A DNA stretch of 64,000 nt. It comes from Escherichia coli. Its GTDB lineage: Bacteria > Pseudomonadota > Gammaproteobacteria > Enterobacterales > Enterobacteriaceae. The notes beneath the pieces were generated by a model. That model made no database searches. It was not told the DNA's origin and saw nothing but the letters and a program-made list of their open reading frames with translations. The DNA is taken from NCBI RefSeq assembly GCF_041248615.1, contig NZ_CP158426.1. One strand, given 5' to 3'. How positions within the stretch are numbered: position 1 is the first letter of the stretch; the number at the start of each line of letters is the position of its first letter. Both the position numbers and the translations under genes were made by a program. Below, in pieces: positions 1 through 64,000 of the stretch.

Positions 1-47
1 CAGGCCGGACTATGATGCCGGATGCCGACAATTAACGGCTCGCTCAT
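1..47 (-). CDS. yehM: 5' end of yehM-like gene (partial, runs off window)
   Basis: Reverse-complement of 1-47 reads ATG AGC GAG CCG TTA ATT GTC GGC ATC CGG CAT CAT AGT CCG GCC = MSEPLIVGIRHHSPA; lies immediately downstream of yehL on the same strand as in the K-12 yehLM arrangement. Identity by recollection. Confidence 0.5.
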   Translation of the reverse strand, partial: MSEPLIVGIRHHSPA

Positions 48-57
48 GCATCTTTCC

Positions 58-1146
58 TCACGGCAGGCGGTGGCGAGCTTGATAATAAGCCTGCCAGTGA
101 GCTTCTTTATGTGTGGCGACGCGCTGTTCGAAGTAACGGCGCAGACGCGCGCGATCTTCTTCGTTATCTTTAACGATGGTTCCGGCAATACAGTCCACCA
201 GGTCGGCAGGCTCCCCCGCGCGATTCGCTAAAAACCAGGCGCGGACGCCCACTGCGTGGGCCACGTTCACGGCTTCAGCGGTGGACATAATTGCCGTCAG
301 GGTATCCATTGACGTTTTCTTTTCGCCGTTGGCACGCAGATCGCGGAAGGTGCGGACCAGTAACTCCAGTACCGCGTCAGGCACTTTATGCGGAATACCG
401 CTATGGGCCAGCAAACGCGCCGAAGCACTGGCGACCAGTTCCAGCTCCTGGGCGAAATCCATAATCGGAAAGACGGTTTCAAAATCGAAGCGACGCTTTA
501 GCGCGGCACTCATCTCATTGACGCCGCGATCGCGGGTATTGGCAGTGGCAATAATATTAAAGCCTTCCCGCGCATAGAGCTGACTGGCTTCACCGGTGAG
601 TTCCGGCACCGTCATCACCCTGTCAGAAAGCATACCTAACAGACAGTCTTGTACTTCCAGCGGTGTACGTGTTATCTCTTCAAAACGGACGATTTTGCCG
701 TCGCGCATTCCCTGGTAAAGCGGGGCAGGGACCAGTGCTTCCGTTGACGGACCATGGTTGATAAGCAGGGCGTAGTTCCAGCCGTACTTGATTTGATCTT
801 CAGTAGTAGATGCGCCGCCCTGGATGGTTAACCCGGCATCGCCGCTAATAGCGGTTGCCAGTAATTCAGACAGGAGAGATTTTGCGGTGCCAGGTTCCCC
901 CACCAACATCAAACCGCGCCCGGTGGCAAGAGTGACTAACATACGTTCGACAGCGGAGGGACTAATCACCACTTTACGGCTAATATTTTGCGCTCTATCG
1001 CCAAGGATAAAAGCACGGGCCGCAGGCAAACTTAACTGCCAACCGGGCGGGCAAGGTGCGTTATCATTTTGTTTTAATTTTGCCAGTTCATCGGCGTATA
1101 ACACAGCAGCAGGCGGACGCTGCAGATGATTATTCTGCGGTGACAT
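58..1146 (-). CDS. yehL: AAA+ (MoxR-like) ATPase YehL; ORF track extends to 1212 but start at MSPQNNHL (1144-1146) fits the expected ~362 aa
   Basis: Walker A motif LVGEPGTAKS in translation; synteny with yehK/yehI. Start choice is inference. Confidence 0.8.
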   Translation of the reverse strand: MSPQNNHLQRPPAAVLYADELAKLKQNDNAPCPPGWQLSLPAARAFILGDRAQNISRKVVISPSAVERMLVTLATGRGLMLVGEPGTAKSLLSELLATAISGDAGLTIQGGASTTEDQIKYGWNYALLINHGPSTEALVPAPLYQGMRDGKIVRFEEITRTPLEVQDCLLGMLSDRVMTVPELTGEASQLYAREGFNIIATANTRDRGVNEMSAALKRRFDFETVFPIMDFAQELELVASASARLLAHSGIPHKVPDAVLELLVRTFRDLRANGEKKTSMDTLTAIMSTAEAVNVAHAVGVRAWFLANRAGEPADLVDCIAGTIVKDNEEDRARLRRYFEQRVATHKEAHWQAYYQARHRLP

Positions 1147-1254
1147 ATATTCATCCCTGAAATGTATTAATGAAATAAACGATATTTTACGCGCAATAAA
1201 TGTTTGGCGCATTAGTTGTTTGAGCGAAAAATATCTGGAAAGCAGATCACAGTA

Positions 1255-1292
1255 AATAAAAAAACCTGCTGGTGAGGCAGGTTCTTTTATTT
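1255..1292 (-). terminator. Hairpin (AACCTGC...GCAGGTT) flanked by A-run and T-run; candidate bidirectional rho-independent terminator between yehK and yehL
   Basis: Seen in sequence: aaaaaaacctgctggtgaggcaggttcttttattt. Confidence 0.5.
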
Positions 1293-1719
1293 ACTACAGT
1301 GACGCTAACTTGCTGATTGTGCAACATTTCGTACCAACGAATAAATTATAACCATATCCACACTCCATTGCAATTCAGTGAATGAGATTTATAATCCTGC
1401 CCGTTGGGAGGTTGTGCCGGATCGGACCAATTTTAAGTCCTGGCTGCTGGACGGGTGGTGCCGCAGGCGGTGCCCTGATCCGGAGAGCAACGTTTCGTAC
1501 CAACATACGTAAACCAGTATCGACAGGCAGTGTAAGGGTAAGGTGCTGGTGTTGCGCTCCTTAATAAGGAGAGCGGATGGACACGCTGACACAAAAGTTA
1601 ACCGTGCTCATTGCTGTACTGGAGCTATTAGTGGCTCTGTTACGGTTGATTGATTTGTTGAAGTAACGGGCAAATTGAAACGCATCTAAGGGGGAATACC
1701 GTTTCCCCCTTTAATAAAG

Positions 1720-2025
1720 CTATTTTTCTATTTGTTGGTTGAATATATTTTGTAGTTCGCGATTAAAAATTGCTATTACAGTTTCAGGTGATTCACCTCG
1801 TAATTTTCGCTCATCAATAAACTCATCTCTTATATAAATCAACGCATCATTTATTAGCGGGTCAGCATCATTAAATGTTGGACGTAGCCGGAATCGTTCC
1901 AGTCGATAGACGGAACCTGTAAATAATTCAGAGCGTTTATGGATCTCAAGCCTGAAGGAAAACGGCTCTTCAGGTACAGGGGCCTCATAATCGTAAATAG
2001 TGATCAGCTCTTTTTGCACGATCAT
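1720..2025 (-). CDS. yehK: Small conserved protein YehK
   Basis: 101-aa ORF in the expected position between yehI and yehL; identity by synteny and recollection. Confidence 0.7.
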   Translation of the reverse strand: MIVQKELITIYDYEAPVPEEPFSFRLEIHKRSELFTGSVYRLERFRLRPTFNDADPLINDALIYIRDEFIDERKLRGESPETVIAIFNRELQNIFNQQIEK

Positions 2026-2085
2026 CGCTTTTCCCGGTGGCAGGTCGTGTTAATAACGAGCAGTCGCATCACTGCCCGCTGTGTT

Positions 2086-5000
2086 TTAATGGAAAATGAC
2101 GTCGGGTGCGCTTAACGCCTCACTCAAATCAAACACATCAAGTTCGGCAAAAGTGACGGATTTATTCTCACGGTATACATGAAGAGAACGGAAGCTCATT
2201 AGCGCTTTGCTATCAACATTGTAGTGGTTAAAACCGGATGAAAACTTAAGGACCAGCCGGTACTCGCCCAAGTCATAGACAAATGCGTTCTCATAGCCTG
2301 ACTCCCAGCCTTTGTATCGCAATCCCATAAGTTGCCCAACGGTAGCAGATTTACCTTCCCAGCGATTCAAACTATTACTGGCTGACTCGTCAGGCGTGAG
2401 CAGCACCGTGCGGCGCGACAATTGGCGAAAAGGCGACATAATTTCGTAATCGGCAAAAAGCTGTGCAAATTCACTGCGCATTTCTGCTGTCATTTCTAAC
2501 GGGTGGGCAATGCCAATCAGAGCATCGGCAGGCAGGTCAATTGGCTCATCTTGCTCATTGCAGAACTCCCCCTCAGCGGCCACACGAAAGGCGTTGAGTA
2601 AACAACGCGGTTCATTTGCCGGATAAACACCCCATATCAATCGCTGAGTAACCAGGCGGGTAAAGGGATGATTAATAAACAGAGAATGAAAATCTGCCAG
2701 CGACCAGCGTCGGGTGGTGCGCAGGGCAGTTTCAAGACGCGGGAGCAGGTTTTTGCTCACCTGAGTAGCATCTTTTTTTAGCCCTTTTAGTCGGGCCAGT
2801 GCCTCGGGTGCTTTCAGTTGATCGTCATCGGCGCGCAACCGGGGAACGCTTTTCTGGCGAACGTTTTGCTGATCAAAGATAACCGGGTTGAGGTTTTCAT
2901 CGAAGCGAACGGTAAATTGCCGTGGACCAAAATCAAAAATCAACGCCTGCGGATCATCAAGACCCAGTGTTGGGACTAATCTGTCCGCTAACTGTTCCTG
3001 GCTTAGCCCGCGATTTTCTGCGACCACCTGAAGAAATTCCGCCGCGTTATCACGTAAGGGGCGGGATTTCGCCCGTTGCGATATATGATGCAGCTGCATC
3101 AGCGCCATATCATTATTCATCAGGGTAAGGATGTTCAGGCCACTGACAGCACGGGCAGATTTGCCTTCTTGTGGCCAGGCGAGGATCTGTGTCGTTAGAT
3201 CCCGTGTCGTGCTTTCGTCACCAAAGAGACTTAACGCCAGAAATGCCCAGTTGTCTTTTGCGGGGGCACCAGCTTGTTGCCACGCAGTGAAGAGATCCCA
3301 GGCAAAAGCTGCCAGCGTTTGTGGCTGGCAGAACGTTTTCAGTTGTTCCAGCCCGCTATAAAAACGTCCGCCTTGGGTAAAGCGCAGCATTTCGCCGATA
3401 ATTTCCAGAGCGTCATCGGTAACAGGCTGATTATTTGTGATAAGGCGCGGCCTGGACCGCATTTGCGGCTGCCAGAAATCAGGGGCTTTTGGAATGCGTG
3501 TCGGGTAAATCTCTATTGGACTCTGTTTAAGTAATTGCTCCAGGGCAGGCCATACATCTGTACGCTGCCAGCGGTTTGCCACGGTTTGCAGTAACTCGCC
3601 ATGTCCCTGTTCGTAAAGTAAACGCAGGGCAAGTAATGCAGCTTCGCTATTATCGCTGGATTTGGTGAAGACAAGAGGGATAAGTGCAGTAGCTGTATGT
3701 TCCGGCCAATGTAAAATCCACTGGCGAGCCAGATCACGCTGCGCCGCGAAACGTCGCCAGACGCGGGCAACGGGCAGGGCCAGTTCTGTTGCGCCAAAAT
3801 TTAAAATTAACGGAAATGTTTCTTTTGGACGATGTGAAAAAGCCAACAGCAGACCTGGTAGAGCATCCAATCCGAAGATACTGAGAAAATAGTCCTCACC
3901 CGCAGACAGATGCTTTTTCTCATTGATACGTAGCCAGAAAGTCAAAGCCATCTCACGCGGCAACTGCGCCAATAAATACAGGTTCCAGATACTCTTTTCC
4001 CGACGATAGCGTGAGTAGCTGTCATTTTCCCATATGTTAATGAACACTTCTACGTGACCGTTGCGAAGCGCCTGTTCTGCTAATTGAGCTTCCGGGGAGC
4101 TCCAGCCATTCATGATCTCTTCAACCCGCCCTGGGTAGTAATGCCACTGAACAATGAGTGAATTGCGTGCAGCATCCAGTTTTCCGGGGAGTATATAATT
4201 CAAAAACAGCCATACATCATCTCCAAAACCCAGCTCCTGTAATACAACTCGTCCACTTTTTTGTTCCATGCGTTCCGCAAGAGATTCCGTGCTGAAATAA
4301 CGGGCAGACTCAGTGGCGGCAAGCCTCTCTTGTTCGCCTGGTTGCCAGTAAACTTGCGGGGTTAATTCGAGCGGTGCCAAATCAAGACGTGGAGCTGTCA
4401 TTTTTTTCTTACTACGCCACGGTGGTGAAACGAGGATTTCAGGCAGATTGCTGTTATCGGTGCCATCAATAACCGGTTTGGGCGGTGCCGATAAATAACT
4501 ATTCAGCACTGCCCGGGCTTGAGTACTTAACCACGGCATCACTTCTGCTGCCAGTTGTGGCTGCGATGCCATCAGCGTTTGTAACAGCGTACGCCAGTAT
4601 TCATCACGTGCTTTTTGCTGTGCAGGCAGCTTTTTGTCTTCGATGATTGGATAACCAGGGCGCGTAGGTGGTTCTTTTAGCGCCAGCAGTTCTGCCAGTG
4701 CGGCAAGCGTCGCATGGGGGAAATTTTTACTGTATTTAGCTACACGTTGCAGGCTGGGTTTGTTTTTATCAGCAACTAACAGCAGGGTGCGGATGACCTG
4801 CGGATGGTTAATTTGTACCAGCAGACTGCCGCAATCTTCTTTATGGGCATACATTGCCAGGCGTGGAACGGCTGCCAGTCCTTGTTCGCGCAAAAGGGCA
4901 GCGCAGGCCGCGTAGCCGAAGTGGTTTTCATGCGACATGTAGCTGGCTTCCCGATCGCTAAATATATCCTGGCTCCAGTAGCGTTCGAGTTTTCTCACCG

Positions 5001-5718
5001 CTCTGGGGTCAATAGCAACAACTTTTAACCACTCCTTAGAATGAAAATGAGTCCACGGGCATTCAAGGCTTACCAACTCATTGGCGATTTCTGGTTTTTC
5101 CGGGAGGATCAGAGCAATAAAAGGGCGGCGAACTTTGGTTATTCCTGGCAGTGCGGCAATGAGTTTGTCGGCGCAACGCTGCCAGCTGCTTTCCTCTGCC
5201 AGAGAGAGATGCTTACGCAGTCGGAGATCGAATTCGTTATAGGTTTCTGATCGATAACCATAGCCATAATCCTCGTTCTGATACTGCAATGTCACTAGCA
5301 GAGGATCACTTTCATAACATCGTGTAATAAACTGGCGTGCAATCACCACCTCAGTCGCATATTCCAGTCCCTCTTGTTGGACGATTTCGTCGAGCAACTG
5401 TTGGCTATCATTTTGCGCGATACAGGCTAGCGCCGCCATTGTCCGGGCCGGAACTGAGGGTTTGTGTTCGCCAATCAAGTTGATGGCCTGCGTAATGGCC
5501 GACTGCCACTCCAGTGAAAAATTATCATAACGCCAGACAATGTTTTTTTTCTTCTCAGCTTTTTGTAGCAATTCATCACCCAGTGTCTGGATGAGGCTTT
5601 CAGTGATAACAGGCACCGGTTCGCCCGGCCAACTGCGATGGCTGAGCGGCGTTTTGCCTTTTTTATATTTCAGTTCCACTTGGGCGTTATCCGCCAGCCA
5701 CGGTAATTCCTTGTCCAT
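2086..5718 (-). CDS. yehI: Large DUF4132-type protein YehI (1210 aa), paralog of MolR
   Basis: 1210-aa ORF; shares motifs with the neighbouring 1249-aa ORF (e.g. FDLRLRKHLSLAEE vs FDVRLRKHLALAEE; DFGPRQFTV in both). Confidence 0.85.
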   Translation of the reverse strand: MDKELPWLADNAQVELKYKKGKTPLSHRSWPGEPVPVITESLIQTLGDELLQKAEKKKNIVWRYDNFSLEWQSAITQAINLIGEHKPSVPARTMAALACIAQNDSQQLLDEIVQQEGLEYATEVVIARQFITRCYESDPLLVTLQYQNEDYGYGYRSETYNEFDLRLRKHLSLAEESSWQRCADKLIAALPGITKVRRPFIALILPEKPEIANELVSLECPWTHFHSKEWLKVVAIDPRAVRKLERYWSQDIFSDREASYMSHENHFGYAACAALLREQGLAAVPRLAMYAHKEDCGSLLVQINHPQVIRTLLLVADKNKPSLQRVAKYSKNFPHATLAALAELLALKEPPTRPGYPIIEDKKLPAQQKARDEYWRTLLQTLMASQPQLAAEVMPWLSTQARAVLNSYLSAPPKPVIDGTDNSNLPEILVSPPWRSKKKMTAPRLDLAPLELTPQVYWQPGEQERLAATESARYFSTESLAERMEQKSGRVVLQELGFGDDVWLFLNYILPGKLDAARNSLIVQWHYYPGRVEEIMNGWSSPEAQLAEQALRNGHVEVFINIWENDSYSRYRREKSIWNLYLLAQLPREMALTFWLRINEKKHLSAGEDYFLSIFGLDALPGLLLAFSHRPKETFPLILNFGATELALPVARVWRRFAAQRDLARQWILHWPEHTATALIPLVFTKSSDNSEAALLALRLLYEQGHGELLQTVANRWQRTDVWPALEQLLKQSPIEIYPTRIPKAPDFWQPQMRSRPRLITNNQPVTDDALEIIGEMLRFTQGGRFYSGLEQLKTFCQPQTLAAFAWDLFTAWQQAGAPAKDNWAFLALSLFGDESTTRDLTTQILAWPQEGKSARAVSGLNILTLMNNDMALMQLHHISQRAKSRPLRDNAAEFLQVVAENRGLSQEQLADRLVPTLGLDDPQALIFDFGPRQFTVRFDENLNPVIFDQQNVRQKSVPRLRADDDQLKAPEALARLKGLKKDATQVSKNLLPRLETALRTTRRWSLADFHSLFINHPFTRLVTQRLIWGVYPANEPRCLLNAFRVAAEGEFCNEQDEPIDLPADALIGIAHPLEMTAEMRSEFAQLFADYEIMSPFRQLSRRTVLLTPDESASNSLNRWEGKSATVGQLMGLRYKGWESGYENAFVYDLGEYRLVLKFSSGFNHYNVDSKALMSFRSLHVYRENKSVTFAELDVFDLSEALSAPDVIFH

Positions 5719-5727
5719 GCTCTTTCC

Positions 5728-8700
5728 TTATTCAAACAGGGCTTCAATATCGTTAATGAGTTCGCTGGCGGTGATGTCGTCGAGCACGGAGAACTGCGCT
5801 TCCTGAGTTGAATTACTCCCCCAGCCATAGCTTTCCGCTTTGCCTTCCCATAGCCACAGCTTGCTTAAGACCTGCTCAGCGCTAAGATCGGCTGGTGACA
5901 TACCCACCGCAAAACCTTCGTCGATTTCCATGATTAACGACCAGCGACCGAGAGGTTTGATCATCCATCCGATCCAGCCTCCATCCTGTGGTTCGCCCTT
6001 TATCCAGCCTTTATTTGCCAGCCCCATGACCCGGCCGCTCGGGCATTTTCTGCCTGCCCAGCGGGTCAGTTCGCTGGCGTTGCGCTCGGCTTCTGTCAGG
6101 GCGTAACTGTTACGTTCAAGCTGACGGAACGGTGGTAGCAGTTCGTAGTCGGCAAAAAGCTGACCAAAGGCGACAGCATCCGTCGGTGATATTTCCAGAA
6201 CGTGAGGAATGCCGATAGAGATATCGCCTTCCTGCAAGGTGAAAAGATCATCGTCAGCGGTGCTGTAGCTGTTATCTTCCGCCACCCTAAAGCACGCCTG
6301 TAGCTGGTTTTCGGCGCTATAAACGCCCCAAATCAGACGGCGGGTTAAGTGACGAACCAGCGGATGCTCAACCAGGAAGAGCTGAAAGTTTTCCGGCGAC
6401 CAGCGGCGGCGCAGGCACATGGCGGATTCCAGCCTTGCTACCTGCTGGGCGGCGACGGTACGCGCATCTTTTTTCAGCAATTTGTAGCGGTTAACAGCAT
6501 CGTTTGCCTGTGATTCATCATCGCTTTTATTGGGTTTAGGTAAGTCTTTCAGGCGGCTGCCGGAAACATCGCGCACAAACGGTTTTAAGGTTTCATCAAA
6601 GCTGACGGTGAACTGCCGTGGGCCAAAATCCAGCAGCAGCGAACCGTTATCATCCAGACCGAGATCCGGTGCTAACCGGTCTTCAAGCTCCGGCACCGTG
6701 AGTTCGCGGCTCTCGGCAATGTCGGCAATTTTCTCTTTCGCCCGCTCCTGTAAGGCTTTGAATTTCAGTTTCTGGGCGATGCCGTTAAGCTGCATCAGGG
6801 CGATATCGCTGCCGATAGCGGCGAGAATATCCAACCCAACGGTGGCACGTTTATGCTGAGATTCGCCAGGCCAGGCGCGGATTAATGGCGTCAGTTTGCG
6901 GGCGGTGTCATCGTTACCGAGAACGCCTAACGCAGTGAACGCCCAACTTTCTTTCGACGGCGCGCCAGCGGTCTGCCAGGCGGTAAACAGATCCCAGGCA
7001 AATTCAGCCAGTGAGTCGGCGGTACAGGCATCTTTCACCTGCAATAATCCCGGATACAGCGCCTCCTCCTGATGGAAGCGGAGCATTTCACCGAGGTGGA
7101 GGAGGGCGCTATCTGGCAGTGATTGGGCATTTGCTTTTAATACCGGGCGGGTCCAGATCGATGGCTGATAAAAGGCCGGAAGAGTGGGGATTTTTGTCGG
7201 GTGATTATCTAAGGGATCGAGCGCAAGCATAGCGTTCACCGCATCTGTTACTTCCGGCTGGTTATAACGCCGGGCGATTTCTTGCAGTAATGGCTGATGA
7301 TCGTTTTCGATAAGCATACGCAAGGCAGCGCGGGCGTTATCCTGGGCTTCACCGGCTTTGCCGAGCGCCGCAGGCAGTAGGCCGGTAATGGCGTGTTCCG
7401 GGTATTTCAGCAGCCAGGTGCGGGCGTCTTGTCGTAGGGTTTTGAGTTTGTTGAAGGCGCGGGCGATCAGTGGCGCTAATTCGATAGCCGCAAAATATTG
7501 TGCTACAGGCAGAGCTTCTTGTGGATAGCGTGAAAAGGAGTGAATAAAACCCTGTAACCCAGCGAGTTGCAGGTGCGTCATGACAAACTCGACACCGACG
7601 TGTGGCTCTTTACTGAGGACATTCCACGCCTGCGCTGTTTTTTCGATAGGCAGGGCGGCTAACATGTAAAGCTGCCATTCCCGTTGATAGGAGTGCCAGA
7701 AGGTTTTAAATTCGCTGATTAGCGCAGAATAATCTCCCCTCTGCCAGAGTTCTACAACAGCATCAGACGCTTTCATATACTGGCCATTATTCCAGCGATT
7801 GAAACCCAGACGTGTCAGGTAGTTCTGAATATCCTCTTTTTGGCCGATGTCTATTTGATGTGCGTGCCAGCGATGCCTTGCATGAATCTCTTTTTCTGCC
7901 GTCTCGGTCAATGTGCAGCATGACTCCAGCGGTAATGGCGTTAAATCCAATACCGGCATTACAGATTTTTTCTTTTTCGAAAGCCAGGGCGGTGAGACTA
8001 ATACGGCAGGCAGCATATCGGCGCTGGCATGGTTTGAGGGCTGTGTCAGTTGTTGCTGGCATGATTTCAGCACTGCAACTGCGGGTGTTGAGAGCCAGGG
8101 AGTGACCTGTTCTGCTAGTGCCGGTTGCGAGATAAGCATCGTCATCAGCATAATGCGCCAACTATTCTCTTCTTTTTGCGCAAGAAGTTCCGCCAGTGCA
8201 GCCAGTGCTGCGTGTGGGAACGCAGCGCAAGCCTTAGTCATTCGTTCATGGCAGCGTTTAGTTTTGCCAGACACACGTATAAGTAGCATTAATGCTTGTG
8301 GGTGATTGATCTCTTCGAGAATACTTCCACAAAGATCAGCATAAGCATAGGGGGCGAAGCGAGCGATTCCGGCAATCCCTTGCTCCTGCAAAACGGTGAC
8401 ATTCCAGATGCAACCATGGTAATAGTCATTAAAAAGGTCGTACGCGCAATAAGATTCCAGCGCTTTGAGTAAGAAAGATTCTTGAACAACAAGTTTCAGC
8501 CATTCAACAGTTTGGACATTTTTCTGCTTCAGTAACCGTCGTGCGACTTCTTCTGCAATCTCCGGGCGTTCCGGTAGCATTAGCGCTACCATCGGTTGTT
8601 GAACGGGAGGAATATCAGGTAAAGCTGTAATGAATTTATCTACACAGCGTTGCCACAAAGTTTCTTCTGCAAGAGCCAAATGCTTACGCAGTCGAACGTC

Positions 8701-9477
8701 AAAGGGGGTAACACAATGTGCATGGTTTAATAATGGCTGAAAAGTAATGTGTATGCTTGTTCTGTGATAAGTGCAATCGAACGAGATATATTGCATGGCA
8801 ATAAACATATCCACGGCAAATTCTAGTCCGTAGACATAGACAATTTCATCCATGAGTTCAGGGCATTCGCCCCAGAATTTACGTGAAACCAGAACAACCT
8901 GTACAGCCAACGCAGCAGGAGAAAGTGGACCATTAGCGAGAGCTTCATTGATATTCTGCTGCCAGTTAGCAGAACATGCACTGAAATCGTATGTTGTTAT
9001 TTTTCCTGATAGATTATGAATATCCTGACCTAAATTCATAAGGAGGCTGTCTTGTGGTTCGCTTACAGCATCCCCAGGAAAACGTCGGGAAGGTAAGGCC
9101 TCCTGAGACTTTTTCTCCGATAGATGGATAGGGGAATCATCTGTCAGCCACGGGCATGGTGTCTCAGCAGGTTCAACAACCATACTTTGGTCAAATACGA
9201 CTGTGGTTTCTGCCACGCCAGTTGTATCTACTTCGATCGTTTCTATTTTGATTGCGGGTTGGGATGGCGAAGATAATTCTTCCACATACCCCTTCTTCAC
9301 CTTCTCCGCAATCAGCTTCAGTTCCGCTTTTTCCGCCGCCGCAGCATCTGCAAAGCTTTTTACCTGACTTTGCCCGTTAGTGCCGACTTTACCCCAGTTA
9401 ATATGCAGCTCGTTTCCCTGCTGCTCCACCGCCCAGAATTTATGTGATTTTTCGTCCTGATAGATAAAGTGTTTCAT
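5728..9477 (-). CDS. molR: MolR/YehH, intact 1249-aa ORF with N-terminal WGR-like segment
   Basis: Uninterrupted ORF beginning MKHFIYQDEKSHKFWAVEQQGNELHINWGKVG; paralogous to yehI. In K-12 this locus is recalled as a fragmented pseudogene. Confidence 0.8.
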   Translation of the reverse strand: MKHFIYQDEKSHKFWAVEQQGNELHINWGKVGTNGQSQVKSFADAAAAEKAELKLIAEKVKKGYVEELSSPSQPAIKIETIEVDTTGVAETTVVFDQSMVVEPAETPCPWLTDDSPIHLSEKKSQEALPSRRFPGDAVSEPQDSLLMNLGQDIHNLSGKITTYDFSACSANWQQNINEALANGPLSPAALAVQVVLVSRKFWGECPELMDEIVYVYGLEFAVDMFIAMQYISFDCTYHRTSIHITFQPLLNHAHCVTPFDVRLRKHLALAEETLWQRCVDKFITALPDIPPVQQPMVALMLPERPEIAEEVARRLLKQKNVQTVEWLKLVVQESFLLKALESYCAYDLFNDYYHGCIWNVTVLQEQGIAGIARFAPYAYADLCGSILEEINHPQALMLLIRVSGKTKRCHERMTKACAAFPHAALAALAELLAQKEENSWRIMLMTMLISQPALAEQVTPWLSTPAVAVLKSCQQQLTQPSNHASADMLPAVLVSPPWLSKKKKSVMPVLDLTPLPLESCCTLTETAEKEIHARHRWHAHQIDIGQKEDIQNYLTRLGFNRWNNGQYMKASDAVVELWQRGDYSALISEFKTFWHSYQREWQLYMLAALPIEKTAQAWNVLSKEPHVGVEFVMTHLQLAGLQGFIHSFSRYPQEALPVAQYFAAIELAPLIARAFNKLKTLRQDARTWLLKYPEHAITGLLPAALGKAGEAQDNARAALRMLIENDHQPLLQEIARRYNQPEVTDAVNAMLALDPLDNHPTKIPTLPAFYQPSIWTRPVLKANAQSLPDSALLHLGEMLRFHQEEALYPGLLQVKDACTADSLAEFAWDLFTAWQTAGAPSKESWAFTALGVLGNDDTARKLTPLIRAWPGESQHKRATVGLDILAAIGSDIALMQLNGIAQKLKFKALQERAKEKIADIAESRELTVPELEDRLAPDLGLDDNGSLLLDFGPRQFTVSFDETLKPFVRDVSGSRLKDLPKPNKSDDESQANDAVNRYKLLKKDARTVAAQQVARLESAMCLRRRWSPENFQLFLVEHPLVRHLTRRLIWGVYSAENQLQACFRVAEDNSYSTADDDLFTLQEGDISIGIPHVLEISPTDAVAFGQLFADYELLPPFRQLERNSYALTEAERNASELTRWAGRKCPSGRVMGLANKGWIKGEPQDGGWIGWMIKPLGRWSLIMEIDEGFAVGMSPADLSAEQVLSKLWLWEGKAESYGWGSNSTQEAQFSVLDDITASELINDIEALFE

Positions 9478-9569
9478 TCTGCATCCCTGTAATTTTATCC
9501 AGTTGAATGCTGATGCTACCAGTATTTATGCGGGTTAGAGAGAGACAAAATCGCAAGAAAACAAATTTA

Positions 9570-9608
9570 GGAATTTATAAAGAAAAGGCGCTGTCGATGC
9601 AGCGCCTT
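9570..9608 (-). terminator. Rho-independent terminator downstream of metG
   Basis: On the minus strand: AAGGCGCTG-CATCGA-CAGCGCCTT hairpin followed by TTCTTTATAAA. Confidence 0.6.
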
Positions 9609-9617
9609 GAAGGGGGA

Positions 9618-11651
9618 TTATTTCACCTGATGACCCGGTTTAGCACCGGCATCCGGGCTTAGCAGGAAAATATCTTTCCCGCCAGGACCGGCAGCCATCA
9701 CCATGCCTTCAGAGATACCGAAGCGCATTTTACGTGGTGCCAGGTTAGCCACCATAATGGTGTGACGACCAATCAGTGCCTGCGGATCCGGGTAGGCAGA
9801 ACGAATGCCGGAGAAGACATTGCGTTTTTCACCGCCGAGATCCAGCGTCAGGCGCAGCAGTTTGTCAGAACCTTCAACAAACTCTGCGTTTTCGATCAAC
9901 GCCACGCGCAGGTCAACTTTGGCGAAGTCGTCAAAGGTGATGGTTTCCTGAATCGGATCATCTGCCAGTGGGCCAGTTACTGGCGCGGCAGTGGCTTTCA
10001 CTTCTTCTTTAGAGGCTTCCACCAGTGCTTCAACCTGCTTCATGTCGATGCGGTTATACAGCGCTTTGAACGGATTCACTTTATGGCCCAACAGCGGTTG
10101 TTGGATACCATCCCAGGTCAGTTCCGTATTAAGGAATGCTTCTGCACGCTCGGTCAGTTTCGGCAGTACCGGCTTCAGGTAAGTCATCAGCACGCGGAAC
10201 AGGTTTATGCCCATCGAGCAAATTGCCTGCAGGTCGGCATCGCGGCCTTCCTGTTTTGCGACTACCCACGGAGCCTGTTCATCGACATAACGGTTAGCAA
10301 GATCAGCCAGCGCCATGATTTCGCGGATCGCTTTACCAAATTCGCGGCTTTCCCACGCTTCACCAATCACTTCAGCGGCATCAGTGAAGGTTTTGTACAG
10401 TTGCGGGTCAGCCAGTTCGCTTGCCAGCACACCGTCAAAACGCTTGTTGATAAAGCCCGCGTTACGGGAGGCCAGGTTAACCACTTTATTCACGATATCG
10501 GCATTCACACGCTGAACGAAATCTTCCAGGTTGAGATCGATATCATCAATGCGCGAAGAGAGTTTCGCAGTGTAGTAGTAACGCAGGCTGTCGGCGTCAA
10601 AATGATTCAGCCAGGTGCTGGCCTTAATAAAGGTACCGCGAGACTTAGACATCTTCGCGCCGTTCACCGTCACATAGCCATGAACAAACAGGTTAGTCGG
10701 CTTGCGGAAGTTGCTGCCTTCCAGCATTGCTGGCCAGAACAGGCTGTGGAAGTAAACAATATCTTTGCCGATGAAGTGATACAGCTCGGCGGTGGAATCT
10801 TTCTTCCAGTATTCATCGAAGCTGGTGGTGTCGCCGCGTTTGTCGCACAGATTCTTGAAGGAACCCATGTAGCCAATCGGCGCATCCAGCCAGACGTAGA
10901 AATATTTGCCCGGTGCGTTCGGAATTTCAAAACCGAAGTATGGCGCATCGCGGGAGATATCCCACTGTTGCAGGCCAGATTCAAACCACTCCTGCATTTT
11001 GTTTGCCACTTGCTCCTGCAACGCGCCGCTGCGGGTCCATGCCTGCAACATTTCGCTGAAAGAGGGCAGATCAAAGAAGAAGTGTTCAGAATCACGCATT
11101 ACCGGCGTAGCACCAGAAACCACCGATTTAGGCTCGATCAGCTCAGTCGGGCTGTAGGTCGCGCCACAAACTTCACAGTTATCGCCGTATTGATCCGGGG
11201 ATTTACATTTCGGGCAGGTGCCTTTTACAAAACGGTCCGGCAGGAACATGCCTTTTTCCGGATCGTACAGCTGAGAGATAGTGCGGTTTTTAATAAAACC
11301 GTTCTCTTTCAGGCGAGAATAAATAAGTTCTGAGAACTGGCGGTTCTCTTCGCTGTGCGTCGAGTGATAGTTGTCATAGCTGATGTTAAAGCCTGCGAAA
11401 TCAGTCTGATGCTCCTGACTCATTTCGCCAATCATCTGCTCCGGGGTGATACCAAGCTGCTGAGCTTTCAGCATGATCGGTGTGCCGTGGGCATCGTCGG
11501 CGCAAATGAAGTTGACCTCGTGGCCGCGCATTCGCTGGTAACGGACCCAGACATCAGCCTGGATGTGCTCCAGCATATGGCCGAGGTGGATTGAGCCGTT
11601 AGCGTACGGCAGTGCGCACGTCACCAGAATTTTCTTCGCGACTTGAGTCAT
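9618..11651 (-). CDS. metG: Methionyl-tRNA synthetase
   Basis: Translation [25 protein letters not shown] (HIGH motif) and KMSKS motif (GAKMSKSRG); ORF track starts 9 nt upstream (MPTMTQ...), start at MTQ chosen to give 677 aa. Confidence 0.95.
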
Positions 11652-11782
11652 AGTAGGCATTACTTCTTAATAGTGAAAAGGGGTTAGATAGTACCAAATG
11701 GGAAAATGTTAAGTAAGTACTTCTCTATATTCTTCAGGTAAACTATCAGCTGATGGTTTATCTATACAAAAAAGGAGTCGGG

Positions 11783-12892
11783 ATGAACGAACAATCCCAG
11801 GCCAAATCACCAGAAGCCTTGCGCGCAATGGTCGCCGGGACACTGGCCAATTTTCAGCACCCAACCCTGAAGCATAACCTCACCACGCTGAAAGCGTTGC
11901 ACCATGTCGCCTGGATGGACGACACGTTGCATGTGGAACTGGTTATGCCATTCGTCTGGCATAGCGCGTTCGAAGAGTTAAAAGAGCAATGTAGCGCCGA
12001 ACTGCTGCGCATCACCGGGGCGAAAGCTATCGACTGGAAACTGTCGCACAATATCGCCACCTTAAAACGCGTGAAGAATCAGCCGGGAATTAACGGCGTG
12101 AAGAACATCATTGCGGTCAGCTCCGGTAAAGGCGGCGTGGGTAAATCTTCCACGGCGGTAAACCTGGCGTTGGCACTCGCGGCGGAAGGGGCGAAAGTCG
12201 GCATTCTGGACGCCGATATCTACGGCCCATCAATCCCCACCATGCTGGGCGCAGAAAATCAGCGTCCAACTTCGCCGGACGGTACCCATATGGCACCGAT
12301 TATGTCTCATGGACTGGCAACCAATTCAATTGGTTATCTGGTCACTGACGACAATGCGATGGTGTGGCGTGGTCCGATGGCGAGCAAGGCGTTAATGCAG
12401 ATGTTGCAGGAAACCTTGTGGCCGGATCTCGACTATCTGGTGCTTGATATGCCGCCAGGCACCGGTGACATTCAATTGACACTGGCACAAAACATTCCAG
12501 TAACTGGCGCGGTAGTGGTCACCACCCCGCAGGACATTGCGTTGATCGATGCGAAAAAAGGCATTGTGATGTTCGAGAAAGTCGAGGTTCCGGTGCTCGG
12601 TATTGTCGAGAACATGAGTGTGCATATTTGCAGTAACTGTGGTCACCATGAACCGATTTTCGGTACCGGTGGTGCTGAGAAACTGGCTGAAAAATACCAC
12701 ACACAGCTGCTGGGGCAGATGCCGTTACACATCTCCTTACGTGAGGATCTCGATAAAGGCACGCCAACGGTTATCAGCCGTCCGGAGAGCGAATTTACCG
12801 CTATCTACCGCCAGCTGGCTGACCGCGTTGCAGCTCAGCTCTACTGGCAGGGTGAAGTCATTCCAGGCGAGATTTCCTTCCGCGCGGTCTAA
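11783..12892 (+). CDS. apbC: Fe-S cluster carrier ATPase ApbC/Mrp
   Basis: Walker A GKGGVGKSS; start chosen at MNEQSQAK preceded by GGAG Shine-Dalgarno (ORF track begins 30 nt upstream); divergent from metG as in E. coli. Confidence 0.9.
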   Translation: MNEQSQAKSPEALRAMVAGTLANFQHPTLKHNLTTLKALHHVAWMDDTLHVELVMPFVWHSAFEELKEQCSAELLRITGAKAIDWKLSHNIATLKRVKNQPGINGVKNIIAVSSGKGGVGKSSTAVNLALALAAEGAKVGILDADIYGPSIPTMLGAENQRPTSPDGTHMAPIMSHGLATNSIGYLVTDDNAMVWRGPMASKALMQMLQETLWPDLDYLVLDMPPGTGDIQLTLAQNIPVTGAVVVTTPQDIALIDAKKGIVMFEKVEVPVLGIVENMSVHICSNCGHHEPIFGTGGAEKLAEKYHTQLLGQMPLHISLREDLDKGTPTVISRPESEFTAIYRQLADRVAAQLYWQGEVIPGEISFRAV

Positions 12893-12922
12893 CGCCTATT
12901 AACCATTCTGGTTATTCTTCAT

Positions 12923-12965
12923 ACACCGCAGAGATGTTACATTGATGCGGTGTATTTGTTTTTGC
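12923..12965 (+). terminator. Candidate rho-independent terminator after apbC
   Basis: ACACCGCA...TGCGGTGT stem followed by ATTTGTTTTTG. Confidence 0.5.
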
Positions 12966-13154
12966 CGCATTAATGAACACTTATTTAATACTGCGAATAT
13001 TCTGCGGACCTTCGTCCGAAACTCTACAAAGTCGATTGATCGTACAGGCAATGCTTCATTATCATCCTTCGTGGCTGTGTAGTGGATGTACAGCTATAGT
13101 TTGTTATGCACTCATTCTATCCAGGCATAACCTTTACTACAGGGATAACGTTCA

Positions 13155-13436
13155 ATGAATAAGTATTGGCTGTCAGGAATTATTTTTCTTGCCTATGGAT
13201 TGGCTTCTCCCGCATTCTCTTCAGAGACTGCCACATTAGCGATTAATGGCAGGATCAGTCCCCCAACATGCAGTATGGCTATGGTTAATGGTCAACCTCA
13301 ACAGCATTGTGGTCAGTTAACGTATGATGTTGATACCCGTCATCAGGTTTCTTCGCCAGTCAAAGGTGTAACGACAGAAGTGGTTGTTGCAGGTAGCGAT
13401 AGCAAACGTCGAATCGTGTTAAATCGCTACGATTAA
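13155..13436 (+). CDS. yehE: Small secreted protein YehE
   Basis: 93-aa ORF with signal-peptide-like N-terminus, immediately upstream of the yehDCBA fimbrial cluster. Confidence 0.75.
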   Translation: MNKYWLSGIIFLAYGLASPAFSSETATLAINGRISPPTCSMAMVNGQPQQHCGQLTYDVDTRHQVSSPVKGVTTEVVVAGSDSKRRIVLNRYD

Positions 13437-13730
13437 TTTGCCACCCTGGTTTTTTAATCGAATTTAGAAAGCTGAAATCATCCGTGTGAATGATTTCAGC
13501 TTTTTTATTGATATCAATAATACCATTTACAAAAATCTGCATTAATTAATAGATGTGATAAATATTTAATATGCTTAAGTATTTGTTGTATTTATATTGC
13601 AATAGTTAATTTGTTTTAAATCAATAAAACAATATGTTTACATTGCTGCAACTTTTTTGATGTGAGAAATTTGTTTCCAAGAGATACAGACTCTTAACAA
13701 CCAAAAATAAATTTTATTAAGGAACATATT

Positions 13731-14273
13731 ATGAAACGTTCAATTATTGCTGCCGCTGTCTTTTCTTCTTTTTTTATGAGCGCTGGGGTATTTGCCGCAG
13801 ACGTTGATACCGGAACATTAACCATTAAAGGGAATATTGCAGAATCTCCGTGTAAATTCGAAGCGGGTGGCGATTCAGTAAGTATTAATATGCCAACTGT
13901 ACCAACCACTGTCTTTGAAGGTAAAGCTAAATACTCGACCTATGATGATGCAGTCGGTGTAACCAGCAGCATGTTAAAAATTAGCTGTCCGAAAGAAGTT
14001 GCTGGTGTAAAACTCTCGTTGATTACCAACGATAAAATAACCGGAAACGATAAGGCGATAGCCAGTAGCAACGATACCGTGGGGTACTATCTCTATTTAG
14101 GTGATAACAGCGATGTCCTGGATGTTTCTGCACCTTTTAACATTGAGAGTTATAAGACAGCGGAAGGTCAATATGCTATTCCGTTTAAAGCAAAATACCT
14201 GAAGCTGACAGATAATTCAGTGCAATCAGGTGATGTGTTATCTTCTCTGGTTATGCGTGTGGCGCAGGATTAA
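13731..14273 (+). CDS. yehD: Chaperone-usher fimbrial major subunit
   Basis: 180-aa ORF with signal peptide (MKRSIIAAAVFSSFFMSAGVFA) and fimbrial-subunit-like composition; first gene of yehDCBA. Confidence 0.85.
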   Translation: MKRSIIAAAVFSSFFMSAGVFAADVDTGTLTIKGNIAESPCKFEAGGDSVSINMPTVPTTVFEGKAKYSTYDDAVGVTSSMLKISCPKEVAGVKLSLITNDKITGNDKAIASSNDTVGYYLYLGDNSDVLDVSAPFNIESYKTAEGQYAIPFKAKYLKLTDNSVQSGDVLSSLVMRVAQD

Positions 14274-14353
14274 TAAATAAAATTTCAAGTTTCTCCAGGT
14301 AATAAACATGGCCGCTATCCCCATGGCGGCCTTTTAATTTAAGAGGCATTAAG

Positions 14354-15028
14354 ATGAAAGGATTATTTGCTTTACTCATTTCTTCTATGGTCCTTCCTGC
14401 ACATGCCGGTATTGTTATCTACGGGACGCGCATTATTTACCCGGCAGAAAATAAAGAAGTGATGGTGCAGTTGATGAATCAGGGAAACCGTTCTTCGCTG
14501 CTGCAGGCGTGGATTGATGATGGCGATACGTCGTTACCACCAGAAAAAATTCAGGTTCCTTTCATGTTAACGCCACCAGTGGCAAAAATAGGGGCAAATT
14601 CCGGGCAGCAAGTAAAAATCAAAATTATGCCGAATAAACTGCCCACTAATAAAGAGAGCATTTTTTATCTGAATGTTCTGGATATTCCACCAAATAGTCC
14701 AGAGCAAGAGGGCAAGAATGCACTGAAATTTGCAATGCAAAACAGAATCAAATTGTTTTACCGGCCTGCGGGTATTGCACCGGTAAATAAAGCGACATTT
14801 AAAAAGTTACTGGTAAATCGCAGTGGCAATGGATTGGTGATAAAAAATGACTCAGCAAATTGGGTGACGATTTCGGATGTCAAAGCTAATAATGTCAAAG
14901 TCAATTATGAAACTATTATGATTGCCCCCTTAGAAAGTCAGAGTATTAATGTCAAAAGTAATAATGCGAATAACTGGCATCTGACCATTATCGATGACCA
15001 TGGCAACTATATTAGTGACAAAATTTAA
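14354..15028 (+). CDS. yehC: Periplasmic fimbrial chaperone (PapD-like)
   Basis: Signal peptide plus 224-aa ORF positioned between subunit and usher genes. Confidence 0.85.
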   Translation: MKGLFALLISSMVLPAHAGIVIYGTRIIYPAENKEVMVQLMNQGNRSSLLQAWIDDGDTSLPPEKIQVPFMLTPPVAKIGANSGQQVKIKIMPNKLPTNKESIFYLNVLDIPPNSPEQEGKNALKFAMQNRIKLFYRPAGIAPVNKATFKKLLVNRSGNGLVIKNDSANWVTISDVKANNVKVNYETIMIAPLESQSINVKSNNANNWHLTIIDDHGNYISDKI

Positions 15029-15043
15029 TTGCAGGAGCTGCCT

Positions 15044-17524
15044 ATGTTGAGAATGACCCCACTTGCATCAGCAATCGTAGCGTTATTGCTCGGCATTGAA
15101 GCTTATGCAGCTGAAGAAACCTTTGATACCCATTTTATGATAGGTGGAATGAAAGACCAGCAGGTTGCAAATATTCGTCTTGATGATAATCAACCCTTGC
15201 CGGGGCAGTATGACATCGATATTTATGTCAATAAGCAATGGCGCGGGAAATATGAGATTATTGTTAAAGAAAACCCGCAAGAAACATGTTTATCAAGGGA
15301 AATTATCAAGCGGTTAGGCATTAATACCGATAACTTTTCCAGCGGTAAGCAATGTTTAACATTTAAGCAACTTATTCAGGGCGGGAGCTATACCTGGGAT
15401 ATCGGAGTTTTTCGTCTCGATTTCAGTGTCCCGCAAGCCTGGGTGGAAGAACTGGAAAGTGGCTATGTACCACCTGAAAACTGGGAGCGGGGTATTAATG
15501 CGTTTTATACCTCTTATTATATGAGTCAGTATTACAGCGATTATAAAGCGTCCGGTAATAGCAAGAGTACATATGTACGTTTTAACAGCGGGTTAAACTT
15601 ACTGGGGTGGCAACTGCATTCTGATGCCAGTTTCAGTAAAACAAATAACAATCCAGGGGTGTGGAAAAGCAATACCCTGTATCTGGAACGTGGATTTGCC
15701 CAACTTCTCGGCACGCTTCGCGTGGGTGATATGTACACATCAAGCGATATTTTTGATTCTGTTCGCTTCAGCGGTGTGCGGTTGTTTCGTGATATGCAGA
15801 TGTTGCCTAACTCGAAACAGAATTTTACTCCACGGGTGCAGGGGATTGCTCAGAGTAACGCGCTGGTAACTATTGAACAGAACGGCTTTGTGGTTTATCA
15901 GAAAGAGGTTCCTCCTGGCCCGTTTGCGATTACAGATTTGCAGTTGGCCGGTGGTGGAGCAGATCTTGATGTCAGCGTGAAAGAGGCGGACGGTTCGGTA
16001 ACCACCTATCTGGTGCCTTATGCAGCGGTGCCGAATATGCTGCAACCTGGCGTGTCGAAATATGATTTTGCGGCGGGTCGTAGCCATATTGAAGGGGCGA
16101 GCAAACAAAGTGATTTTGTCCAGGCGGGTTATCAGTATGGTTTTAATAACTTATTGACGCTGTATGGCGGATCGATGGTCGCGAATAATTATTACGCGTT
16201 CACTTTGGGGACTAGCTGGAATACACGCATTGGTGCCATTTCCGTCGATGCCACGAAGTCGCATAGTAAACAAGACAACGGCGATGTGTTTGACGGGCAA
16301 AGTTATCAAATTGCCTACAACAAATTTGTGAGCCAAACGTCGACGCGTTTTGGTCTGGCGGCCTGGCGTTATTCGTCGCGTGATTACCGGACATTTAACG
16401 ATCACGTTTGGGCAAACAATAAAGATAATTATCGCCGTGATGAAAACGATATCTATGACATTGCCGATTATTACCAGAACGATTTTGGCCGTAAAAATAG
16501 CTTTTCTGCCAATATGAGCCAGTCATTGCCAGAAGGCTGGGGTTCTGTGTCCTTAAGTACGTTATGGCGAGATTACTGGGGGCGTAGCGGCAGCAGTAAG
16601 GATTATCAGTTGAGTTATTCCAACAACCTGCGACGGATAAGCTATACCCTCGCGGCAAGCCAGGCTTATGACGAGAATCATCATGAAGAGAAACGTTTTA
16701 ATATTTTTATATCGATTCCCTTTGATTGGGGTGATGACGTTACGACGCCTCGTCGGCAAATATATATGTCTAACTCAACGACGTTTGATGATCAGGGTTT
16801 TGCCTCAAATAATACGGGATTATCGGGAACCGTTGGAAACCGGGATCAATTTAACTATGGGGTCAACCTGAGTCATCAGCATCAGGGAAATGAAACAACA
16901 GCTGGAGCGAATTTAACCTGGAACGCGCCGGTGGCAACGGTGAATGGCAGTTATAGTCAGTCGAGTACTTATCGACAGGCTGGAGCCAGTGTTTCAGGGG
17001 GCATTGTCGCCTGGTCGGGTGGCGTTAATCTGGCGAACCGTCTTTCCGAAACGTTTGCAGTGATGAATGCGCCAGGAATTAAAGATGCTTATGTCAATGG
17101 GCAAAAATATCGCACAACAAACCGTAATGGAGTGGTGGTATACGACGGAATGACACCTTATCGGGAAAATCACCTGATGCTGGATGTGTCGCAAAGCGAT
17201 AGCGAAGCAGAATTGCGCGGTAACCGGAAAATTGCCGCACCTTATCGCGGCGCGGTTGTACTGGTTAATTTTGATACCGATCAGCGCAAGCCCTGGTTTA
17301 TAAAAGCGTTAAGAACGGATGGGCAACCATTAACGTTTGGTTATGAAGTCAATGATATCCATGGTCATAATATTGGCGTTGTCGGCCAGGGAAGCCAGTT
17401 ATTTATTCGCACCAATGAAGTTCCGCCATCGGTTAATGTAGCAATTGATAAGCAACAAGGACTTTCATGCACAATCACCTTCGGTAAAGAGATTGATGAA
17501 AGTAGAAATTATATTTGCCAGTAA
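15044..17524 (+). CDS. yehB: Outer-membrane fimbrial usher
   Basis: About 826-aa ORF; start taken at MLRMTPL preceded by GCAGGAG SD (ORF track starts 15 nt earlier). Confidence 0.85.
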   Translation: MLRMTPLASAIVALLLGIEAYAAEETFDTHFMIGGMKDQQVANIRLDDNQPLPGQYDIDIYVNKQWRGKYEIIVKENPQETCLSREIIKRLGINTDNFSSGKQCLTFKQLIQGGSYTWDIGVFRLDFSVPQAWVEELESGYVPPENWERGINAFYTSYYMSQYYSDYKASGNSKSTYVRFNSGLNLLGWQLHSDASFSKTNNNPGVWKSNTLYLERGFAQLLGTLRVGDMYTSSDIFDSVRFSGVRLFRDMQMLPNSKQNFTPRVQGIAQSNALVTIEQNGFVVYQKEVPPGPFAITDLQLAGGGADLDVSVKEADGSVTTYLVPYAAVPNMLQPGVSKYDFAAGRSHIEGASKQSDFVQAGYQYGFNNLLTLYGGSMVANNYYAFTLGTSWNTRIGAISVDATKSHSKQDNGDVFDGQSYQIAYNKFVSQTSTRFGLAAWRYSSRDYRTFNDHVWANNKDNYRRDENDIYDIADYYQNDFGRKNSFSANMSQSLPEGWGSVSLSTLWRDYWGRSGSSKDYQLSYSNNLRRISYTLAASQAYDENHHEEKRFNIFISIPFDWGDDVTTPRRQIYMSNSTTFDDQGFASNNTGLSGTVGNRDQFNYGVNLSHQHQGNETTAGANLTWNAPVATVNGSYSQSSTYRQAGASVSGGIVAWSGGVNLANRLSETFAVMNAPGIKDAYVNGQKYRTTNRNGVVVYDGMTPYRENHLMLDVSQSDSEAELRGNRKIAAPYRGAVVLVNFDTDQRKPWFIKALRTDGQPLTFGYEVNDIHGHNIGVVGQGSQLFIRTNEVPPSVNVAIDKQQGLSCTITFGKEIDESRNYICQ

Positions 17525-17539
17525 TAGTCAGGTGGTTCT

Positions 17540-18574
17540 ATGAAAATTCGCATAATGCTATTTATATTAATGATGATGGTTATGCCAGTGAGCTATGCAG
17601 CATGTTATAGTGAGTTATCTGTTCAGCACAATTTGGTTGTTCAGGGGGATTTTGCACTTATTCAAACACAAATAGCGACATATGAGCATAATTTTAATGA
17701 TTCGTCATGCGTGAGTACAAATACTATCACCCCTATGAGCCCGTCGGATATTATTGTTGGACTTTATAACGATACCATTAAATTAAATTTACATTTTGAA
17801 TGGACCAATAAAAACAACATCACGTTGTCAAATAATCAGACCAGTTTCACCAGTGGTTATTCGGTAACGGTGACACCTGCGGCCAGTAATGCAAAAGTGA
17901 ATGTTTCTGCGGGGGGCGGCGGTTCAGTAATGATTAATGGTGTTGCAACATTATCCAGTGCTTCATCATCGACACGCGGGAGTGCTGCAGTACAATTTTT
18001 ACTGTGTTTATTCGGTGGCAAGTCATGGGATGCATGTGTAAATAGCTACAGAAATGCATTGGCACAAAATGCAGGTGTCTATTCCTTTAATCTGACATTG
18101 TCATACAACCCGATAACCACAACCTGCAAACCGGACGATTTATTAATTACTTTAGAGAGTATTCCCGTTTCACAATTACCAGCCAAAGGTAACAAAGCAA
18201 CAATAAATAGTAACAAAGGGGATATTGTTCTGCGTTGTAAAAACTTATTAGGTCAACAAAATCAAACATCACGGAAAATGCAGGTGTATTTATCAAGTTC
18301 TGACTTGTGGGGCAGTAGTAACACGATCCTGAAAGGTGCGGAAGATAATGGCGTAGGATTTATTCTTGAAAGTAATGGTTCGCCAGTCACACTTTTAAAT
18401 ATCACTAACAGCAGTAAAGGATATACAAATTTAAAGGAAGTTGCTGCGAAGTCAAAACTTACAGATACAACGGTTTCAATTCCGATAACTGCCAGTTACT
18501 ACGTCTACGATACAAACAAAGTTAAATCTGGCGCACTGGAGGCAACCGCATTAATCAACGTGAAATACGACTAA
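17540..18574 (+). CDS. yehA: Fimbrial adhesin-like subunit
   Basis: 344-aa ORF with signal peptide, last gene of the yeh chaperone-usher operon. Confidence 0.8.
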   Translation: MKIRIMLFILMMMVMPVSYAACYSELSVQHNLVVQGDFALIQTQIATYEHNFNDSSCVSTNTITPMSPSDIIVGLYNDTIKLNLHFEWTNKNNITLSNNQTSFTSGYSVTVTPAASNAKVNVSAGGGGSVMINGVATLSSASSSTRGSAAVQFLLCLFGGKSWDACVNSYRNALAQNAGVYSFNLTLSYNPITTTCKPDDLLITLESIPVSQLPAKGNKATINSNKGDIVLRCKNLLGQQNQTSRKMQVYLSSSDLWGSSNTILKGAEDNGVGFILESNGSPVTLLNITNSSKGYTNLKEVAAKSKLTDTTVSIPITASYYVYDTNKVKSGALEATALINVKYD

Positions 18575-18629
18575 TAACAAGCAAGACGAGCAAGTGGCTA
18601 ATAATAAAAATAATAAGGTGTCTGCATTT

Positions 18630-18656
18630 CCCCCTCTCTTCGAGGGGGCTTTTTTT
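18630..18656 (+). terminator. Rho-independent terminator after yehA
   Basis: CCCCCTC-TCTTC-GAGGGGG hairpin followed by CTTTTTTT. Confidence 0.7.
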
Positions 18657-18994
18657 CAGCGATGATAAAAAATCTCACCGTCGTAGGCTTTAATGATTTT
18701 ACCGTCGGTGTCGTTGATCAACACGTACGCGCCACCCATATAGGTCCAGTGTGTCCCGGCATCAGGCGCGGGCAGGTTACGTAACTGCCACTGCTTAATG
18801 TTGTACTCATCGGTGCGGTACATCTCTGGGACGGTATCGCCTGGTTTGAAATGCTTAAAGTCAGCAATGAAACTGCTTAACTCATACTTAGAAATTCCCG
18901 AGGTATTGGTCGAACCCGCGGTGGCTGGTGCGGCCCAGGCGGCACTGGTAACCAGCAAAAGCACACCCAGCAACATCTTATTTTTAATGGTCAT
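18656..18994 (-). CDS. rcnB: Periplasmic nickel/cobalt homeostasis protein RcnB (YohN)
   Basis: Start taken at MTIKNKMLLGVLLLVTSAAWA (signal peptide), giving 112 aa; ORF track extends upstream to 19174. Adjacent to rcnA. Confidence 0.85.
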   Translation of the reverse strand: MTIKNKMLLGVLLLVTSAAWAAPATAGSTNTSGISKYELSSFIADFKHFKPGDTVPEMYRTDEYNIKQWQLRNLPAPDAGTHWTYMGGAYVLINDTDGKIIKAYDGEIFYHR

Positions 18995-19212
18995 AAACTC
19001 TCCACTTTGGGGATCTGTAATATCAGTCGCATATCTTTCCTGCCATACAATATAACTGACAAGCGATATTTTGTTAGTGATCCCATGATTTCGTAAAAAG
19101 TGTAAATGAAAGGATGCCCTAAAAGCATCCTTAGCGAGCAGAGAGTCAGCGGAAATAGCTGATTTAAGAATCATCCTGGGCTGAAGATAACATGCAAGCC
19201 TAAAGGATTGAG

Positions 19213-20037
19213 TTATCGCATTATGCCCATGAAGCCATGTACGCCCATATACACACCAACTAAGCCAATCAACAGACTGGAAAAATAGGGGGCGCGTTTA
19301 GCGAGAGTGTTAAATCCGCTCCAGCGTTTTGCGACCTGCTGAACGCTGATTGCTGCGCCAACGCCTACGGTGACCAGCGTTAACGCCAGGCCAATGCTGA
19401 AACTGACGACCAGTGTTGCGCCCAGTGTCAGGGCTTTCAACTGAATGCAAATCAACAGCACGGTAATTGCTGCCGGGCAGGGGATAAGGCCACCGGTTAA
19501 GCCAAATAACAAAATTTGCCAGTTGGTGACCTCTCTACCATCAAAGCGTCGTTTAATGTCATTGGCATGGGCTCGTGCATGGGCATCCTGATACTCGCCA
19601 TGTTCGTGATGGTGATGATGTCCATGGTCGTGGTGATCTTCGTGATCGTGGTGATGATGCTCATGATCATGCTCGTGCATATTCTCCAGCCAGTTTCGTT
19701 CGCCGCGCCAGGTACGCCAGAACATCCAGAACGCGGTGCCAATAATGATCACTGCGGAAATCAACTGGAGCCACGGTTCTGCTGATTGAGCAGTAAAGCG
19801 CTTGCTGATCACCATCCCGCCAAAGGCAATCAACCAGACCACTGCGGTATGCGAAATGGTTGCTGCCAGTCCGAGCATCACCGCCTGTTTAATGGTGCCT
19901 TTGATGGCGATGATAAACGCCGCCATCATCGTTTTTGAGTGCCCTGGTTCCAGGCCATGAAGCGCACCAAGTAAGATGGCGCTGGGGATGAAGAACCAGG
20001 CGTTTCCTTGCTGAAGAAGAGTTGTAAATTCGGTCAT
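19213..20037 (-). CDS. rcnA: Ni/Co efflux membrane protein RcnA
   Basis: Polytopic membrane ORF with the long His/Asp/Glu-rich loop (HEHDHEHHHHDHEDHHDHGHHHHHEHGE). Confidence 0.95.
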   Translation of the reverse strand: MTEFTTLLQQGNAWFFIPSAILLGALHGLEPGHSKTMMAAFIIAIKGTIKQAVMLGLAATISHTAVVWLIAFGGMVISKRFTAQSAEPWLQLISAVIIIGTAFWMFWRTWRGERNWLENMHEHDHEHHHHDHEDHHDHGHHHHHEHGEYQDAHARAHANDIKRRFDGREVTNWQILLFGLTGGLIPCPAAITVLLICIQLKALTLGATLVVSFSIGLALTLVTVGVGAAISVQQVAKRWSGFNTLAKRAPYFSSLLIGLVGVYMGVHGFMGIMR

Positions 20038-20074
20038 GATAATAATTCTTAGTATTAATTCGGCAATCTGATTC

Positions 20075-20109
20075 TACTCCCCCCCAGTACCTGATACTAC
20101 CCCCCAGTA
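20075..20109. promoter_or_regulatory. Two RcnR operator sites (TACT-G/C-run-AGTA) in the rcnA-rcnR divergent region
   Basis: tactcccccccagta (20075-20089) and tactaccccccagta (20095-20109) seen in sequence; match the described RcnR operator architecture. Confidence 0.75.
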
Positions 20110-20157
20110 GATTAATAGTGCTATGATTTTTCATATTCTTATTAACCAGGTGTTGCC

Positions 20158-20430
20158 ATGTCTCATACCATCCGTGATAAACAGAAACTGAAAGCGCGTG
20201 CCAGTAAGATTCAGGGCCAGGTCGTGGCGCTCAAGAAAATGCTCGACGAGCCGCACGAATGCGCTGCAGTTTTACAACAGATTGCTGCTATCCGTGGCGC
20301 GGTAAACGGTCTGATGCGGGAAGTGATTAAAGGTCATCTGACGGAACACATCGTTCACCAGGGGGATGAGCTAAAACGTGAAGAAGATCTGGATGTCGTT
20401 CTGAAGGTGCTGGATTCTTATATCAAATAA
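20158..20430 (+). CDS. rcnR: Ni/Co-responsive repressor RcnR (CsoR/RcnR family)
   Basis: 90-aa [71 protein letters not shown]. Confidence 0.95.
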
Positions 20431-20519
20431 TTTATTAACGCTATTGTAAAACTGCCGTTTTTCCTCGTTTACAACGCGTGCGCTGGACATTACCATCCTC
20501 CTCTGCGATTTATCATCGC

Positions 20520-20599
20520 AACCAAACGACTCGGGGTGCCCTTCTGCGTGAAGGCTGAGAAATACCCGTATCACCTGATCTGGATAATGCCAGCGTAGG
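20520..20599 (+). repeat. Left 80-bp direct repeat (attL-like); copy of the thiM TPP-riboswitch aptamer sequence
   Basis: aaccaaacgactcggggtgcccttctgcgtgaaggctgagaaatacccgtatcacctgatctggataatgccagcgtagg is identical base for base to 33185-33264. Confidence 0.9.
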
Positions 20600-20654
20600 T
20601 TGCCAACATTCTGATTAGTATTCATGTGGTTACATTTCTTTTTGTCCGTGTGTA

Positions 20655-21986
20655 ATGCACCTAATGTACAAAAAGAGCGTAAACATGAGGTACAAAACTC
20701 TTCCATACACGTTTCAAAGAAACGGTAATTACTATCTACAGATTCGGCTTTCGAATGGTCGGATGTATAAAAAATCACTTCTCACTGACAGCTATCGTGA
20801 AGTCTCTGCTTTGATGATTGGTGTTGCTCCGTACATTCCTTTTGTTAAATCATTAGCCATCACAATCCCGATGTTTGATGCCTTTGTTTCAAACCTGATT
20901 ATGTCAAAACTTAGGGCTGTAAAAGTTCCGCTGCTATCACATCAGTCGGTAATTACCCCTGCTACATTCGAGGAACCAGCGACACAAGCCGAACCGCAAA
21001 ACATGCTAACTCTTTCTGATGCGTGGGCTATGTATAAAGCGGAAAAGGGTAAAACATGGACAAAGTCGATCTCAAGGGCGAATGAGCGTTACATGGAAGT
21101 CTTGATGGTTGTCTTGGGAGAGACAACTGACGTAGTTGCGATTTCTAAGCAGGACATCAAGCAGGTGATGGAAGTTGTTGAGAATTTGCCTAAGCGTGTT
21201 GTCCAACCGTATCGCTCAATGAACATCCAGCAACTGATTGAATGTGATGATGTATCACCGAATGAGTTAGTAGGAGTGGAAGCCATTCATAAGCATCTCA
21301 AAATCTACAAATCGCTTTTCAAGACTTTTCTAACAGAAAACAAAGATATTTTGATTAAATCCCCAACTGATGGGGTAGTAGCAGCACCATCTAAAGCAAG
21401 GTTTGGAGCATACAGTTCGGCGGAGATGAAGAAGTTTGTAGAGTGGGCACTTAAGCAGCCAGATGGCTGGCAGAAGTGGATAACATTGTTGTTGGCATAC
21501 ACAGGAGCCAGAAGGGGAGAAATTGCCAAACTGGAAAAATCACAAATAAAATATGATGAGGATAGCCATCGGTATTATTTCCTGATTGCAGAAGGAGGGC
21601 AGGGGAAAACCGAAAATGCTACCCGACAAGTAGTGATACACCCTAAGTTGATCGAATGGGGTTTCATGGAATACGTTGATCGCCAGTGGAAAGAACGGAT
21701 TTTTTCAGAAGTGGCTGGTACAAACATGACGAAGATCGGTAAAGAATTTGCTGATGTGCGTGACCAGCTTGACATTCCGTACTTAGACGATTTTGGACAG
21801 CGGAGGCTTTTGCATAGCATTCGTCATTCTGTTTGCTCTACTGCGATGGCTGGATGGGTAAAGAACATCTTGCATCTGCAACAAACAGTAGGCCATGAGA
21901 AAAGTGGAGGGATCACTAAACGCTACTTACATACGTTCCCACTATCATCAATTTGTTATGTTATTGATGGGATTAGTTGGGTCTGA
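20655..21986 (+). CDS. Tyrosine-type site-specific integrase (island integrase); start may be at MRYKTLPY (20685)
   Basis: C-terminal catalytic signature: AYTGARRGE (box I Arg), HSIRHSV (H-x-x-R), ITKRYLH (Tyr nucleophile). Sits directly next to the left repeat. Confidence 0.85.
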   Translation: MHLMYKKSVNMRYKTLPYTFQRNGNYYLQIRLSNGRMYKKSLLTDSYREVSALMIGVAPYIPFVKSLAITIPMFDAFVSNLIMSKLRAVKVPLLSHQSVITPATFEEPATQAEPQNMLTLSDAWAMYKAEKGKTWTKSISRANERYMEVLMVVLGETTDVVAISKQDIKQVMEVVENLPKRVVQPYRSMNIQQLIECDDVSPNELVGVEAIHKHLKIYKSLFKTFLTENKDILIKSPTDGVVAAPSKARFGAYSSAEMKKFVEWALKQPDGWQKWITLLLAYTGARRGEIAKLEKSQIKYDEDSHRYYFLIAEGGQGKTENATRQVVIHPKLIEWGFMEYVDRQWKERIFSEVAGTNMTKIGKEFADVRDQLDIPYLDDFGQRRLLHSIRHSVCSTAMAGWVKNILHLQQTVGHEKSGGITKRYLHTFPLSSICYVIDGISWV

Positions 21987-22203
21987 AACTGCTAAGAATG
22001 ATAGGAAAAGCTACTTAATGATCCTTAGTTTTGGATGAAATTGAAGATTACAAAGATCTTGAGCGAATAAGAGCGTTTTTTAATCAAAAAAGCCATAAAA
22101 ACTTTTCTTGACTGTATATTAACACAGTGCTTCTACTATGTAGAAGAAATCGACATGAAAAATTTGATATGGTAAATTTTATCCATGATAACAAAAAGGT
22201 ATT

Positions 22204-23106
22204 GTGGATATGTTACTACCAATACGAGTTCATAAACGATTTCTAACTTTATTTAAGACTTTGCAAATTGACGATTGCCCACCGCAATCAACTTTAAATA
22301 TTCATGTACTTAATATCGAAAGCAATGAATTTATATACTGTAAATTAGTTGAAGAATTACGTGACATAATAATTACTTATGTACATTCGAATAGAAGGCT
22401 TGAGGAGTTTAAGGAAAGTTATCCTTCGTATAGCCCTAAACCTTTTTTCGAAGCAATACAAAAATTTCGCAATTATACGTCAAACGAAGGTGAGTTAGGT
22501 GAACTGCTTTTATACGCTTTTCTTGAAACAGGACTAAATGCTCCGAAATTACTTTCCAAAATGCAATTGAAAACAGATTCTAATGATTACATTAAGGGTT
22601 CTGATGGTGTACATCTGTTAGAATTAGATGATGGTTATCAATTAATATTTGGAGAATCAAAGCTCTATGCCGATCTTTTAGAAGGTGCTCGAGAAGCGTT
22701 TGATTCTATTTTAGATTTTAAAAGTAATGGAATGGCATTTGAAAGAGGGCTGATAGATACACACGTTATAAATGAAATGGTTTCAGAAGAAGGTTATGAG
22801 AAAATAAAATCAATTCTTCTTCCTTCTTCTGGCGATGATGGGCCAGATCTTGATTTATCCTTTGGTATATTTCTTGGTTTTGAATTGAAAATAGATAGCT
22901 CACAGTTATCATTGAAAAACAAAGAGTTTAGAGATTGGGTTAATGAGTCCGTGAAACAACATGCTACTCGCGTGGTCAGTACGATACGAAGGAAAATTAT
23001 TAATCATAAATTATATGGTCACGAATTCCACATATATATAGTTCCTTTTACCGATATTGATGTTACACGAAAAAAATTAATTCATGAAATGCTAACAATT
23101 AAGTGA
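22204..23106 (+). CDS. PD-(D/E)xK nuclease-like protein, HamA (DUF1837)-like candidate; start GTG 22204 or ATG 22210
   Basis: Motifs in the order expected for the restriction-endonuclease fold: acidic helix EGELGELLLYAFLE, then SDGVHLLELDDG, then LIFGESKLY (E-x-K). AT-rich; stop overlaps the start of the next gene. Confidence 0.55.
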   Translation: MDMLLPIRVHKRFLTLFKTLQIDDCPPQSTLNIHVLNIESNEFIYCKLVEELRDIIITYVHSNRRLEEFKESYPSYSPKPFFEAIQKFRNYTSNEGELGELLLYAFLETGLNAPKLLSKMQLKTDSNDYIKGSDGVHLLELDDGYQLIFGESKLYADLLEGAREAFDSILDFKSNGMAFERGLIDTHVINEMVSEEGYEKIKSILLPSSGDDGPDLDLSFGIFLGFELKIDSSQLSLKNKEFRDWVNESVKQHATRVVSTIRRKIINHKLYGHEFHIYIVPFTDIDVTRKKLIHEMLTIK

Positions 23107-25691
23107 ACACTATGAATGAATTAAATTCAAGTAAAAACATTCATTTGGCAGCTCGTCTTGCAGATGATGCTTTTGAAAGTGCTTATTTTAAAGAAATCAA
23201 TAAGTTTATAAGTGGTTTATACAATTACAGTTTATTTAACTGCGATTCAGATGTTAGTCTCTCCGAGAGTGATAACAATAAAATAGCACACGCTTTGCGT
23301 TTTGCAGATATATTTTCACATTCTTCAAAAGAAAATCATAGATCATGTGCATTTGAAATTATAAGTAGAATAGCCTTATTAAAAAAACATGATCCTTATT
23401 TTAAATTTATAGGTACTGCTGTTATTAATCGGCTTGGGGTTTATGCAGCAGAAAAACTCATATCAAAAGGGGTAAAATTACCCTTAGATAGAGAAGTTGA
23501 TTCTATTATTAAAAAATCAGTTCAGAAAACAGATGAAGATGGAGTATATTTCACTGATAAACAACATGAGTTATACAAACTTTTAAAAAGTAGCAAAACA
23601 ATTAGTTTTGCTGGTCCCACTTCGATGGGAAAGTCATTTGTTATTAATGCATACATTAAGGAAATAACTCTTAAAAAAGAGCTTAAAAATATAGCTTTAA
23701 TTGTTCCTACACGGGCTTTAATAAGCCAAAATGCACTTAAGTTAAAAATTGATATTGCATTGTATAAGAATGAAAGCCCTTATAAAGTTGTTACGACATC
23801 CTACATTATTAATGGTGATGAAAGTAAAAATAAAGGCTATATTTTTATTCTCACCCCAGAAAGGCTGGTTAGTCTCATAAGCACTATTCCTGGACTAATG
23901 ATTGATTATGTTTTTGTAGATGAAGCTCAAAAGTTAACAACAAAAAATGATTCGAGGAGTCTTGTTACTTATTCAGCTATAGAGCAAACAATTAGTAAAA
24001 ATCCTGAGGCAAGATTATTCTTCTCTTCACCTAATTTATCTAATCCTGAAATATTTAATATTTTGTTTGATAGAAAAGACGCTTCGGTATATAGAAATAC
24101 AGAAGGTGCAACTACTCAGAATATGTATTTTATTGATCTTTTAAATAGCAGCTTTAGCTATGTTAATACCGAGAAAAGGACGCTTGAAAAAATAGATGAG
24201 ATCTCTAATACTTACACGAATACAAATGATGTTATCTATAAATTAAATAATGGTAAAAGTAAAATAATTTATTGTGGGGGGATAGAAAGCACGCTTGAGA
24301 GAACACGTAGCTTTATCAATTATCTCAAAATTAATAAGAAAAAAAGAAAGCATTTAAATTTAGAAATATCTTCTGAGATAAGAAACTTTGTTCATGATAA
24401 CTATGAACTTGCAGAAGCCATCAACTATGGTGTTGCTTTCCACTTTGGAAACTTGCCTCAATCGATTCGAGATTTAATTGAGCATCATTTCAAAATAGGA
24501 AATATTGACTATCTATTCTGTACATCAACCCTACTTGAGGGAGTCAATTTACCTGCAAGATCCGTATTTATTCTTACGCATAAAAAAGGCCCCAGTCCAT
24601 TAGAGTCGGTTGATTTTTGGAATCTGGCTGGGAGAGCTGGGCGATTATCTATGGAATTGTCAGGGGATATTTTTTGTATTAGGGATGATAATAAGCTTTG
24701 GAATAAAAAAGCTGTTGATAATATCCTTCTGTCTGACAAAAATAACATTTCATTAAAGCCAAGCTTCTATATTGAAGACGAAAAAAGATTGAACGATTTA
24801 CACCATATAATTACGACTGGTAAAACAGGGAATATTAAAAATGCTGAGTTCCTTAGAACTTTAGGAGATATGATAAGAATAGACACTCTGAGGGATTCTA
24901 AAGAACTTCCTCTTATTAGTTATTTCCAAAGCAGTGGAAAATCAGAAATTTTGTTAAGTGCAGAAAAAAGCACTGAAAATATTACCATGCCAATGAATAT
25001 CCTTTTGGCAAATAGTCATATTGCGATTGATTCGCAGTATCATGCTTTTAAAAAAATAAAAAGCCTTACAGTTAAGGAACTGAAATTATCATGGCAGCCT
25101 ACATACGAAGAAATTAAAGAAAAATTGAATTTGATATTCGATATTTACCAAGTTGAAAAGTTTGCAACAGGTAGAGAACGTCTTTATTTAAATTCAATTC
25201 CATATTATGCAGTATTACTGTTTCAATGGATTCGTGGAAATAGTCTACAGGAAATTATCTCGGGGGCAATTGCTTATAGAAAGAACAAAAGTATATATAT
25301 TAAAAATACACCTGTTCTTTTTGACAGCGAAAACCCAGCTCATTTAACTGCATTAGTTAATGAAACTATAAAAGACATTGAGTTGCGTGTAGGTTACCAG
25401 TTACAAAATTATTTTTCACATTACTGTCAGCTTCTGAATTATGTGTTACAAGGAAATCCAGGGGCAAACTGGTCTCAGTTCATTGAGTTTGGCTCTAATG
25501 AGCCAATAGTATGGCACCTACAAATGATGGGCTTTTCAAGGGATAGTGCAGTTTTTCTCAAGAAGAATTTTTCAAAACATCTTAAACTTGATAATGAAAT
25601 GAATAAACTCATCATAATGGATAAGGAACTGATCAAGCGTTCTTTCAAAAAAGATGGACTACATTACTTAGAAATCCAATCGTTATTATAA
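23103..25691 (+). CDS. Superfamily-2 helicase (DEAQ box), HamB-like candidate
   Basis: Walker A/motif I FAGPTSMGKSFV, motif II VFVDEAQKL, motif VI-like NLAGRAGRL; about 170-aa N-terminal extension before the helicase core; GTGA start/stop overlap with the upstream gene. Confidence 0.6.
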   Translation: MNTMNELNSSKNIHLAARLADDAFESAYFKEINKFISGLYNYSLFNCDSDVSLSESDNNKIAHALRFADIFSHSSKENHRSCAFEIISRIALLKKHDPYFKFIGTAVINRLGVYAAEKLISKGVKLPLDREVDSIIKKSVQKTDEDGVYFTDKQHELYKLLKSSKTISFAGPTSMGKSFVINAYIKEITLKKELKNIALIVPTRALISQNALKLKIDIALYKNESPYKVVTTSYIINGDESKNKGYIFILTPERLVSLISTIPGLMIDYVFVDEAQKLTTKNDSRSLVTYSAIEQTISKNPEARLFFSSPNLSNPEIFNILFDRKDASVYRNTEGATTQNMYFIDLLNSSFSYVNTEKRTLEKIDEISNTYTNTNDVIYKLNNGKSKIIYCGGIESTLERTRSFINYLKINKKKRKHLNLEISSEIRNFVHDNYELAEAINYGVAFHFGNLPQSIRDLIEHHFKIGNIDYLFCTSTLLEGVNLPARSVFILTHKKGPSPLESVDFWNLAGRAGRLSMELSGDIFCIRDDNKLWNKKAVDNILLSDKNNISLKPSFYIEDEKRLNDLHHIITTGKTGNIKNAEFLRTLGDMIRIDTLRDSKELPLISYFQSSGKSEILLSAEKSTENITMPMNILLANSHIAIDSQYHAFKKIKSLTVKELKLSWQPTYEEIKEKLNLIFDIYQVEKFATGRERLYLNSIPYYAVLLFQWIRGNSLQEIISGAIAYRKNKSIYIKNTPVLFDSENPAHLTALVNETIKDIELRVGYQLQNYFSHYCQLLNYVLQGNPGANWSQFIEFGSNEPIVWHLQMMGFSRDSAVFLKKNFSKHLKLDNEMNKLIIMDKELIKRSFKKDGLHYLEIQSLL

Positions 25692-25697
25692 AACTGC

Positions 25698-25728
25698 CGA
25701 ATCAGAGTCTTTTATTGATTCTGATTCG
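25698..25728 (+). terminator. Hairpin immediately after the helicase gene (weak terminator candidate)
   Basis: CGAATCAGA-(13 nt)-TCTGATTCG; no strong T-tract, so confidence is low. Confidence 0.3.
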
Positions 25729-25999
25729 CACTTATATAGTTAAATCAAAAGGAGCATTAAAATTTTTCAGTAGCGATTTAGTATGCTAAATCGCTGCATA
25801 ACGAATCTGCTTCTAAATCTTGATTAAGTGTTTCGAACTGCCTTGATTGTTTATTGCTACACTTTATAATTAATCGCAACACACAAAACAATACAATGTA
25901 GGCAGTTGCACAGAATTAATTACAGGCACATTATGGATATCGAGAGGATTCGAACAGTTTTAAACTGCAAGCCCTTTGACTTTATCCCCTCCTACTATA

Positions 26000-26575
26000 T
26001 CAGCGTTTGATGCCGCTAATACTGGCAAGCATTTCTTTCTTCACACGAAAAACTGTAGCCCTGCCGCAATCACATAACTTTGCTATCTCGTCTGGTGTAT
26101 TCTTCCCGGCCTGTAACATATCGATAATCTTGTTATGTAGCTCTTTGTTCTTTTGCTTGCCCTTGTACTTCTTAGCCTCTTTAGCAAGAGCAATCCCCTC
26201 ATTGCGACGAGATGCGATCATACCCCGCTCAAATTCTGCAGCGGCTCCCATCATGGTTAGGATAAGGCGTGATTGTGGGGAATTATCAAAACTCATAGAG
26301 TTTGCAAGGAATTGAACAGTGATTCCACGAGCCACGAGGTTATCAATCATTTCCAGCAAATCGCGGGTATTACGTGCAAGGCGATCAATCGAGTGAGTAA
26401 CGAGCGTGTCACCTTCGCGGAGGTGTGAAAGCAGGTTCAACAATTCAGGTCTTTCGCTGGTGGACTTACCTGATTCTTTCTCTGCCACAATTTTGTCACA
26501 AACAGGTTCCAGCACTGCCAACTGACGCTCAAGATTTTGATCCTTTGTTGAGACTCTCGCGTAACCAAAAATCAT
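26000..26575 (-). CDS. Serine recombinase (resolvase/invertase family)
   Basis: N-terminus MIFGYARVSTKDQNLERQ (catalytic Ser in YARVST context), C-terminal HTH-like tail; 191 aa. Confidence 0.85.
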   Translation of the reverse strand: MIFGYARVSTKDQNLERQLAVLEPVCDKIVAEKESGKSTSERPELLNLLSHLREGDTLVTHSIDRLARNTRDLLEMIDNLVARGITVQFLANSMSFDNSPQSRLILTMMGAAAEFERGMIASRRNEGIALAKEAKKYKGKQKNKELHNKIIDMLQAGKNTPDEIAKLCDCGRATVFRVKKEMLASISGIKR

Positions 26576-26600
26576 TTTCCTGCCCTCACTTACGTGAAAA

Positions 26601-26662
26601 GTATCATTTGAATTTACTTAATGATACAGTATCATTTAAATGCATTCAACATCTAAATGATA
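26601..26662. promoter_or_regulatory. Cluster of three dyad-symmetric elements upstream of the serine recombinase gene (res-like site)
   Basis: GTATCATT-11 nt-AATGATAC; TGATAC-A-GTATCA; ATCATTTAAATG...CATCTAAATGAT. Position immediately 5' of the resolvase start is typical of res sites. Confidence 0.45.
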
Positions 26663-27081
26663 CTAAACGAGACGAGAAAAGCGAGTATCGTTAGGGAGTA
26701 CCCAAAAGAGATTTTTGATCGTGCGTTTTTTAGTCAATGTAGGGTTAGTGAAAAGTTCAGTACCGAGATCTGAGTTCACGGCATTTTGTCGACGGGGTTG
26801 AACCTGATTAGGCGAACGAGATTTTAAATCAGGCGGAATAAAACAAGTTGTACTTTTATCTGAGTAAAAGATCCCTTTAACTTTTTAGTCAGAAATCGTG
26901 ATACTAGGGGTTTGGTTATTTTGTGTCCTTAAGGCCAGTACTTTTAGCGAGGACGAAAAAACGGCCTACATGAGAACGCTTACAGTAACTTAAGTATATT
27001 ATCCAAAAAGTCACTTAACTTAAATCAATTTGGATGCAAAATCGCCACACTTTGCAAGTGAACACATACCGGGCAACAAGC

Positions 27082-27109
27082 AAATAAAAAAGGCCACTTT
27101 CGCGACCTT
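27082..27109 (-). terminator. Rho-independent terminator after the 119-aa gene
   Basis: Minus-strand RNA: AAGGUCGC-GAAA-GUGGCCUU (GNRA tetraloop) followed by UUUUUAUUUG. Confidence 0.65.
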
Positions 27110-27125
27110 GTACCAGTACAAACAC

Positions 27126-27485
27126 TCATTCAGAACGATCAAGTACCATATATGCTGGCTGACACATGCTGCCCCGCTCCTGTAGCCAGTAGTAATCAAG
27201 ATCGGCAACACGCACGTCCAATCCAGAATCTACACGGTTGATCTGTAACCGTAGCCCTACAGTATCCTTGTACGATAAACCAGATTTAACATTGTATTTG
27301 TACTTAACACCGTTTTCCTGTTCAAACTGTTTAAGGAAAGGCGTCATTTGTTTCTGAATTTCTTTCAAACAAATAACCTCATTATCAATAGCAAAGGGGG
27401 GTTCTGTTTTTCCATCAGGTACAGCAGCCTGTAAATGAAAGGAAGTACTCAACAATAACAGCATTGCAACAGAAGTCTTTTTCAT
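27126..27485 (-). CDS. Small secreted/periplasmic protein of unknown function
   Basis: Sec-type signal peptide MKKTSVAMLLLLSTSFHLQA; 43 bp downstream of the membrane-protein gene, same strand. Confidence 0.6.
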   Translation of the reverse strand: MKKTSVAMLLLLSTSFHLQAAVPDGKTEPPFAIDNEVICLKEIQKQMTPFLKQFEQENGVKYKYNVKSGLSYKDTVGLRLQINRVDSGLDVRVADLDYYWLQERGSMCQPAYMVLDRSE

Positions 27486-27528
27486 TTTAATTCCTTATTA
27501 AAGAACAGTACATTATATTTCAATGGAC

Positions 27529-28569
27529 TTAATAACAATATTTTATATTTCCTTCGGGTTTTCTCATGCATTTAATTCCTTCAGGAATATAATCAGTTAC
27601 GGGAGCAGGTCTGGCATCAGGTCTTGAAAGACGATTGGATATAGAAGACAACAGACTGAAAACACACTCATTAAATGATTTTTGATATTTATTTTTTTCA
27701 TAAAAGTACTGCATGGTGATTTTATCTCTTTCGTATTGCAATTCTTTGCCAAGCTGAATCCTATCCATATCAATTCCATTTCTCATAGCATTAAATCTTT
27801 CGTTCAATAAATTAAATTGAGATTTATTCCATTCATTTAAAGGAAATAAAGAATTGTTAAGCCTTTGCCTACAATTAGATTGCTCGATAGCTGACATGTA
27901 TTCTTTCATACTAACGCCAATATCTAAGTATGTGAGTTGTCCAGCAGTTCTATCAACTGAGTTATTAGGGTAAGATTTAATTTCAGTAAGTATTGACTCT
28001 GTTAATACTGCATTTTCTTCTAAATCTTTGCTAATAGTTATTTGAGCTTGTTCTCTTTTATCCTTATCAAATATTGAAATGTATTTCTTTACTATATCCT
28101 GATTAGCTTTCTCGGCTGCTACTAACGCATCTTGAACCTTCTTTTCCGCCGCTTTAACTCGTTGTTCTTCTACAAATTTCGCGTAGTCATCAGTATTTGT
28201 AATGTGATTTTCACGAGCGATAGAAAACTCTTTACTATCTTTAAAACCAAGTTTTTGTGCTCTGGCTCCATCGCTTGAAGATCGGGCAGAACTTGCCACG
28301 AAAGCGAGCACAATGATCAGTACAGGAACCGTATAATTATTAACGAGTTTATAGGGTAAGAACTTCGCTTTAAGCGTACCATAACCCAAAACAGCCCAGC
28401 CTATCGCGGCAGTACTTGCCAGTAGCTGGCACAATCCAGCGACGGAAAGCATGATTACCGACCAGAAGCCTGTACCGACTGCGAAAAGATCACCAAATTT
28501 CTCCATTGACGCAAGGAATAAAAACACTCCCCAAATGCCATAAAATCCTATTTTCAAATATTTACTCAC
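27529..28569 (-). CDS. Inner-membrane protein (3-4 N-terminal TM helices) with coiled-coil-rich soluble C-terminal domain; function unknown
   Basis: Hydrophobic segments in the first ~100 aa; charged helical region (EEQRVKAAEKKVQDALVAAEKANQDIVKK); AT-rich codon usage. Confidence 0.6.
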   Translation of the reverse strand: MSKYLKIGFYGIWGVFLFLASMEKFGDLFAVGTGFWSVIMLSVAGLCQLLASTAAIGWAVLGYGTLKAKFLPYKLVNNYTVPVLIIVLAFVASSARSSSDGARAQKLGFKDSKEFSIARENHITNTDDYAKFVEEQRVKAAEKKVQDALVAAEKANQDIVKKYISIFDKDKREQAQITISKDLEENAVLTESILTEIKSYPNNSVDRTAGQLTYLDIGVSMKEYMSAIEQSNCRQRLNNSLFPLNEWNKSQFNLLNERFNAMRNGIDMDRIQLGKELQYERDKITMQYFYEKNKYQKSFNECVFSLLSSISNRLSRPDARPAPVTDYIPEGIKCMRKPEGNIKYCY

Positions 28570-28779
28570 CGCAATTATCCTTTAATAATTTTCCAAATCG
28601 ATGGTTCGTTCTATTTGTATTATCGACAATAATTCGTTTGCCTTTAGGTAGATCCCTTAAAAAGGAATCCCCCCAAAATTTATAGATTAGCAGTTGTACC
28701 ACTCTCACTGTTTTGTCACTCCCATTATCTTCTCTCAGGTCAAAAGTACGGACTTAAAGCCGTCCGTGTTCAGGTGCTC

Positions 28780-28900
28780 AAGAGTAGCACGCATATCAAT
28801 AAATGATCGATAAAAACGATCAATTAATGGCTTATTGATCGCTATAACCTATCAATGACTATTAATTCAATACAAATCAATAGGTAAAATCGATCAAGAG
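28780..28900. repeat. ATCAAT/GATC-rich iteron-like cluster in an ORF-poor region
   Basis: About six ATCAAT (or complement) motifs in both orientations and several GATC sites within ~120 bp; further GATC pair at 29096-29103. Confidence 0.4.
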
Positions 28901-29552
28901 GATTCGTCATCCATGAAAGGGGTTATGTATCTGATTTCAATACAGGGAGTATTAGCGATACCATCACGCAAACGCTCTTAAAGCGTAGCTACGGCGTTTT
29001 GTAGGGTTTTTGGTCATTCATGTGTGTCAGTAATGAACATCGCATTCAGGGGCTTCCTGTGCGTTTTGTCCGAAACACCATCATGAAGGGGGACAGATCG
29101 GATCGGGGTCGCTTCGCTCTGGTCAGTACTGGATAGTTCTTTTCCAGTAACTGAAACCGCAGATACCCCACTAAGTACACAAAGGAATTATTTGTAGAAT
29201 AAGTAATGAAATAACAGTCAGTTATGTACTTACTGACAGAACTAAAAACGCGATTAGGTTCGCTCTGTCAGTGACCGAAGGGAACGCAACAGTAGAATCT
29301 AATCCAGCGAACAGTACACGCAAGCGGGTGCTGTTTAATTGTTTTATCTATGTAAACAATGGGATAGCTATCAAGTACTCACTGCGTGAGCACTCTCACT
29401 AACTACCCGAAACAGTTCGCTTGCTTCGCCGCTCCTACTTTCAGGTAGTTAATTCGCTTTCGCTCGTTGTGATGTCCGAAATTTATTACCTATAGTATTA
29501 TAAGGTATTATTTTCCGGACATTTATGTATTTTTATGATGGTGTTCTGGACA

Positions 29553-31028
29553 TCATTTTTTGCTTTTTTGTACTTCCTTTTCGTATTTGTTCCACATAGC
29601 CTTTTGCTCTTCGGGACTGAGTGCTGTATTACCACTGGCAAGAAACACCTTGAACGCTTCTAACTCAAGCCCTGGGTTGCGGCTTTTCCAGCGGCGAAAA
29701 CGCTTAGCGTGATTATCATCAAGAGTGAAACGCTTTTGCTTATTCTTTGAACCTTGCGGCCTGCCTCTCGACCTCTGCTCATCATCAATACCGATATCTA
29801 TATACTCAATATTATCTGTAAGAGATCTGGCTTGCCATTCATCAAAAACATAAACAGTCTGTGTTTCAGTACTGTCAAAATCCCTTGAAATTCCTCGTAG
29901 TACGAACTGGTGTAAACTTTCGTACTCCCTCGCAACATGTATCGCCTCGCCGTCAATCTCAAAGAACAATTCGCACTGTTTAGCCTCTGTTTCAGAGGGA
30001 CGCATACAAGCGAGCCAGACGCACGTGAGCAAGTGTTGGTACTGGTTAAACCCTCTGGCATCCGGGCTTATCTCTGTGCCGTTTTTGAGGCTCTGAGAAT
30101 CGCTTTTGTTCTTCGTCCAGTAGAAATCCTGTCCCTCAAGTTTTTTATCAATAAATGAGTATATTTTTTGTACTTTATCAGGGTTATTAGTCTTCCATGT
30201 CTTCGATAGTTTTTGATTTTTTGAGAAGTAATAAACCTTTAATCTGTCTTTGAGAGCTGTTTTTCGTGTCAGTAATCCTCCAAGTTCAGTACTTTCAAAG
30301 AGTTCTTTATTGCCTTTATAGATCAATGAATTTTCGAAATTAGCTCCGAGAAAGGTGATTGATACGTCTTTGTACTTACTGAGATCTTTCCATGCGGTAA
30401 TATTAAGCTGTTCCTTTTTCGCATCGGTAAAGTACTCATTATTCATGATGAACATATCATTTTCGTTAATTGCTGGTAGCTGGTTCAAAATATTCTTCAG
30501 TACTTCCCCTTGTATTTCTGGTTTTCTTTCTGCCGCAATATACATATTTTTATCATCTAATGTCAGTACATTGTGTATTAATGAATTAAGAATTGTATTT
30601 TTTATATTAGTATCACCCTCATTAATATTCTGAAAAGAGTGAAAATTAGTAACGTCGTCAATATAAATATTACAGTCAGATAACAATTCAGGAGGAATTT
30701 TGAAAAACGTTTTATCTGTTATGAGTAATGTTTTATTACTTCCAGATGAAAGAAAGTTAATAACTGAATTAATAACACTTTCATCTTTTGGTACTGTATC
30801 TGTAATTATATACTCGCAATTATTGATTTGCTTTGCTGTCTGCTTAATAAGTTCTTGAGTGTTCTGTACTAAAATATATTTTTCAGTACTGTTATTGATT
30901 ATATTGCATATAGCAGTAGTTTTACCTGAACCACAAGGGGCGGAGACATACTTAAATTTATTATAAATAGGTGTGGGATTAATCATTTGTACACGCTCCA
31001 TATTGATTAATGTAGAAAGGTCAGCCAT
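29553..31028 (-). CDS. P-loop NTPase with basic C-terminal tail containing an AT-hook-like RGRP motif; function unknown
   Basis: N-terminal Walker A SAPCGSGKTT, Walker B-like NIYIDDV; C-terminus RSRGRPQGSKNKQKRF. Confidence 0.6.
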   Translation of the reverse strand: MADLSTLINMERVQMINPTPIYNKFKYVSAPCGSGKTTAICNIINNSTEKYILVQNTQELIKQTAKQINNCEYIITDTVPKDESVINSVINFLSSGSNKTLLITDKTFFKIPPELLSDCNIYIDDVTNFHSFQNINEGDTNIKNTILNSLIHNVLTLDDKNMYIAAERKPEIQGEVLKNILNQLPAINENDMFIMNNEYFTDAKKEQLNITAWKDLSKYKDVSITFLGANFENSLIYKGNKELFESTELGGLLTRKTALKDRLKVYYFSKNQKLSKTWKTNNPDKVQKIYSFIDKKLEGQDFYWTKNKSDSQSLKNGTEISPDARGFNQYQHLLTCVWLACMRPSETEAKQCELFFEIDGEAIHVAREYESLHQFVLRGISRDFDSTETQTVYVFDEWQARSLTDNIEYIDIGIDDEQRSRGRPQGSKNKQKRFTLDDNHAKRFRRWKSRNPGLELEAFKVFLASGNTALSPEEQKAMWNKYEKEVQKSKK

Positions 31029-31370
31029 TCCAGTGTCTGGCCTTTCGTTGTTTTAGTTATTAGTCTTTTTGAGTTGCGACAACTGCAAGAGAATGTTTAT
31101 AAACAAGTGAAATAAGCAGTTTTACCGCCTCAAAAGCTACAGTCAGTTTCGTAATTATTTTCGAAAGCATCGTAAATTTCACTTCGCTATCTTCTATGCA
31201 AAAATTAGCAGCCTGAGGTATTTAATGATTGAGATGTGGCCTGTTGATAAGAGGGTTTGTATTGCTTGTTCTGCTCTTTGTTAATTTGTGACTTATTCCT
31301 TTCACAATGATCGGCTATGTTTGATAACTCTGTTAGGAAATCACCTATGGCTACCATATTGGATTTGCCC

Positions 31371-32276
31371 CTATATTTCCAGACACCTGTTATCACTTAA
31401 CCCATTACTGGCCTGCTGCCGCAGATATTCCCGTGGCGAGCGATAACCCAGTGCACTATGCGGATGCCATTCGTTATAATGCTCGAACGCCTCTGCAAGG
31501 TTCTTTGCTGCCGTTAACCCGTCTGGTTTAGGCATGATACTGATGTAGTCACGCTTTATCGTTTTCACGAAGCTCTCTGCTATGCCGTTACTCTCCGGAC
31601 TCCGCACCGCCGTGTTCTTCGGTTCAAGCCCCAATATCCGGGCAAACTGCCGTGTTTCATTAGCCCGGTAGCATGAACCATTATCCGTCAGCCACTCTAC
31701 TGGAGACGCCGGAAGCTCGTTGCCGAAGCGGCGTTCCACCGCTCCCAGCATGACGTCCTGTACTGTTTCACTGTCGAAGCCGCCCGTAGTGACTGCCCAG
31801 TGCAGTGCCTCACGGTCACAGCAGTCCAGCGCGAACGTGACTCGCAGTTTTTCTCCGTTATCACAGCGGAACTCGAACCCGTCAGAGCACCATCGTTGAT
31901 TGCTTTCTTTCACGGCCACTTTGCCAGTATGTGCCCGTTTCGATGGCGGTACAGCGGTTTTTCGCTCAAGCAACAGCGCATTCTGGCGCATGATCCGGTA
32001 AACACGTTTGGCATTGATCGCAGGCGTACCATCAAGTTCGGCCTGTCTGCGAAGCAGCGCCCATACCCGACGATAACCATACGTGGGCAGCTCTCCGATA
32101 ACATGGTGTATACGGAGAAGCACATCCGTATCATCTGAGTGACGGCTGCGGCGACCATCTTTCCAGTCATCGGTTCGTCTGAGAATTACGTGCAACTGCG
32201 CACGCGACACCCGGAGACAACGGCTGACTAAGCTTACTCCCCATCCCCGGGCAATAAGGGCGCGTGCGCTATCCAC
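31371..32276 (-). CDS. insD: IS2 transposase OrfB (InsD), DDE domain
   Basis: 301-aa ORF recognised as IS2 InsD; overlaps insC in the -1 frame as expected for an orfAB frameshift fusion. Confidence 0.9.
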
Positions 32277-32599
32277 TTTTTTGCACGCCCGTATTCAACG
32301 GCTTCTTTAAGGAGTTCATTTTCCATCGTTTTTTTGCCGAGCAGGCGCTGGAGTTCTTTAATCTGCTTCATGGCAGCAGCAAGTTCAGAGGCAGGAACGA
32401 CCTGCTCTCCTGCGGCCACAGCAGTAAGACTTCCCTCCTGGTATTGCTTGCGCCAGAGAAATAACTGGCTGGCTGCCACACCGTGTTGCCGGGCAACAAG
32501 GGAGACCTTCATTCCCGGTTCAAAACTCTGCTGAACAATAGCGATCTTTTCCTGTGTAGTACGCCGTCTGCGTTTCTCCGGTCCTAAGACATCAATCAT
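32234..32599 (-). CDS. insC: IS2 OrfA (InsC), HTH protein
   Basis: [56 protein letters not shown]...; start taken at MIDVL (ORF track begins 45 nt upstream). Confidence 0.9.
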
Positions 32600-33184
32600 C
32601 TGCTCTCCAATGACTAGTCTAAAAACTAGTATTAAGACTATCACTTATTTAAGTGATATTGGTTGTCTGGAGATTCATGGGGCCAGTCTACATATAATCA
32701 TGTTCATCTTCTAATTCTTTAAATTTTAATAGAGAAATCTCTTCATAATATTCTTTCATTTTCATATAAATCACCTTTTATTTTTTTGTTGTTAACACAG
32801 GTTTTTTTCTGCACTACACATTATAGCACATAGAATTAATTCGTTTCATTTTCTGTCAATGAAATAGAGTAAAGATAAATGCTTTTATAAAGCACTTATC
32901 ACATCCGTTGCCTTGCTATATATAAAAAGTTCTCCAAACTATACTGGTGTATATTTTCCCCATCAGATACAGTTGTTTTTAAACATTACAATGTTGGATT
33001 CTTGGTTCCAAATAAATCGAGCAACTATTAGTGTTTCAAAATGAAGTTGGGAGCTATTCCTTAATTCGTATGAGGTACAAAATGGGGTACTCGGTGGGGT
33101 ACAGCGTGTATAAGTGACGTCACCACGGGTAAACTTGCATCGGCGAGCAACTTAACCTAAGCTGACAAAAATTAAGAGAAATGT

Positions 33185-33317
33185 AACCAAACGACTCGGG
33201 GTGCCCTTCTGCGTGAAGGCTGAGAAATACCCGTATCACCTGATCTGGATAATGCCAGCGTAGGGAAGTCACGGACCACCAGGTCATTGCTTCTTCACGT
33301 TATGGCAGGAGCAAACT
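33185..33317 (+). promoter_or_regulatory. thiM TPP riboswitch (thi-box aptamer plus expression platform); its first 80 bp are also the right direct repeat (attR-like) of the island
   Basis: Sequence ...cgactcggggtgcccttctgcgtgaaggctgagaaatacccgtatcacctgatctggataatgccagcgtagggaagtcacggaccaccaggtcattgcttcttcacgttatggcaggagcaaactATG matches the recalled E. coli thiM riboswitch. Confidence 0.9.
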
Positions 33318-34106
33318 ATGCAAGTCGACCTGCTGAGTTCCGCGCAATCTGCGCACGCGTTACACCTTTTTCACCAACATTCCCCTCTTGTGCACTGCAT
33401 GACCAACGATGTGGTGCAAACCTTTACTGCCAATACCTTGCTGGCGCTCGGTGCATCGCCAGCGATGGTTATCGAAACCGAAGAGGCCAGTCAGTTTGCG
33501 GCTATCGCCAGTGCGTTGCTGATTAACGTTGGCACGCTGACGCAGCCACGCGCACAGGCGATGCGTGCCGCCGTTGAACAGGCAAAACGCTCTCAAACAC
33601 CCTGGATGCTTGATCCAGTAGCGGTGGGTGCACTCGATTATCGCCGCCGTTTTTGTCTGGAACTTCTGTCTCATAAGCCAACCGCCATACGTGGTAATGC
33701 TTCGGAAATCATGGCATTAGCTGGCGTTGCTAATGGTGGACGGGGAGTGGATACCACTGACGCCGCAGCTAACGCGATACCCGCTGCACAAACACTGGCA
33801 CGGGAAACTGGCGCAATCGTCGTGGTCACTGGCGAGATGGATTATGTTACCGATGGACATCGTATCATTGGTATTCACGGTGGCGATCCGTTAATGACCA
33901 AAGTGGTAGGAACTGGCTGTGCATTATCGGCGGTTGTCGCTGCCTGTTGTGCGTTACCAGGCGATACGCTGGAAAATGTCGCATCTGCCTGTCACTGGAT
34001 GAAACAAGCCGGAGAACGCGCAGTCGCCAGTAGCGAGGGGCCAGGCAGTTTTGTTCCACATTTCCTTGATGCGCTCTGGCAATTGACGCCGGAGGTGCAG
34101 GCATGA
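33318..34106 (+). CDS. thiM: Hydroxyethylthiazole kinase
   Basis: 262-aa [36 protein letters not shown]...; 4-bp overlap with thiD. Confidence 0.95.
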
Positions 34107-34903
34107 AACGAATTAACGCTCTGACGATTGCCGGTACTGATCCGAGTGGTGGTGCGGGGATTCAGGCCGATCTTAAAACCTTCTCGGCACTTGGCGCTTA
34201 TGGTTGCTCAGTGATTACTGCACTGGTGGCGCAAAATACCCGTGGCGTACAGTCGGTGTATCGCATTGAGCCTGATTTTGTCGCCGCCCAGCTCGATTCG
34301 GTGTTCAGCGATGTGCGAATCGATACCACTAAAATCGGTATGTTGGCGGAAACCGATATTGTTGAAGCGGTGGCAGAACGGTTGCAACGTTATCAGATCC
34401 AAAACGTGGTACTCGACACCGTTATGCTGGCAAAAAGCGGCGACCCGCTGCTTTCACCTTCGGCGGTTGCTACGCTGCGCAGTCGATTATTGCCACAGGT
34501 TTCATTAATAACGCCAAACTTGCCCGAAGCTGCTGCCTTGCTCGACGCGCCACACGCGCGCACCGAACAGGAAATGCTGGAACAAGGGCGATCGCTGTTG
34601 GCGATGGGCTGTGGCGCAGTGCTAATGAAAGGTGGTCATCTGGATGATGAGCAAAGCCCGGACTGGCTGTTTACTCGCGAGGGAGAACAACGGTTTACCG
34701 CACCGCGCATTATGACCAAAAACACCCACGGCACTGGTTGTACGCTCTCTGCGGCGTTGGCTGCACTACGCCCGCGCCATACAAACTGGGCTGACACCGT
34801 ACAGGAGGCAAAAAGCTGGCTTTCATCGGCGTTAGCCCAGGCCGACACGCTGGAAGTTGGTCACGGTATTGGTCCGGTTCACCACTTCCACGCCTGGTGG
34901 TGA
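34103..34903 (+). CDS. thiD: Hydroxymethylpyrimidine/phosphomethylpyrimidine kinase
   Basis: 266-aa [37 protein letters not shown]... Confidence 0.95.
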
Positions 34904-34958
34904 GCACCGTACTATAGCTGCTTTGGTTATTGTCAGCCTTTGGCACTGACATTCAGGG

Positions 34959-35786
34959 ATGAAACCAATGCAGCTAAGAATCACCAGTCGAAAAAAACTC
35001 ACCGCTTTATTATGCGCTCTTGGGCTAATTTCCATCGTTGCGATTCATCCGCGTCAGACGGTGAATTTTTTCTATTCGACAGCAATTCAGATTAAAGACT
35101 ACATCCACTTCTACGGTTATCGCCCGGTTAAATCTTTCGCTATTCGCATTCCTGCCAGTTACACCATTCACGGAATAGATGTTTCGCGCTGGCAGGAGCG
35201 AATCGACTGGCAGCGGGTGGCAAAAATGCGCGATAACGGTATTCGCTTGCAATTTGCCTTTATCAAGGCGACGGAAGGCGAAAAGCTGGTGGACCCCTAT
35301 TTTTCGCGTAACTGGCAACTAAGCCGCGAAAATGGCCTGCTGCGCGGGGCGTATCATTATTTTTCCCCGTCGGTATCCGCTTCAGTTCAGGCGAGATTAT
35401 TTCTGCAAACGGTGGATTTCTCACAAGGCGATTTCCCTGCCGTGCTGGACGTAGAAGAACGGGGAAAATTATCGGCAAAAGAATTACGCAAGCGGGTAAG
35501 TCAGTGGCTAAAAATGGTCGAAAAAAGTACGGGGAAAAAGCCGATTATTTACTCAGGAGCCGTTTTTTATCACACGAATCTGGCGGGCTATTTCAATGAA
35601 TATCCGTGGTGGGTGGCTCATTACTATCAACGTCGTCCGGACAATGACGGCATGGCCTGGCGCTTCTGGCAGCATTCCGACCGTGGACAGGTAGATGGCA
35701 TTAATGGTCCGGTGGATTTTAATGTGTTTAATGGCACGGTGGAGGAGTTGCAGGTATTCGTTGATGGGATTAAAGAAACGCCTTAA
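34959..35786 (+). CDS. yegX: Glycoside hydrolase family 25 (lysozyme-like) protein
   Basis: 275-aa ORF with signal/anchor N-terminus and GH25-like motifs (GIDVSRWQ..., FAFIKATEG); synteny next to thiD. Confidence 0.8.
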   Translation: MKPMQLRITSRKKLTALLCALGLISIVAIHPRQTVNFFYSTAIQIKDYIHFYGYRPVKSFAIRIPASYTIHGIDVSRWQERIDWQRVAKMRDNGIRLQFAFIKATEGEKLVDPYFSRNWQLSRENGLLRGAYHYFSPSVSASVQARLFLQTVDFSQGDFPAVLDVEERGKLSAKELRKRVSQWLKMVEKSTGKKPIIYSGAVFYHTNLAGYFNEYPWWVAHYYQRRPDNDGMAWRFWQHSDRGQVDGINGPVDFNVFNGTVEELQVFVDGIKETP

Positions 35787-35837
35787 ATAAGAAGCAGTGA
35801 TATACTCCCACCAGACTCCCTGGCAGGAAAAAGACAA

Positions 35838-36584
35838 ATGGAACAAGCGCATACCCAGCTGATTGCCCAACTGAACGAACGTATTTTAGCGGCGGATAAC
35901 ACGCCGCTTTATATTAAGTTTGCCGAAACGGTAAAAAATGCCGTGCGCAGCGGGGTGCTGGAGCATGGCAATATTTTGCCCGGTGAGCGTGATTTAAGTC
36001 AGTTAACCGGCGTTTCGCGCATTACGGTGCGCAAGGCGATGCAGGCGCTGGAAGAAGAGGGCGTGGTGACGCGTTCGCGTGGTTACGGTACGCAGATCAA
36101 CAACATCTTCGAATACTCGTTGAAAGAAGCGCGAGGTTTTTCTCAGCAGGTGGTATTGCGCGGGAAAAAGCCCGATACACTATGGGTTAACAAGCGTGTC
36201 GTGAAATGTCCCGAAGAAGTCGCGCAGCAGCTAGCGGTCGAAGCAGGAAGTAATGTCTTTTTGCTTAAGCGTATTCGCTATGTCGATGAAGAAGCGGTAT
36301 CAATTGAGGAATCGTGGGTTCCGGCGCATTTAATTCATGATGTTGATGCCATCGGAATTTCTCTTTATGACTACTTCCGCAGCCAGCACATTTACCCACA
36401 ACGTACGCGTTCCCGCGTTAGCGCCCGGATGCCGGATGCCGAGTTTCAGTCACATATTCAGTTAGATAGCAAAATACCGGTGCTGGTGATCAAGCAAGTG
36501 GCGCTTGACCAACAGCAACGGCCTATTGAGTACAGCATTAGCCACTGTCGCAGCGATCTATACGTTTTTGTGTGCGAGGAGTAG
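35838..36584 (+). CDS. yegW: GntR-family transcriptional regulator
   Basis: N-terminal HTH (LPGERDLSQLTGVSRITVRKAMQALEEEG) and UTRA-like C-terminal domain; 248 aa. Confidence 0.85.
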   Translation: MEQAHTQLIAQLNERILAADNTPLYIKFAETVKNAVRSGVLEHGNILPGERDLSQLTGVSRITVRKAMQALEEEGVVTRSRGYGTQINNIFEYSLKEARGFSQQVVLRGKKPDTLWVNKRVVKCPEEVAQQLAVEAGSNVFLLKRIRYVDEEAVSIEESWVPAHLIHDVDAIGISLYDYFRSQHIYPQRTRSRVSARMPDAEFQSHIQLDSKIPVLVIKQVALDQQQRPIEYSISHCRSDLYVFVCEE

Positions 36585-37523
36585 TTCCTCGCGCGTTGGC
36601 GCACAATCACCGCCCCGATGCCCGACAACCCATGACGCCACTGCATTGCCCAGTAATACAGCATCCGCCAGTGGCAGACCAGAGGCCAGCCCGGCAAGTA
36701 CGCCGCCGGCATGACTGTCGCCCGCCCCAATGGTGTCTACAACTTGAGTTGGAAATGCCGGAATGCAGCCAGAAGCGTCGTTGCTGAAATACCATGCGCC
36801 CTCTTTATCGAGACGAATGATCAACGGCGCGGCAAATTTCTCCTGCCATTGCTTGCCAAGTGTTGTTATCTCTGCGGATAAAGCAAAACGTTCGGCGGCA
36901 ATCTCAGCCTCCTGACGATTGAGTGACACTAAAGGTCGACAGGCCATGATCCGCGCCAGTAATGCATCCGGGATATCGCCAATACGTGGGCCAAAATCGA
37001 TAAACGGCGTCACGTCTTGCAGCTTTTCCAGCCATTCCACTAATAATTCGCCGCAGGGCGAGGCCAGTTGATAACCGGAAAAATAGAGCAGGCTGCCAGG
37101 CGCAACGGTTAATCGCGCCAGCCACTGGCGATTCCACTGATTTTCCACACCGCTGAATGACATAAAAGTGCGTTCGCCATCCGGCTCAACCAGCGCCAGA
37201 CACCAGCCGTTATCGCCTTCGGCGTTATCGATCAGGCTGATTAACCCCTCTTTCGCCATCCGGTTGCGAATAATCTCCGCCCACACGCCCTGACCGAGCG
37301 GCAAGGCATTACCCGCTTCGATGCCGAGGCGCTTTAACGCCACGGCAATATTCAGTGCGCAGCCGCCAACGTTAACGCTCTGCTGTTTCAGTTCGATATC
37401 GCACCCACGCCAGGGGAGGGCATAAGCGTCGGCGATCACATCAATGACCGCCGCGCCGACGACCATCACCGGCTGACGCGTGGCTAATTCAGGCAGCAGC
37501 GTGTGTAATCGAGCGCCGCTCAT
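36558..37523 (-). CDS. yegV: PfkB-family sugar/nucleoside kinase
   Basis: 321-aa ORF with ribokinase-like motifs (DTIGAGDSHAGG); convergent 27-bp overlap with the yegW 3' end. Confidence 0.8.
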   Translation of the reverse strand: MSGARLHTLLPELATRQPVMVVGAAVIDVIADAYALPWRGCDIELKQQSVNVGGCALNIAVALKRLGIEAGNALPLGQGVWAEIIRNRMAKEGLISLIDNAEGDNGWCLALVEPDGERTFMSFSGVENQWNRQWLARLTVAPGSLLYFSGYQLASPCGELLVEWLEKLQDVTPFIDFGPRIGDIPDALLARIMACRPLVSLNRQEAEIAAERFALSAEITTLGKQWQEKFAAPLIIRLDKEGAWYFSNDASGCIPAFPTQVVDTIGAGDSHAGGVLAGLASGLPLADAVLLGNAVASWVVGHRGGDCAPTREELLLAHKNV

Positions 37524-38524
37524 ATCGCCTCCCGTTGTTGGCGATACTTCGCCAGCGCCGTGGCATAGCGGTTGAAATCAAGCTGATTTACCGCATCCAG
37601 TTCCGTCTTTAACGCAGGATCGATTGCGTTAACGCCATGCAACGCGCCACAAATTGCCGTCGCCATAGCACCGATGGTGTCTGTGTCGCCGCCAAGGTTA
37701 GCGCACAGGACGGCGCAACGGTTCGGGTCGGTTTGTGCCAGTTCAACCAGCGCAATGGCGCACGGAACGGACTCAATAGTGCTGGTACCTGCGCCAACGA
37801 CCTGGTAAAGCTGTTCGCTGGCGGATTCGGTGCCGTCGGCATTGCGCACAATTTTCAGCGCAATCTCCAGACGTGCTGCCAGTGAGGCGCTGAAGGTAGT
37901 GATGCGTTTTTGTTGAGCATGTCGCGCAATTGAAGGCAGTGAATCAACAATTGCTGACCAGCTTTCTCCGTCAATGGCACGAGAAATCGCCCATGCGATG
38001 ACTACCGCCCCCGCAACCGCCAGATCGGATTTATGTGTCGGGCTGGAGGCCAGCGCCACATCATCAATAAAGGAATCAACATCACGCGCCGGAAGCAAAC
38101 AACCTAATGGCGAGACGCGCATCGCTGCGCCGTTGGTCACGCCGTTATTTTCCAGTTCAGCAACGGGTTTACCGTCGCGAATGGCGTTAAGCGCAATCTT
38201 CGAGGTCGGACCTAGTACGTTTTTGTTAAAGGCGTCGAAACGCAGCGCCCAGTCGAGAATATTACGCCCAATCAGATCTGGATCGATCTTGCCTTCACGT
38301 TCCAGTAACGCATCCGCCAGACACAGCGCCATCGAGGTATCGTCGGTGAATTCGGCGCGGTTAAAATAACAGGCTGCGTTATTCTCCTTTGGTCCAGGCA
38401 GAAAACGATCAATCCAGCCAAAGTGTGCTTTAACGCGGCTGCGTGGCCAAAGCTCGGAGGGCATCCCCATCGCATCCCCTAACGCCTGCCCATAAAGAGC
38501 ACCGAGAATACGTTCTGTTTTCAT
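37520..38524 (-). CDS. yegU: ADP-ribosylglycohydrolase-family protein
   Basis: 334-aa ORF; 4-bp overlaps with yegV and yegT (operon yegTUV). Confidence 0.8.
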   Translation of the reverse strand: MKTERILGALYGQALGDAMGMPSELWPRSRVKAHFGWIDRFLPGPKENNAACYFNRAEFTDDTSMALCLADALLEREGKIDPDLIGRNILDWALRFDAFNKNVLGPTSKIALNAIRDGKPVAELENNGVTNGAAMRVSPLGCLLPARDVDSFIDDVALASSPTHKSDLAVAGAVVIAWAISRAIDGESWSAIVDSLPSIARHAQQKRITTFSASLAARLEIALKIVRNADGTESASEQLYQVVGAGTSTIESVPCAIALVELAQTDPNRCAVLCANLGGDTDTIGAMATAICGALHGVNAIDPALKTELDAVNQLDFNRYATALAKYRQQREAI

Positions 38525-39798
38525 TTAACTTCCCCTTGTGTCAACGCAATATCGCGATCATCGACCTTGATAGCCGTAATTTCGTTGTCGGATTCGCGGA
38601 AAAAAATCATGAACAGCACGGCGATAATGGCAATCATCACCGCGCCAAAAGTCCACATCCCGGACCAGTTGAAAGTCAGTCCGTTTACCGGTTCCTGATA
38701 AGCGAACATCTTTTCCATCATCACACCGCCAAGACGATAGCCGAGCAAACTGCCGAAGCCCTGGCAGCAGAGCGTGATCAGCCCCTGCGCAGCGGTACGC
38801 ATATGCACGGGGGCTTTTTTATCGACATAGATGTAAGCGGTAACGTAGTAAAAATCGTAACTTACTCCATGCAGCAAAATGCCGAGGAACAGTAACGCGT
38901 AGGTGAAATATTCATCCGCACTACCGTAAATAAAGAAGCCATAGCGGATCGCAGCGGTGACCAGACCAAGTAATAATACCTTTTTGATACCAAAGCGTTT
39001 GGTGAAAAACGGCAATGCCAGCATAAAGAAGATTTCAGAGAACTGGCCGAGCGTCATCCAGCCAGTGGCGTTTTTCATACCGACTTCGGTCAGATAACCG
39101 TTGGCAAAGATGTAATAGAACGCCAGTGGCATCGCAAACAGGAATGAACAGAAGAAAAAGACGAGGAAGTTTTTATCGCGCAGCAGGATCAGCGCATCCA
39201 GGCCGAGCATGACTTTAATGTCCATTTTGCCGGTGCTTTTTGGCGGCGTGTCGGGCAGGAAAAACGCAAACACACCGAGCAGAGCAGAACTTCCGGCGGT
39301 AATCAGCAGCGGGATGTTAGTCGGAGAGATATCGGCATAACCCAGCATTTGCGGCAAAAATCCACATGCCAGACCAGAGGCAATCCAGCCGATAGTGCCC
39401 ATCACACGAATGCGTGGGAAATCACGCTCCACATCCGGCACGTTGGCAAAAGCGATACTGTTAGTCAGCGCAATGGTCGGCATATAGGTTAGCGAGTAGG
39501 CCAGCAGTAACGGGAAGAACCCGGCAAAAGTGGTCTGTTGCGCAGCGAAATACATCAGCGCCGCACCAGCGAACATCAATACCGCCAGCACTTTCTGCGC
39601 CGAGAAAAAGCGGTCAGTGATGGAGCCAACCAGAATTGGCGACAGGATCGCCGCAATGGCGGTACAGGCATACGACCAGCCAATTTCTCCGGCACTAAAA
39701 CCGCTTTTACTTAACCACAACCACAATGGCACAAACCACGCGCCCCAGATAAACCATTCAACAAACATCATGAACGACAGCTTTGCTGTTGTTTTCAT
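38521..39798 (-). CDS. yegT: MFS nucleoside transporter (NHS family)
   Basis: 425-aa polytopic membrane ORF. Confidence 0.8.
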   Translation of the reverse strand: MKTTAKLSFMMFVEWFIWGAWFVPLWLWLSKSGFSAGEIGWSYACTAIAAILSPILVGSITDRFFSAQKVLAVLMFAGAALMYFAAQQTTFAGFFPLLLAYSLTYMPTIALTNSIAFANVPDVERDFPRIRVMGTIGWIASGLACGFLPQMLGYADISPTNIPLLITAGSSALLGVFAFFLPDTPPKSTGKMDIKVMLGLDALILLRDKNFLVFFFCSFLFAMPLAFYYIFANGYLTEVGMKNATGWMTLGQFSEIFFMLALPFFTKRFGIKKVLLLGLVTAAIRYGFFIYGSADEYFTYALLFLGILLHGVSYDFYYVTAYIYVDKKAPVHMRTAAQGLITLCCQGFGSLLGYRLGGVMMEKMFAYQEPVNGLTFNWSGMWTFGAVMIAIIAVLFMIFFRESDNEITAIKVDDRDIALTQGEVK

Positions 39799-40054
39799 CT
39801 TTTAATTCCTTCATGACAGGTAATGTAAGGTACGCGATGACAACACCATTTAATAATACCTTTTAAATACCTTTGCGGTGAAAACTTGACCGCGGTAACA
39901 TTTTTTCTGATGAATCGAGCCAACAGAAAACGCTGAAAAAACATCCAAAAGATGGAAAAACTCGCCTGTAACGACCAGGATTATGATTGCCCGCAAAAGG
40001 CGGGCCAGGACAATCCATAGCCGATATCCAATCGGAATTTACGGGAGCATAGTA

Positions 40055-41107
40055 ATGACAGATATTGCGCAGTTGCTTGGCAAAGACGCCGACAACCTTT
40101 TACAGCACCGTTGTATGACTATTCCTTCTGACCAGCTTTATCTCCCCGGACATGACTACGTAGACCGCGTGATGATTGACAATAATCGCCCGCCAGCGGT
40201 GTTACGTAATATGCAGACGTTGTACAACACTGGGCGTCTGGCTGGCACAGGATATCTTTCTATTCTGCCCGTTGACCAGGGCGTTGAGCACTCTGCCGGA
40301 GCTTCATTTGCCGCTAACCCGCTCTACTTTGACCCGAAAAACATTGTTGAACTGGCGATCGAAGCGGGCTGTAACTGTGTGGCGTCAACTTACGGCGTGC
40401 TGGCGTCGGTATCGCGGCGTTACGCGCATCGCATTCCATTCCTCGTCAAACTTAATCACAACGAGACGCTAAGTTACCCGAATACCTACGATCAAACGCT
40501 GTATGCCAGCGTGGAGCAGGCGTTCAACATGGGCGCGGTGGCGGTTGGTGCGACTATCTATTTTGGCTCGGAAGAGTCACGTCGCCAGATTGAAGAAATT
40601 TCTGCGGCTTTTGAACGTGCGCACGAGCTGGGCATGGTGACTGTGCTGTGGGCCTATTTGCGTAACTCCGCCTTTAAGAAAGATGGCGTTGATTACCATG
40701 TTTCCGCCGACCTGACTGGTCAGGCGAACCATCTTGCGGCAACCATAGGTGCAGATATCGTCAAACAAAAAATGGCGGAAAATAACGGCGGCTATAAAGC
40801 AATTAATTACGGTTATACCGACGATCGCGTGTACAGCAAGTTAACCAGCGAAAACCCGATTGATCTGGTGCGTTATCAGTTAGCTAACTGCTATATGGGC
40901 CGGGCTGGGTTGATAAACTCCGGCGGTGCTGCAGGCGGTGAAACTGACCTCAGCGATGCAGTGCGTACTGCGGTTATCAACAAACGCGCTGGCGGAATGG
41001 GGCTGATTCTTGGACGTAAGGCGTTCAAGAAATCGATGGCTGACGGCGTGAAACTGATTAACGCCGTGCAGGACGTTTATCTCGATAGCAAAATTACTAT
41101 CGCCTGA
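40055..41107 (+). CDS. fbaB: Class I fructose-bisphosphate aldolase
   Basis: Start at [35 protein letters not shown] (350 aa); ORF track begins 72 nt upstream. Confidence 0.9.
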
Positions 41108-41192
41108 TACGCCTTATACGAACAGCACTACCCCGTATGACGGAAAAGGCGTTTACGTCGCATCCGGCATAAAAACACGCGCACTTTGCTAC

Positions 41193-41220
41193 GGCTTCCC
41201 TATCGGGAGGCCGTTTTTTT
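41193..41220 (+). terminator. Rho-independent terminator after fbaB
   Basis: GGCTTCCC-TATC-GGGAGGCC hairpin followed by GTTTTTTT. Confidence 0.65.
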
Positions 41221-41280
41221 GCCTGTCATTCTGATTAATTTTCGAATTGTCGTTTTTGTGATCGTTATCTCGAGATTTAA

Positions 41281-43480
<2,200 letters not shown>

Positions 43481-43489
43481 GGACGGTAT

Positions 43490-43942
43490 ATGACTAACCT
43501 GTTTGTTCGTAGCGGAATTTCTTTTGTCGATCGTAGCGAAGTTTTAACCCATATCGGTACTGAGATGCTCGCGAAAGGTGTGGTTCATGATACCTGGCCA
43601 CAGGCATTAATTGCCAGAGAAGCAGAATTCCCTACCGGGATAATGCTTGAGCAGCACGCCATTGCAATACCGCATTGTGAGGCGATTCATGCTAAGTCGT
43701 CAGCCATTTATCTGTTAAGGCCAGCAAATAAAGTTCATTTTCAGCAAGCGGATGATGATAATGACGTGGCGGTATCGTTGGTTATTGCGTTGATTGTGGA
43801 AAATCCGCAGCAGCAATTGAAACTTTTACGCTGTTTATTTGGCAAGTTACAACAGCCCGATATCGTCGAGACACTAATCACTCTTCATGAAACCCAGTTA
43901 AAGGAATACTTCACAAAGTATGTTTTAGATTCAGACGAATAA
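43490..43942 (+). CDS. gatA: Galactitol PTS EIIA
   Basis: 150-aa ORF in gat operon position. Confidence 0.9.
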   Translation: MTNLFVRSGISFVDRSEVLTHIGTEMLAKGVVHDTWPQALIAREAEFPTGIMLEQHAIAIPHCEAIHAKSSAIYLLRPANKVHFQQADDDNDVAVSLVIALIVENPQQQLKLLRCLFGKLQQPDIVETLITLHETQLKEYFTKYVLDSDE

Positions 43943-43972
43943 ATCCCTCTGTAACAATAAAAAGGACTATTT

Positions 43973-44257
43973 ATGAAACGCAAGATTATTGTCGCTTGCG
44001 GAGGCGCGGTTGCGACCTCTACGATGGCGGCGGAAGAAATTAAAGAGTTGTGTCAGAGTCATAATATTCCTGTTGAATTAATCCAGTGTCGGGTTAATGA
44101 AATAGAGACCTATATGGATGGTGTGCATTTGATATGTACTACCGCCAAAGTTGACCGTAGTTTTGGCGATATTCCGTTAGTTCACGGCATGCCTTTTGTT
44201 TCTGGTGTCGGTATCGAAGCATTACAAAATAAAATTCTGACTATCTTACAGGGGTGA
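43973..44257 (+). CDS. gatB: Galactitol PTS EIIB
   Basis: 94-aa ORF with [16 protein letters not shown] (phospho-Cys motif). Confidence 0.9.
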
Positions 44258-44260
44258 CCT

Positions 44261-45616
44261 ATGTTTTCAGAAGTCATGCGTTATATTCTCGACCTCGGCC
44301 CTACGGTGATGCTGCCGATTGTCATCATTATTTTTTCTAAAATATTAGGCATGAAGGCAGGCGATTGCTTTAAAGCGGGTCTGCATATCGGGATTGGCTT
44401 TGTTGGCATTGGCCTTGTGATTGGCTTAATGCTGGATTCCATTGGTCCGGCGGCGAAAGCGATGGCGGAAAATTTCGACCTGAATCTGCATGTGGTCGAT
44501 GTCGGCTGGCCGGGCTCTTCACCAATGACCTGGGCGTCGCAAATTGCGCTGGTGGCGATTCCGATTGCGATTCTGGTTAACGTGGCGATGCTACTGACCC
44601 GTATGACGCGGGTGGTAAATGTTGATATCTGGAATATCTGGCATATGACCTTCACCGGCGCATTGCTGCATCTGGCAACCGGTTCATGGATGATAGGGAT
44701 GGCGGGTGTGGTAATTCACGCGGCGTTTGTTTATAAGCTCGGCGACTGGTTTGCCCGCGATACCCGAAATTTCTTTGAGCTGGAAGGCATTGCTATTCCG
44801 CACGGTACGTCGGCGTATCTGGGGCCAATTGCGGTGCTGGTGGATGCTATCATCGAGAAAATCCCAGGCGTTAACCGTATTAAATTTAGCGCCGACGATA
44901 TTCAGCGCAAATTTGGTCCGTTTGGCGAGCCTGTCACCGTGGGTTTTGTGATGGGGCTGATTATCGGCATCCTCGCGGGTTACGATGTCAAAGGTGTATT
45001 GCAGCTGGCGGTAAAAACGGCGGCAGTTATGCTGTTGATGCCACGGGTGATTAAACCCATCATGGATGGTTTAACGCCTATCGCTAAGCAGGCCCGTAGT
45101 CGTTTACAGGCGAAGTTCGGCGGTCAGGAGTTCCTGATTGGCCTTGATCCGGCGTTGCTGCTGGGGCATACGGCGGTGGTATCGGCAAGCCTGATTTTTA
45201 TCCCGCTCACCATTTTAATTGCTGTTTGTGTTCCGGGTAATCAGGTACTGCCGTTTGGCGACCTTGCCACCATCGGTTTCTTTGTGGCGATGGCGGTCGC
45301 CGTGCATCGTGGAAATCTGTTCCGCACCTTAATCTCGGGTGTCATCATTATGAGCATCACCCTGTGGATCGCGACGCAAACTATTGGTTTGCACACCCAA
45401 CTGGCGGCTAACGCTGGGGCGTTAAAAGCCGGAGGCATGGTGGCATCAATGGATCAGGGCGGTTCTCCCATTACCTGGTTACTGATTCAGGTTTTCTCCC
45501 CGCAAAATATTCCCGGTTTCATTATTATCGGTGCCATTTATCTTACCGGTATTTTCATGACCTGGCGTAGAGCGCGCGGCTTTATTAAACAAGAGAAAGC
45601 CGTTCTCGCAGAATAA
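44261..45616 (+). CDS. gatC: Galactitol PTS EIIC permease
   Basis: 451-aa polytopic membrane ORF. Confidence 0.9.
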   Translation: MFSEVMRYILDLGPTVMLPIVIIIFSKILGMKAGDCFKAGLHIGIGFVGIGLVIGLMLDSIGPAAKAMAENFDLNLHVVDVGWPGSSPMTWASQIALVAIPIAILVNVAMLLTRMTRVVNVDIWNIWHMTFTGALLHLATGSWMIGMAGVVIHAAFVYKLGDWFARDTRNFFELEGIAIPHGTSAYLGPIAVLVDAIIEKIPGVNRIKFSADDIQRKFGPFGEPVTVGFVMGLIIGILAGYDVKGVLQLAVKTAAVMLLMPRVIKPIMDGLTPIAKQARSRLQAKFGGQEFLIGLDPALLLGHTAVVSASLIFIPLTILIAVCVPGNQVLPFGDLATIGFFVAMAVAVHRGNLFRTLISGVIIMSITLWIATQTIGLHTQLAANAGALKAGGMVASMDQGGSPITWLLIQVFSPQNIPGFIIIGAIYLTGIFMTWRRARGFIKQEKAVLAE

Positions 45617-45663
45617 TTTTTACCTGAGGGGGAGTTTATCCCCCTTAATAATCAGGAGTTTTT

Positions 45664-46704
45664 ATGAAATCAGTGGTGAATGATACTGATGGTATCGTGC
45701 GCGTTGCCCAACGAGTCATTCCTGAAATTAAACATCAGGATGAGGTGCGGGTAAAAATTGCCAGCTCGGGATTATGTGGTTCCGATTTACCCAGAATATT
45801 TAAAAATGGTGCACATTATTATCCAATAACGTTAGGTCATGAATTTAGCGGCTATATTGATGCGGTGGGATCCGGTGTTGATGATTTACATCCTGGCGAT
45901 GCGGTTGCCTGTGTGCCGTTATTACCCTGTTTTACTTGTCCAGAGTGTTTGAAAGGGTTTTATTCCCAGTGCGCAAAATATGATTTTATTGGCTCGCGGC
46001 GTGATGGTGGATTTGCTGAGTATATTGTCGTTAACCGAAAAAATGTCTTTGCTCTACCCACGGATATGCCTATTGAGGATGGGGCTTTTATTGAACCGAT
46101 TACCGTTGGCCTGCATGCTTTCCATTTAGCGCAAGGTTGTGAGAATAAAAACGTTATTATTATTGGTGCCGGAACCATTGGCCTGCTGGCAATTCAGTGC
46201 GCTGTCGCGCTGGGAGCAAAGAGTGTGACGGCTATCGACATTAGCTCAGAAAAACTGGCACTGGCAAAATCTTTCGGTGCGATGCAAACATTTAACAGCC
46301 TTGAAATGAGCGCGCCGCAAATGCAGGGCGTTTTACGCGAGCTGCGCTTTAATCAGCTTATCCTCGAGACGGCTGGCGTCCCGCAAACCGTCGAACTGGC
46401 GGTAGAGATTGCCGGGCCTCATGCCCAGCTGGCGCTGGTGGGTACGTTGCATCAAGATTTGCATTTAACATCGGCAACGTTTGGCAAAATATTACGTAAA
46501 GAGCTGACGGTTATCGGCAGTTGGATGAACTACTCCAGCCCTTGGCCGGGGCAGGAGTGGGAAACGGCGAGCCGGTTGCTGACAGAACGTAAGTTAAGCC
46601 TGGAGCCATTAATCGCTCACCGTGGAAGCTTTGAAAGCTTCGCCCAGGCGGTGCGTGACATCGCTCGTAATGCTATGCCGGGCAAAGTGTTGCTTATTCC
46701 CTGA
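45664..46704 (+). CDS. gatD: Galactitol-1-phosphate 5-dehydrogenase (Zn-dependent MDR family)
   Basis: 346-aa ORF with GHEFSG and GAGTIG (Rossmann) motifs. Confidence 0.9.
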   Translation: MKSVVNDTDGIVRVAQRVIPEIKHQDEVRVKIASSGLCGSDLPRIFKNGAHYYPITLGHEFSGYIDAVGSGVDDLHPGDAVACVPLLPCFTCPECLKGFYSQCAKYDFIGSRRDGGFAEYIVVNRKNVFALPTDMPIEDGAFIEPITVGLHAFHLAQGCENKNVIIIGAGTIGLLAIQCAVALGAKSVTAIDISSEKLALAKSFGAMQTFNSLEMSAPQMQGVLRELRFNQLILETAGVPQTVELAVEIAGPHAQLALVGTLHQDLHLTSATFGKILRKELTVIGSWMNYSSPWPGQEWETASRLLTERKLSLEPLIAHRGSFESFAQAVRDIARNAMPGKVLLIP

Positions 46705-46803
46705 AACCGCGGGCCAGCGTGATGCTGGCCCGGTATTGTGCAAAACAGATCATTCACCAATGGTCCCCCTTCGTTTACACTAGCCACAATTGAATATGGG
46801 TAA

Positions 46804-47583
46804 ATGACGATGAATTCATTCGAGCGAAGGAATAAGATCATCCAATTAGTGAATGAACAGGGAACCGTGCTTGTTCAGGATCTGGCGGGAGTATTTGCTG
46901 CCTCGGAAGCGACAATCCGTGCCGATTTGCGCTTTCTCGAACAAAAAGGCGTGGTTACGCGCTTTCATGGCGGTGCGGCGAAAATAATGTCCGGTAATAG
47001 TGAAACCGAGACCCAGGAAGTTGGGTTTAAAGAGCGATTTCAGCTCGCCAGCGCGCCAAAAAACAGAATAGCGCAGGCGGCAGTCAAAATGATCCACGAA
47101 GGGATGACCGTTATTCTCGACAGCGGAAGTACGACAATGCTTATCGCCGAAGGATTAATGACCGCCAAAAATATCACGGTGATTACCAACAGTCTCCCGG
47201 CAGCATTTGCCCTTTCCGAAAATAAAGACATTACTCTGGTCGTCTGTGGTGGGACCGTCCGCCATAAAACACGCTCGATGCATGGTTCCATTGCCGAGCG
47301 TTCATTGCAGGATATTAATGCCGATTTAATGTTTGTCGGTGCTGATGGTATTGATGCGGTTAATGGTATTACGACCTTTAATGAAGGTTATTCGATTAGC
47401 GGGGCGATGGTTACAGCCGCAAATAAAGTGATTGCCGTTCTCGATTCATCGAAATTTAATCGTCGCGGTTTTAATCAGGTACTGCCAATCGAAAAAATTG
47501 ACATTATTATTACCGATGATGCCGTGTCAGAGGTGGATAAACTGGCATTGCAGAAGACACGGGTGAAATTAATTACGGTGTAG
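46804..47583 (+). CDS. gatR: DeoR-family repressor of the gat operon, uninterrupted
   Basis: 259-aa continuous ORF with N-terminal HTH (RRNKIIQLVNEQGTVLVQDLAGVFAASEATIRADL). Confidence 0.85.
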   Translation: MTMNSFERRNKIIQLVNEQGTVLVQDLAGVFAASEATIRADLRFLEQKGVVTRFHGGAAKIMSGNSETETQEVGFKERFQLASAPKNRIAQAAVKMIHEGMTVILDSGSTTMLIAEGLMTAKNITVITNSLPAAFALSENKDITLVVCGGTVRHKTRSMHGSIAERSLQDINADLMFVGADGIDAVNGITTFNEGYSISGAMVTAANKVIAVLDSSKFNRRGFNQVLPIEKIDIIITDDAVSEVDKLALQKTRVKLITV

Positions 47584-47664
47584 TATTGCTCTGTATGCCG
47601 GATAAAGTTTTTACACCGCATCCGGCATTACGGATTCTCCCTGGTTCAAGAGAGAATAGTGTGA

Positions 47665-48564
47665 TTAACGCAACAATGGGCAATCTGGTGGTAATCGACA
47701 ACGCAACGCCGCCGGAAGTATTTCAATATGAAAGTTTTGTCCGCTCAACGGTTCGCCATCAAGATTAAAAGTGATTTCGTGTGGGGCTTGTATATCAAAC
47801 CACGACGAAGCGCCTTCGATAATATTCGGGTTATCTTCGTCAGATTTTAATGTTGATACGAGAGCCGGAAGAATTTCATCGCCGGTAAAAATGCGCAGTT
47901 GCAGCAAGCCATCGTTAATTAACGCGTTCGGGCACAATTGCTGACCGCCACCGGCCTGACGCCCGTTACCAATACCAATGACCAGGGCGTCACCTTGCCA
48001 GTGAAAGTTTTCACCGCGGATCTCACAACGGTCCGGTTGCAGAGTATCCATGCGCATTAAGCCATGAATGATGTAAGAGACGCCACCCAGCGCGGCTTTT
48101 AATTTTTCCGGCGTTTCTGTGGTAATACGCGTCCCAAATCCGCCTGTCGCCATATTAATAAAACAGGTTTGTTTGTTGACCTGCGCCATATCTATCGCAA
48201 TGGCGTCACCGGCAATTGCCAGTTTCAGCGCCTTATCCAGTGCCTCAGGAATCCTTACACTGGTGGCAAAATCATTGGCGGTTCCTAATGGCAAAATTCC
48301 TAGCGCGGGTATGTCATCCCCCTCACACTGAATCAACGCCGTAGAAACTTCATTAATGGTGCCATCGCCACCACCGGCAATCACCGTTGCGACGCCCAAC
48401 TTCCGGGCCTCCTCTACATATCGTGCGGCATCGCCTTTCTCCCAGGTGACCCGCACATGGATCGTCATTCCTTCCTCACGCAACAGCATAATTGCTTCGC
48501 GCAAGGGTAGATTGTCAGTGCTTTTGCCATTAAGAATCAGTAAGCTGGCGGGAATTTCTGCCAT
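47665..48564 (-). CDS. yegS: Lipid kinase YegS (diacylglycerol-kinase catalytic domain family)
   Basis: 299-aa ORF with GGDGT motif. Confidence 0.9.
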
Positions 48565-48978
48565 GATCGTATGTGCCTTTATGATTGGTCTGTAGATAGT
48601 GTAGAGCAGAAAAGAAAAGGTGGAGTCAGAACAGGATGAAAGTCGGAGGATAAAAAGTCAGTTCAAGTATGGGGGATTCAGTGGTTACCACCAGGAGCTT
48701 GCAATGGGGACAGCGAATACTAACGGCAGCCACCGATAAATTTCAAAAAAGAGCATATACCTAATATTCAACTAAACAGTGGCATCTTCAATATACTATT
48801 AAAAATATATTAACCCCCCCATGGGGTTACCCGGAAGGGCATCCGTGTATGTAATTCCTACTTATGTAGGAAATGTTGTACAGAACATTTATTATAATCC
48901 TATTCAATTATAATAATCATGCCATTATTATATTTAAACACCAGAGCGTGTCGTTGGTATTTAATGGGGGAAGGTGAG

Positions 48979-49296
48979 ATGAAAAAGATAGCTGCTATAT
49001 CATTAATTAGTATTTTTCTTATGTCTGGTTGTGCTGTGCATAATGATGAGACAAGTATCGGTAAATTTGGTCTTGCATATAAAAGTAATATTCAGCGTAA
49101 ACTCGATAACCAATACTACACCGAAGCCGAAGCTTCTTTAGCCAGGGGCAGAATATCTGGTGCAGAAAATATAGTAAAAAATGATGCAGCTCATTTCTGT
49201 GTTACTCAGGGCAAAAAAATGCAGATAGTTGACCTGAAGACAGAAGGTGCAGGATTACATGGCGTCGCTCGTCTGACATTCAAATGTGGAGAGTGA
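48979..49296 (+). CDS. yegR: Small lipoprotein YegR
   Basis: Start at MKKIAAISLISIFLMSGC (lipobox), 105 aa; ORF track begins 60 nt upstream. Confidence 0.75.
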   Translation: MKKIAAISLISIFLMSGCAVHNDETSIGKFGLAYKSNIQRKLDNQYYTEAEASLARGRISGAENIVKNDAAHFCVTQGKKMQIVDLKTEGAGLHGVARLTFKCGE

Positions 49297-49453
49297 GAAT
49301 ATTTTTGGTAAGCGTCAAACATGCGCGTTCTGGTTGTGCTTAGCCGGAACCTGTGCGAGCACGATGCCGTTACGTGAAAGGCATCGTGCTATGAAGAGAG
49401 ATTCTATCGATGTGGTCAATGGAAGACGGTGACCAGGGATAGGGCTTATGCAT

Positions 49454-49540
49454 AAAAAATAAGCCCGTGTAAGGGAGATTACACAGGCTAAGGAGGTGGT
49501 TCCTGGTACAGCTAGCATTTTATGGGTTATGTTTTTCAGC
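49454..49540 (-). ncRNA. cyaR: CyaR (RyeE) Hfq-dependent small RNA
   Basis: Minus-strand sequence GCTGAAAAACATAACCCATAAAATGCTAGCTGTACCAGGAACCACCTCCTTAGCCTGTGTAATCTCCCTTACACGGGCTTATTTTTT matches the recalled CyaR sequence, ending in a terminator hairpin and U-tract. Confidence 0.9.
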
Positions 49541-49624
49541 GAAACGGATGATAACCTTAATAAATGCAGCTGTATGTGATCGGTTTCTAAGAATTTTCCA
49601 TCCGGGAAAAATAATCGAAATTAA

Positions 49625-50986
49625 TCACTTACCGTGGGGGTTACGCGTGGTTTCCCCGGAGAAATTACGCATCAGCAGCGCGTAATTTAGCTCAAGATCC
49701 TGCGGCACCGGGATCCACACAGTATAACCATCGCCCGGTGCGACCGGCATTGCTTCGCCTTTGGCGTTTTCCATGTGCTCAAGGGTAAAGTTAATGTTCC
49801 CTTGCGGCGTCATCAGCTCAAGGCTGTCGCCAACGGAGAATTTATTTTTCACCGCTACCGCCGCGAGGTCGCCCTTGCGCTCACTGGTAAACTCACCAAC
49901 AAACTGCTGGCGGTCAGAAACTGAATAACCGTATTCGTAGTTCTGATAATCGTCGTGAGTATGACGACGCAGGAAACCTTCGGTATAGCCACGATGCGCC
50001 AGACCTTCCAGGGTTTCCAGCAGGCTGGTATCGAATGGTTTTCCCGCAGCTGCGTCATCGATAGCTTTACGGTAAACCTGCGCGGTGCGTGCGCAATAGT
50101 AGAAAGATTTGGTACGGCCTTCGATTTTCAGCGAATGCACGCCCATTTTGGTCAGGCGTTCAACATGGGCGATGGCGCGCAGATCTTTCGAGTTCATGAT
50201 GTAAGTGCCGTGCTCATCTTCAAACGCGGTCATATACTCGCCCGGACGCTGGGCTTCTTCGATCATAAACACTTTGTCGGTTGGTGCGCCGATCCCCAGC
50301 GTCGGTTCAACGTTTTGCACCGGAATCGGTTCGTACTTGTGTACGATGTTGCCGACGTCATCTTCTTTCCCTTCCTGGACGTTATACTCCCAGCGGCAGG
50401 CGTTGGTGCAGGTGCCCTGGTTCGGGTCGCGCTTGTTGATATAGCCAGAGAGCAGGCAGCGACCGGAGTAGGCCATGCACAGCGCGCCGTGAACGAAGAT
50501 TTCGATCTCCATATCTGGCACCTGATTGCGGATCTCTTCAATCTCTTCCAGTGACAGTTCGCGAGAGAGGATCACGCGGGTCAGACCCATTTGCTGCCAG
50601 AATTTCACCGTCGCCCAGTTCACGGCGTTAGCCTGTACTGAGAGATGGATCGGCATTTCAGGGAAGTGCTCGCGCACCAGCATAATCAGCCCTGGATCAG
50701 ACATAATCAGCGCATCCGGCCCCATTTCCACCACCGGTTTCAGGTCACGGATAAAGGTTTTCAGCTTGGCGTTGTGCGGTGCAATGTTGACCACGACATA
50801 AAACTTTTTCCCCAGCGCGTGGGCTTCATTGATGCCGAGCTGAAGATTTTCGTGGTTAAATTCGTTGTTGCGCACACGCAGGGAGTAACGCGGCTGGCCC
50901 GCATAAACAGCATCTGCGCCATAAGCGAAAGCGTAACGCATATTTTTCAGCGTTCCCGCCGGGGAAAGGAGTTCCGGTTTAAACAT
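49625..50986 (-). CDS. yegQ: Peptidase U32-family protein
   Basis: 453-aa ORF MFKPELLSPAGTLKNMRYAFAYGADAVYAG... Confidence 0.9.
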   Translation of the reverse strand: MFKPELLSPAGTLKNMRYAFAYGADAVYAGQPRYSLRVRNNEFNHENLQLGINEAHALGKKFYVVVNIAPHNAKLKTFIRDLKPVVEMGPDALIMSDPGLIMLVREHFPEMPIHLSVQANAVNWATVKFWQQMGLTRVILSRELSLEEIEEIRNQVPDMEIEIFVHGALCMAYSGRCLLSGYINKRDPNQGTCTNACRWEYNVQEGKEDDVGNIVHKYEPIPVQNVEPTLGIGAPTDKVFMIEEAQRPGEYMTAFEDEHGTYIMNSKDLRAIAHVERLTKMGVHSLKIEGRTKSFYYCARTAQVYRKAIDDAAAGKPFDTSLLETLEGLAHRGYTEGFLRRHTHDDYQNYEYGYSVSDRQQFVGEFTSERKGDLAAVAVKNKFSVGDSLELMTPQGNINFTLEHMENAKGEAMPVAPGDGYTVWIPVPQDLELNYALLMRNFSGETTRNPHGK

Positions 50987-51133
50987 AATTCTCTCGTTCT
51001 GATGACAGGTCAGATCCGCTTCACCTGATGAAGCGGCCAGGGGAGTGCCCCCACTTTAAGGGCGGGCATTGTAGCGCTGTAGGGGGGAGCTGGTAAAGCG
51101 CCGGACGCCAACAACCCACGCCCGGCATCGTAA

Positions 51134-51466
51134 TTACGTATTGTCTTTCACCGTCTGGCTTGTGCCATTGGCTTTAACGGAGGCAATTCCGGTTTCACGA
51201 GATTGCGCGGTGGCGTACATCTGGCTGGAGCCGATAATTTGATGATTAGCGGCTTTCAGATTGAAATAGAATTTGCCGTTGCTTGCCGTTTTTTTCTCAT
51301 AGCGTTCTTCTTGCGGGCTGTTGCTACGCACCGACGCGATGCCCTTTTCCGCAGAGGCTTTTGAGGTATACAGCTCGCTGGTAAGGATAGTCTCACCATT
51401 GCCCGCTTTTAGCACAAACCGAAATTGATTATCACTGCTTTTACTGAGTTCAAACCAACCAGCCAT
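51134..51466 (-). CDS. yegP: DUF1508-family protein YegP
   Basis: Start at MAGWFELSKSSDNQFRF (110 aa) with two repeated halves; ORF track begins 39 nt upstream. Confidence 0.8.
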   Translation of the reverse strand: MAGWFELSKSSDNQFRFVLKAGNGETILTSELYTSKASAEKGIASVRSNSPQEERYEKKTASNGKFYFNLKAANHQIIGSSQMYATAQSRETGIASVKANGTSQTVKDNT

Positions 51467-51645
51467 AATGACTCCTTGATTGAAATTGCGTATCGAAAAC
51501 AGCATCTAAAAGGACTGTTTACCGATTAAAGTATGAGCGATTTTCTGGTGCCTGCCAGGGCGGAGAGATAATGTCAGTTTGCTGACCATGCGTGGGATTA
51601 TGTTGCCGGATGCGGCGTGAATGCCTTCTCCGGCAGGTAAAAATG

Positions 51646-52368
51646 TTAAACGATGCGGCAGGCGTCGGCTTCCCAGCGGTAACCGACGCCGTAAACGGCA
51701 CGGATAAAGGACTGTTCGGCGTCGAGAGATTCCAGCTTGCGACGCAGGTTTTTAATGTGGCTGTCGATGGTGCGGTCGGTTACTACGCGGTAGTCGTCAT
51801 AAAGATGATTGAGCAATTGCTCGCGGGAGAACACTTTTCCTGGTTCATGAGAGAGCGTTTTCAGCAGACGAAATTCCGCAGGCGTCAGGTCAAGCATTTT
51901 ACCGCGCCATGAAGCCTGAAAACGACCTTCGTCGATAATCAACGGGCTTTCAGCATCCTGTTGCTGCAACTCACGCTGCGGTTTGCAACGGCGCAAAATG
52001 GTTTTGACGCGCGCTACCACTTCCCGTGGGCTGTACGGCTTGCAGATGTAGTCATCTGCACCAATCTCCAGCCCCAGCAGGCGGTCGATCTCTTCGATTT
52101 TTGCTGTCACCATCACGATCGGAATGTCAGAAAAACGACGAATTTCCCGGCACAGCGTCAGGCCATCGGTGCCAGGAAGCATAAGATCCAGCAGGATCAG
52201 ATCCGGTGGTGTCTGGCGCACATACGGCAGTACCTGATCGCCGTGGCTGATAAGCGTCGGCGCATAGCTCGCAGCACGCAGATAATCAATGAGCAACTGC
52301 CCCAGCTTCGGTTCATCTTCCACGATCAAAATACGCGGTGTGTTTTCGTCGATTGGTAACTCGGTCAT
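51646..52368 (-). CDS. baeR: Envelope-stress response regulator BaeR (OmpR family)
   Basis: 240-aa ORF with receiver domain and winged-helix C-terminus; overlaps baeS stop. Confidence 0.95.
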
Positions 52369-53768
52369 ACTTCTCTCTGTAAATCCCGTTCCAGCGGTAA
52401 CTCTACTGTAATGCTTACCCCGCCAAAAGGCGAATGGGCGGCAATAATGCGGCCATTATGTGCTTCAACAATGTTCAGGCAAATCGCCAGCCCCAGCCCG
52501 GAACCGCCGCTGGCTCGGTTGCGGGAACCTTCGGTGCGATAAAAACGTTCAAACAATTTTTGTAGCTGATCGTCACTGACGCCCGGCGCGCTGTCGGCAA
52601 AGGTCAGTCGCACCGTTTTGTCGTGCTGCTCGGCAGAGATTTTCAGGCTACCGCCGCTGTCAGTGTAGCGCAGGCTGTTTTCCAGTAAGTTATTGAATAA
52701 CTGCATTAAACGGTCGCGATCGCCAAATACGGTAATACTGTCTGGCAGGGAAAATTGCAGTTTCAGGCCACGGCTGGCGAATCTTTCGCGAAATGCGCCG
52801 CCCGCCACTTCCAGCAGTGGGATCAAATCTACCGGTGCTTTTTGATAGGCGAGAGCGCCTTCATCAGACATCGACAACTGATGGAGATCGTCAACCAGTT
52901 TGGTCAGTGTACCGACCTCCGCCTGTAAAGACGCCACCGTCTCCGGCGTGAATTTACGCACGCCATCCTGAATGGCTTCCAGTTCACCGCGCAGCACCGC
53001 TAATGGCGTACGCAGTTCGTGAGAAATATCGGCCATAAAATCGCGCCGCATTTGCTGGTTTTTCTCCAGCGTGCTGGCAAGCTGGTTGAAGTCTTGCGCC
53101 AGTTTGCCCAGTTCATCTTCACTGGTGGGTGTCACGCGGGTAGTGAAATCGCCCGCCGCCAGTTTGTGCGTGCCGTCCACCAGCCGTTTGACCGGGGCCA
53201 ACAGACCACGCGCCAGCAGAAAGGTGGCGAGTGCCGCGAGTAACGTAGCCAGGGCGACAATCAGCCAGCTGGTTTGCCGCTGTTGTTTATCGAAATTGAT
53301 ATCAGTATTGCGGGTCAGTCGCTCAATAGGGGAGGCAATCACCGCACCCACTTCCGCACCGTTGACCAGAATGGGTCGCCGTGTACCGTCAGGTGGAATC
53401 GGCGCTCGCGGACCAACCAGCACTTTGTTGTTTTGATCGACCACCCAGAACTGAGTACGCCAGCCGTGCGGCGGCATACCCGGGCCGGGTTTATCTTCCG
53501 AATTATCGTGTTCAAATGAACGCAGGATCTGAAAGACAAAGCGATCGTTGTTGCGCAGGAAGCGCCAGTTACCATGCTGCGCATACTGCTCGCCAAGCGC
53601 ATCACTTAACAGCTGTAATCGCTGTTCATTGCCGTGTTTGATGTAATCAATAAAGCCACGCTCAAAACTGATACGCACCGCCCAGTGCATACTGATCAGC
53701 AAGACAATGCAGGTGGCGAAAATCGCCAGAAACAGTTTGCCGGTAATACCGGGTCGCCAGAACTTCAT
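52365..53768 (-). CDS. baeS: Sensor histidine kinase BaeS
   Basis: 467-aa ORF with two TM segments, HAMP, H-box ISHELRTPL and ATPase motifs. Confidence 0.95.
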
Positions 53769-55180
53769 TGCGCGCTCCTTTTTCGCCGCGAAATAGCTAC
53801 ATTTTGATGCGTATCGTTCGGCACTCTGGCAAAGATGAACGCCGGAAGGGCGATGATAAACGCCATGCTAAGCCAGGTGTACATAAAGACGGTTTGTGTG
53901 GTGCCGCTGTCGATGCTGACATGCTGCGAACCAAAAAGCCCCAGCAACAGCCCGGCGATGGTGACGCCGATACTCATCGACAATTGCATAATCATCGACA
54001 GCAGACTGTTGCCGCTGCTCGCCAGATTGTCCGGGAGATCTTTCAGCGTCAGGGTGTTCATGGAGGAGAAACGGGTCGAGTTGACCATCCCTTGTAAAAA
54101 CAGGACGAACGGCAAAACGTAGTACCAGCCCAGCAGAGCGGTAGTCATAAACAATAGGGTGACCAGCGACAGACCCAGCGTGGTCGCCACCAGCACCCGA
54201 CGGTAGCCAAAGCGATTCACTACCTGTACCACAATTCGCTTCATTCCCATGCTGCCGAGTACCATCGGGATCATCATCAGTCCGGCATGAAACGGCGAGA
54301 AACCGAGGCCAATTTGCAGGAAAACCGGTGTCATAAAGGGCAACATGCCACTGCCAATACGTCCGGCAAAGCTCCCCGCCAGGCCCAGCGAAAAGGTACG
54401 AGTGCGGAACAGTTTCAGACTGAACAGGGCGCGGTTGTTATTTCTGGCGTGCAGCAGATAAAGCACCAGTGCCACCACGCCAACTGCGACCAGGCCAGCA
54501 ATCGCCAGCGGCGATAAACCTGTACCTTTACTGCCGTCCAGCGCCAGGGTTAATACCGCCATGCCAATCGCCAGCAATAAAAAGCCGGAGAGATCGAAGC
54601 GCCGCGTCTGCATGGTGTAGTTCGGCATTAACATCAGTGTGGCGATCGCGCCGATAATTCCCACCGGAATGTTGATCAAAAAGATCCAGTGCCACGACGC
54701 GTACTCCACCAGCAGGCCGCCGAGCGCCGGACCGAGCAGCGGCCCGACCTGACCGGGTAACGTGACAAAGGTCATCGCCGCCATATATTGCTCGCGCGGT
54801 ACGATTTTCATCACCGTCAACCTGCCGACCGGCACCATCATCGCACCGCCAACGCCCTGTAACGCGCGTGCCAGCAACAGTTCGTTCAGCGTGCCGGAAA
54901 GCGCGCAAAACAGTGAACCGAGAGTAAACAGCACGATGGCGGTAAAGAAAATATTGCGCACGCCGACTTTGTCCGCCAGCCAGCCGCTGGCGGGCAGCAT
55001 CACCGCCACGGTCAGTACATAAGAGACAATGACCATGTGCATATGCAACGGACTTTCCCCGAGGCTTTGCGCCATTGAGGGAAGCGCGGTGTTGACGATG
55101 GTGGTGTCCAGCGACTGCATAAAGAAGCCGAAAGCCACAATCCACAATTGCCAGCGGGTGCTGTCGGGAAGATCTGTCAT
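53765..55180 (-). CDS. mdtD: MFS transporter MdtD
   Basis: 471-aa 14-TM-like ORF downstream of mdtC in the same operon. Confidence 0.9.
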
Positions 55181-58100
55181 TTACTCGGTTACCGTTTGTT
55201 TAGGTTTACGCGAAAAACGCAGCCGCAGACGGTCGAAAAAGAGATACACCACCGGCGTGGTATACAGCGTCAGAAGCTGGCTCATTACCAGACCGCCGAC
55301 AATGGTGATCCCCAGGGGTTGGCGCAGCTCCGAGCCGTCACCGCCCGACAACACCAGCGGCAGCGCGCCAAACAGCGCCGCCAGGGTAGTCATCATAATC
55401 GGGCGAAAACGCAGCAGACAGGCCTGGAAAATAGCTTCCTGCGGCGTCAGGTTACCGTGCCGTTGGGCTTCAAGCGCAAAATCGACCATCATGATGGCGT
55501 TTTTCTTTACGATGCCGATTAATAGCATGATCCCTATCAGGGCGATTAGGCTGAACGGGGCATTGAACAGCTCCAGCGCCAGCAGCGCTCCAACGCCCGC
55601 CGAGGGCAGAGTGGAGAGAATCGTCAGCGGATGTACGTAACTCTCGTAAAGGATACCCAGCACGATATACACCGTGGCGATGGCGGCGATAATCAGGATC
55701 ACCTGCGAGTTCATCGTCTCCTGGAACACCTGCGCCGTGCCGGCAAAACTACCGCGCACCGTCGAAGGCACACCAAGCTGGGTCATTGCGCGATCGATCG
55801 CCGCACTGGCGTCCGAGAGCGATTTCCCGGTCGGCAGGTTGAACGAGATGGTCGAGGCTGCCGATAATCCCTGATGATTCACCGATAGTGGGGCATTCGC
55901 CGGTTGCCATTTAGCGAAATACGACAGCGGGATCGCTTTTCCTTCGTTATTGATAACGAACATTTTTTCCAGCGCGCTGATGTCCTGGGTATAACGCGGA
56001 TCCACTTCCATCACCACTTTGTACTGGTTCATTGGCTGATAAATGGTCGAGATTTGCCGCTGACCGAAGGCGTTATTTAACAGGCTGTTGGCGGCCTGTA
56101 CGTCGATTCCCAGCCGTGCCATGGTGTCGCGATCGTAAACCAGATTCATCTCCGCGCCGTTATCCTGCTGATCGGAGTTCACGTCCGCCAGTTCCGGCAA
56201 CGTCGCCAGTTTTTTGCGGATTTTCGGCTCCCATTCGCGCAGTGCCGCCAGGTCGTCGGATAACAACGTGTACTGGTAGCTGGCGTTCGACTGACGCCCA
56301 CCAACGCGAATATCCTGTACCGCCATCAGGAACAGATTCGCCCCCGGTTCTTTCGCCAGTTTTACGCGCAGACGGTCGATAATTTGCTGCGCCGTTTCGC
56401 TGCGTTCGTCGCGTGGCTTGAGGGTGATAAACATCATCCCACTGTTCACCCGCGAACCGCCGGTAAAGCCGGTGACATTATCCACCGCCGGATCGTCACG
56501 GATAATTTTCATAAAATCCTGCAACTTACCGCGCATCGCCTGAAACGAAATACTCTGATCCGCCTGTATCCCGCCCATCAACACGCCGGTGTCCTGCTCC
56601 GGGAAGAAGGTTTTCGGGATCGAGATATATAGCCAGATATTCAGCGCAATGGTGCCAAGCAGCACCACGCCCACCAGACGGGTATGATTGAGCACCCATT
56701 TCAGCGACTTGCCATAGCCTTGTTGCAGGGCTACCAACATGCGACCAAAACCACGCAGTCGCTTTTGCTCGCGCGGCTTGCTGGCTTTCAGCATCCAGCC
56801 ACACATCATCGGCGTTAGCGTCAGGGAAACCAGCAACGAAATACCAATGGCGACAGAAAGCGTCACGGCAAACTCGCGTAACAGTCGGCCCGGCAATCCG
56901 CCCATCAACAGCAGCGGCAGGAACACCGCCACCAGTGACAGACTCATCGACAGCACCGTAAAACCGACTTCGCGAGTACCTTGCAGTGCGGCTTGCAACG
57001 GTTTCATTCCCGCTTCCAGATGACGTGCAATGTTTTCCAGCACCACGATGGCGTCATCCACCACGAAACCAGTAGCAATGGTGAGCGCCATTAACGAAAG
57101 ATTATTGAGACTGAAACCGCACAGGTACATCGCCGCAAACGTACCAATCAGCGAAACCGGCACCGCAACGGCGGGAATAATAGTGGCGCGACCCGAGCGC
57201 AGGAATAAAAAGACCACCAGAATGACCAGCGCCACCGAGATAATCAGCGTTTGCTCGACTTCCTCCAGCGAGGCGCGAATAGTGGGGGAGCGATCCTGGG
57301 CAATTTGCAGATCAATCGCCGCCGGAATGGTCTCCTGCAACTCCGGTAATTTTGCCCGGATGCTGTCAACCGTCTGGATTATATTGGCTTCCGGCAGCTT
57401 GCGGATCATCAGCAAAATAGCCGGTTTGGCGTTGGTCATCCCGGCGTTACGTACATCTTGTACAGAGTCGGTCACCGTCGCCACATCGCCCAGACGAACC
57501 GCGCCGCCGTTGTTGTAATGAATAATCAACGGCTGATATTCAGCGGCGGTTTTCAGTTCATCGTTAGTCTGGATCTGCCAGCGGTGAGTATCATCTTCCA
57601 GCGCCCCCTGCGGTTTACGCACGTTGGCATTGCTGATGGCGGTGCGCACATCGTCCAGCGACACGCCCTGATTAAACAGCGCCTGCGGATTCAGCCCGAC
57701 GCGTACGGCGGGCAGTGAGCTGCCGCCGACATCGACATCACCAACACCGTCGATTTGCGAAATCGTCGGAGCCAGCTGCGTCGAGGCGAAATCGTACAGT
57801 TCACCCTGCGAATAAGTATCGGATGTCAGCGTGAGGATCATTATTGGCGCATCCGACGGGTTCGCTTTGCGATAGGTCGGACGGCTTGGCATCCCGCTGG
57901 GCAGCAAACTTTGCGCGGCGTTGATCGCCGCTTGCACATCGCGCGCTGCGCCGTTGATATCGCGGTCAAAATCAAACTGCAAAATAATGCGCGTGCTGCC
58001 GAGCGAACTGCTGGAGGTCATTTCACTGACCCCGGCAATGCGCCCAAGTGAGCGCTCCAGCGGCGTGGCAACGGAAGACGCCATTGTTTCTGGTGACGCA

Positions 58101-58258
58101 CCGGGCAGCGAGGCGCTGACCATAATCACCGGAAAATCGACCTGCGGCAGCGGGGCGACCGGCAGCATACGGAAGCCCAGTATGCCGCACAGGGTAATGG
58201 CGACCGACAGTAAAATCGTCGCCACCGGGCGGTAAATGAAGAGGGCAAAAAACTTCAT
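55181..58258 (-). CDS. mdtC: RND multidrug efflux pump subunit MdtC
   Basis: 1025-aa RND permease ORF, directly abutting mdtB and mdtD. Confidence 0.95.
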
Positions 58259-61200
58259 TTACGCCTCCTCTTCATGACGGGCAAAGCGGCTTTTGGTCCA
58301 CAATGCCAGGCGGTCGAATAGCAGATAAATCACTGGCGTGGTAAACAGCGTCAGCACCTGGCTGACAATCAGACCGCCGACCATGCCGATACCTAACGGA
58401 CGACGCAGTTCCGCGCCGACCCCGGTACTCAACATCAGCGGCAGCGCGCCAAGCAGAGCCGCCAGAGTGGTCATCAGGATCGGACGAAAACGCAACAGAC
58501 AAGCCTGGTAGATGGCATCGCGCGGCGACATGCCTTGCTCGCGCTCAGCAGCCAGCGCGAAGTCGATCATCATGATGGCGTTCTTCTTCACGATACCGAT
58601 CAGCAAAATAATGCCGATAATGGCAATCACATCCAGTTCGCTACCGGCAATCATTAACGCCAGCAGTGCGCCGACCCCTGCGGTGGGTAGCGTCGAGAGA
58701 ATGGTGATCGGGTGAATAAAGCTCTCGTACAGAATGCCGAGCACGATATACATCGCCACCACCGCCGCGACAATCAGCCAGACAGTGCTGCCCAACGCCG
58801 ACTGGAAGGCGAGGGTGCTGCCCTGGAACTGCGTGGTGATATCCACCGGCAGATTCAGCGTCTTTTCGGTGTCCATAATCGCCTGCACCGCATCGCCCAG
58901 CGAATAGTTATCCGGCACGTTAAAGGAGATGGTCGTTACCGGGAACTGATCCAGATGGTTGATGGAAAGCGGCGCAAAACGCTGCTCAATTTTGGCAATT
59001 GAGCTTAACGGCACCACTCCACCGTCGCTGCTGGTCAGGCGAATGGTATCCAGCGCCGCGAGGCCTGGGGTATTTTCGGTGTTGTGTTCCAGCACCACGC
59101 GATACTGGTTAGCCTGAGTATAAATAGTGGAAATCAGCCGCTGACCAAACGCGTTGTACAGGGCGTTATCGACATCCGCCATGCTGATCCCCAGACGGCT
59201 GGCGCTGTCGCGATCAACATTGACATACGCCACCAGCCCTTTGTCCTGCCAGTCGCTGGAGACATCAGATAGCTGTGGCAGCTGCTGGAGTTTTTCCATC
59301 AACTGTGGCACCCAGGTACTGAGCGCATCCAGTGACGTGGCCTGCAAGGTAAACTGGTACTGGGTGCGGCTGACCTGAGTATCGATGGTCAGGTCCTGCG
59401 TTGGTTGCAGGAAGAGATCGACGCCCGGCACTTTATCCACCGCCGTTTGCAGACGGGCGATGACTTTTTGCACCCGATCATCACGTTCATCCAACGGTTT
59501 GAGGTTGATCTGCAAACGCGCACTGTTCAGCGACGGGTTAGTGCCATCAACGCCAACAAACGAGGTCAGGCTTTGCACTGCCGGATCCTGCAAAATCACA
59601 TCCGCGACCTGGCGTTGCCGCTGGGCCATATTGGCAAAGGAGCTGGATTGCGGTGCCTGCAAAGTGCCCTGAATAATGCCGTTGTCCTGTACCGGGAAGA
59701 AACCTTTCGGAATGAACACCCACAACAGCACGCTAAGCAGCAGCGTGCTGAGCGCCACGCTTAAGGTCAGCCACGGATGATTCAGCACTTTCGCCAGTCC
59801 ACGACCATAGGCGGTGATTATCCTGTCGAACATTTTCTCCAAGGCTCGGGAGAAGCGGTTCTGTTTACGCAGCGACTCCTGGCTGAGCATCCGCGCGCAC
59901 ATCATCGGTGTCAGGGTCAGCGACACCACTGCTGAGATCAAAATCGCGACGGCCAGAGTAATAGCAAATTCGCGGAACAGTCGCCCGACGATATCGCCCA
60001 TAAACAGCAGTGGGATCAACACCGCAATCAGTGAGAAGGTCAGCGAGATAATGGTAAAGCCGATTTCACCTGCGCCTTTGAGCGCCGCCGCCAGCGGTTT
60101 TTCGCCTTTTTCGATATAGCGCGAAATGTTCTCGATCACCACGATGGCGTCATCGACCACGAATCCGGTGGCGATAGTTAACGCCATCAGCGTCAGGTTA
60201 TTGATCGAAAAATCGAGAAACACCATAACCGCGAAAGTGCCGATTAACGACAGCGGTACAGCAACACCGGGAATGATGGTCGCCGGAATATTGCGCAAAA
60301 ACAGGTAGATAATCATGACTACCAGCGCGATAGCCATCATCAATTCAAACTGGGTATCGTTGACCGATGCGCGGATGTTGGTGGTGCGGTCAGAAAGCAC
60401 TGTCACCTTCACCGATTTCGGCAAACTCTCGGTGAGCTGTGGCAGCATCTGCCGGATGCTGTCGGCGGTGGAGATAATGTTAGCACCGGGCTGGCGCTGA
60501 ACATTCATCACAATGGCCTGTTCTTTGTTCGCCCACGCGCCGAGCCAGCTGTTTTCTGCTCCTTGCTCTACGGTTGCGACATCGCCCAGACGAATCGGCG
60601 CGCCGTTCTGGTAGGCAATAATTAGCTGGCGATACTCTTCGGCGGATTGCATCTGGTCGTTCGCGGAAAGGGTGACCGCGCGGGAAGGGCCGTCGAGGCT
60701 ACCTTTTGCCGAGTTAACGTTAGCGCCGGTAATAGCGGTGCGCACGGTTTCGCTGGTCAGGCCGAGGGCGGCAATCGCCTGAGCGTTAAGTTTGACACGA
60801 ACAGCCGGACGCTGGCCGCTGGAAAGCGTCACCAGGCCGACACCGGAAATCTGCGAGATTTTCTGCGCGACGCGGGTTTCCACCATATCTTCCACTTGCG
60901 TCATTGGCATGGCGGTTGAGGTGACGGCGAGCGTCATGATTGGTGGATCTGCCGGGTTCACTTTGCTGTAAACCGGCGGGTTAGGCAGATCGCTCGGCAA
61001 CAAGTTGGTCGCAGCGTTAATCGCGGCCTGCACTTCCTGCTCGGCGACATCCAGCGGTAATGTTAGCTGGAACTGCAAAGTGATAACTGACGCACCGCCG
61101 GAACTTTGCGACGACATCTGTTTCAGGCCAGACATCTGCCCAAACTGGCGTTCAAGCGGCGCGGTAACGGCAGAGGTCATGACATCCGGGCTCGCACCTG

Positions 61201-61381
61201 GGTAGAGCGTGACTACCTGAATGGTCGGATAGTCCACTTCCGGCAGCGCCGAAACGGGCAGGGCTCGATAACCGATAATCCCGGCGAGTAAGATCGCCAC
61301 CATCAGCAGCGTGGTGGCGACAGGACGCATAATAAACAGGCGCGACGGGCCGCCTGTGCTGCTCGGGGGTAACACCTGCAT
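58259..61381 (-). CDS. mdtB: RND multidrug efflux pump subunit MdtB
   Basis: 1040-aa RND permease ORF. Confidence 0.95.
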
Positions 61382-62628
61382 CAGGAGCGTGCTCCTTTTT
61401 TCGCGTATTCGCGGCTGGTGGCTTTCTCTTCCGGAGTGGTGGCGCTCTGGGCTTCCACTACTTCCACTTTCGCCCCTTCGGTCAGGCGATCAATGCCGTC
61501 TGTCACTACGCGGTCGCCCGCAGAAATACCTGCGCGGATCACCACTTTCTGACTGTCCTGAATGCCCGGCGTCACCAGATGTTTGCTGACCTTGTTTTCG
61601 CTATTCAGCACCCAGACAAAATGGCCTTCGTTGCCCATTTGCAGAGCGGCGGTGGGGATCACTACGGCGTTTTGTTCGGTGTCGACTAACATACGCGCGT
61701 TAACAAACTGATTGGGAAACAGCGCATCATCCTGATTATTAAAGCGTGCTTTCACTTTAATCGTACCGGTAGTGGCATCGATTTGGTTATCGAGACTTAA
61801 CAGCGTGCCTTCACTTAATTTCTTCGAGTTGGTGCGATCCCAGGCTTCAACAACCAGCGGTTTTCCGGCTTTTTGCGCCTGTACTACGGTAGCGATATCG
61901 CTTTCCGGCAGGGTAAAGAGCAAATCGATAGGATGCGTCTGGGTGATCACCACAATCCCGGTGGTATCACCACTGGAGATTTGGTTACCAACATCAACCT
62001 GCTTGAGACCAACGCGACCATCGATTGGTGCGGTGATGCGGCTCCAGTCGAGCTGCAGCTGCGCGCTGGCGACGCTTGCTTCATCAGCCTTAATGGTGCC
62101 TTCGGTTTCACTGACCAGCGCCTGTTGGGCATCCAGCTCCTGGCGGGAGACAAGATTGGTTTTTGCCAGTTGTTGATAACGCGCCAGGTCACGGCGGGCG
62201 TTGGCAAGCGTGGCTTTATCTTTTGCCAGTTGGCCCTGGGCTTGTGCTAATGCAACTTTGAACTGGCTTGGGTCAATTTCTGCCAGTAAATCGCCTGCTT
62301 TGACCTGCTGGCCTTCCTGGAAATGTAACGCCATCAGTTGACCGTCCACGCGGCTGCGCACCGTAACGGTATTAGCGGCGGTAATGGTGCCAAGCCCGGT
62401 GAGATAACGTGGCACAGCTTGTTCTACGGCAGTCGCCGCCTGAACCGGGGCTAATGGGCCGGCACGCATACCACGGCGACCACCCGCTGGCGATTGCTGC
62501 GCTTGTTTCGTCGCCCCTGGGGCTGCACTCTGGGAGTCATTGCGGCCTTGCCAGAACCAGAATGCGGCGATGGCGGCGATAACCAACACGATTACGATTA
62601 CCCAACGGGATTTATAACTGCCTTTCAT
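61381..62628 (-). CDS. mdtA: RND membrane fusion protein MdtA
   Basis: Start at [24 protein letters not shown] (415 aa); ORF track extends to 62775. Confidence 0.9.
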
Positions 62629-62681
62629 CGTTAAGAGTTTCTCTTCCTGAAACGTTTCACGGAATGATACTAGTGTAGCCA

Positions 62682-62699
62682 GCCAATAAGGGAGAAAAA
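62682..62699 (-). promoter_or_regulatory. BaeR box upstream of mdtA
   Basis: Minus-strand TTTTTCTCCCTTATTGGC matches the recalled BaeR-binding consensus; position relative to the mdtA start inferred. Confidence 0.5.
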
Positions 62700-62856
62700 T
62701 GGAGGAATTATGAAACACTGTCGGGAATCGTCTGAATGACGGGCACATTTGCGAGCACGCATCCAGTAATAACACATGAAACTATTTTATCTGCAAGTTA
62801 GCGATAGACTGCTTGCATGGCGAAAGGAGGTAAGCCGCCGTTTTCAGCGGGACGCT

Positions 62857-62999
62857 GAAACGGGAAAGCCCCTCCCGAGGAAGGGGCCTTAAATAAGGAA
62901 AGGGTCATGATGAAGCTACTCATCATCGTGGTGCTCTTAGTGATTAGCTACCCAGCATACTAAGACTACCAGGGCGGGGGAAACCCCGCTCTACCCTCA
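62857..62999 (-). ncRNA. sibB: Sib antisense sRNA, copy 1 (ends approximate)
   Basis: Minus-strand promoter TTGACA (63029-63034)-17 nt-TACTTT (63006-63011); terminator hairpin GCCCCTTCCTCGGGAGGGGC plus UUUCCCGUUU near 62860-62888; fully overlaps the ibs ORF. Confidence 0.65.
62907..62963 (+). CDS. ibsB: Ibs type I toxin peptide, copy 1 (MMKLLIIVVLLVISYPAY)
   Basis: 18-codon hydrophobic ORF with AGGAAAGGG SD; matches the Ibs peptide family. A/B assignment is approximate. Confidence 0.75.
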   Translation: MMKLLIIVVLLVISYPAY

Positions 63000-63184
63000 C
63001 TCCTGAAAGTATGCCTTCACGATAAGATTGTCAATCTGCAGGCTTTGCAGTCTGCGATCCTGCCAGCAAATATTCTTTGCGAGACGTTACGCAATAATCA
63101 CACTGGAAACTATTTTATCCGCAAGTCAGCGATAGACTGCATACAGGGCGAAAGGAGGTAAGCCGACGATTTCAGCGGGACGCT

Positions 63185-63327
63185 GAAACGGGAAAGCCCC
63201 TCCCGAGGAAGGGGCCTTAAATAAGGAAAGGGTCATGATGAAGATACTCATCATCGTGGTGCTCTTAGTGATTAGCTACCCAGCATACTAAGACTACCAG
63301 GGCGGGGGAAACCCCGCTCTACCCTCA
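63185..63327 (-). ncRNA. Sib antisense sRNA, copy 2 (ends approximate)
   Basis: Same promoter (TTGACA at 63357-63362) and terminator architecture, offset 328 bp from copy 1. Confidence 0.6.
63235..63291 (+). CDS. Ibs type I toxin peptide, copy 2 (MMKILIIVVLLVISYPAY)
   Basis: Identical to copy 1 except L4I; same SD context. Confidence 0.75.
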   Translation: MMKILIIVVLLVISYPAY

Positions 63328-63513
63328 CTCCTGAAAGTATGCCTTCACGATAAGATTGTCAATCCGCAGGCTTTGCAGTCTGCGATCCTGCCAGCAAATA
63401 TTCTTTGCGAGTCGTTACGCAATAATCACAGAGGAAACTATTTTGGTCACGCGTTAGCGATAGACTGCATTCAGGGCGAAAGGAGGTAAGCCGACGATTT
63501 CAGCGGGACGCTG

Positions 63514-63662
63514 AAACGGGAAACCCTCTCCCGGAGAAGAGGGCTTTTAATAAGGAAAGGGTTATGATGAAGCACGTCATCATACTGGAGATACTCTTAG
63601 TGATTAGCTTCCAGGCTTACTAAGAACACCAGGGGGAGGGAGAAACCTCTCCCTAACCCTCA
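63514..63662 (-). ncRNA. sibA: Sib antisense sRNA, copy 3 (ends approximate)
   Basis: Promoter TTGACA (63692-63697)-17 nt-TAATTT (63669-63674) on the minus strand; hairpin CCCTCTCCCGGAGAAGAGGG at 63524-63543. Confidence 0.6.
63564..63623 (+). CDS. ibsA: Ibs type I toxin peptide, copy 3 (MMKHVIILEILLVISFQAY)
   Basis: 19-codon ORF of IbsA type; contains a Glu codon (GAG) inside the hydrophobic stretch. Confidence 0.7.
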   Translation: MMKHVIILEILLVISFQAY

Positions 63663-63843
63663 CTCCTGAAATTATGTCACTCCGCCCTTAGTGTCAATCG
63701 ACGGCTCTCCGTTCTTGCGAGGCGAATAGCAAAATTTTCTGCGCCGCCGGGCCTAATTCTGAAAGTTTCTTCGTTTGCTCTTATTTCATTATTGCAATCG
63801 GTATGATACCGGGCCTCAATAATTCTCTAAGAAAGGATTTCTT

Positions 63844-64000
63844 ATGAGCGAACAAATCACGTTTGCCACCAGCGATTTTGCCAGTAACCCGGAACCACGT
63901 TGCCCCTGCATTTTGCTGCTGGATGTTTCTGGTTCTATGAACGGTAGACCTATTAATGAACTTAACGCCGGATTGGTTACCTTTCGCGATGAGCTGCTTG
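63844..64000 (+). CDS. yegL: 5' end of vWA-domain protein YegL (partial, runs off window)
   Basis: ATG at 63844 after AAAGGA SD; [41 protein letters not shown] (vWA MIDAS-like DxSxS). Confidence 0.7.

Follow-up and report, generated by a model that had tools for sequence, protein, structure and literature searches.

The AT-rich yehE-yehD intergenic region of Escherichia coli, control region of the core Yeh fimbrial operon: composition, conservation and relation to H-NS and ArcA

The analyzed stretch of chromosomal DNA (64,000 nucleotides of Escherichia coli, contig NZ_CP158426.1 of assembly GCF_041248615.1; referred to as the window) contains the genes metG, apbC (mrp), yehE, yehD, yehC, yehB, yehA, rcnB and rcnA in this order. 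The 294 bp under study (13437-13730) are exactly the gap between yehE (stop codon at 13436) and yehD (ATG at 13731). A 1.2-kb query around this gap had a match in 5413 of the 5426 complete E. coli genomes. In the 100% identical record NZ_CP062824 the matched stretch is annotated as yehE (YehE family, DUF2574) and yehD (fimbrial protein), and PF10836 was found on the Citrobacter orthologue of yehE. Yeh has been documented as a core-associated chaperone-usher type of the gamma4 group that is common to Salmonella (Stc) and Citrobacter (PMC3559732). The core Yeh fimbrial operon of E. coli (chaperone-usher type, gamma4) has its control region in this intergenic interval, which is ordinary and already known. 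No plus-strand open reading frame of at least 20 aa was found in the gap; the minus-strand frames of 20-71 aa, which overlap yehE, yehD or the terminator, were regarded as spurious. An Rfam scan of positions 12800-14400 gave chance-level matches only (E ≥ 0.35).

The operon is not intact in all relatives. In one E. coli genome (NZ_CM151393.1) yehD is broken by an IS1 element, and many YehD variants of Shigella flexneri comprise 174 aa, i.e. 6 aa less than E. coli YehD; both observations fit an erosion of the operon in some lineages. In a locus labelled Shigella flexneri 1235-66 (GCA_000268065.1, positions 1-5543), yehD falls among the versions from Citrobacter, with 66% identity to the query; yehE was not called, and the gene for the chaperone is in two pieces. 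On these grounds the operon seems to be in decay, and the organism label is doubtful.

The gap was compared in an alignment of the window with K-12 and six other Escherichia loci from a scan of reference genomes, to which loci of Citrobacter and Superficieibacter with shared metG-apbC-yehE-yehD synteny were added. The Salmonella stc orthologue was not recovered by the homologue searches, and the out-of-genus comparison was made with Citrobacter and Superficieibacter in its place. According to the cross-taxon comparison, the gap divides into three parts: a putative terminator, a distal spacer and a promoter-proximal block (see Table 1). The Shine-Dalgarno sequence of yehD is invariant across all aligned taxa.

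Table 1. Features of the yehE-yehD intergenic region and its flanks (positions refer to the window; strand left empty where none was assigned).
Feature	Position	Strand	Basis and remarks
yehE, DUF2574, 93 aa (upstream flank)	13155-13436	+	Open reading frame list; RefSeq annotation of 100% identical record
yehE-yehD intergenic region, 24.5% GC	13437-13730		Composition; 96% identity to K-12
Putative intrinsic (Rho-independent) terminator of yehE	13470-13507	+	RNA fold; RNAalifold covariation
Distal spacer with fast sequence turnover	13508-13583		Alignment; GC across taxa
Conserved promoter-proximal block	13584-13730	+	Alignment; taken to hold yehD promoter, operators and 5' UTR
Perfect 22-bp palindrome TTGTTTTA-AATCAA-TAAAACAA	13611-13632		Read from sequence
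ArcA~P site of four direct repeats spaced 11 bp apart	13612-13654	-	Published K-12 site mapped by sequence
Inverted repeat AAGAG-N7-CTCTT	13679-13695		36-52 bp upstream of ATG
Shine-Dalgarno AAGGAA of yehD	13719-13724	+	Sequence; ends 6 nt 5' of ATG
yehD, major fimbrial subunit, first gene of yehDCBA	13731-14273	+	Open reading frame list; annotation; PF00419

The first-pass annotation of this DNA had described the roughly 300 bp in front of yehD as strongly AT-rich, and this description is borne out by the composition: the gap has 24.5% GC compared with 47.9% in the entire window, 44% in yehE and 41% in yehD, and so low a GC content is reached by only 0.07% of the 294-bp windows that the 64 kb contain. 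The window-wide minimum for this length (23.1%) starts at position 13450, the core of the gap (13540-13640) has 15.8% GC, and the string quoted by that annotation is located at about 13542-13636. An AT content well above the neighborhood over at least 100 bp, as looked for in an H-NS target, is present. The AT-rich DNA coincides with the exact yehE-yehD gap, of which the first 70 bp (33.8% GC) correspond to the putative terminator hairpin of yehE rather than to promoter DNA. The orthologous gaps are of similar composition (24-29% GC in the six other Escherichia loci, 26-33% in those of Citrobacter and Superficieibacter), and yehD-yehC downstream has 39-42% GC. A further low-GC block of the window lies at 21500-33500 (294-bp minima of 25-30% GC). 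In matching genomes it is annotated with a tyrosine integrase, an IS3 transposase, DEAD/DEAH helicases and a DUF1837/HamA protein; it looks like a Hachiman-like defence island and is covered to at least 80% in just 8 of the 5426 complete E. coli genomes.

The hairpin in the first quarter of the gap consists of the stem AGCTGAAATCAT/ATGATTTCAGCT (13470-13481 / 13490-13501; 12 perfect base pairs, extendable to 16), an 8-nt loop and a T6 run (13501-13506). The fold of positions 13437-13515 on the yehE sense strand has a predicted energy of −23.7 kcal/mol (z = −5.4). In the RNAalifold analysis of eight Escherichia sequences 18 pairs were obtained, four of them with compensatory double changes, and the loop varied freely; the Citrobacter loci have different stems and a T-run in the same position. 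A stable stem-loop, a U-run, a position after a stop codon and a conserved structure are thus all present, with the T6 tail 34 nt after the stop. The hairpin, which was missed by a simple consensus terminator scan, is read as the probable intrinsic terminator of yehE, supported by the compensatory changes. As hairpin and T-run would end the transcription of yehE, the genes yehDCBA would need a promoter of their own; because the first quarter of the gap is taken up by this terminator with its covariation, yehE and yehDCBA likely represent separate transcription units. Two comparable structures were seen nearby. Directly 3' of the apbC stop codon, positions 12925-12965 contain a T-rich run preceded by the inverted repeat ACACCGC...GCGGTGT, together probably the terminator of apbC. 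Between yehD (major subunit) and yehC (chaperone), the GC-rich hairpin GGCCGCTATCCCCATGGCGGCC is followed by TTTTAATTT (14310-14331); this terminator-like structure could, by analogy to other chaperone-usher operons, reduce the expression of the downstream assembly genes.

The remaining two parts of the gap differ strongly in their conservation. In the distal spacer 72% of the alignment columns are variable across Escherichia, compared with 27% in the proximal block (Fisher p = 5e-11). The pairwise identity of the spacer (0.56-0.71) comes near that of the codon third positions of yehD and yehE (0.69-0.73); its GC content nevertheless stays at 18-30% in every taxon examined, from Escherichia to Citrobacter and Superficieibacter. 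This turnover of sequence under a constant AT-rich composition is one modest addition to the known picture. The proximal block has a pairwise identity of 0.85-0.96 and 21-25% GC, and some 80 bp at its core (13592-13672) can be recognized in Citrobacter and in part in Superficieibacter. The idea that the block is conserved beyond the measure of a normal promoter gap was rejected: in the same genomes the apbC-yehE gap has a similar pairwise identity of 0.865, with 32% variable columns. Because of this resemblance the proximal block has the appearance of an ordinary promoter region under constraint; what is unusual in the gap, judged from the alignment, is the fast-evolving distal spacer.

Data on the binding of H-NS are available for the orthologous region of K-12. 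As compiled in Table 1 of PMC3661553, this region is bound in the studies of Kahramanoglou et al. 2011 and Oshima et al. 2006; for Grainger et al. 2006 the compilations (PMC3661553, PMC5797941) do not list it, and Table 2 of PMC5797941 marks yehDCBA as H-NS-associated ('K, O'). The comparison with H-NS ChIP data that the first-pass annotation had proposed accordingly yields a K-12 gap that is bound in two of three studies, as compiled. In PMC3661553 the orthologue of the gap is further entered within the “promoter island” 2190229_357 and an H-NS-bound region, and PMC5797941, citing Korea et al. 2010, describes the laboratory expression of yeh as poor and the operon as H-NS-repressed. The genes yehEDCBA are, according to a preprint (bioRxiv 10.1101/2024.06.20.599902), part of an extended protein occupancy domain that is static. 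The proposed binding by nucleoid-associated silencers is thus supported by published evidence on a region of 96% identity (ChIP, promoter island, occupancy domain, repression). Since loss of the occupancy domain alone did not induce yehDCBA (bioRxiv 10.1101/2024.06.20.599902), silencing is not the whole story.

The designation of the operon as cryptic likewise holds in part. In K-12 the operon is poorly expressed in the laboratory, but “cryptic” is to be understood as relative: yeh promoter fusions are expressed in O157:H7, more at 28 °C, as stated in PMC7098969 with reference to Low et al. 2006. Overproduction of SlyA increased yehDCBA 3.6-fold (PMC5797941), and overproduction of BolA raised yehD and yehC. 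A plasmid-borne yehD-gfp fusion did not belong to those with strong expression and showed no robust response to SlyA.

The sequence of the gap was scored for the high-affinity H-NS motif tCGATAAATT (Lang et al. 2007, PMC2094087). In the gap there was no match of at least 9/10 positions, the best being 8/10 at one site. Matches of at least 7/10 amounted to four times the window average, and their number (12) was not significantly above that in shuffled sequences (8.4 ± 2.8, p = 0.11). Without a match of at least 9/10 and an excess over shuffles, no nucleation site is assignable. A high-affinity nucleation motif is not obligatory for H-NS binding. The reading of the region as silenced AT-rich DNA is incomplete in four respects: phasing or curvature provides no basis for it (see below), a strong motif is missing, a terminator and an ArcA operator share the same interval, and the term “cryptic” is relative.

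The ArcA site published for K-12 (U00096.2 2190321-2190363, AAGTTGCCGCAATGTAAACACATTGTTTTATTGATTTAAAACA; information content of the direct repeats (DR) 1.4/7.5/6.1/3.7 bits; PMC3798270 supplement) could be mapped to the proximal block, 77-119 bp upstream of the yehD ATG. Compared with K-12 it contains two substitutions, both outside the hexamer cores of DR2 (ATGTAAA, 13637-13643) and DR3 (TTGTTTT, 13626-13632; both minus strand). As in ArcA~P operators, at least two TGTTA-like direct repeats follow each other at a centre-to-centre distance of 11 bp. The DR2 and DR3 cores are nearly invariant in Escherichia, with a single substitution in DR2 of E. albertii, and their 11-bp spacing is kept in Citrobacter and Superficieibacter; this conservation across genera is independent phylogenetic support for the site. 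In Park et al. 2013 (PMC3798270) yehDCBA is recorded as directly repressed by ArcA (with arcA mutated, expression rises 5.4-fold, p = 3e-5), with a ChIP-seq peak in one replicate only and with the entry “no TSS”; YehD is also listed among the ArcA targets in PMC6134199. In the locus of Enterobacteriaceae bacterium UBA5654 / Superficieibacter (positions 2246-3000) the gap is divergent, since the DUF2574 (yehE-like) homologue upstream of the yehD homologue is encoded on the other strand; this gap retains the DR2/DR3 core and the motif TTTAAATCAATAAAACA at a similar distance from the ATG.

Two symmetric motifs of the proximal block are left unexplained by H-NS or ArcA; both are conserved to Citrobacter while the neighboring spacer turns over. 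The 22-bp palindrome overlaps DR3 and DR4 of the ArcA site and is kept in both Escherichia and Citrobacter, and Superficieibacter has a single change in an arm; its symmetry is not accounted for by a protein that binds direct repeats. The inverted repeat AAGAG-N7-CTCTT is invariant in Escherichia, and Citrobacter keeps its arms with a different loop; it may be either an operator or a hairpin of the 5' UTR. It is conceivable, though we propose it only tentatively, that palindrome and inverted repeat are the operator of a dimeric activator or anti-silencer, or an element of the 5' UTR, which sets the inducing condition of Yeh. The conservation of the ArcA operator and the two symmetric motifs across genera is another modest addition to the known picture.

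Taken together, the gap is most probably to be understood as an AT-rich region with a terminator, a spacer and a conserved, ArcA-bearing promoter block, in which H-NS silences a weak promoter and ArcA~P adds repression. Composition, absence of phasing, terminator with covariation, conservation pattern and ArcA site sequence are results obtained on the present window, while binding and repression by H-NS and ArcA are taken from the K-12 literature. We infer that this control holds in the present strain as in K-12 and that it proceeds by filament formation and occlusion. H-NS, probably together with StpA or Hha, would recognize the narrow minor groove of the AT-rich DNA and not a phased bend; it would coat the gap and the AT-rich downstream operon as a filament that is part of the extended protein occupancy domain, and under laboratory conditions the filament would leave the weak yehD promoter almost silent. 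Under anaerobiosis, phosphorylated ArcA would add a specific repression. Relief would need counter-silencing (overproduction of SlyA or BolA gives modest increases), a lower temperature or a further activator.

A different reading takes the AT-richness as a passive relic of horizontal origin and AT-biased mutation that has no regulatory effect, the operon being controlled wholly by specific factors, ArcA for example, that act on the conserved block. Indeed, AT-biased mutation without selection could account for the composition of the fast-evolving spacer, which evolves about as fast as synonymous sites, and the reading agrees with an H-NS motif that is not enriched beyond composition, with an operon left uninduced by the loss of the occupancy domain and with the specific operators in the conserved block. 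We nevertheless regard it as unlikely, as the sources cited above report both binding and repression by H-NS for the K-12 region, a GC content of 18-30% is kept in every lineage despite the turnover of sequence, and the conserved block itself has just 21-25% GC.

The promoter of yehDCBA is inconspicuous. A sigma-70 consensus scan of 1.5 kb gave 4 sites compared with 5.1 ± 2.5 in shuffled sequences; a convincing sigma-70 promoter was rejected, as the scan reached 9/12 at most, at chance frequency. By eye weak candidates can be pointed out, e.g. TTGCTG-17-GAAATT with an upstream TG, none of which is named here as the promoter. The K-12 orthologue is one of the 78 published promoter islands (2190229_357, yehD/yehE; PMC3661553) and could be poorly productive for another reason: many overlapping promoter-like sites would trap RNA polymerase unproductively, and this, not the coating by H-NS, would be the main cause of the low output. 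Promoter islands bind RNA polymerase while productive transcription is suppressed, and that of yehD/yehE overlaps predicted genomic islands (PMC3661553). The simple sigma-70 scan gave no excess of sites (the islands are defined, after Shavkunov/Ozoline, by a very high density of transcription start points predicted with PlatProm over at least 300 bp), and in PMC3661553 itself H-NS is held largely responsible for silencing the islands, for which reason the island is not a separate mechanism; as the main cause of the low output, polymerase trapping appears slightly less probable still than the passive origin of the AT-richness.

The first-pass annotation had, in addition, called the A/T tracts of the region phased, a claim that the data contradict. 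The gap contains 20 AnTm tracts of at least 4 nt, the number expected from dinucleotide-preserving shuffles (20.2 ± 2.2), and the distances between their centres vary irregularly from 4 to 36 bp. The AA/TT periodogram power at 10-11.5 bp was below the shuffle mean (0.30 versus 0.69, p = 0.92), and among all periods of 5-20 bp none was significant in the gap. The predicted curvature is ordinary: in the Bolshoy-Trifonov wedge-model path, used as a secondary check, the end-to-end/contour ratio of the gap was 0.95-0.98 compared with a window average of 0.96, i.e. without an extra bend. Many classic H-NS targets are curved, and the 20 short tracts would be the material for the view, suggested by the heading of that annotation, that helically phased A-tracts bend the upstream region and that the bend recruits H-NS or wraps RNA polymerase. 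With the 10-11.5-bp periodicity absent, a tract number as in shuffles, a wedge-model ratio not below the window mean and no sequence conservation in the tract-rich distal part, this view is very improbable; the relevant property of the gap is its AT content and not helical phasing.

Fimbrial operons often phase-vary. The chance is nonetheless negligible that the gap acts as a switch, be it of the Pap type (Dam/Lrp methylation) or an invertible promoter element of the fimS type: a Pap-type switch would have two GATC sites about 100 bp apart within Lrp sites and none occurs between 13257 and 15961, the 9-bp perfect inverted repeat (13458-13466 / 13853-13861), which is the sole flanking one, has a left arm that differs in K-12 (TTGCATTTA) and a right arm inside the yehD coding sequence, the 12-nt direct repeat at 107-bp spacing (13552 / 13659) has a distal copy that is not conserved outside E. 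coli, and neither a recombinase gene nor a papI/papB-like gene was found between apbC and rcnB. A repeat search of the gap region gave short two-copy matches only, none of them conserved. The GATC-free 2.7 kb (13257-15961) extend from the end of yehE through the gap, yehD and yehC into the start of yehB and form the longest such stretch among the matches listed for the window, in which sites average one per about 270 bp.

Like the fimS and pap switches, the yeh locus has about 300 bp of AT-rich regulatory DNA immediately in front of the gene for the major subunit; it differs from them by the lack of conserved flanking inverted repeats, of a recombinase gene and of GATC sites. Compared with the multi-repeat operators of ArcA~P (Park et al.), the yeh site is the same published site, with 11-bp repeats in front of a repressed operon; its repeats are weak (1.4/7.5/6.1/3.7 bits). 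The yeh gap also resembles the cryptic chaperone-usher promoters of yadN, elfA/ycb, sfmA, ybgD and yfcV: like yehD/yehE they are AT-rich, H-NS-bound promoter islands, and their operons share with yeh a low laboratory expression and a response to SlyA overproduction. In the compilations yadN and elfA are scored as H-NS-bound in three of three studies and yehD/yehE in two of three. The yeh gap is set apart from these operons by the yehE terminator and the ArcA operator that it contains and by the absence of a local regulator gene.

The closest counterpart is the gap of K-12 MG1655 (NC_000913.3 2192223-2192514), which has the same flanking genes and an identity of 96% over 361 compared columns. 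About 24 substitutions separate the two, and almost all of them fall within the loop of the terminator or the distal spacer; the T-run at 13450-13455 is 2 bp longer in the window, and one stem pair of the terminator has changed in a compensatory manner (U-A here, C-G in K-12). K-12 has in common with the window the terminator, the ArcA repeats, the conserved block and the ribosome-binding site. The gap corresponds to a textbook type of AT-rich, H-NS-bound promoter of a core, poorly expressed operon and has already been catalogued as such in K-12.

Follow-up and report, generated by a model that had tools for sequence, protein, structure and literature searches.

The region at positions 20461–20700 of the analyzed Escherichia coli DNA (GCF_041248615.1, NZ_CP158426.1; a stretch of 64,000 nt, referred to below as the window) is probably the left attachment site (attL) of an integrative island carrying the Hachiman system. 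The tyrosine integrase of this island would belong to a clade that attaches at the TPP aptamer of the thiM leader, and the aptamer fragment located upstream of the integrase gene (int) would be a by-product of the attachment site and not a riboswitch. The layout of the junction is what site-specific integration at the thiM aptamer must produce, and an integrase controlled by thiamine is probably the wrong interpretation.

Island Boundaries, Cargo, and Empty Site

A 12.7 kb island is located between rcnR and thiM and is bounded by the two copies of a perfect 80-nt direct repeat. The main features of the island and its right flank are as follows:

20520–20599, plus strand: left copy of the 80-nt att identity block, aptamer from the 5′ strand of P1 through the 3′ strand of P4
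20685–21986, plus strand: tyrosine integrase, 433 aa, Pfam PF00589 (weak match), PHROG integrase
22204–25691, plus strand: Hachiman anti-phage system, adjacent hamA (DUF1837) and hamB (helicase) genes, PADLOC HamA E = 2.4e-120, HamB E = 8.3e-296
31360–32687, minus strand: IS3-family insertion sequence with ORFs of 136 and 301 aa, interrupting a 74-aa gene
33185–33264, plus strand: right copy of the 80-nt block, which together with 33265–33317 makes up the complete thiM riboswitch (aptamer 33187–33283)
33318–34106, plus strand: thiM, located 3′ of the riboswitch and followed by thiD

According to the Rfam analysis, the left copy matches the TPP family RF00059 at positions 20522–20617 with 58.0 bits (E = 8.9e-9 for the window as a whole), compared with 71.2 bits for the right copy; both values are above the gathering score of 54.3 bits. 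With an exact repeat and two copies above the threshold, the presence of a TPP aptamer copy between the native thiM promoter region and the integrase, which had been proposed from the sequence alone, is confirmed. In the RefSeq annotation of E. coli KE55, both copies are given as TPP riboswitches beside a tyrosine recombinase.

The left flank of the island consists of rcnR and the native upstream region, and the right flank consists of the remaining thiM leader, thiM, and thiD. In the genome of E. coli W, the site is empty: the flank to the left of attL runs into a single repeat and then into the flank to the right of attR, and no further sequence is present. This match identifies the island as an integrated element whose attL and attR are the left and right copies of the repeat, respectively. 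In addition, comparison of complete genomes that have the island with those that do not shows a difference of exactly the island and one repeat. An origin of the repeat unrelated to site-specific recombination, namely, a local duplication, a transposon target-site duplication, or an assembly artefact, is refuted by these comparative data and can practically be dismissed. The bare existence of a repeat is all that speaks for it; 80 nt far exceeds any target-site duplication, and an integrase stands beside one of the copies, in the same geometry, in dozens of genomes and genera.

As for the cargo, the genes other than Hachiman include a serine invertase/resolvase, two unannotated genes, and a gene encoding a 491-aa P-loop protein with no assigned function. 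The IS3-family element is missing from the island of E. coli KE55, which is otherwise 99.9% identical. When viral contigs were scanned for the sequence patterns of attP-type joints, none was detected; two metagenome contigs contained such joints, and these could equally be tandem arrays and show no terminal overlap.

Distribution of the Integrase Clade

The joint between the riboswitch sequence and the integrase gene was found in 191 of 5426 complete E. coli genomes, most of which contain an integrase variant with approximately 85% identity and different cargo. The cargo differs between islands: Hachiman is present in one and GmrSD in another (ETEC6334). A species scan, in which each species was represented by one genome, revealed 25 loci in approximately 15 genera of Enterobacterales, with integrases that are 55–86% identical. 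The aptamer copy ends 85–88 nt 5′ of the int ATG in 23 of these loci, and a second aptamer copy is located 3–11 kb downstream in 10 of them. When the window and ETEC6334 are included, 12 attL/attR pairs are available. In all ten pairs that could be checked, namely, those whose contig extends far enough downstream, a ThiM orthologue (64–100% identity) is encoded 3′ of the right-hand copy.

A similar arrangement was observed in more distant relatives of the integrase (36–43% identity, including a long form of 546 aa). In all four testable contigs, the TPP match ends 50–80 nt 5′ of int and the 3′ strand of P1 is not restored; two of the four are located directly after rcnR. Several loci are tandem arrays, in which the right end of another island precedes the aptamer in front of int. 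Judged by these sequence comparisons, the order of aptamer and then int is built into the attachment site of the whole integrase clade. The term “orphaned”, used for the left copy in the sequence-only reading, is thus misleading, since this layout is intrinsic to the site.

Probable Strand Exchange and Replacement of the thiM Leader

Three features of the island ends are relevant to the position of the crossover and its consequences for thiM:

20589–20599, unstranded: GCCAGCGTAGG, right edge of the identity block, likely strand-exchange region as placed from the block ends
20600–20618, plus strand: initial bases of the island, TTGCCAACATTCTGATTAG, forming an imperfect inverted repeat with 20575–20593 that is weaker than in type B, candidate core-type site C′
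33135–33163, plus strand: putative island-borne surrogate thiMD promoter, TTGCAT (33135–33140), 17 bp, TAAGCT (33158–33163)

Strand exchange probably takes place at the right edge of the block, around GCCAGCGTAGG. In every sequence type, the last bases of the identity block are CGTAG(G) or, in two distant relatives, CGTAGGGAA(G), a few nucleotides later. Mapping of the crossover by differences between attL and attR was discarded, since such differences cannot locate it; only the minimal shared identity and the inverted repeat of type B bear on its position. The minimal identity was found in locus L017, whose two copies have only the last 24 nt in common. In type-B islands, the 7-bp sequence CGTAGTC is located between inverted 13-bp arms, and the sequence past the block is an inverted copy of the aptamer sequence TGGATAATGCCAG around CGTAGTC, which corresponds to the classic C-O-C′ core layout. 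Positions homologous to 20600–20618 were found in types A and B.

With exchange at the right edge, the left copy would be essentially the host aptamer cut just before the 3′ strand of P1, and the 80 nt now serving thiM would have come from the island. The working thiM riboswitch would then be a chimera, in which the promoter and the 5′ part of the aptamer belong to the island, and the 3′ strand of P1, the expression platform, and thiMD belong to the host.

Because the cut is located in the 5′ leader, the island must supply everything upstream of it, namely, a promoter and the greater part of the aptamer. When 14 island right ends from nine genera are aligned, TTGC and TA..CT of the surrogate promoter are invariant and the spacer is fixed at 17 bp, but the spacer and flanking sequences themselves are variable; sigma-70 promoters are conserved in this manner. 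The predicted start (approximately 33170) lies within about 2 nt of the position to which the native start would map (33168). We infer that TTGCAT-17-TAAGCT acts as the thiMD promoter.

The right end of an island abuts the thiM riboswitch in approximately 483 of the 5426 E. coli genomes (~9%), with 470 ends of one type and 13 of the type found in the window. Approximately 313 of these 483 are O157:H7-type remnants that contain neither int nor attL. In such remnants, thiMD would be cut off from its ancestral promoter and dependent on island DNA.

The Left Aptamer Copy and Thiamine

The left copy is identical to positions +18 to +97 of the E. coli thiM TPP riboswitch (RF00059), and its 5′ flank retains the native promoter and leader nucleotides 1–17. 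According to the cmscan alignment, it keeps P2–P5 with both sensor arms (P2/P3 and P4/P5) and the ligand-contact motifs CUGAGA and GCG. The junction GA and the 3′ strand of P1 (AGUC) are lost and island sequence is found in their place; three of the five P1 pairs are non-canonical. The earlier statement that the left repeat keeps the aptamer therefore holds for P2–P5 and the ligand motifs, but not for the junction and P1. The thiM expression platform, which had also been described as missing from this repeat, is indeed absent. The E. coli thiM riboswitch contains the 3′ strand of P1, an anti-SD/SD platform, and a Rho site in the coding region, whereas the left copy contains none of the three and thus fails the features that define the thiM riboswitch as a switch. 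P1 is the switch helix through which ligand binding acts on the platform (PMC8208051). A substitute P1 formed by GCAACC (20517–20522) and GGUUGC (20598–20603) was considered and rejected; it uses up two of the four P4 pairs and has no counterpart in types A and B.

In other genera, 20 of the 25 attL copies keep the ligand-contact motifs; an initial screen of the aptamer copies by regular expressions was discarded as too strict. Changes at otherwise invariant positions were detected in 5 of the 25 attL copies versus 0 of 13 right-hand copies, which is a trend and not a significant difference. The altered positions are located in the L5 loop in L011, in a P2 strand in L012 and L019, and at many sites in the decayed locus L029.

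RNAfold analysis of the window leader showed that the island segment 20599–20618 pairs with the 5′ strand of P4/P5 and abolishes this sensor arm; the anti-aptamer hairpin formed by 20600–20618 is present in both the minimum-energy and the centroid structures. In the predicted fold of the type-B leader, P4/P5 is likewise displaced by a 13-bp hairpin. Type-A leaders retain P4/P5 in the minimum-energy fold. Masking of the aptamer, which mimics the ligand-bound state, was applied to 14 loci of all types, including the window. The predicted pairing of the int SD–AUG region changed from 0.89 to 0.88 in the window, and the result was similar in the other 13 loci. In these models, the left fragment lacks both the switch helix and the platform, and no link between it and the int start is predicted; it therefore quite probably does not serve int as a riboswitch.

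The sequence-only reading had suggested that int expression could be coupled to thiamine status. In its full form, this alternative states that the thiM promoter transcribes int through a working TPP-binding aptamer and that the integrase level and excision track thiamine status. In its favour, an intact promoter points toward int and no terminator intervenes, the sensor arms and ligand motifs are preserved in the window (the motifs also in the above 20 attL copies), the left copy exceeds the Rfam threshold, and type-A folds keep P4/P5. However, no clade retains the 3′ strand of P1 and the junction, P4/P5 of the window and of type B is engaged by downstream sequence in the predicted folds, the int SD and AUG are predicted to be in the same state after masking, and the attL copies of L011, L012, L019, and L029 are altered at positions that are invariant in the 13 right-hand copies. 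We consider thiamine control of this kind very unlikely; with no P1, no platform, and unchanged SD/AUG pairing, the suggested coupling was not upheld. It would be more surprising still, and we regard it as a long shot, if the aptamer without P1 were a working thiamine sensor in which TPP competes co-transcriptionally with the anti-aptamer pairing (20575–20618) and alters read-through, Rho access, or folding of the int leader. If this were true, the thiamine status of the host would adjust both the expression of the integrase and the excision of the island, and a whole clade of mobile elements would have co-opted half of a host riboswitch as its own regulator.

Probable Transcription Toward int and the Predicted Leader Hairpin

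The region between the native thiM promoter and int, together with the right end of the island, contains the following features:

20468–20496, plus strand: native thiM promoter at attL, −35 TTTACA (20468–20473), 17-bp spacer, −10 TACCAT (20491–20496)
20503–20519, plus strand: first 17 nt of the native thiM leader, with a 5′ hairpin at 20504–20520 (RNAfold), identical to the E. coli W empty site
20622–20692, plus strand: predicted hairpin burying the int SD and AUG (20685–20687), arms UUCUUUUUGU and ACAAAAAGAG (RNAfold)
20642–20699, unstranded: three GGTACAAAA-like repeats at 20642 (inverted), 20666, and 20690, candidate arm-type integrase sites
33075–33107, plus strand: GGTACA repeats at 33075, 33087, and 33099 at the right end of the island, candidate arm-type sites

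In the promoter scan, the TTTACA/TACCAT pair scored 9 of 12 consensus matches. Promoter-like sites are no more common in the region than expected by chance (4 observed versus 5.3), and these hexamers therefore prove nothing alone. In the published numbering of thiM, the ORF corresponds to residues 151–172, with U152 within the AUG and G142 within the RBS (Bastet et al. 2017, PMC5499598). This numbering places the thiM start 150 nt 5′ of the A of the AUG and 17 nt 5′ of the repeat, that is, at position 20503 of attL. Since this position falls 7 nt 3′ of TACCAT, the TTTACA/TACCAT pair is very likely the real thiM promoter, and its earlier assignment at these positions was correct.

Between the aptamer and int, neither terminator-like sites nor sigma-70-like promoters (promoter scan) were found in the window, Citrobacter koseri (L008), and Enterobacter cloacae (L015). 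Only weak candidates for an int promoter, GTTACA or TTGACT separated by 17–18 bp from TAATGC, are present in the 85-nt spacer; they are below the scan threshold and were rejected. A weak int promoter, for example TTGACT-17-TAATGC of type A, may have been missed by the consensus scan. The GC-rich GGCCGAAATTCGGCC hairpin of type A was also rejected as a terminator, having no U-tract and being lost in the window. Because no terminator or promoter-like site is located between 20503 and 20685, read-through into int is the default expectation, and transcripts from the thiM promoter probably run on into int. The proposed passage of these transcripts through the aptamer into int is thus plausible, but its coupling to thiamine is not. 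At the place equivalent to the native thiM promoter, C. koseri contains TTTACA-17-TATCCT.

The translation of the integrase gene contains the catalytic-region motifs ARRGE, HSIRHS, and KRYLH. The start codon that is conserved in the family and used by RefSeq is ATG 20685, 85 nt past the repeat; the distance of about 55 bp given earlier corresponds to ATG 20655, which merely opens the longest ORF. The SD sequence is AAGAG (20672–20676) in the window and AAGAG or AAGGG in the family.

The sequence-only reading had proposed a search of the leader for alternative terminators or SD-sequestering structures. Folding predicts the hairpin that buries the SD, and its predicted pairing is independent of aptamer masking; no terminator was predicted. 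Positions −14 to +3 of int are predicted to be paired in 23 of 24 loci, with a mean paired fraction of 0.79, and this burial is predicted across sequence families that have almost no common spacer sequence. The plus strand of the leader folds better than the minus strand (mean −17.9 versus −13.7 kcal/mol; Wilcoxon p = 1.3e-4, with sequences that are not independent). The pairing is retained through G-U pairs and a few compensatory changes. Covariation in the type-A hairpin is weak, as 19–78 of 500 shuffles reach the observed values; the hairpin may therefore merely reflect DNA binding sites.

The GGTACAAAA-like repeats at the left end overlap the SD and the start codon of int, and the motif is found at both ends of the island with a shared spacing of 24 nt. 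In type-B islands, the corresponding repeat at both ends is ACGGGAC. The inverted repeats in the int leader are likely arm-type integrase sites that permit autoregulation, and the hairpin may be a shadow of these DNA binding sites. The output of Int would be limited locally: the repeats in the 85-nt spacer and the first int codons would be bound by Int, and the same repeats in the RNA would fold into the hairpin covering the int SD and AUG. Autoregulation at the DNA level and sequestration at the RNA level are two possible readings of the same repeats, and neither of them involves TPP.

An explanation that relies on the RNA level only is insulation, in which the conserved hairpin blocks translation of int from read-through transcripts, whichever promoter upstream of the aptamer they come from, and Int synthesis would require either a transcript initiated within the hairpin or opening of the hairpin. 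It resembles fold-back inhibition in IS10, where the start site of the recombinase gene is hidden in a hairpin when transcription has begun outside the element. The same effect on transcripts initiated outside is predicted here for int, but the likeness is incomplete, as no internal promoter was found in the int spacer of the window, L008, and L015. Burial of the SD and AUG in the above 23 loci from families with little common sequence, the better folding of the plus strand, the retained pairing, and the promoter that is always upstream of int are in agreement with insulation. On the other hand, the hairpin contains no consensus-level promoter, the type-B loop is too short for a promoter, and the covariation statistics are unconvincing. 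In addition, the arms of the hairpin are the repeat that is also present, unpaired, at the other end of the island, so that DNA binding explains the data equally well. Insulation at the RNA level therefore appears rather unlikely, although we give it a real chance.

Comparison with Known Systems

Riboswitch targeting by an integrase clade and the replacement of the thiMD promoter are of more interest than the regulation of int. Both the expression of thiMD and its thiamine sensing would depend on mobile-element DNA in approximately 1 of 11 complete E. coli genomes, O157:H7 among them. The islands offer a natural system for studying the replacement of host expression signals by an element, the control of int when it is always located behind an active promoter, and the spread of defence cargo (Hachiman, GmrSD) between genera. 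Full-text searches, the coverage of which was incomplete, found no papers on a riboswitch as an integration target or on a link between thiM and an integrase. The only trace in these searches was a supplementary table of Hochhauser et al. (2023), which lists “rcnR-thiM” with a type IV restriction system and gives no mobile-element call.

With regard to int control, the repeats common to both ends can be compared with two integrases. KplE1 IntS and P4 Int bind the regulatory region of their own genes, which overlaps attL, in negative autoregulation. In the island studied here, repeats common to both ends also overlap the SD and start of int, and their binding by Int is putative; unlike these two systems, an active host promoter would additionally feed the region from outside. 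In ICEclc, the Pcirc promoter at the far end of the element faces int only in the circular form. The same geometry is proposed for the thiM islands, as the surrogate promoter would, by geometry, have to sit upstream of the aptamer and int in the excised circle.

Farrugia and colleagues reportedly described, in 2015, a dusA-specific integrase family whose elements replace the 5′ end of protein genes. The thiM islands likewise insert near the 5′ end of a transcription unit and would supply a substitute 5′ end and expression signals. Unlike dusA-type elements, they replace a promoter and four fifths of a riboswitch aptamer, so that ligand sensing by the host would depend on island DNA.

Islands and satellites with P4-like integrases enter tRNA or tmRNA genes and carry variable cargo, often for anti-phage defence. 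The thiM islands share with them an int gene at one junction, a repeat derived from a conserved structured RNA, resupply of the displaced part, by which the target remains functional, variable and often anti-phage cargo, and tandem arrays. The integrase itself differs from P4-like integrases in giving a weak PF00589 match and no P4-type arm-binding domain in Pfam. The target of tRNA/tmRNA islands is an RNA gene, whereas here it is a cis-regulatory aptamer in a 5′-UTR. Moreover, the 5′ portion of the target is duplicated here, so the island brings a promoter and the host promoter faces int. In kind, the island is thus a site-specific element that targets and repairs a conserved structured RNA, as tRNA/tmRNA islands do, with the aptamer of a 5′ leader as the variation.

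Tandem stacking and remnants of islands at the thiM riboswitch site

In seven of the compared loci (L005, L007, L009, L017, L022, L024 and L026), the aptamer next to int is preceded, at a distance of approximately 70 nt, by the right end of a second island. The presence of a foreign right end ahead of this aptamer indicates that islands are stacked in tandem at the thiM riboswitch site. In L009, a type-A integrase is combined with a type-B right end, and the array of this locus is suggested to be composite or partially deleted.

A remnant was identified in E. coli O157:H7 FRIK2455 (locus L001):

L001, 3730-6001: 2.3-kb remnant located between rcnR and thiM riboswitch

The remnant contains one gene for an outer membrane protein, a second for a hypothetical protein, and an HTH fragment of IS type. 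Both int and attL are absent; the right-end promoter motif of the island is retained, and the end of the remnant coincides exactly with the left edge of the repeat. The remnant is common to approximately 313 genomes at an identity of at least 99%.

Upstream in-frame ATG of the integrase gene

An in-frame ATG precedes the int start with no stop codon in between (window 20655-20684), encoding MHL.YKK..., and is kept in the window and in type-A islands (columns 67-99 of alignment A2). The integrase length of 443 aa reported by some gene callers results from taking this ATG as the start. The codon has no SD, coincides with the GGTACAAAAAG repeat and lies within the loop of the predicted hairpin.

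Other genes and RNAs of the window

Two further features were analyzed in the island:

29553-31028, minus strand: 491-aa P-loop protein (RefSeq: DEAD/DEAH helicase family protein)
31360-32687: IS3-family insertion of ~1.33 kb with ORFs of 136 and 301 aa, joints overlapping by 9 bp

The P-loop protein matches PHROG 2467 (E 1e-38), a group of unknown function, and shows a weak match to the plasmid replication family CyRepA1; it might have a role in island replication or mobilisation. The IS3-family insertion interrupts a 74-aa gene adjoining the island right end, for which no family match was found, and is absent from the island of strain KE55, which is 99.9% identical to that of the window.

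Elsewhere in the window, the following small RNAs were detected:

1258-1331, minus strand: OrzO-P antitoxin RNA (88.8 bits)
49457-49542, minus strand: CyaR/RyeE sRNA (100.7 bits)
62892-63697, minus strand: three tandem copies of Sib antitoxin sRNA (RF00113, 141-146 bits)

The Sib copies imply three ibs/sib type I toxin-antitoxin modules, and the OrzO-P RNA implies a zor-orz locus of the same type.

Related integrases in other genomes

An enterobacterial-type island left end, comprising the aptamer and an integrase with 83% identity, is carried by a 6.5-kb contig (L006, QFQM01000240.1) labelled as a Flavobacterium psychrophilum MAG; this contig is probably mis-binned. The integrases of two distant relatives, L033 and L034, show 40-43% identity, that of L034 being a 546-aa long form. 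The gene neighbourhood differs in both, with rcnR absent from L033 and a VapE/DUF5906 primase-like gene following in L034; the TPP aptamer is kept closely upstream of int in each.

Follow-up and report, generated by a model that had tools for sequence, protein, structure and literature searches.

The 12.7-kb, AT-rich island between rcnR and thiM in this Escherichia coli strain is most probably (about 85%) a site-specific integrative island, for whose tyrosine integrase the aptamer of the thiM TPP riboswitch serves as the chromosomal attachment site. The island is one member of a widespread family and not a singular event. Its features are listed in Table 1.

Direct repeat and empty site

The window, i.e., the whole 64,000-nucleotide stretch of DNA analysed, contains an exact 80-bp direct repeat (100% identity by repeat search), the copies of which are spaced 12,665 bp apart. 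An exact 80-mer repeated within 64 kb cannot have arisen by chance. The bases bordering the copies differ, with C/T on the 5' side and T/G on the 3' side. The GC content between the repeats is 0.29-0.46 (0.55 in the IS element) versus 0.45-0.55 in the flanks, and no tRNA or tmRNA gene was found in 18000-36000. The Rfam TPP model (RF00059, gathering score 54.3) matches both copies. The original prediction of a perfect thi-box repeat bracketing an AT-rich interior, with an integrase by the left repeat, a recombinase, an IS element and cargo genes, was thus borne out in all these respects. For gene naming, the PGAP annotation of NZ_LT599825.1 was used, a record 100% identical to the stretch.

Table 1 Features of the island and its flanks (positions in the window)
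Feature	Position	Strand	Basis
rcnR, left chromosomal flank	20158..20430	+	PGAP of NZ_LT599825.1; ORF list
Candidate native thiM promoter, TTTACA-17-TACCAT	20468..20496	+	Consensus match only
attL repeat copy, host-derived 5' part of thiM TPP aptamer (P1 5' strand to P4-P5)	20520..20599	+	
Probable crossover/core interval at attL, P4-P5 hairpin CCTGATCTGGATAATGCCAGCGTAG	20574..20598	+	attL/attR polymorphisms
P' arm and int leader	20600..20684	+	Alignment of int-upstream regions; inverted-repeat search
Tyrosine integrase (int), 433 aa	20685..21986	+	Pfam PF00589; PHROG integrase
HamA, type I Hachiman	22210-23106	+	PADLOC HamA1, E=2.4e-120
HamB helicase, type I Hachiman	23112-25691	+	PADLOC HamB1, E=8.2e-296
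Small serine recombinase (DNA-invertase/resolvase type)	26000..26575	-	PHROG 125 DNA invertase, E=5e-58; NCBIfam Mpi/XisF-like
Backbone module	27126..31028	-	ORF list; PGAP
IS3-family insertion sequence	31360..32690	-	PGAP IS3 family transposase
Island right end (P arm)	32691..33184	+	Alignment of right ends, 8 islands: blocks invariant
attR repeat copy, island-supplied aptamer 5' part	33185..33264	+	Repeat search; allele comparison
Rebuilt thiM TPP riboswitch	33187..33317	+	Rfam, full model 1-105
thiM	33318-34106	+	ORF list; PGAP
thiD	34103-34903	+	ORF list; PGAP

Of 5426 complete E. coli genomes, 4728 have the reconstructed empty site uninterrupted: rcnR lies next to thiM, with one aptamer between them. 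The median genome of this set has one copy of the aptamer sequence. E. coli therefore neither carries two copies as a rule nor usually keeps rcnR and thiM 12 kb apart. The site is occupied or scarred in ~13% of the complete genomes, and an island-derived leader stands at thiM in at least 554 of the 5426, O157:H7 among them.

Origin of the two aptamer copies

The left copy is host-derived, and the 5' block of the right copy is borne by the island. The perfection of the repeat in the window depends on host and island having the same allele in this strain. The same island in A37, 99.87% identical to that of the window in flanks that are 96.4% and 97.4% identical, has a repeat identity of 78/80. 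The attL of A37 carries its own P3-loop allele together with flank SNPs, and its attR carries the island allele; the attR copy is the same in both strains despite 3-4% flank divergence. The host allele in the left copy and the island allele in the right copy were also found in EC96 and several other genera. Foreign P3 stems occur in the attR of EC96, L010, L015, L022, L026 and L029, the EC96 type standing at thiM in 116 E. coli genomes and the native type in 5290. These alleles show directly that the island supplies an aptamer copy from which the riboswitch is rebuilt, as had been proposed, and that thiM lies behind a chimeric riboswitch.

Given these origins, the crossover probably falls within the P4-P5 hairpin, an imperfect dyad around the P5 loop (P4/P5 pairing taken from the Rfam alignment). 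Polymorphisms bound this interval. The rightmost attL/attR differences of L022 and L026 lie just 5' of CCTGATC, and in L015 the two copies differ inside the P5 loop. The identity block is shorter at its 5' side in other island lineages, and its 3' limit invariably falls 0 to 4 bases after GCGTAG (>35 loci, integrases 36-100% identical).

The integrase and its relatives

The integrase has all its catalytic residues (R276, K308, H377, R380, H404, Y414), which are invariant in the integrase alignment. Its match to PF00589 is weak (E=8.7e-7), and its profile matched none of the solved structures at E<=0.01. The integrase clade spans at least 16 genera of Enterobacterales. Related E. coli sequences (72-100% at the nucleotide level) are all chromosomal, none being on a plasmid, and a probe of rcnR-attL-int found this order contiguous in 191 E. 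coli genomes.

The link between integrase and aptamer is constant. In all 25 species-representative loci with an intact int start, from at least 16 genera, int directly follows a TPP aptamer 5' part of the thiM type, with the block's final GCCAGCGTAG lying 68-90 bp before the ATG. The junction was always at this sequence in the clade members examined. The aptamer part is likewise present in 5/5 distant relatives (36-53% identity); the arrangement is shared by relatives at 53, 41, 40 and 36% identity and by a 546-aa form. At the far end, thiM with a complete riboswitch was found in all 10 loci whose right flank is visible, and each of the seven divergent E. coli islands inspected is bordered on both sides by riboswitch copies. 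Every intact relative examined thus adjoins a TPP aptamer 5' fragment, which strongly supports the original prediction that the riboswitch leader is the attachment site. A sister integrase clade (33-37% identity) abuts rnpB.

Island ends and thiMD transcription

At the left end, the sole sigma-70-like match in 20380-20760 is the candidate native thiM promoter, which remains there, upstream of int. The attL aptamer part is severed from the P1 3' strand, the expression platform and thiM. Island DNA replaces the P1 3' strand in this copy (20522-20617, 58.0 bits), and 3/5 P1 pairs are flagged as non-canonical. The P' arm and int leader comprise an inverted-repeat arm (20622-20642), a conserved block CTTTTTGTC...GTAATGCAC, and a degenerate and a consensus GGTACA repeat (20667-20672, 20689-20694) which straddle the int start. 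These blocks are kept across genera.

At the right end, the rebuilt aptamer (33187-33283) is complete at 71.2 bits. It consists of the island 5' block and the host P1 3' strand, and the host expression platform follows up to the thiM ATG; in this strain, the result is identical to the empty-site sequence. The attR copies score 71-78 bits, at least as high as native aptamers, and in TB06052 a rebuilt riboswitch was the target of a second integration. The P arm contains three GGTACA-type repeats (33072-33103), an inverted core-like copy (33149-33167) and an inverted-repeat arm (33174-33194) extending 10 bp into the attR repeat.

The island parts the thiMD operon from its native promoter. Since the native promoter region stays behind at attL, thiMD transcription would have to be supplied by the island, presumably from its right end. 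A hairpin and a candidate outward promoter, TTGCAT-17-TAAGCT, lie at 33135-33163, the latter matching only 6 of 12 consensus positions. A strict sigma-70 scan of the right end returned no promoter on the + strand (outward), so a right-end promoter is put forward tentatively.

Cargo and backbone

The cargo is a type I Hachiman anti-phage system. In relatives, the slot beside int holds TIR+NACHT, SIR2 or GmrSD. The small serine recombinase belongs to the backbone and occurs in every island variant seen. The backbone module, in which PADLOC found no match, encodes 119-aa and 346-aa proteins and a ResIII/DEAD-like protein (29553-30986, PGAP), and includes a ~1-kb ORF-free stretch with iteron-like repeats (28806-28897). 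Strain 94-3024 has the same module in an island inserted elsewhere, at ppdD. The IS3 element is a secondary insertion splitting a 74-aa ORF of the island. It is missing from seven islands otherwise 99.5-99.9% identical, and its breakpoints map to L002 13368-13372, within ORF 13218-13442.

Proposed mechanism

In the attP, the island's own leader would be joined to a duplicate of the aptamer's first 70-80 nt (P1 5' strand, P2, P3, P4-P5). Strand exchange would take place within the P4-P5 hairpin, a natural dyad; in parallel, tRNA-targeting integrases use anticodon or T stem-loops. Two products would result. The attL product would comprise the host promoter, the host aptamer 5' part and int, and the attR product the island end, the island aptamer 5' part, and the host P1 3' strand, expression platform and thiMD. 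On the thiM side, the outcome would be a complete chimeric riboswitch, presumably still responsive to TPP. The island would replace the target unit at its 5' end, the promoter included, mirroring the logic of tRNA integration, where the 3' end is replaced; thiMD would then be transcribed from the island right end. The anti-phage slot beside int is swappable, being filled by Hachiman here.

Alternative explanations

Could the island have entered by RecA-dependent homologous recombination through the 80-bp aptamer, or with a larger imported chromosomal segment, the integrase being a passenger and the riboswitch no dedicated attachment site? An identity of 80 bp is long for the core of a tyrosine recombinase and could support homologous exchange, and the 5' limit of identity varies among lineages. 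The 3' limit, however, is fixed at more than 35 loci, always with int beside it, and the junction is unchanged in the EC96 type, where identity covers only ~45 bp. In A37, flank divergence begins within 6 bp to the left and 77 bp to the right of the repeat, so no flanking DNA was co-imported. The sister clade also has a different, equally precise RNA-gene target. This route is very improbable. A function for the aptamer fragment beside int is somewhat less improbable, though still doubtful. Together with the island's inverted repeats, the fragment might act as a regulatory RNA tying int expression to TPP or to the integration state (attP versus attL leader). Indeed, int always follows the promoter-proximal fragment at 68-90 nt, and attL copies still exceed the Rfam threshold. 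In reconstructed attP RNAs, an inverted-repeat helix of 14-25 bp closes the fragment (z = -2.8, -2.5), and by inspection its 3' arm CTCTTTTTGT has an alternative pairing partner, ACAAAAAGRG, in the int ribosome-binding region. The same features are nevertheless expected of DNA-level arm or accessory sites of attP, and the blocks are too conserved for informative covariation. Moreover, the fragment lacks the native P1 3' strand and expression platform, and some attL lineages gain changes at conserved positions (the P5 loop in L015; ACCC -> ATCC in L016).

With a size of 8-13 kb and int at one end, the island may also be a PICI-like or cf-PICI-like satellite that a helper phage induces and packages, with the riboswitch as its att site and defence genes as cargo as in P4-like elements. 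Relatives of types a and b encode a replication-initiator-like HTH protein, and the window island has its iteron-like, ORF-free stretch beside a helicase-like gene. Nonetheless, the capsid, packaging, AlpA and primase hallmarks are all lacking in the window island, and a set of 50,697 phage records contains no member of the integrase family. The family occurs in a single IMG/VR contig, a provirus call in which a subfamily-b island adjoins a head-portal-HNH-terminase module, and the packaging genes there lie outside the island attL. Satellite status is therefore unlikely. Somewhat more credible, but still the lesser possibility, is that the window copy was inserted by its integrase and is now an immobilised relic unable to excise. 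The absence of the island elsewhere would then reflect non-acquisition or RecA-mediated deletion between the 80-bp repeats, not ongoing excision. The IS3 insertion in a small ORF near the right end suggests that this copy may be immobile, and no excisionase was recognised in the island. No attP junction or excised circle was found with two patterns in viral contigs and one in metagenomes, and complete genomes yielded a tandem junction only. Remnants without int, such as that of O157:H7, are frequent, with the island right end at thiM in at least 554 genomes and int in ~191. Against this, int is full length with an intact active site, both att copies are perfect, and seven other genomes carry a near-identical, IS-free version. 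As at least one of these, A37, has a clearly different chromosomal background at the locus, the IS-free island has spread recently; present-day excision and a route of transfer from cell to cell are presumed. The relic reading bears on present activity only and is compatible with site-specific integration at the riboswitch.

Comparison with known systems

Sublocation rules for tyrosine integrases at tRNA and tmRNA genes were reportedly set out by K. Williams in 2002. Like the islands and prophages at such genes, the thiM island has int beside one att site, direct repeats that represent the identity block of attP and attB, a probable crossover in a dyad-symmetric stem-loop of a structured RNA, and tandem accretion and decayed remnants at the site. 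In both, the identity block covers the stretch between the crossover and the end of the functional RNA, and the target is thereby rebuilt from island DNA. The target of the thiM island, however, is a cis-regulatory mRNA leader instead of a stable RNA gene. Since it is the 5' part that the island replaces and not the 3' part, the promoter is displaced as well, and transcription of the downstream operon would have to come from the island.

No published description of a thiM-riboswitch island family was found. Integration of a mobile element inside a riboswitch has been reported for a prophage in a preQ1 riboswitch of Enterococcus cecorum, predicted to alter downstream gene expression (bioRxiv 10.1101/2022.10.18.512807). 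That report mentions a single prophage in passing and describes no riboswitch rebuilding, dedicated integrase clade or cross-genus conservation. Such integration, which the original prediction called unusual, is thus rare but not unprecedented. In enterobacteria and firmicutes, other site-specific insertions into non-tRNA RNA genes include those of Felsduovirus at rybB, which is E. coli hotspot 29 and where the phages have variable defence cargo (PMC10121019), and of phiEf11 at ffs (PMC12540744). These are full prophages in genes for trans-acting RNAs, whereas the thiM island is small, has no virion genes and occupies a cis-acting metabolite sensor.

With the defence-island hotspots of E. coli, the thiM island shares a preferred integration position and interchangeable defence cargo. 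A supplementary table of Hochhauser et al. 2023 has one "rcnR-thiM" entry, an island with a type IV restriction gene. The table does not count it as a hotspot and gives its mobile-element type as "None"; it is outside the 41 hotspots, and the riboswitch target is not mentioned (PMC10121019). A parallel within the integrases themselves is the rnpB sister clade (P0136/L043, P0141/L042). These proteins are 33-37% identical, have the same GGTACAA repeats before the start codon, and lie against a structured RNA gene, that of RNase P RNA, at its 3' end. They differ from the thiM clade in their DUF6538 N-terminal region and in having no riboswitch nearby.

The island in the window belongs to a widespread, previously uncharacterized family of small defense-carrying islands. 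The evidence supports the view that the integrases of this family target the thiM TPP riboswitch, rebuild it with an island-borne 5' half and displace the host promoter.

The repeats and the two riboswitch copies

Repeat search and direct reading established that the 80 bp at 20520-20599 (attL, the left copy) recur exactly at 33185-33264 (attR, the right copy), 12,665 bp from start to start. Both copies match the TPP riboswitch family (Rfam RF00059) above its gathering score of 54.3, and the DNA between them, the IS3-family element excepted, has a GC content of 29-46% compared with about 45-55% outside. The original prediction that the repeat is the thiM aptamer and bounds an AT-rich island is borne out by these data. 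No tRNA or tmRNA was found by ARAGORN in 18000-36000, the target being RF00059 and not a tRNA/tmRNA gene.

For the right copy (33187-33283), the match covers the full model (positions 1-105) at 71.2 bits with P1 closed, and thiM comes next. The left copy (20522-20617) reaches 58.0 bits, but the 3' strand of P1 is replaced by island sequence. Of its five P1 pairs, three are marked non-canonical, and it lies upstream of the integrase gene int, so that it is not a complete TPP riboswitch; it also lacks an expression platform for a thiamine gene. The window matches E. coli NRZ14408 (NZ_LT599825.1) at 100% identity, and in that record the NCBI annotation calls both copies "TPP riboswitch". PGAP applies the same label to the truncated attL fragment before int here and at the corresponding place in every island-bearing genome. 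Since the fragment has neither the P1 3' strand nor the expression platform, the label on attL fragments is a systematic annotation artifact.

The empty site and its occupation in E. coli

The empty chromosomal site was reconstructed by joining 20200-20599 to 33265-33664. Among 5426 complete E. coli genomes, 4728 have this sequence uninterrupted, annotated as rcnR-riboswitch-thiM. A single aptamer, with rcnR adjoining thiM, is therefore the usual state, and K-12 too has the site empty. As the proposed insertion implies, two copies are not present throughout E. coli, and a 12-kb spacing is not the norm.

Sequences related to int (about 72-100% identity) are present in 221 E. coli genomes, always on the chromosome, and rcnR, the repeat and int are contiguous in 191. 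Each of the seven divergent E. coli islands inspected is bounded by riboswitch copies on both sides, and the slot after int differs in content (TIR+NACHT, HNH/AIPR, SIR2 with HigB/ImmA, GmrSD and others). An island-type right end is fused to the thiM riboswitch in at least 554 of the 5426 genomes, many of which hold integrase-less remnants of about 2.3 kb, O157:H7 included. The O157:H7 remnant (locus L004, 17731-20100) lies between rcnR and thiM; its left aptamer copy is lost, and the right end and the rebuilt riboswitch are still upstream of thiM.

The rebuilt riboswitch is, judging from the gene order at three loci, still usable as a target. In strain TB06052 (L036, 11906-23418), a complete second island with an AAA-ATPase as cargo lies between an O157-type remnant and thiM, in the order remnant, aptamer copy, second island. 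In loci L033 and L039, an island right end is found directly upstream of the attL of another island, forming tandem junctions.

Origin of the two copies and position of the crossover

The island of strain A37 is 99.87% identical to that of the window (14 differences in 10.8 kb), and its 12-kb flanks are 96.4% and 97.4% identical. The flanks begin to diverge 6 bp outside the left repeat and 77 bp outside the right one. The left copy of A37 has its own P3-loop allele, TTTGT, and the right copy has the window allele, TGCGT. Likewise, EC96-type islands, also represented by MRE162, combine a native left copy with a right copy whose leader differs and whose P3 stem (CCCCATCAATGATGGG) is foreign. The chimeric aptamer with the foreign P3 stem is present at thiM in 116 E. 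coli genomes, compared with 5290 for the native type. The pattern of a host allele on the left and an island allele on the right also appears in Enterobacter, Lelliottia, Citrobacter and Pantoea loci. These alleles show that the left copy is host DNA and that the 5' block of the right copy moves with the island. Together with the full right copy, the A37 and EC96 alleles directly bear out the earlier proposal that the island supplies the aptamer copy which rebuilds the riboswitch at the thiM end.

A crossover at the 5' edge of the repeat, which would make attL island-derived, was also considered; it is ruled out because the attL copies carry host alleles. The rightmost differences between attL and attR (loci L022 and L026) lie just 5' of CCTGATC, and the identity invariably stops at GCGTAG or up to 4 bases beyond it. 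For these two reasons, the crossover is placed, on the aligned sequences, within the 25-bp P4-P5 hairpin (20574-20598 and 33239-33263). This hairpin is an imperfect dyad around the P5 loop, with the pairing taken from the Rfam alignment, and subfamily b islands add a further inverted copy, GGATAATGCCAG-CGTAGTC-CTGGCGATTATCC. Integration junctions formed by the integrase would be expected within CCTGATCTGGATAATGCCAGCGTAG. In Lelliottia sp. (locus L015), the P5 loop reads GGGGAT in the left copy (9846-9914) versus ATAAT in the right copy (16327-16395). The difference is either a host allele, with the crossover then 3' of the loop, or decay of a disused fragment.

Gene content of the island

The presence of a tyrosine integrase by the left repeat, of recombinases, of an IS element and of cargo genes had been predicted; all are found, and the cargo can be specified as Hachiman.

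Features of the island in the window
Feature	Coordinates	Strand	Remarks
Tyrosine integrase (int)	20685-21986	+	PF00589; starts 86 bp past the left repeat
HamA, type I Hachiman	22210-23106	+	PADLOC HamA1, E=2.4e-120
HamB helicase, type I Hachiman	23112-25691	+	PADLOC HamB1, E=8.2e-296
Small invertase-type serine recombinase	26000-26575	-	
119-aa and 346-aa proteins and ResIII/DEAD-like protein	27126-31028	-	First two: function unassigned
IS3-family element	31360-32690	-	
Island right end, 494 bp	32691-33184		

The adjacent and co-oriented hamA and hamB genes (HamA with DUF1837, HamB a helicase) constitute a predicted type I Hachiman defense system, and nothing else was detected on the island by PADLOC. 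A match to CRISPR-DR61 at 25393-25430 (E=0.99) is below threshold and was rejected as a chance match within hamB. The same island is found without the IS in seven other genomes at 99.5-99.9% identity, for which reason the IS is interpreted as a later insertion. Isolate 362, KE55 and A37 are examples of IS-free strains. The element interrupts a 74-aa ORF of the island, for which no family match was found. The alternative right-end gene of type-a islands matches only "HTH_73".

The backbone at 26000-31028 recurs at 97% identity in E. coli 94-3024 (locus L045, 8989-13956). There it is part of an island which splits ppdD and ends in a 520-aa large serine recombinase. The two islands have the backbone in common, but their integrases and att sites differ. 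Within this region of the window, an ORF-free stretch of about 1 kb (28570-29552) next to the helicase-like gene is kept in relatives. It contains three iteron-like 18-mers (ATCGATAAAAACGATCAA, 28806-28897) and several inverted repeats, and may be a replication origin.

The integrase family and its target

Close integrase homologs (81-96% identity) come from Klebsiella, Enterobacter, Citrobacter, Leclercia, Pantoea, Erwinia, Serratia and others. A scan with one genome per species yielded 27 loci, 25 with an intact int start. In all 25, the aptamer block ...CTCGGGGTGCC...GCCAGCGTAG precedes the ATG by 68-90 bp, and many of these copies are also above the Rfam threshold. At the far end, a complete TPP riboswitch followed by thiM is present in 10/10 loci reaching that far. 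In the upstream flank, rcnR is encoded only at Escherichia-type loci. Its absence from the other flanks indicates that the riboswitch, and not the neighborhood, defines the site.

Cluster representatives with 53, 41, 40 or 36% identity have int and aptamer in the same arrangement, which is also kept by a 546-aa form of the integrase with a different N-terminus. In all, the linkage holds in 5/5 distant relatives. Whether relatives of the integrase sit beside thi-box sequences, a question raised with the original prediction, is thus answered affirmatively by the species loci and the distant relatives alike. The catalytic residues R276, K308, H377, R380, H404 and Y414 of the window integrase are invariant in the family alignment (A1). 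The integrase profile had no match among solved structures at E≤0.01.

Two integrases of 33-37% identity lie instead next to RNase P RNA (334 bits in Rfam), at its 3' end. They look like a sister clade targeting rnpB and, because of them, riboswitch specificity seems to have evolved in a lineage whose targets are structured RNA genes. Both (L043, 3585-5269; L042, 1-1383) have a DUF6538 N-terminal region and start about 70 bp past the rnpB 3' end, and GGTACAA repeats before the ATG are common to them and the int studied here. As a separate observation, a 6.5-kb contig labeled "MAG: Flavobacterium psychrophilum" (L009, QFQM01000240.1) carries an enterobacterial-type attL and an 83% identical integrase; this contig is probably mis-binned.

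Transcription of thiMD and possible control of int

The sole promoter-like site upstream of the native aptamer (20468-20496) stays at the left end of the island, where it now precedes the aptamer fragment and int. The thiMD genes are 12.7 kb away from it, with oppositely oriented genes in between. De novo thiamine synthesis requires ThiD. Because of the displaced promoter, the intervening opposite-strand genes and the requirement for ThiD, we infer that thiMD transcription must start in the right end of the island. In the alignments, the right end is strongly conserved across genera and comprises three GGTACA-type repeats, which are likely arm-type sites, a hairpin and an inverted core copy. 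A strict sigma-70 scan returned no outward promoter in the right end, and the sequence TTGCAT-17-TAAGCT at 33135-33163 is a conserved candidate only. Remnants without an integrase, such as that of O157:H7, retain the right end, which fits with a required function. The inverted att-core copy (33149-33167; right-end alignments A2 and A3) overlaps the candidate promoter. It reads AACTTCCCCTAAGCTGGCA in type a, a near reverse complement of TGCCAGCGTAGGGAAGT, and GACTTCCCGCTGGCATTATCC in subfamily b.

A further possibility is that the island splits the riboswitch and re-uses it as a regulator, so that int expression is tied to the integration state and possibly to thiamine, with thiMD relying on a promoter from the island. 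In the excised state, the island promoter, the aptamer half and inverted repeats would form a TPP-aptamer-like leader before int. In the integrated form, int would lie behind the host thiM promoter and an aptamer devoid of P1. Long imperfect inverted repeats (33174-33194 and 20622-20642) do flank the aptamer block in the reconstructed attP, the site of the excised island. According to computed pairing, they would, as RNA, close the aptamer fragment with a 14-25-bp helix, and inspection of the conserved blocks suggests that the 3' arm could alternatively pair with the ribosome-binding region of int. Accessory sites acting at the DNA level would have the same appearance, and covariation is uninformative since the blocks are nearly invariant. 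Control of int by the split riboswitch is considered improbable, though of interest.

Mobility

The features of a site-specific island are present, with an R-K-H-R-H/W-Y integrase at one end and repeats that correspond to a single copy at the empty site. With 99.87% identity between islands on chromosomes that match at 96-97% in the flanks, the same lineage is found at the same target in different backgrounds. Searches for attP gave no matches in IMG/VR contigs with type-a and window-type patterns, nor in JGI metagenome contigs with the type-a pattern. In complete E. coli genomes, a synthetic attP matched one junction only, a tandem array. Phage and plasmid collections yielded no member of the integrase family, only remote matches (≤44% identity over partial length); one "plasmid" record among them is really a chromosome. 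The family occurs in a single IMG/VR contig. No PHROG match to the hallmarks of P4-like, PICI or cf-PICI phage satellites (AlpA-type regulator, primase/replicase, capsid-remodeling/packaging) was found in the window island; type-a and type-b relatives encode a replication-initiator-like protein.

In locus L046 (2867-10000; IMG/VR UViG 2531839180_000003), only the final 42 bp of the aptamer block stand in front of a subfamily-b integrase, and a module of major-head, portal, HNH and large-terminase genes lies upstream of this remnant. The locus represents either a cf-PICI-like satellite in tandem at the same site or a rearrangement.

Significance and comparison with known systems

Riboswitch aptamers join the structured RNAs used by integrases as landing sites, and the present case is no one-off. 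Across at least 16 enterobacterial genera, integrases diverged to 36% identity share one target. A biosynthetic operon has its promoter replaced, and metabolite feedback would be preserved via a hybrid aptamer. As the element replaces the 5' end of the operon and so its promoter, thiMD expression would depend on mobile-element DNA in at least 10% of sequenced E. coli, O157:H7 included. In about 2% of sequenced E. coli, the aptamer is a natural chimera in which the P3 stem is foreign. Moreover, the integrase and its hairpin target of about 25 bp could serve as a compact tool for site-specific integration.

A survey of E. coli defense hotspots contains one "rcnR-thiM" island in a supplementary table, with the hotspot flag "No", no mobile-element type and no mention of the riboswitch (PMC10121019). 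The rcnR-thiM interval is a defense-cargo hotspot outside the 41 of that survey. In the literature searched, whose coverage is incomplete, no published description of the thiM TPP riboswitch as an att site was found, and an earlier one may exist. The original prediction regarded a riboswitch as an unusual target. This holds in that the site is neither tRNA nor tmRNA and has little precedent, but it is not unique, as a preprint reports a prophage in the preQ1 riboswitch of Enterococcus cecorum (bioRxiv 10.1101/2022.10.18.512807). In contrast to tRNA islands, of which they are the mirror image, the thiM islands replace the 5' end of their target together with its promoter.

Follow-up and report, generated by a model that had tools for sequence, protein, structure and literature searches.

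The two adjacent genes hamA and hamB of the clinical Escherichia coli isolate NRZ14408, found in a 64,000-nucleotide window of contig NZ_CP158426.1, very probably form a complete and apparently functional type I Hachiman anti-phage system, as judged from their sequences. Hachiman is already known, and the pair is a standard, apparently intact copy; the E. coli lineage in which it sits, on a small mobile island, is rare. hamA lies directly 5′ of hamB on the same strand in an operon-like arrangement, which is the type I layout. Neither HamC (DUF3223), the mark of type II, nor another obligatory component was found, and no plus-strand gene follows hamB. A sequence-only reading of this DNA had proposed a HamA (DUF1837) plus HamB pair of the Hachiman kind, and PADLOC, Pfam, a solved HamB homolog, fold matches and the genomic context all support this proposal. 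Its reservation that a distinct or undescribed nuclease-helicase system was just as possible is unsupported, because the pair belongs to a catalogued Hachiman subfamily and its first gene is already labeled 'HamA C-terminal domain-containing protein' in RefSeq. The assignment is one more confident Hachiman identification with little significance beyond annotation, and it is relevant to predicting the phage susceptibility of NRZ14408.

Both open reading frames exist exactly as first described, at 22204-23106 (plus strand, 300 aa, GTG start) and 23103-25691 (plus strand, 862 aa, GTG start). Under the local base composition, a stop-free run would arise by chance with a probability of 6e-12 over 300 codons and 5e-33 over 862 codons. 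In RefSeq, as in gene calls made on independent assemblies, HamA begins at ATG 22210 (297 aa) and HamB at ATG 23112 (859 aa), and we consider these starts likelier than GTG 22204 and GTG 23103. The tight linkage and co-orientation of the genes stand, but the 4-nt GTGA overlap reported earlier is doubtful, as it hinges on the choice of GTG 23103. With ATG 23112, a 5-nt spacer follows the TGA stop of hamA, and such a spacer appears more likely than the overlap; orthologous hamA-hamB pairs have spacers of 1-5 nt.

PADLOC, Pfam, the AF2 model with its fold matches and a homolog alignment identify the hamA product as a standalone nuclease of the DUF1837/PD-(D/E)xK type. HamA matches PADLOC HamA1 (PDLC00156) with an E-value of 2.4e-120, residues 3-297 covering positions 1-297 of the 298 in the profile, and Pfam HamA (PF08878) with an i-E of 1.4e-62 over model positions 2-230 of 230. 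NCBIfam gave no model matching HamA; among the homologs, one from Paenibacillus is named 'Hachiman antiphage defense system protein HamA' by NCBI. The protein consists of DUF1837 only, without an N-terminal effector domain, and its homologs are uniformly 295-305 aa long. The restriction-endonuclease-fold motifs pointed out in the earlier reading are all present in the order given there, with EGELGELLLYAFLE at residues 95-108, SDGVHLLELDDG at 133-144 and LIFGESKLY at 147-155. The candidate catalytic residues (E97, E100, D134, E151, and K153, numbered from the GTG) are invariant in 30 HamA homologs with identity down to 40%. Invariant D134, E151 and K153 together with E97 and E100 in a standalone DUF1837 protein lead to the label 'type I-A', which in the Nat Commun 2025 scheme denotes a standalone, catalytically competent DUF1837 HamA with a HamB helicase; on sequence grounds, we would place the pair in this type with little doubt. 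In a PDB fold search with the AF2 model (pLDDT 87, pTM 0.90), the top three matches are the HamA chains 8ZUE_A, 8VX9_A, and 8VXY_A. HamA chains are the sole matches at E <= 0.001 (probability 1.00), and FokI and BamHI follow weakly.

The hamB product is an SF2 helicase of the Ski2/Hel308-like kind with a HamB-type N-terminal helical region, on the evidence of PADLOC, Pfam, the solved chain 9WH1_B and the AF2 model with its fold matches. HamB matches PADLOC HamB1 (PDLC00176) with an E-value of 8.3e-296, residues 14-862 covering positions 2-845 of the 845 in the profile, and Pfam DEAD, Helicase_C, and ResIII. Two of the checks named in the earlier reading have thus been run: the profile searches (DUF1837, helicase, PADLOC) matched HamA1, HamB1, PF08878 and DEAD, and the predicted structure of the 300-aa protein matches solved HamA chains. 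Helicase motifs I (GPTSMGKS, 171-178), II (DEAQ, 273-276), and VI (AGRAGR, 509-514), which that reading had recognized, are all present, as is motif III (SSPN, 308-311). All four are conserved among homologs, with GPTSMGKS kept in 29 of 30. The first three residues of motif II, D-E-A, are invariant in the 30 HamB homologs, while the fourth is Q in 10 and H in 20; the DEAQ variant found here, as opposed to the DEAH of the family majority, is conserved within the enterobacterial clade. In the AF2 model (pLDDT 86), residues 12-137 are predicted to be all-helical, and the model matches the folds of Hel308, Pol theta helicase and ECOR31 HamB (TMq 0.69). Archaeal/eukaryotic Hel308 and the Pol theta helicase domain are the best structural matches outside Hachiman, but a HamA partner and the N-terminal helical domain of HamB are absent in both cases. 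Membership of HamB in Hel308 was rejected, as the score of 64.5 bits against NCBIfam Hel308 (NF040935) is far under the curated equivalog cut-off of 1200 and indicates a related fold only.

Complex formation, trigger, DNA degradation and defence phenotype of hamAB would follow those of its characterised relatives (PMC12278908; PMC11914072; PMC13064477; bioRxiv 10.1101/2025.09.03.673762). HamA and HamB would form a heterodimer via the N-terminal helical domain of HamB; the parallel divergence of the two genes and the strictness with which they co-occur lend this indirect support. While HamB is on intact DNA or ATP-bound, the HamA nuclease would be kept inactive and HamAB would survey DNA. Once phage infects the cell or DNA is damaged, aberrant DNA may enter the helicase channel of HamB; in the closest studied systems, the trigger is a free 3′ single-stranded end. 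This DNA would set off the ATPase and translocation of HamB, and the PD-(D/E)xK site of HamA (D134, E151, K153) would in turn be activated. Active HamA would degrade DNA with little sequence specificity, and abortive infection would follow, halting phage spread. The ATPase trigger differs among the published systems, being 3′ ssDNA for ECOR31 and trypsin-HamAB and dsDNA for AbpAB. The HamA of 9WH1 is nuclease-dead, and an MBL nuclease receives its signal through a trypsin domain; the details of activation may therefore differ here.

ECOR31 (PDB 8VX9/8VXA/8VXC/8VXY; Tuck et al., Cell 2024, PMC12278908) and DEC14B (PMC11914072) are also two-gene hamA-hamB systems of type I-A. They share with the present pair a standalone DUF1837 HamA with an intact D...ExK, a Ski2/Hel308-like HamB, an island location adjoining an integrase, and the folds of HamA (Foldseek probability 1.00, TM 0.52-0.60) and HamB (TMq 0.62-0.69). 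The identity between HamA here and ECOR31 HamA is only 13% and is detectable by fold only. Both phmmer and a 30-sequence HamA profile matched 9WH1_A alone in the PDB, the profile leaving 8VX9_A unmatched at E <= 1; because sequence searches miss ECOR31 HamA, its link to HamA here rests on the fold search. The E-x-K residues were mutated in ECOR31 (E138/K140; PMC12278908) and in DEC14B (E150/K152; PMC11914072), and E151/K153 here agree with both in order and spacing; motif order and fold suggest that they are the equivalents of ECOR31 E138/K140. The helicases differ more visibly. ECOR31 HamB has 1174 aa, compared with 862 aa here, and the sequence similarity is confined to RecA2 (residues 438-524, E 2.4e-5). 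Motif I is at about residue 177 here and about 273 in DEC14B HamB, and motif II is DEAQ here and DEGH in ECOR31/DEC14B. An OB fold has been reported only in III-A HamB proteins such as that of ECOR31 (PMC13064477). Placement in this ECOR31-type group (III-A of PMC13064477) was rejected, with a HamB of 862 aa against about 1170 aa and no close sequence relationship.

The closest solved HamB, of 853 aa, belongs to the trypsin-HamAB of Hachiman-MBL (PDB 9WH1/9WHK/9WHU; bioRxiv 10.1101/2025.09.03.673762) and aligns end-to-end (9WH1_B, E 3e-120, residues 20-860 of HamB). The DUF1837 domain of 9WH1_A, the sole PDB sequence match for HamA, was found at 9e-10, or 7e-28 with the profile. In the alignment, 9WH1_A is nuclease-dead, with H at the D134 column and SAA at E151-S-K153. 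Trypsin-HamAB needs a third gene for its effector, an MBL DNase, whereas the pair here has a 300-aa HamA with an intact site and no third gene. HamB keeps two arginines of the 9WH1_B DNA channel, those of motif Ia and of the RSL; by an alignment read by hand, R185/R204 and R268/R285 are identical among the six named channel residues, and Q433/N450 and F753/Y765 are conservative replacements. The HamA-HamB interface residues of 9WH1, also mapped by hand onto the pair, showed mixed conservation.

AbpAB (YfjL/YfjK) of the E. coli K-12 prophage CP4-57, a type I-B system (PDB 8ZUE; PMC11914072), shares a HamB-type helicase (8ZUE_B, E 3.7e-23), and 8ZUE_A is the top fold match for HamA at 1.7e-6. 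AbpA differs in combining an N-terminal Cap4-type nuclease with an inactive DUF1837, and the 729-aa AbpB has a reportedly dsDNA-stimulated ATPase. In the S. thermophilus Hachiman (type III-B; PMC13064477), whose HamA is active only in complex with HamB, the essential HamA residues D90, E93, D127, E147, and K149 are mirrored by E97, E100, D134, E151, and K153 at near-equal spacing, a correspondence read from motif order and spacing and not from a computed alignment. The Walker lysine of its HamB is at 275, compared with 177 here, and its N-terminal region is therefore longer. The S. thermophilus system is often PezAT-linked and has a CNNNG cleavage preference.

These comparisons raise the question of whether hamAB represents a mechanistically distinct Hachiman sub-lineage, in which a compact, OB-less HamB of about 860 aa from the trypsin-HamAB lineage controls an active HamA. 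The HamB here is far closer to 9WH1_B and AbpB than to ECOR31 HamB, the HamA profile fails to reach ECOR31 HamA by sequence, and DEAQ is a conserved feature of the enterobacterial clade. The tested DEC14B type I-A operon is 4.3 kb, ECOR31-like in size, and the characterised nuclease-active systems therefore have long HamB proteins. The 9WH1 complex builds higher-order oligomers on 3′-overhang DNA (bioRxiv 10.1101/2025.09.03.673762), and published systems vary in ATPase trigger and specificity, as with CNNNG in S. thermophilus. The helicase-gated nuclease logic is, however, common to all characterised variants, and the difference is one of detail rather than kind. In addition, four of the six 9WH1_B channel residues are identical or conservatively replaced, which argues for the same 3′-ssDNA channel. 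We consider a distinct sub-lineage possible but rather unlikely, and give the same modest weight to its expected consequence that the trigger (dsDNA or 3′ ssDNA), oligomeric state or cleavage specificity would differ from ECOR31. Only tentatively, then, can the lineage of compact HamB and nuclease-active HamA, sister to the trypsin-HamAB helicase, be called a Hachiman class new to biochemistry and maybe unlike ECOR31. If it is such a separate class, it would also be the ancestral form, and the trypsin-MBL variant would have come from it through loss of the HamA active site. As a standard type I system, hamAB has modest value in representing the short-HamB, active-HamA lineage natively in E. 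coli, and it could easily be tested beside ECOR31 HamAB.

The same pair (297-300 aa and 856-862 aa, 1-5 nt apart) occurs among unrelated neighbours in Pectobacterium, Serratia, Cronobacter and the archaeon Methanococcoides. The Serratia pair adjoins AbiGi and the Pectobacterium pair is without any integrase. HamA and HamB matches share contigs in at least 8 further genomes, and the lineage with a compact HamB and an active HamA spans Enterobacteria, Firmicutes, and methanogenic archaea. The subfamily has B. cereus members (P0128, HamA of 302 aa; P0248, HamB of 863 aa), and the founding Hachiman is reportedly that of B. cereus B4087. No ECOR record was found among the listed contigs encoding an identical HamA, a listing in which similar places are collapsed; the ECOR04 and ECOR28 loci were tested by Tuck et al. 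(PMC12278908).

Against the Pectobacterium and Cronobacter orthologs, dN/dS is 0.06-0.13 for both genes, and hamA and hamB diverge in parallel. By these sequence comparisons, both are under purifying selection. This bears on whether hamAB is a decaying or silenced relic, unexpressed or inactive in the host strain. The intergenic region 5′ of hamA (21987-22203, plus strand) is tentatively taken to hold the operon promoter and includes one sigma-70-like match (22150-22178) and a Shine-Dalgarno-like AAGG (22196-22199). A promoter/terminator scan gave 19 matches against 22.9 expected in shuffled sequence, none above chance, and therefore no hamAB promoter is assigned with confidence. As the earlier reading had noted, hamAB is AT-rich, with a GC content of 31.6% compared with 47.8% and 52.1% in the flanks, and AT-rich foreign DNA is a typical target of H-NS silencing. 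The locus is kept in just 8 of 5426 complete E. coli genomes, and among other carriers HamB is cut to 744 aa in one assembly and split into two CDS in the strain A37 annotation. These points would fit a relic, but here neither ORF is broken, and every catalytic and helicase motif is intact and invariant. The low dN/dS also speaks against decay, as does the 99.8-100% identity of the hamAB sequence across the 8 unrelated isolates (humans, poultry, rodents). A relic is thus improbable.

The carrier island is 12,665 bp long and bounded by an exact 80-bp direct repeat. The left copy, attL (20520-20599, plus strand), corresponds to the 5′ portion of the thiM TPP riboswitch, and the right copy, attR (33185-33264, plus strand), lies inside the intact thiM riboswitch. 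The earlier placement of the pair directly downstream of an integrase in a mobile island holds, with a tyrosine integrase at 20655-21986 (plus strand; RefSeq start 20685), identified by PHROG phrog_1 (1.3e-25), a weak NCBIfam XerA-like match and RefSeq. A serine recombinase of the DNA invertase/resolvase type (26000-26575, minus strand; PHROG DNA invertase, 5.3e-58; NCBIfam Mpi/XisF-like) is convergent to hamB, 308 nt downstream, and closes the variable cargo slot that holds hamAB. It has the same position in related islands, in which a ThsB-like TIR/PDC-S60 protein or an NsnB/AriA-like ATPase occupies the slot instead. The other island ORFs gave nothing informative against Pfam and PHROGs beyond the recombinases and no meaningful PADLOC match, the sole marginal one being HerA (E 0.009) for the serine recombinase.

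hamAB is in all likelihood horizontally acquired cargo in the variable defence slot of an island inserted in the thiM leader. The island itself illustrates a cargo-swapping defence hotspot at this site, which is of modest value. Alternatively, the nuclease-helicase pair may serve the island in replication, recombination or exclusion of competitors rather than act against phage. hamAB does lie between two recombinase genes, a P-loop protein whose N-terminus is weakly CyRepA1-like is encoded on the island as well, and HamB resembles Hel308, a repair helicase. However, the pair is found with wholly different neighbours, including in the integrase-less Pectobacterium case, and the slot of sister islands holds unrelated defence genes, so hamAB is dispensable for island function. 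Hachiman family members have also been repeatedly shown to defend against phage (PMC11914072; PMC12278908; PMC13064477). A service role for the island is accordingly very improbable, and we retain anti-phage defence as the reading, with the other defence genes in the sister-island slot as supporting context; what has been observed directly on hamAB is its family membership, its fold and intact motifs, the selection on it, its modularity and its place in the island.

Control of the integrase by the left TPP riboswitch copy was considered and rejected as unsupported, since the repeat stops short of the 3′ strand of helix P1 (GAAGTC). Island DNA substitutes for this strand in all five of the islands compared. 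The intact riboswitch (Rfam, 33187-33283), followed by the thiM start at 33318, scores 71.2 bits, and the left copy (Rfam TPP match 20522-20617) scores 58 bits, a drop from 71 to 58 that arises because island DNA replaces the P1 3′ strand.

The assignment of the gene pair to Hachiman, with a HamA (DUF1837) protein and a HamB helicase, is supported by PADLOC, Pfam, a solved HamB homolog, and fold matches of both proteins. The window matches the chromosome of E. coli NRZ14408 (NZ_LT599825.1) at 100% identity. The two open reading frames, at 22204-23106 (300 aa) and 23103-25691 (862 aa), both on the plus strand, agree in position and length with the sequence-only reading, and all of the motifs it quoted were located at defined positions in the two proteins. 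At the local base composition, the chance of such an open frame is about 6e-12 for 300 codons and about 5e-33 for 862 codons. The profile searches proposed as a check were run and found both DUF1837/HamA and helicase similarity. HamA matched the PADLOC-DB profile HamA1 (PDLC00156; E 2.4e-120, residues 3-297 on profile positions 1-297 of 298) and the Pfam family HamA (PF08878, 1.4e-62). HamB matched HamB1 (PDLC00176; E 8.3e-296, residues 14-862 on positions 2-845 of 845) and the Pfam families DEAD, Helicase_C, and ResIII. It had also been considered that the pair could be a distinct or undescribed nuclease-helicase system. This is rejected; PADLOC would call the locus as it stands, and RefSeq names the first gene "HamA C-terminal domain-containing protein". 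Because of this call and this annotation, the locus is already known.

The HamA protein consists of DUF1837 alone, without an N-terminal effector domain. Among sequences of solved structures, its sole match was the DUF1837 domain of 9WH1_A, from trypsin-HamAB (9e-10, and 7e-28 with a profile). The proposed structure prediction was also carried out. The AlphaFold2 model (pLDDT 87, pTM 0.90) matched the solved HamA chains 8ZUE_A (AbpAB), 8VX9_A, and 8VXY_A (both ECOR31 HamAB) in the PDB at E ≤ 0.001, with a probability of 1.00 each, and FokI and BamHI followed as weak fold matches. In an alignment of 30 homologs with identity down to 40%, Glu97, Glu100, Asp134, Glu151, and Lys153 are invariant (residue numbers are counted from the GTG starts), and the nuclease-dead 9WH1_A reads H and S-A-A at the catalytic columns. 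The essential residues of Streptococcus thermophilus HamA, D90, E93, D127, E147, and K149 (PMC13064477), mirror these five in order and spacing, a match by motif and fold and not by residue-level superposition. On the same basis of motif and fold, and not of residue-level superposition, the E-x-K motifs mutated in ECOR31 HamA (E138/K140; PMC12278908) and DEC14B HamA (E150/K152; PMC11914072) correspond to Glu151-Lys153.

HamB aligned end to end with the solved 9WH1_B (3e-120). It matched AbpB (8ZUE_B) at 3.7e-23 and ECOR31 HamB (8VX9_B) at only 2.4e-5, within RecA2. The HamB model (pLDDT 86) reached TMq values of up to 0.69 in fold matches to ECOR31 HamB, Hel308, and the Pol theta helicase domain. 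The homolog alignment shows conservation of motifs I, III, and VI. Motif II (window 23919-23930, residues 273-276) reads DEAQ here and in all the enterobacterial homologs sampled (10/30), and DEAH in 20/30. This distribution indicates that DEAQ is a conserved, clade-specific variant of the DExH histidine rather than a lesion. Of the six named DNA-channel residues of 9WH1_B, two are identical in HamB (R185/R204 and R268/R285) and two carry conservative replacements (Q433/N450 and F753/Y765) when the alignment is read by hand. Damaged HamB genes do occur elsewhere, as a 744-aa protein in GCA_020416165.1 (L006:3903-6137) and as a gene annotated as two CDS in strain A37 (NZ_CP029327.1), which suggests occasional inactivation of the Hachiman system in other carriers.

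In a published scheme, type I-A comprises a standalone DUF1837 HamA with an active site and accounts for 86% of HamA proteins (PMC11914072). Judged by its sequence, our locus fits type I-A because its HamA is a standalone DUF1837 protein with an intact active site. Its HamB belongs to a lineage of compact proteins (about 860 aa) that is sister to the trypsin-HamAB helicase, whereas ECOR31 and DEC14B have a different, long HamB of about 1170 aa with an OB domain. ECOR31 HamAB is a heterodimer in which HamB holds HamA back on intact dsDNA; a 3' ssDNA end entering HamB leads to ATP hydrolysis and HamA activation, and the activated HamA degrades all cellular DNA, so that infection aborts (PMC12278908). 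The HamA proteins of DEC14B (PMC11914072) and S. thermophilus (PMC13064477) are inactive alone and have nuclease activity only in complex with HamB. In trypsin-HamAB, 3'-overhang DNA is bound in the helicase channel, and ATP hydrolysis frees the effector (bioRxiv 10.1101/2025.09.03.673762). A helicase-gated nuclease would be expected for hamAB because the characterised relatives work in this way. Asp134, Glu151, and Lys153 would form the HamA active site, and Lys177 together with Asp273-Glu274 of HamB would drive the ATPase. The trigger, oligomeric state, and sequence preference, in which the published systems diverge (PMC11914072, PMC13064477, bioRxiv 10.1101/2025.09.03.673762), may differ for hamAB. 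No direct biochemical study of a compact HamB combined with an active HamA was found in the literature searched. We consider it rather unlikely that the mechanism of this lineage departs from the ECOR31 paradigm; such a difference would be of modest interest if true.

Translational coupling through a GTGA overlap had been proposed for the two genes. Their tight linkage holds, but the 4-nt overlap is doubtful, as it needs HamB to start at GTG 23103. RefSeq and gene calls on independent assemblies place the starts at ATG 22210 (HamA) and ATG 23112 (HamB), leaving a 5-nt spacer after the hamA TGA stop, and spacers of 1-5 nt separate the orthologs in other genera. Neither HamC nor another third gene was found in the locus or in a PADLOC search of the island ORFs. 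The pair is AT-rich as described, with a GC content of 31.6% against 47.8% and 52.1% in the flanks.

The mobile island context is also borne out. The genes lie in a 12,665-bp island (20600-33264) bordered by an exact 80-bp direct repeat. The left copy (20520-20599; Rfam 58 bits) consists of the 5' portion of the thiM TPP riboswitch and precedes the tyrosine integrase, and the right copy (33185-33264; 71 bits) lies within the intact riboswitch upstream of thiM. The window has no tRNA genes, and the island is integrated inside the riboswitch, not at a tRNA. The integrase is followed by hamAB, a convergent serine recombinase, two ORFs, a P-loop protein, and an IS3 element. The ORFs, both on the minus strand, encode a 119-aa protein whose N-terminus resembles a signal peptide (27126-27485) and a 346-aa predicted membrane protein of no family (27529-28569). 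The 491-aa P-loop protein (29553-31028, minus strand) matches phrog_2467 (E 1e-38), with a weak ResIII/DEAD Walker A region and a weak CyRepA1-like N-terminus. None of these three proteins had a PADLOC match. Integration leaves the native thiM promoter-like site, TTTACA-17-TACCAT (20468-20496), on the left side of the island, where the truncated aptamer and the integrase lie downstream of it, and at the right end island DNA lies upstream of thiMD. In 5/5 islands compared (alignment A3), GAAGTC, the 3' strand of helix P1, has given way to island sequence; the left aptamer copy is therefore probably non-functional.

Among 5426 complete E. coli genomes, hamAB was found in 8, all with the same integrase at the same site. 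Relative to the Pectobacterium and Cronobacter orthologs, with synonymous sites unsaturated, dN/dS was 0.06-0.08 for hamA and 0.12-0.13 for hamB, and the divergence of HamA and HamB runs parallel in four comparisons. Pair sizes in other genera are 297-300 aa plus 856-862 aa. Cronobacter carries the pair on the same island type. In Serratia, the carrier is a different island, which lies beside arsC and encodes a large serine recombinase of 568 aa. In the archaeon Methanococcoides vulcani, an integrase adjoins hamAB and DUF4357 and DUF499 genes lie downstream. Homologs of both proteins also lie together on contigs of Mesobacillus, Paenibacillus, Leptospira, Metabacillus, Bacillus siamensis, Sutcliffiella, and Cytobacillus. 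The two-gene hamAB module is the conserved unit, since the pair recurs in these varied settings and on shared contigs.

An AbiGi-family gene adjoins the hamAB ortholog of Serratia sp. 2723 (L011:11578-12375). In Pectobacterium carotovorum (L002:5896-10944), hamAB, with a 95% identical HamA, lies just upstream of thiM-thiD. The Pectobacterium genes lie within a 4.95-kb insert that has the intact riboswitch on one side and, on the other, a decayed 26-nt copy of its 5' end (92% identical). The insert lacks an integrase and is therefore a stranded or minimal form of the island.

When the empty site is reconstituted by joining 20300-20599 to 33265-33560, this rcnR-riboswitch-thiM junction runs without interruption in 4727 of the 5426 genomes. 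In about 700, including O157:H7, the junction is split or its match covers less than 80% of the length; occupation of the site is thus common. No paper naming the thiM riboswitch as an att site was found in the literature searched; a thiM-adjacent island of E. coli B encodes the type IV restriction enzyme EcoBLMcrX (PMC5487053). Four sister islands occupy the same site in other genomes (L014:13901-23139, L015:13901-24966, L016:8901-19360, and L017:8441-18945). Their integrases show 75-84% nucleotide identity. Next to the integrase, on its downstream side, each island has a variable slot, and in 3/4 a serine recombinase closes it. The slot contents differ between islands: a ThsB-like TIR/PDC-S60 protein (E 7e-98), an NsnB/AriA-like ATPase (E 1e-53), and an ImmA/IrrE, "beta family", and sce7726 cluster, or hypothetical genes only. 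The thiM-riboswitch islands look like a cargo-swapping defence hotspot, and the sister-island cargo independently supports a defence role of hamAB. Just past the crossover region, three sister islands carry the perfect palindrome GGCCGAAATTCGGCC (L015:13997-14016 and equivalents; A3 columns 101-120), with the variant GGCCAAAATTTGGCC in L014. The counterpart in the hamAB island, GTTGCCAACATTCTGATTAG (window 20599-20618), is degenerate. The palindrome may serve as a core-binding site for a recombinase or form a hairpin.

The flanking core genome carries three tandem Sib antitoxin RNA genes (62892-63697; 141-146 bits each), an OrzO-type antitoxin RNA (1258-1331), and CyaR (49457-49542), all on the minus strand. 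K-12 presumably has two Sib copies (sibA and sibB) at the same locus.

Follow-up and report, generated by a model that had tools for sequence, protein, structure and literature searches.

A small serine recombinase encoded in an Escherichia coli defence island, together with the DNA upstream of its gene (26601–26714), is most readily understood as a resolvase and its res site built on the Tn3/γδ plan. Judging from sequence comparison, we think it fairly probable that the two form a self-repressed system that would resolve dimers, tandem copies or cointegrates of the island, and that this system is a core part of a family of integrative islands with variable defence cargo on either side. From the same comparison we infer DNA binding by the recombinase, the crossover position, the resolution activity and the natural substrate. 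Positions refer to the window, the whole 64-kb stretch of DNA that was analysed, and its features are collected in Table 1; homologous loci are cited by number (L002 and so on).

Table 1 Features of the island, the recombinase gene and the predicted res site in the window.
Feature	Coordinates	Strand	Description
Left attachment copy, duplicated TPP riboswitch aptamer	20522..20617	+	Rfam RF00059, 58 bits
Tyrosine integrase of the island	20655..21986	+	PHROG 1 integrase; RefSeq annotation
Hachiman hamA	22204..23106	+	PADLOC HamA1, 2.4e-120
Hachiman hamB	23103..25691	+	PADLOC HamB1, 8.3e-296
Hairpin 1	25698..25728		12-bp stem (one mismatch), immediately following the hamB stop codon; z ~ -5
Hairpin 2	25772..25795		Perfect 10-bp stem, 4-nt loop; z -3.3 to -4.3
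Small serine recombinase (resolvase-type)	26000..26575	-	ORF, 191 aa; N-terminal catalytic domain and C-terminal HTH
res site III	26601..26627		27-bp dyad GTATCATT-N11-AATGATAC, perfect arms, adjoins the gene
Predicted sigma-70-like promoter of the recombinase gene	26621..26649	-	Consensus scan: -35 TTGAAT (26649-26644), 17-bp spacer, -10 TATCAT (26626-26621)
res site II	26629..26663		35-bp dyad GTATCATTTA-N15-TAAATGATAC, 1 bp from site III
Putative res site I	26685..26714		Imperfect 28-30 bp dyad; + strand GTATCGTTAGGGAGTA/CCCAAAAGAGATTT
Backbone 119-aa gene	27126..27485	-	No family match
Backbone 346-aa gene	27529..28569	-	No family match
Backbone 491-aa P-loop/helicase-like gene	29553..31028	-	Pfam ResIII/DEAD over the N-terminus only; PHROG 2467
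Right attachment copy, TPP riboswitch preceding thiM	33187..33283	+	Rfam RF00059, 71 bits

The recombinase gene had been assigned to the resolvase/invertase family in an initial annotation made from the sequence; the open reading frame is present, and Pfam and PDB matches agree with the assignment. The Pfam domains Resolvase (PF00239, 3.5e-36) and HTH_7 (PF02796, 5e-4) cover residues 2–136 and 146–180, respectively. The top PDB relatives found by phmmer are γδ/Tn3 resolvase, Sin and Gin, which are nearly equal at E ~1e-23. The catalytic motifs Y-A-R-V-S-T, which includes the nucleophilic serine, and D-R-L-x-R are kept in the alignment with γδ resolvase. The protein thus has the catalytic domain with Ser and Arg motifs, the C-terminal HTH and the length (within ~180–210 aa) of a small serine recombinase. 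The RefSeq entry (WP_001578624.1) is annotated as recombinase family protein, and the PHROG match is to PHROG 125, labelled DNA invertase. A search for the subfamily with NCBIfam models gave matches that all lie far under their cut-offs.

Upstream of the gene, a stretch of 63 bp contains four exact copies of the 8-mer GTATCATT, at 26601 and 26629 on the + strand and at 26620 and 26656 on the - strand. It is expected 2.3 times in the whole window on both strands and is observed 8 times, a total that none of 100 shuffles reached. A repeat search detects three dyads (26601-08/26620-27, 26620-27/26629-36 and 26628-42/26650-64). Since the order of the half-sites is forward, reverse, forward, reverse, there are two true dyads, III and II, and the middle one exists only because these two sites abut with a 1-bp gap. 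The claim of the initial annotation that three dyads lie in 26601–26662 therefore stands as far as the repeats go, with four perfect half-sites and all three pairings detectable, but only two dimer sites are found there, and the third element lies further upstream at 26685–26714. In a comparison of islands whose flanks are ~85% identical, the half-site arms are invariant (those of site II are 100% conserved) and the spacers inside the dyads drift.

The third element, which is outside the range given earlier, is probably the crossover site, site I, as its sequence and conservation suggest. On the gene's strand it reads AAATCTCTTTTGGGTA/CTCCCTAACGATAC in the window. The central TA (26699/26700) is invariant across relatives, and site I is kept in all of them, even where the DNA beyond it has no similarity. 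In L075 and in L015 from Serratia, it is a clean 28-bp dyad with GTATC/GATAC ends, with the sequence ATATCATTTAGCTA/CTCCCTACTGATAC in the latter. The clean 28-bp dyad of the homologue on an IncI1 plasmid reads GTATCCATTGAGTA/CACTCCAAAGATAC. The window's own site I is a weak dyad, of which the gene-distal half poorly matches the half-site consensus and the exact centre is ambiguous within GGGTAC.

The complete array runs in the order site I (28–30 bp), a gap of 21–23 bp, site II (35–36 bp), a 1-bp gap, site III (27 bp) and the gene. In the window the gaps are 21 bp (I–II) and 1 bp (II–III), and the whole array measures 112–114 bp. Besides E. coli islands, the relatives include 14 close ones (74–96% amino acid identity) in Enterobacterales and Aeromonas, obtained from a scan of one genome per species, and plasmid homologues of 57%, 49.5% and 43.5% identity; the plasmids concerned are one of 3.7 kb, one of 12 kb and one of the IncI1 type. 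The layout is kept in ~20 loci, from 100% down to 43.5% protein identity, plasmid genes included. Site II spans 35 bp, or 36 bp in one locus, and the 1-bp gap to site III is found in every relative examined. The 27-bp span of site III is invariant in 17 of 20 relatives, among them the plasmid homologues at 43–57% identity; the other three (L008, L020 and L021) have lost site III through deletion of a 28-bp unit, and one of them has an intact gene. The pattern and its conservation, with ~114 bp, three predicted dimer-site dyads of unlike spacing and site III proximal to the gene, are those of a Tn3/γδ-type res. The comparison of ~20 loci thus backs a three-subsite layout for the res-like site that had been proposed upstream of the gene from the sequence.

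The predicted promoter of the recombinase gene is embedded in sites II and III. The TTG of the -35 element is positioned at the centre of site II, in its spacer, and the -10 element, TATC(A/T)T, in the gene-distal half-site of site III. Both recur in all homologues, for example as TTGACA-18-TATCTT in L075 and TTGCTT-17-TATCAT in L074. This recurrent placement argues for autoregulation by occlusion and is in line with the autoregulatory layout suggested earlier. Recombinase dimers bound to sites II and III would cover the -35 and -10 elements of their own promoter and thereby repress the gene. If one supercoiled molecule carried two directly repeated copies of res, their accessory sites would intertwine; the dimers at site I would then cleave the DNA, swap strands at the central dinucleotide and so remove whatever lies between the copies. 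Such a pair could come from dimerisation of the excised island, from tandem integrated islands or from fusion with a related element in a cointegrate. With a single integrated copy, the site would lack a partner, and self-repression would be the protein's only activity. Which substrate would carry two copies in nature is a conjecture, because the 491-aa helicase-like protein is without plasmid relatives (the only match is to a jumbo Agrobacterium phage, at 23% identity) and there is no sign of replication after excision. A "Rep" label for this protein, which came from a weak CyRepA1 match, was dropped given the lack of plasmid relatives. The island was also considered as a phage satellite, and this was rejected: the res pattern has no match in IMG/VR, and the 491-aa protein matches no phage other than the one named.

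In γδ res, the three sites measure 28, 34 and 25 bp, the gaps between them are 22 and 5 bp, and the centres of sites I and II are 53 bp apart. Here the corresponding centre distance is 52.5–53.5 bp, and sites II and III, at 35 and 27 bp with a 1-bp gap, differ from the 34 and 25 bp with a 5-bp gap of γδ. The array thus follows the same plan as Tn3/γδ, apart from the half-site motif and the II–III spacing. The synapse geometry may differ, because the spans of sites II and III are odd and the two sites are 1 bp apart. The res of Tn3/γδ is 114 bp long and contains three dimer-binding sites (PMC9943657). The Tn3 site III is the one closest to tnpR, strand exchange takes place in site I, and TnpR represses the promoters within res (PMC7157771). 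The likeness extends to a recombinase of ~185–190 aa with a C-terminal HTH, to a res of ~112–114 bp with three dyads of unlike spans, the crossover site furthest from the gene and site III adjoining it, to a promoter (here predicted) embedded in the accessory sites, and to half-sites with the HTH motif on the outside and A/T-rich sequence on the inside. In contrast, the protein identity is only ~33–35%, the half-site motif is GTATCATTT instead of TGTCYNNTA, and the equivalents of the 2-3' interface residues of γδ resolvase (R2, K54 and E56) are not conserved in the PDB alignment. The genetic setting differs from that of Tn3 as well. The island bears an integrase and is not a replicative transposon; it has no terminal inverted repeats, and among its annotated genes there is no transposase beyond that of a secondary IS2.

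The plasmid-borne resolvases of pRHB38-C24_9, pKP34_unnamed6 and pCL011-1 belong to the same clade (43–57% identity) and share the 28/35/27-bp geometry of sites I, II and III and the promoter placement. Their replicons are autonomous, and dimers are an obvious substrate, whereas the module studied here is chromosomal, single-copy and part of an integrative island. A literature search found no experimental characterisation of these three homologues. Sin/β and Hin/Gin belong to the same superfamily and have similar E-values. The res of Sin consists of two dimer sites and an HU/IHF site, a layout that is not found here. Invertases use two simple 26-bp sites in inverted repeat and a Fis enhancer, and the core of the hix half-site is of the TGATA type, like the half-site core here; the paired inverted-site layout of Hin/Gin is not found in the window.

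A link between small serine recombinases and defence has been described in the RADS preprint of Andersen et al. 2025 (PMC12632615), in which such recombinases mark defence loci and the recombinase function is left open; no recombination site is mentioned in its introduction, pipeline results or discussion. Here, too, a small serine recombinase adjoins anti-phage systems, and the E. coli relative L080 lies beside a KAP P-loop NTPase, a class validated as defence in the preprint (PMC12632615). The bait protein of the preprint comes from Enterococcus and shares its transcript with a type IV restriction enzyme, whereas the recombinase of the window is convergent with its cargo.

The recombinase module lies in an island of ~11 kb between rcnR and thiM, with a G+C content of 31–41% against ~50%. 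The helicase operon that had been noted as convergent with the recombinase is the two-gene Hachiman system hamA/hamB. The two TPP aptamer copies have an 82-bp identical core in common, which is the attachment sequence, and they are the only structured RNAs that Rfam reports in 20000–33500 at gathering thresholds. The region is 100% identical to that of strain KE55 and three other genomes, and the module is present in 40 of 5,426 complete E. coli genomes. The patchy presence, the integrase, the duplicated attachment sequence and Hachiman are the marks of a defence-carrying integrative island. The 119-aa and 346-aa backbone proteins gave nothing against Pfam, PADLOC, NCBIfam and PHROGs, and ~980 bp of non-coding DNA separate the 346-aa and 491-aa genes. 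The island also carries one small hypothetical gene, and a copy of IS2 is inserted near its right end.

The module is a core part of 9–13 kb integrative islands in Enterobacterales and Aeromonas. The backbone (the 119-, 346- and 491-aa genes) is 98–100% identical in islands at thiM, ppdD and yggR/yggS and more diverged at ybhA. The integrase goes with the site: a tyrosine integrase at thiM, and large serine recombinases at ppdD and yggR/yggS. In Hochhauser et al. 2023, yggS-yggR appears as hotspot 6, and the supplement includes rcnR-thiM islands without a recognised mobile-element type; the authors also discuss integrase-only islands, for which the mechanism of mobilisation is unclear. The cargo includes Hachiman, a ThsB-like TIR with a NACHT protein (PDC-S60), an NsnB/AriA-like ATPase pair, Lamassu LmuA/C/B, SLATT, PDC-S52, a KAP NTPase with SMODS/SLATT, PARIS-like systems and several genes without a PADLOC match. 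In the window, L002 and L004, it lies downstream of the recombinase gene, past hairpin 2. In L006/L007, L012, L013 and L015–L019 it borders site I on the outside, in L005 it is ~185 bp beyond that site, and in L003 it lies inside the 3' end of the recombinase gene, which it replaces. Integron-like capture at a fixed point was rejected, since the cargo junctions fall at no fewer than four positions.

The two hairpins downstream of the recombinase gene, noted in the initial annotation, are real and stable. Their folding energies are -12 to -18 kcal/mol (z-scores -3.2 to -5.4), a stability that none of 200 shuffles equalled. Hairpin 1 is probably the hamB terminator and is absent from islands with other cargo. 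Hairpin 2 is probably a terminator as well; no canonical T-run follows it. In the alignment, the window, L002 and L004 are homologous through hairpin 2 and unrelated just past it. Because the cargo slot begins at that point, the recombinase module has its conserved distal boundary at hairpin 2, and hairpin 1 is part of the Hachiman cassette. On these grounds, the hairpins were rejected as recombination sites.

The initial annotation had also raised the idea that the recombinase inverts or deletes a neighbouring segment and so makes the cargo phase-variable, and it had proposed a search for a second matching site in the island or elsewhere in the genome. Allowing up to 2 mismatches in the half-site, or up to 3 in dyads with spacers of 3–25 bp, the 64-kb window yields no second site beyond the two dyads already described. 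All 31 E. coli genomes with a detectable res have one copy, which is chromosomal in every case, and distant-mode blastn against 5,426 E. coli genomes gave no second res copy and no res on a plasmid. No tandem islands are found among the 5,426 genomes. In eight genomes with the same island, the region is one collinear piece of at least 99.7% identity, and two inverted sites flanking a segment, as a DNA invertase would use, are found neither as a second dyad nor through orientation variants among these eight islands. Since there is no second site, one copy per genome and no rearrangement, inversion and phase variation are not supported, and a DNA invertase or deletase acting on a neighbouring segment is highly improbable. 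Such an enzyme would account for the PHROG 125 label, for the closeness of Gin, nearly equal to that of γδ resolvase, for the resemblance of the TGATA half-site core to the Hin hix half-site, and for the module being reversed relative to the backbone in L012, L015 and L017–L019. However, this orientation differs between genera and not within one population, and three subsites with accessory sites are the pattern of a resolvase, unlike paired 26-bp sites. AAA-ATPase cargo on opposite sides of the recombinase gene in L004 and L005 was considered as a flipped segment and rejected: the copies are only ~76% identical and are therefore independent acquisitions. The lack of a partner and of rearrangement is in keeping with a resolvase that stays inactive until a second copy appears. 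Alternatively, the dyads could be no more than an operator, with a protein that now represses itself, and perhaps divergent cargo, and for which recombination is no longer the function, a reading we hold to be improbable. In its favour, there is one site per genome, the promoter lies within sites II and III in all homologues, and TnpR was first defined as a repressor (PMC7157771). In addition, a mirror-image promoter-like match on the + strand (TTGAAT at 26608, 16-bp spacer, TATCAT ending at 26635) faces the upstream cargo slot, and yggR-type islands have cargo transcribed divergently from res. However, the -35 element on the + strand is not conserved (TTAAAT or TTTAAT in several relatives), and the recombinase retains its catalytic Ser and Arg motifs. 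No promoter element of the gene falls within site I, and still this site keeps a 28-bp geometry and a central TA down to 43% identity; the same architecture is found on small plasmids, where its expected role is multimer resolution.

A further reading extends the resolvase/res explanation and does not exclude it. The module could be mainly an engine of exchange, with recombination at site I between tandem or cointegrated related islands swapping the arm with integrase, cargo and recombinase against the backbone arm; we regard this as rather unlikely. It is suggested by two recombinase/res alleles on a shared backbone, which have 115 differences in 25800–26684 (13%) and 12 SNPs plus one indel in 26685–31000 (0.3%), the last dense difference being at 26684, the outer edge of site I. 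The window and L002 show this step, with backbones ~0.3% apart but 13% divergence to the left of 26685. Across the recombinase gene and res (26030–26714), L002 (thiM, tyrosine integrase, TIR and NACHT cargo) does not differ at any position from L078, which is located at ppdD and has a large serine recombinase and other cargo. For the most divergent E. coli islands, the homology detected by blastn stops at the edges of res, 26601 and 26711. One backbone occurs with three or four integrases and integration sites, cargo begins directly outside site I in eight loci (L006, L012, L013 and L015–L019), and the preprint reports a general linkage of serine recombinases and defence genes (PMC12632615). 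The allele step and the homology ends are what res-mediated exchange would be expected to leave in the sequence, with effectively one resolvable ancestral event. However, homologous recombination could explain the mosaics, because only one site I junction event is resolvable and another junction, in L003, lies inside the coding sequence (26513–26537). At least one junction thus falls in coding sequence, and the conserved half-sites are natural hot spots for homologous recombination. The cargo junctions also vary (outside site I, ~185 bp beyond it, after hairpin 2 and inside the 3' end of the recombinase gene), and Tn3-type resolvases disfavour intermolecular reactions. A clean crossover at site I between L005 and L006 was rejected, as there are 8 further differences inside res. 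It is likewise doubtful that the system serves to reshuffle the islands, where a collapse at site I would re-pair integrase-cargo arms with backbones across integration sites, and cargo placed under the res promoters, which the resolvase would repress, would give a burst of defence expression when the island enters a new host.

Taken as a resolvase and its res site, the system is an ordinary, textbook-style one; what is unusual is its home in small integrative defence islands, single-copy on the chromosome and flanked by cargo slots. This island family is little described, at thiM, ppdD, yggR/yggS and ybhA in E. coli as well as in other Enterobacterales and Aeromonas. The unannotated genes in its cargo slots are candidates for new defence systems. 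With the three subsites and the embedded promoter placed at base-pair resolution, the role of the recombinase at defence loci is directly testable. If module exchange were its main role, this would account for the association of small serine recombinases with defence genes, and a reshuffling device, if real, would be a mechanism for the reported but unexplained linkage of small serine recombinases to anti-phage systems.

The insertion target of the island is the TPP riboswitch aptamer 5′ of thiM, of which an 82-bp identical core has been duplicated, leaving one copy at each island end. The left copy retains the chromosomal upstream side, so the integrase gene (start 20655) is positioned directly downstream of an aptamer copy. 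Near the right end lies an IS2 copy (NCBIfam scores of 700 bits for IS2 TnpB and 273 bits for TnpA). At this position the window exceeds the island of E. coli strain KE55, otherwise identical to its own, by ~1336 bp. In strain TB06052 (L004 5210-7171), three additional small genes, encoding an outer membrane protein, a hypothetical protein, and an HTH-like protein, separate rcnR from the left copy of the riboswitch. These genes may be what is left of an element that previously occupied this attachment site.

Relative to the backbone genes, the module composed of the res site and the recombinase gene is reversed in L012, L015, L017, L018, and L019, related loci from Aeromonas, Serratia, Rahnella, Edaphovirga, and Providencia, as compared with the E. 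coli islands. The recombinase is found at about 8001 in these loci and at 2550 in L017, where it is convergent with the 119-aa gene at a distance of 100 bp. Site III, the gene-proximal element of res, is absent upstream of the recombinase at 8001 in L008, L020, and L021, having been lost by a precise 28-bp unit deletion between directly repeated AAATGATACT motifs. The recombinase gene of L008 is apparently intact. In both Mangrovibacter loci, the recombinase match is broken (two tblastn segments in L021; the C-terminal part only in L020), which suggests decay.

Because the dyads of res are symmetric, the + strand carries a mirror-image promoter-like match at 26608-26635 (TTGAAT, 16-bp spacer, TATCAT), which faces site I and the upstream cargo slot rather than the recombinase gene. 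The + strand −35 element is retained in L005, L006, and L009, where cargo transcription runs in the same direction, but not in several other loci.

Two non-coding stretches accompany the module and the backbone. The stretch that separates res site I from the 119-aa gene's terminator (27109-27090) spans ~375 bp (26715-27090), is 76-100% conserved in L002-L005, and is recognisable in L008-L011 and L020-L021. Rfam gave no match here, and ORFs of at least 50 aa are absent; an inverted repeat, CCTGATT...AATCAGG, lies at about 26803-26832. The other stretch (~980 bp, 28570-29552) separates the 346-aa and 491-aa backbone genes, and the backbone-carrying E. coli islands (L002, L003, L005-L007, L078, and L079) retain an equally long gap. 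The window's ~980-bp stretch holds a GATC-rich imperfect inverted repeat (28804-28824 / 28834-28854) plus further repeats, and may be an origin or regulatory region.

Coordinates of the riboswitch copies, the IS2 copy, and the cargo-slot genes without PADLOC match
Feature	Locus	Coordinates	Strand	Remark
TPP riboswitch aptamer, left copy	window	20522-20617		58 bits
TPP riboswitch aptamer, right copy	window	33187-33283		71 bits; retained by thiM
IS2 copy	window	about 31100-32700; ORFs 31371-32276, 32234-32644	-	NCBIfam
Cargo-slot genes	L003	9477-11857		
Cargo-slot genes	L008	6001-7206		
Cargo-slot genes	L009	3110-7529		
Cargo-slot genes	L015	6134-7815		
Cargo-slot genes	L018	6171-7492		
Cargo-slot genes	L019	5542-7809		

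More distant or differently placed recombinase homologues directly adjoin an AIPR abortive-infection protein on a Providencia IncC plasmid (L076 3001-5417) and a KAP P-loop NTPase at the ybhA site of E. coli (L080 6852-8979). Both arrangements recall the association of serine recombinases with defence genes that has been reported. The cargo-slot genes beside the module in L003, L008, L009, L015, L018, and L019 have no PADLOC match. Since the same slots elsewhere hold known defence systems, these genes are candidates for undescribed anti-phage systems.
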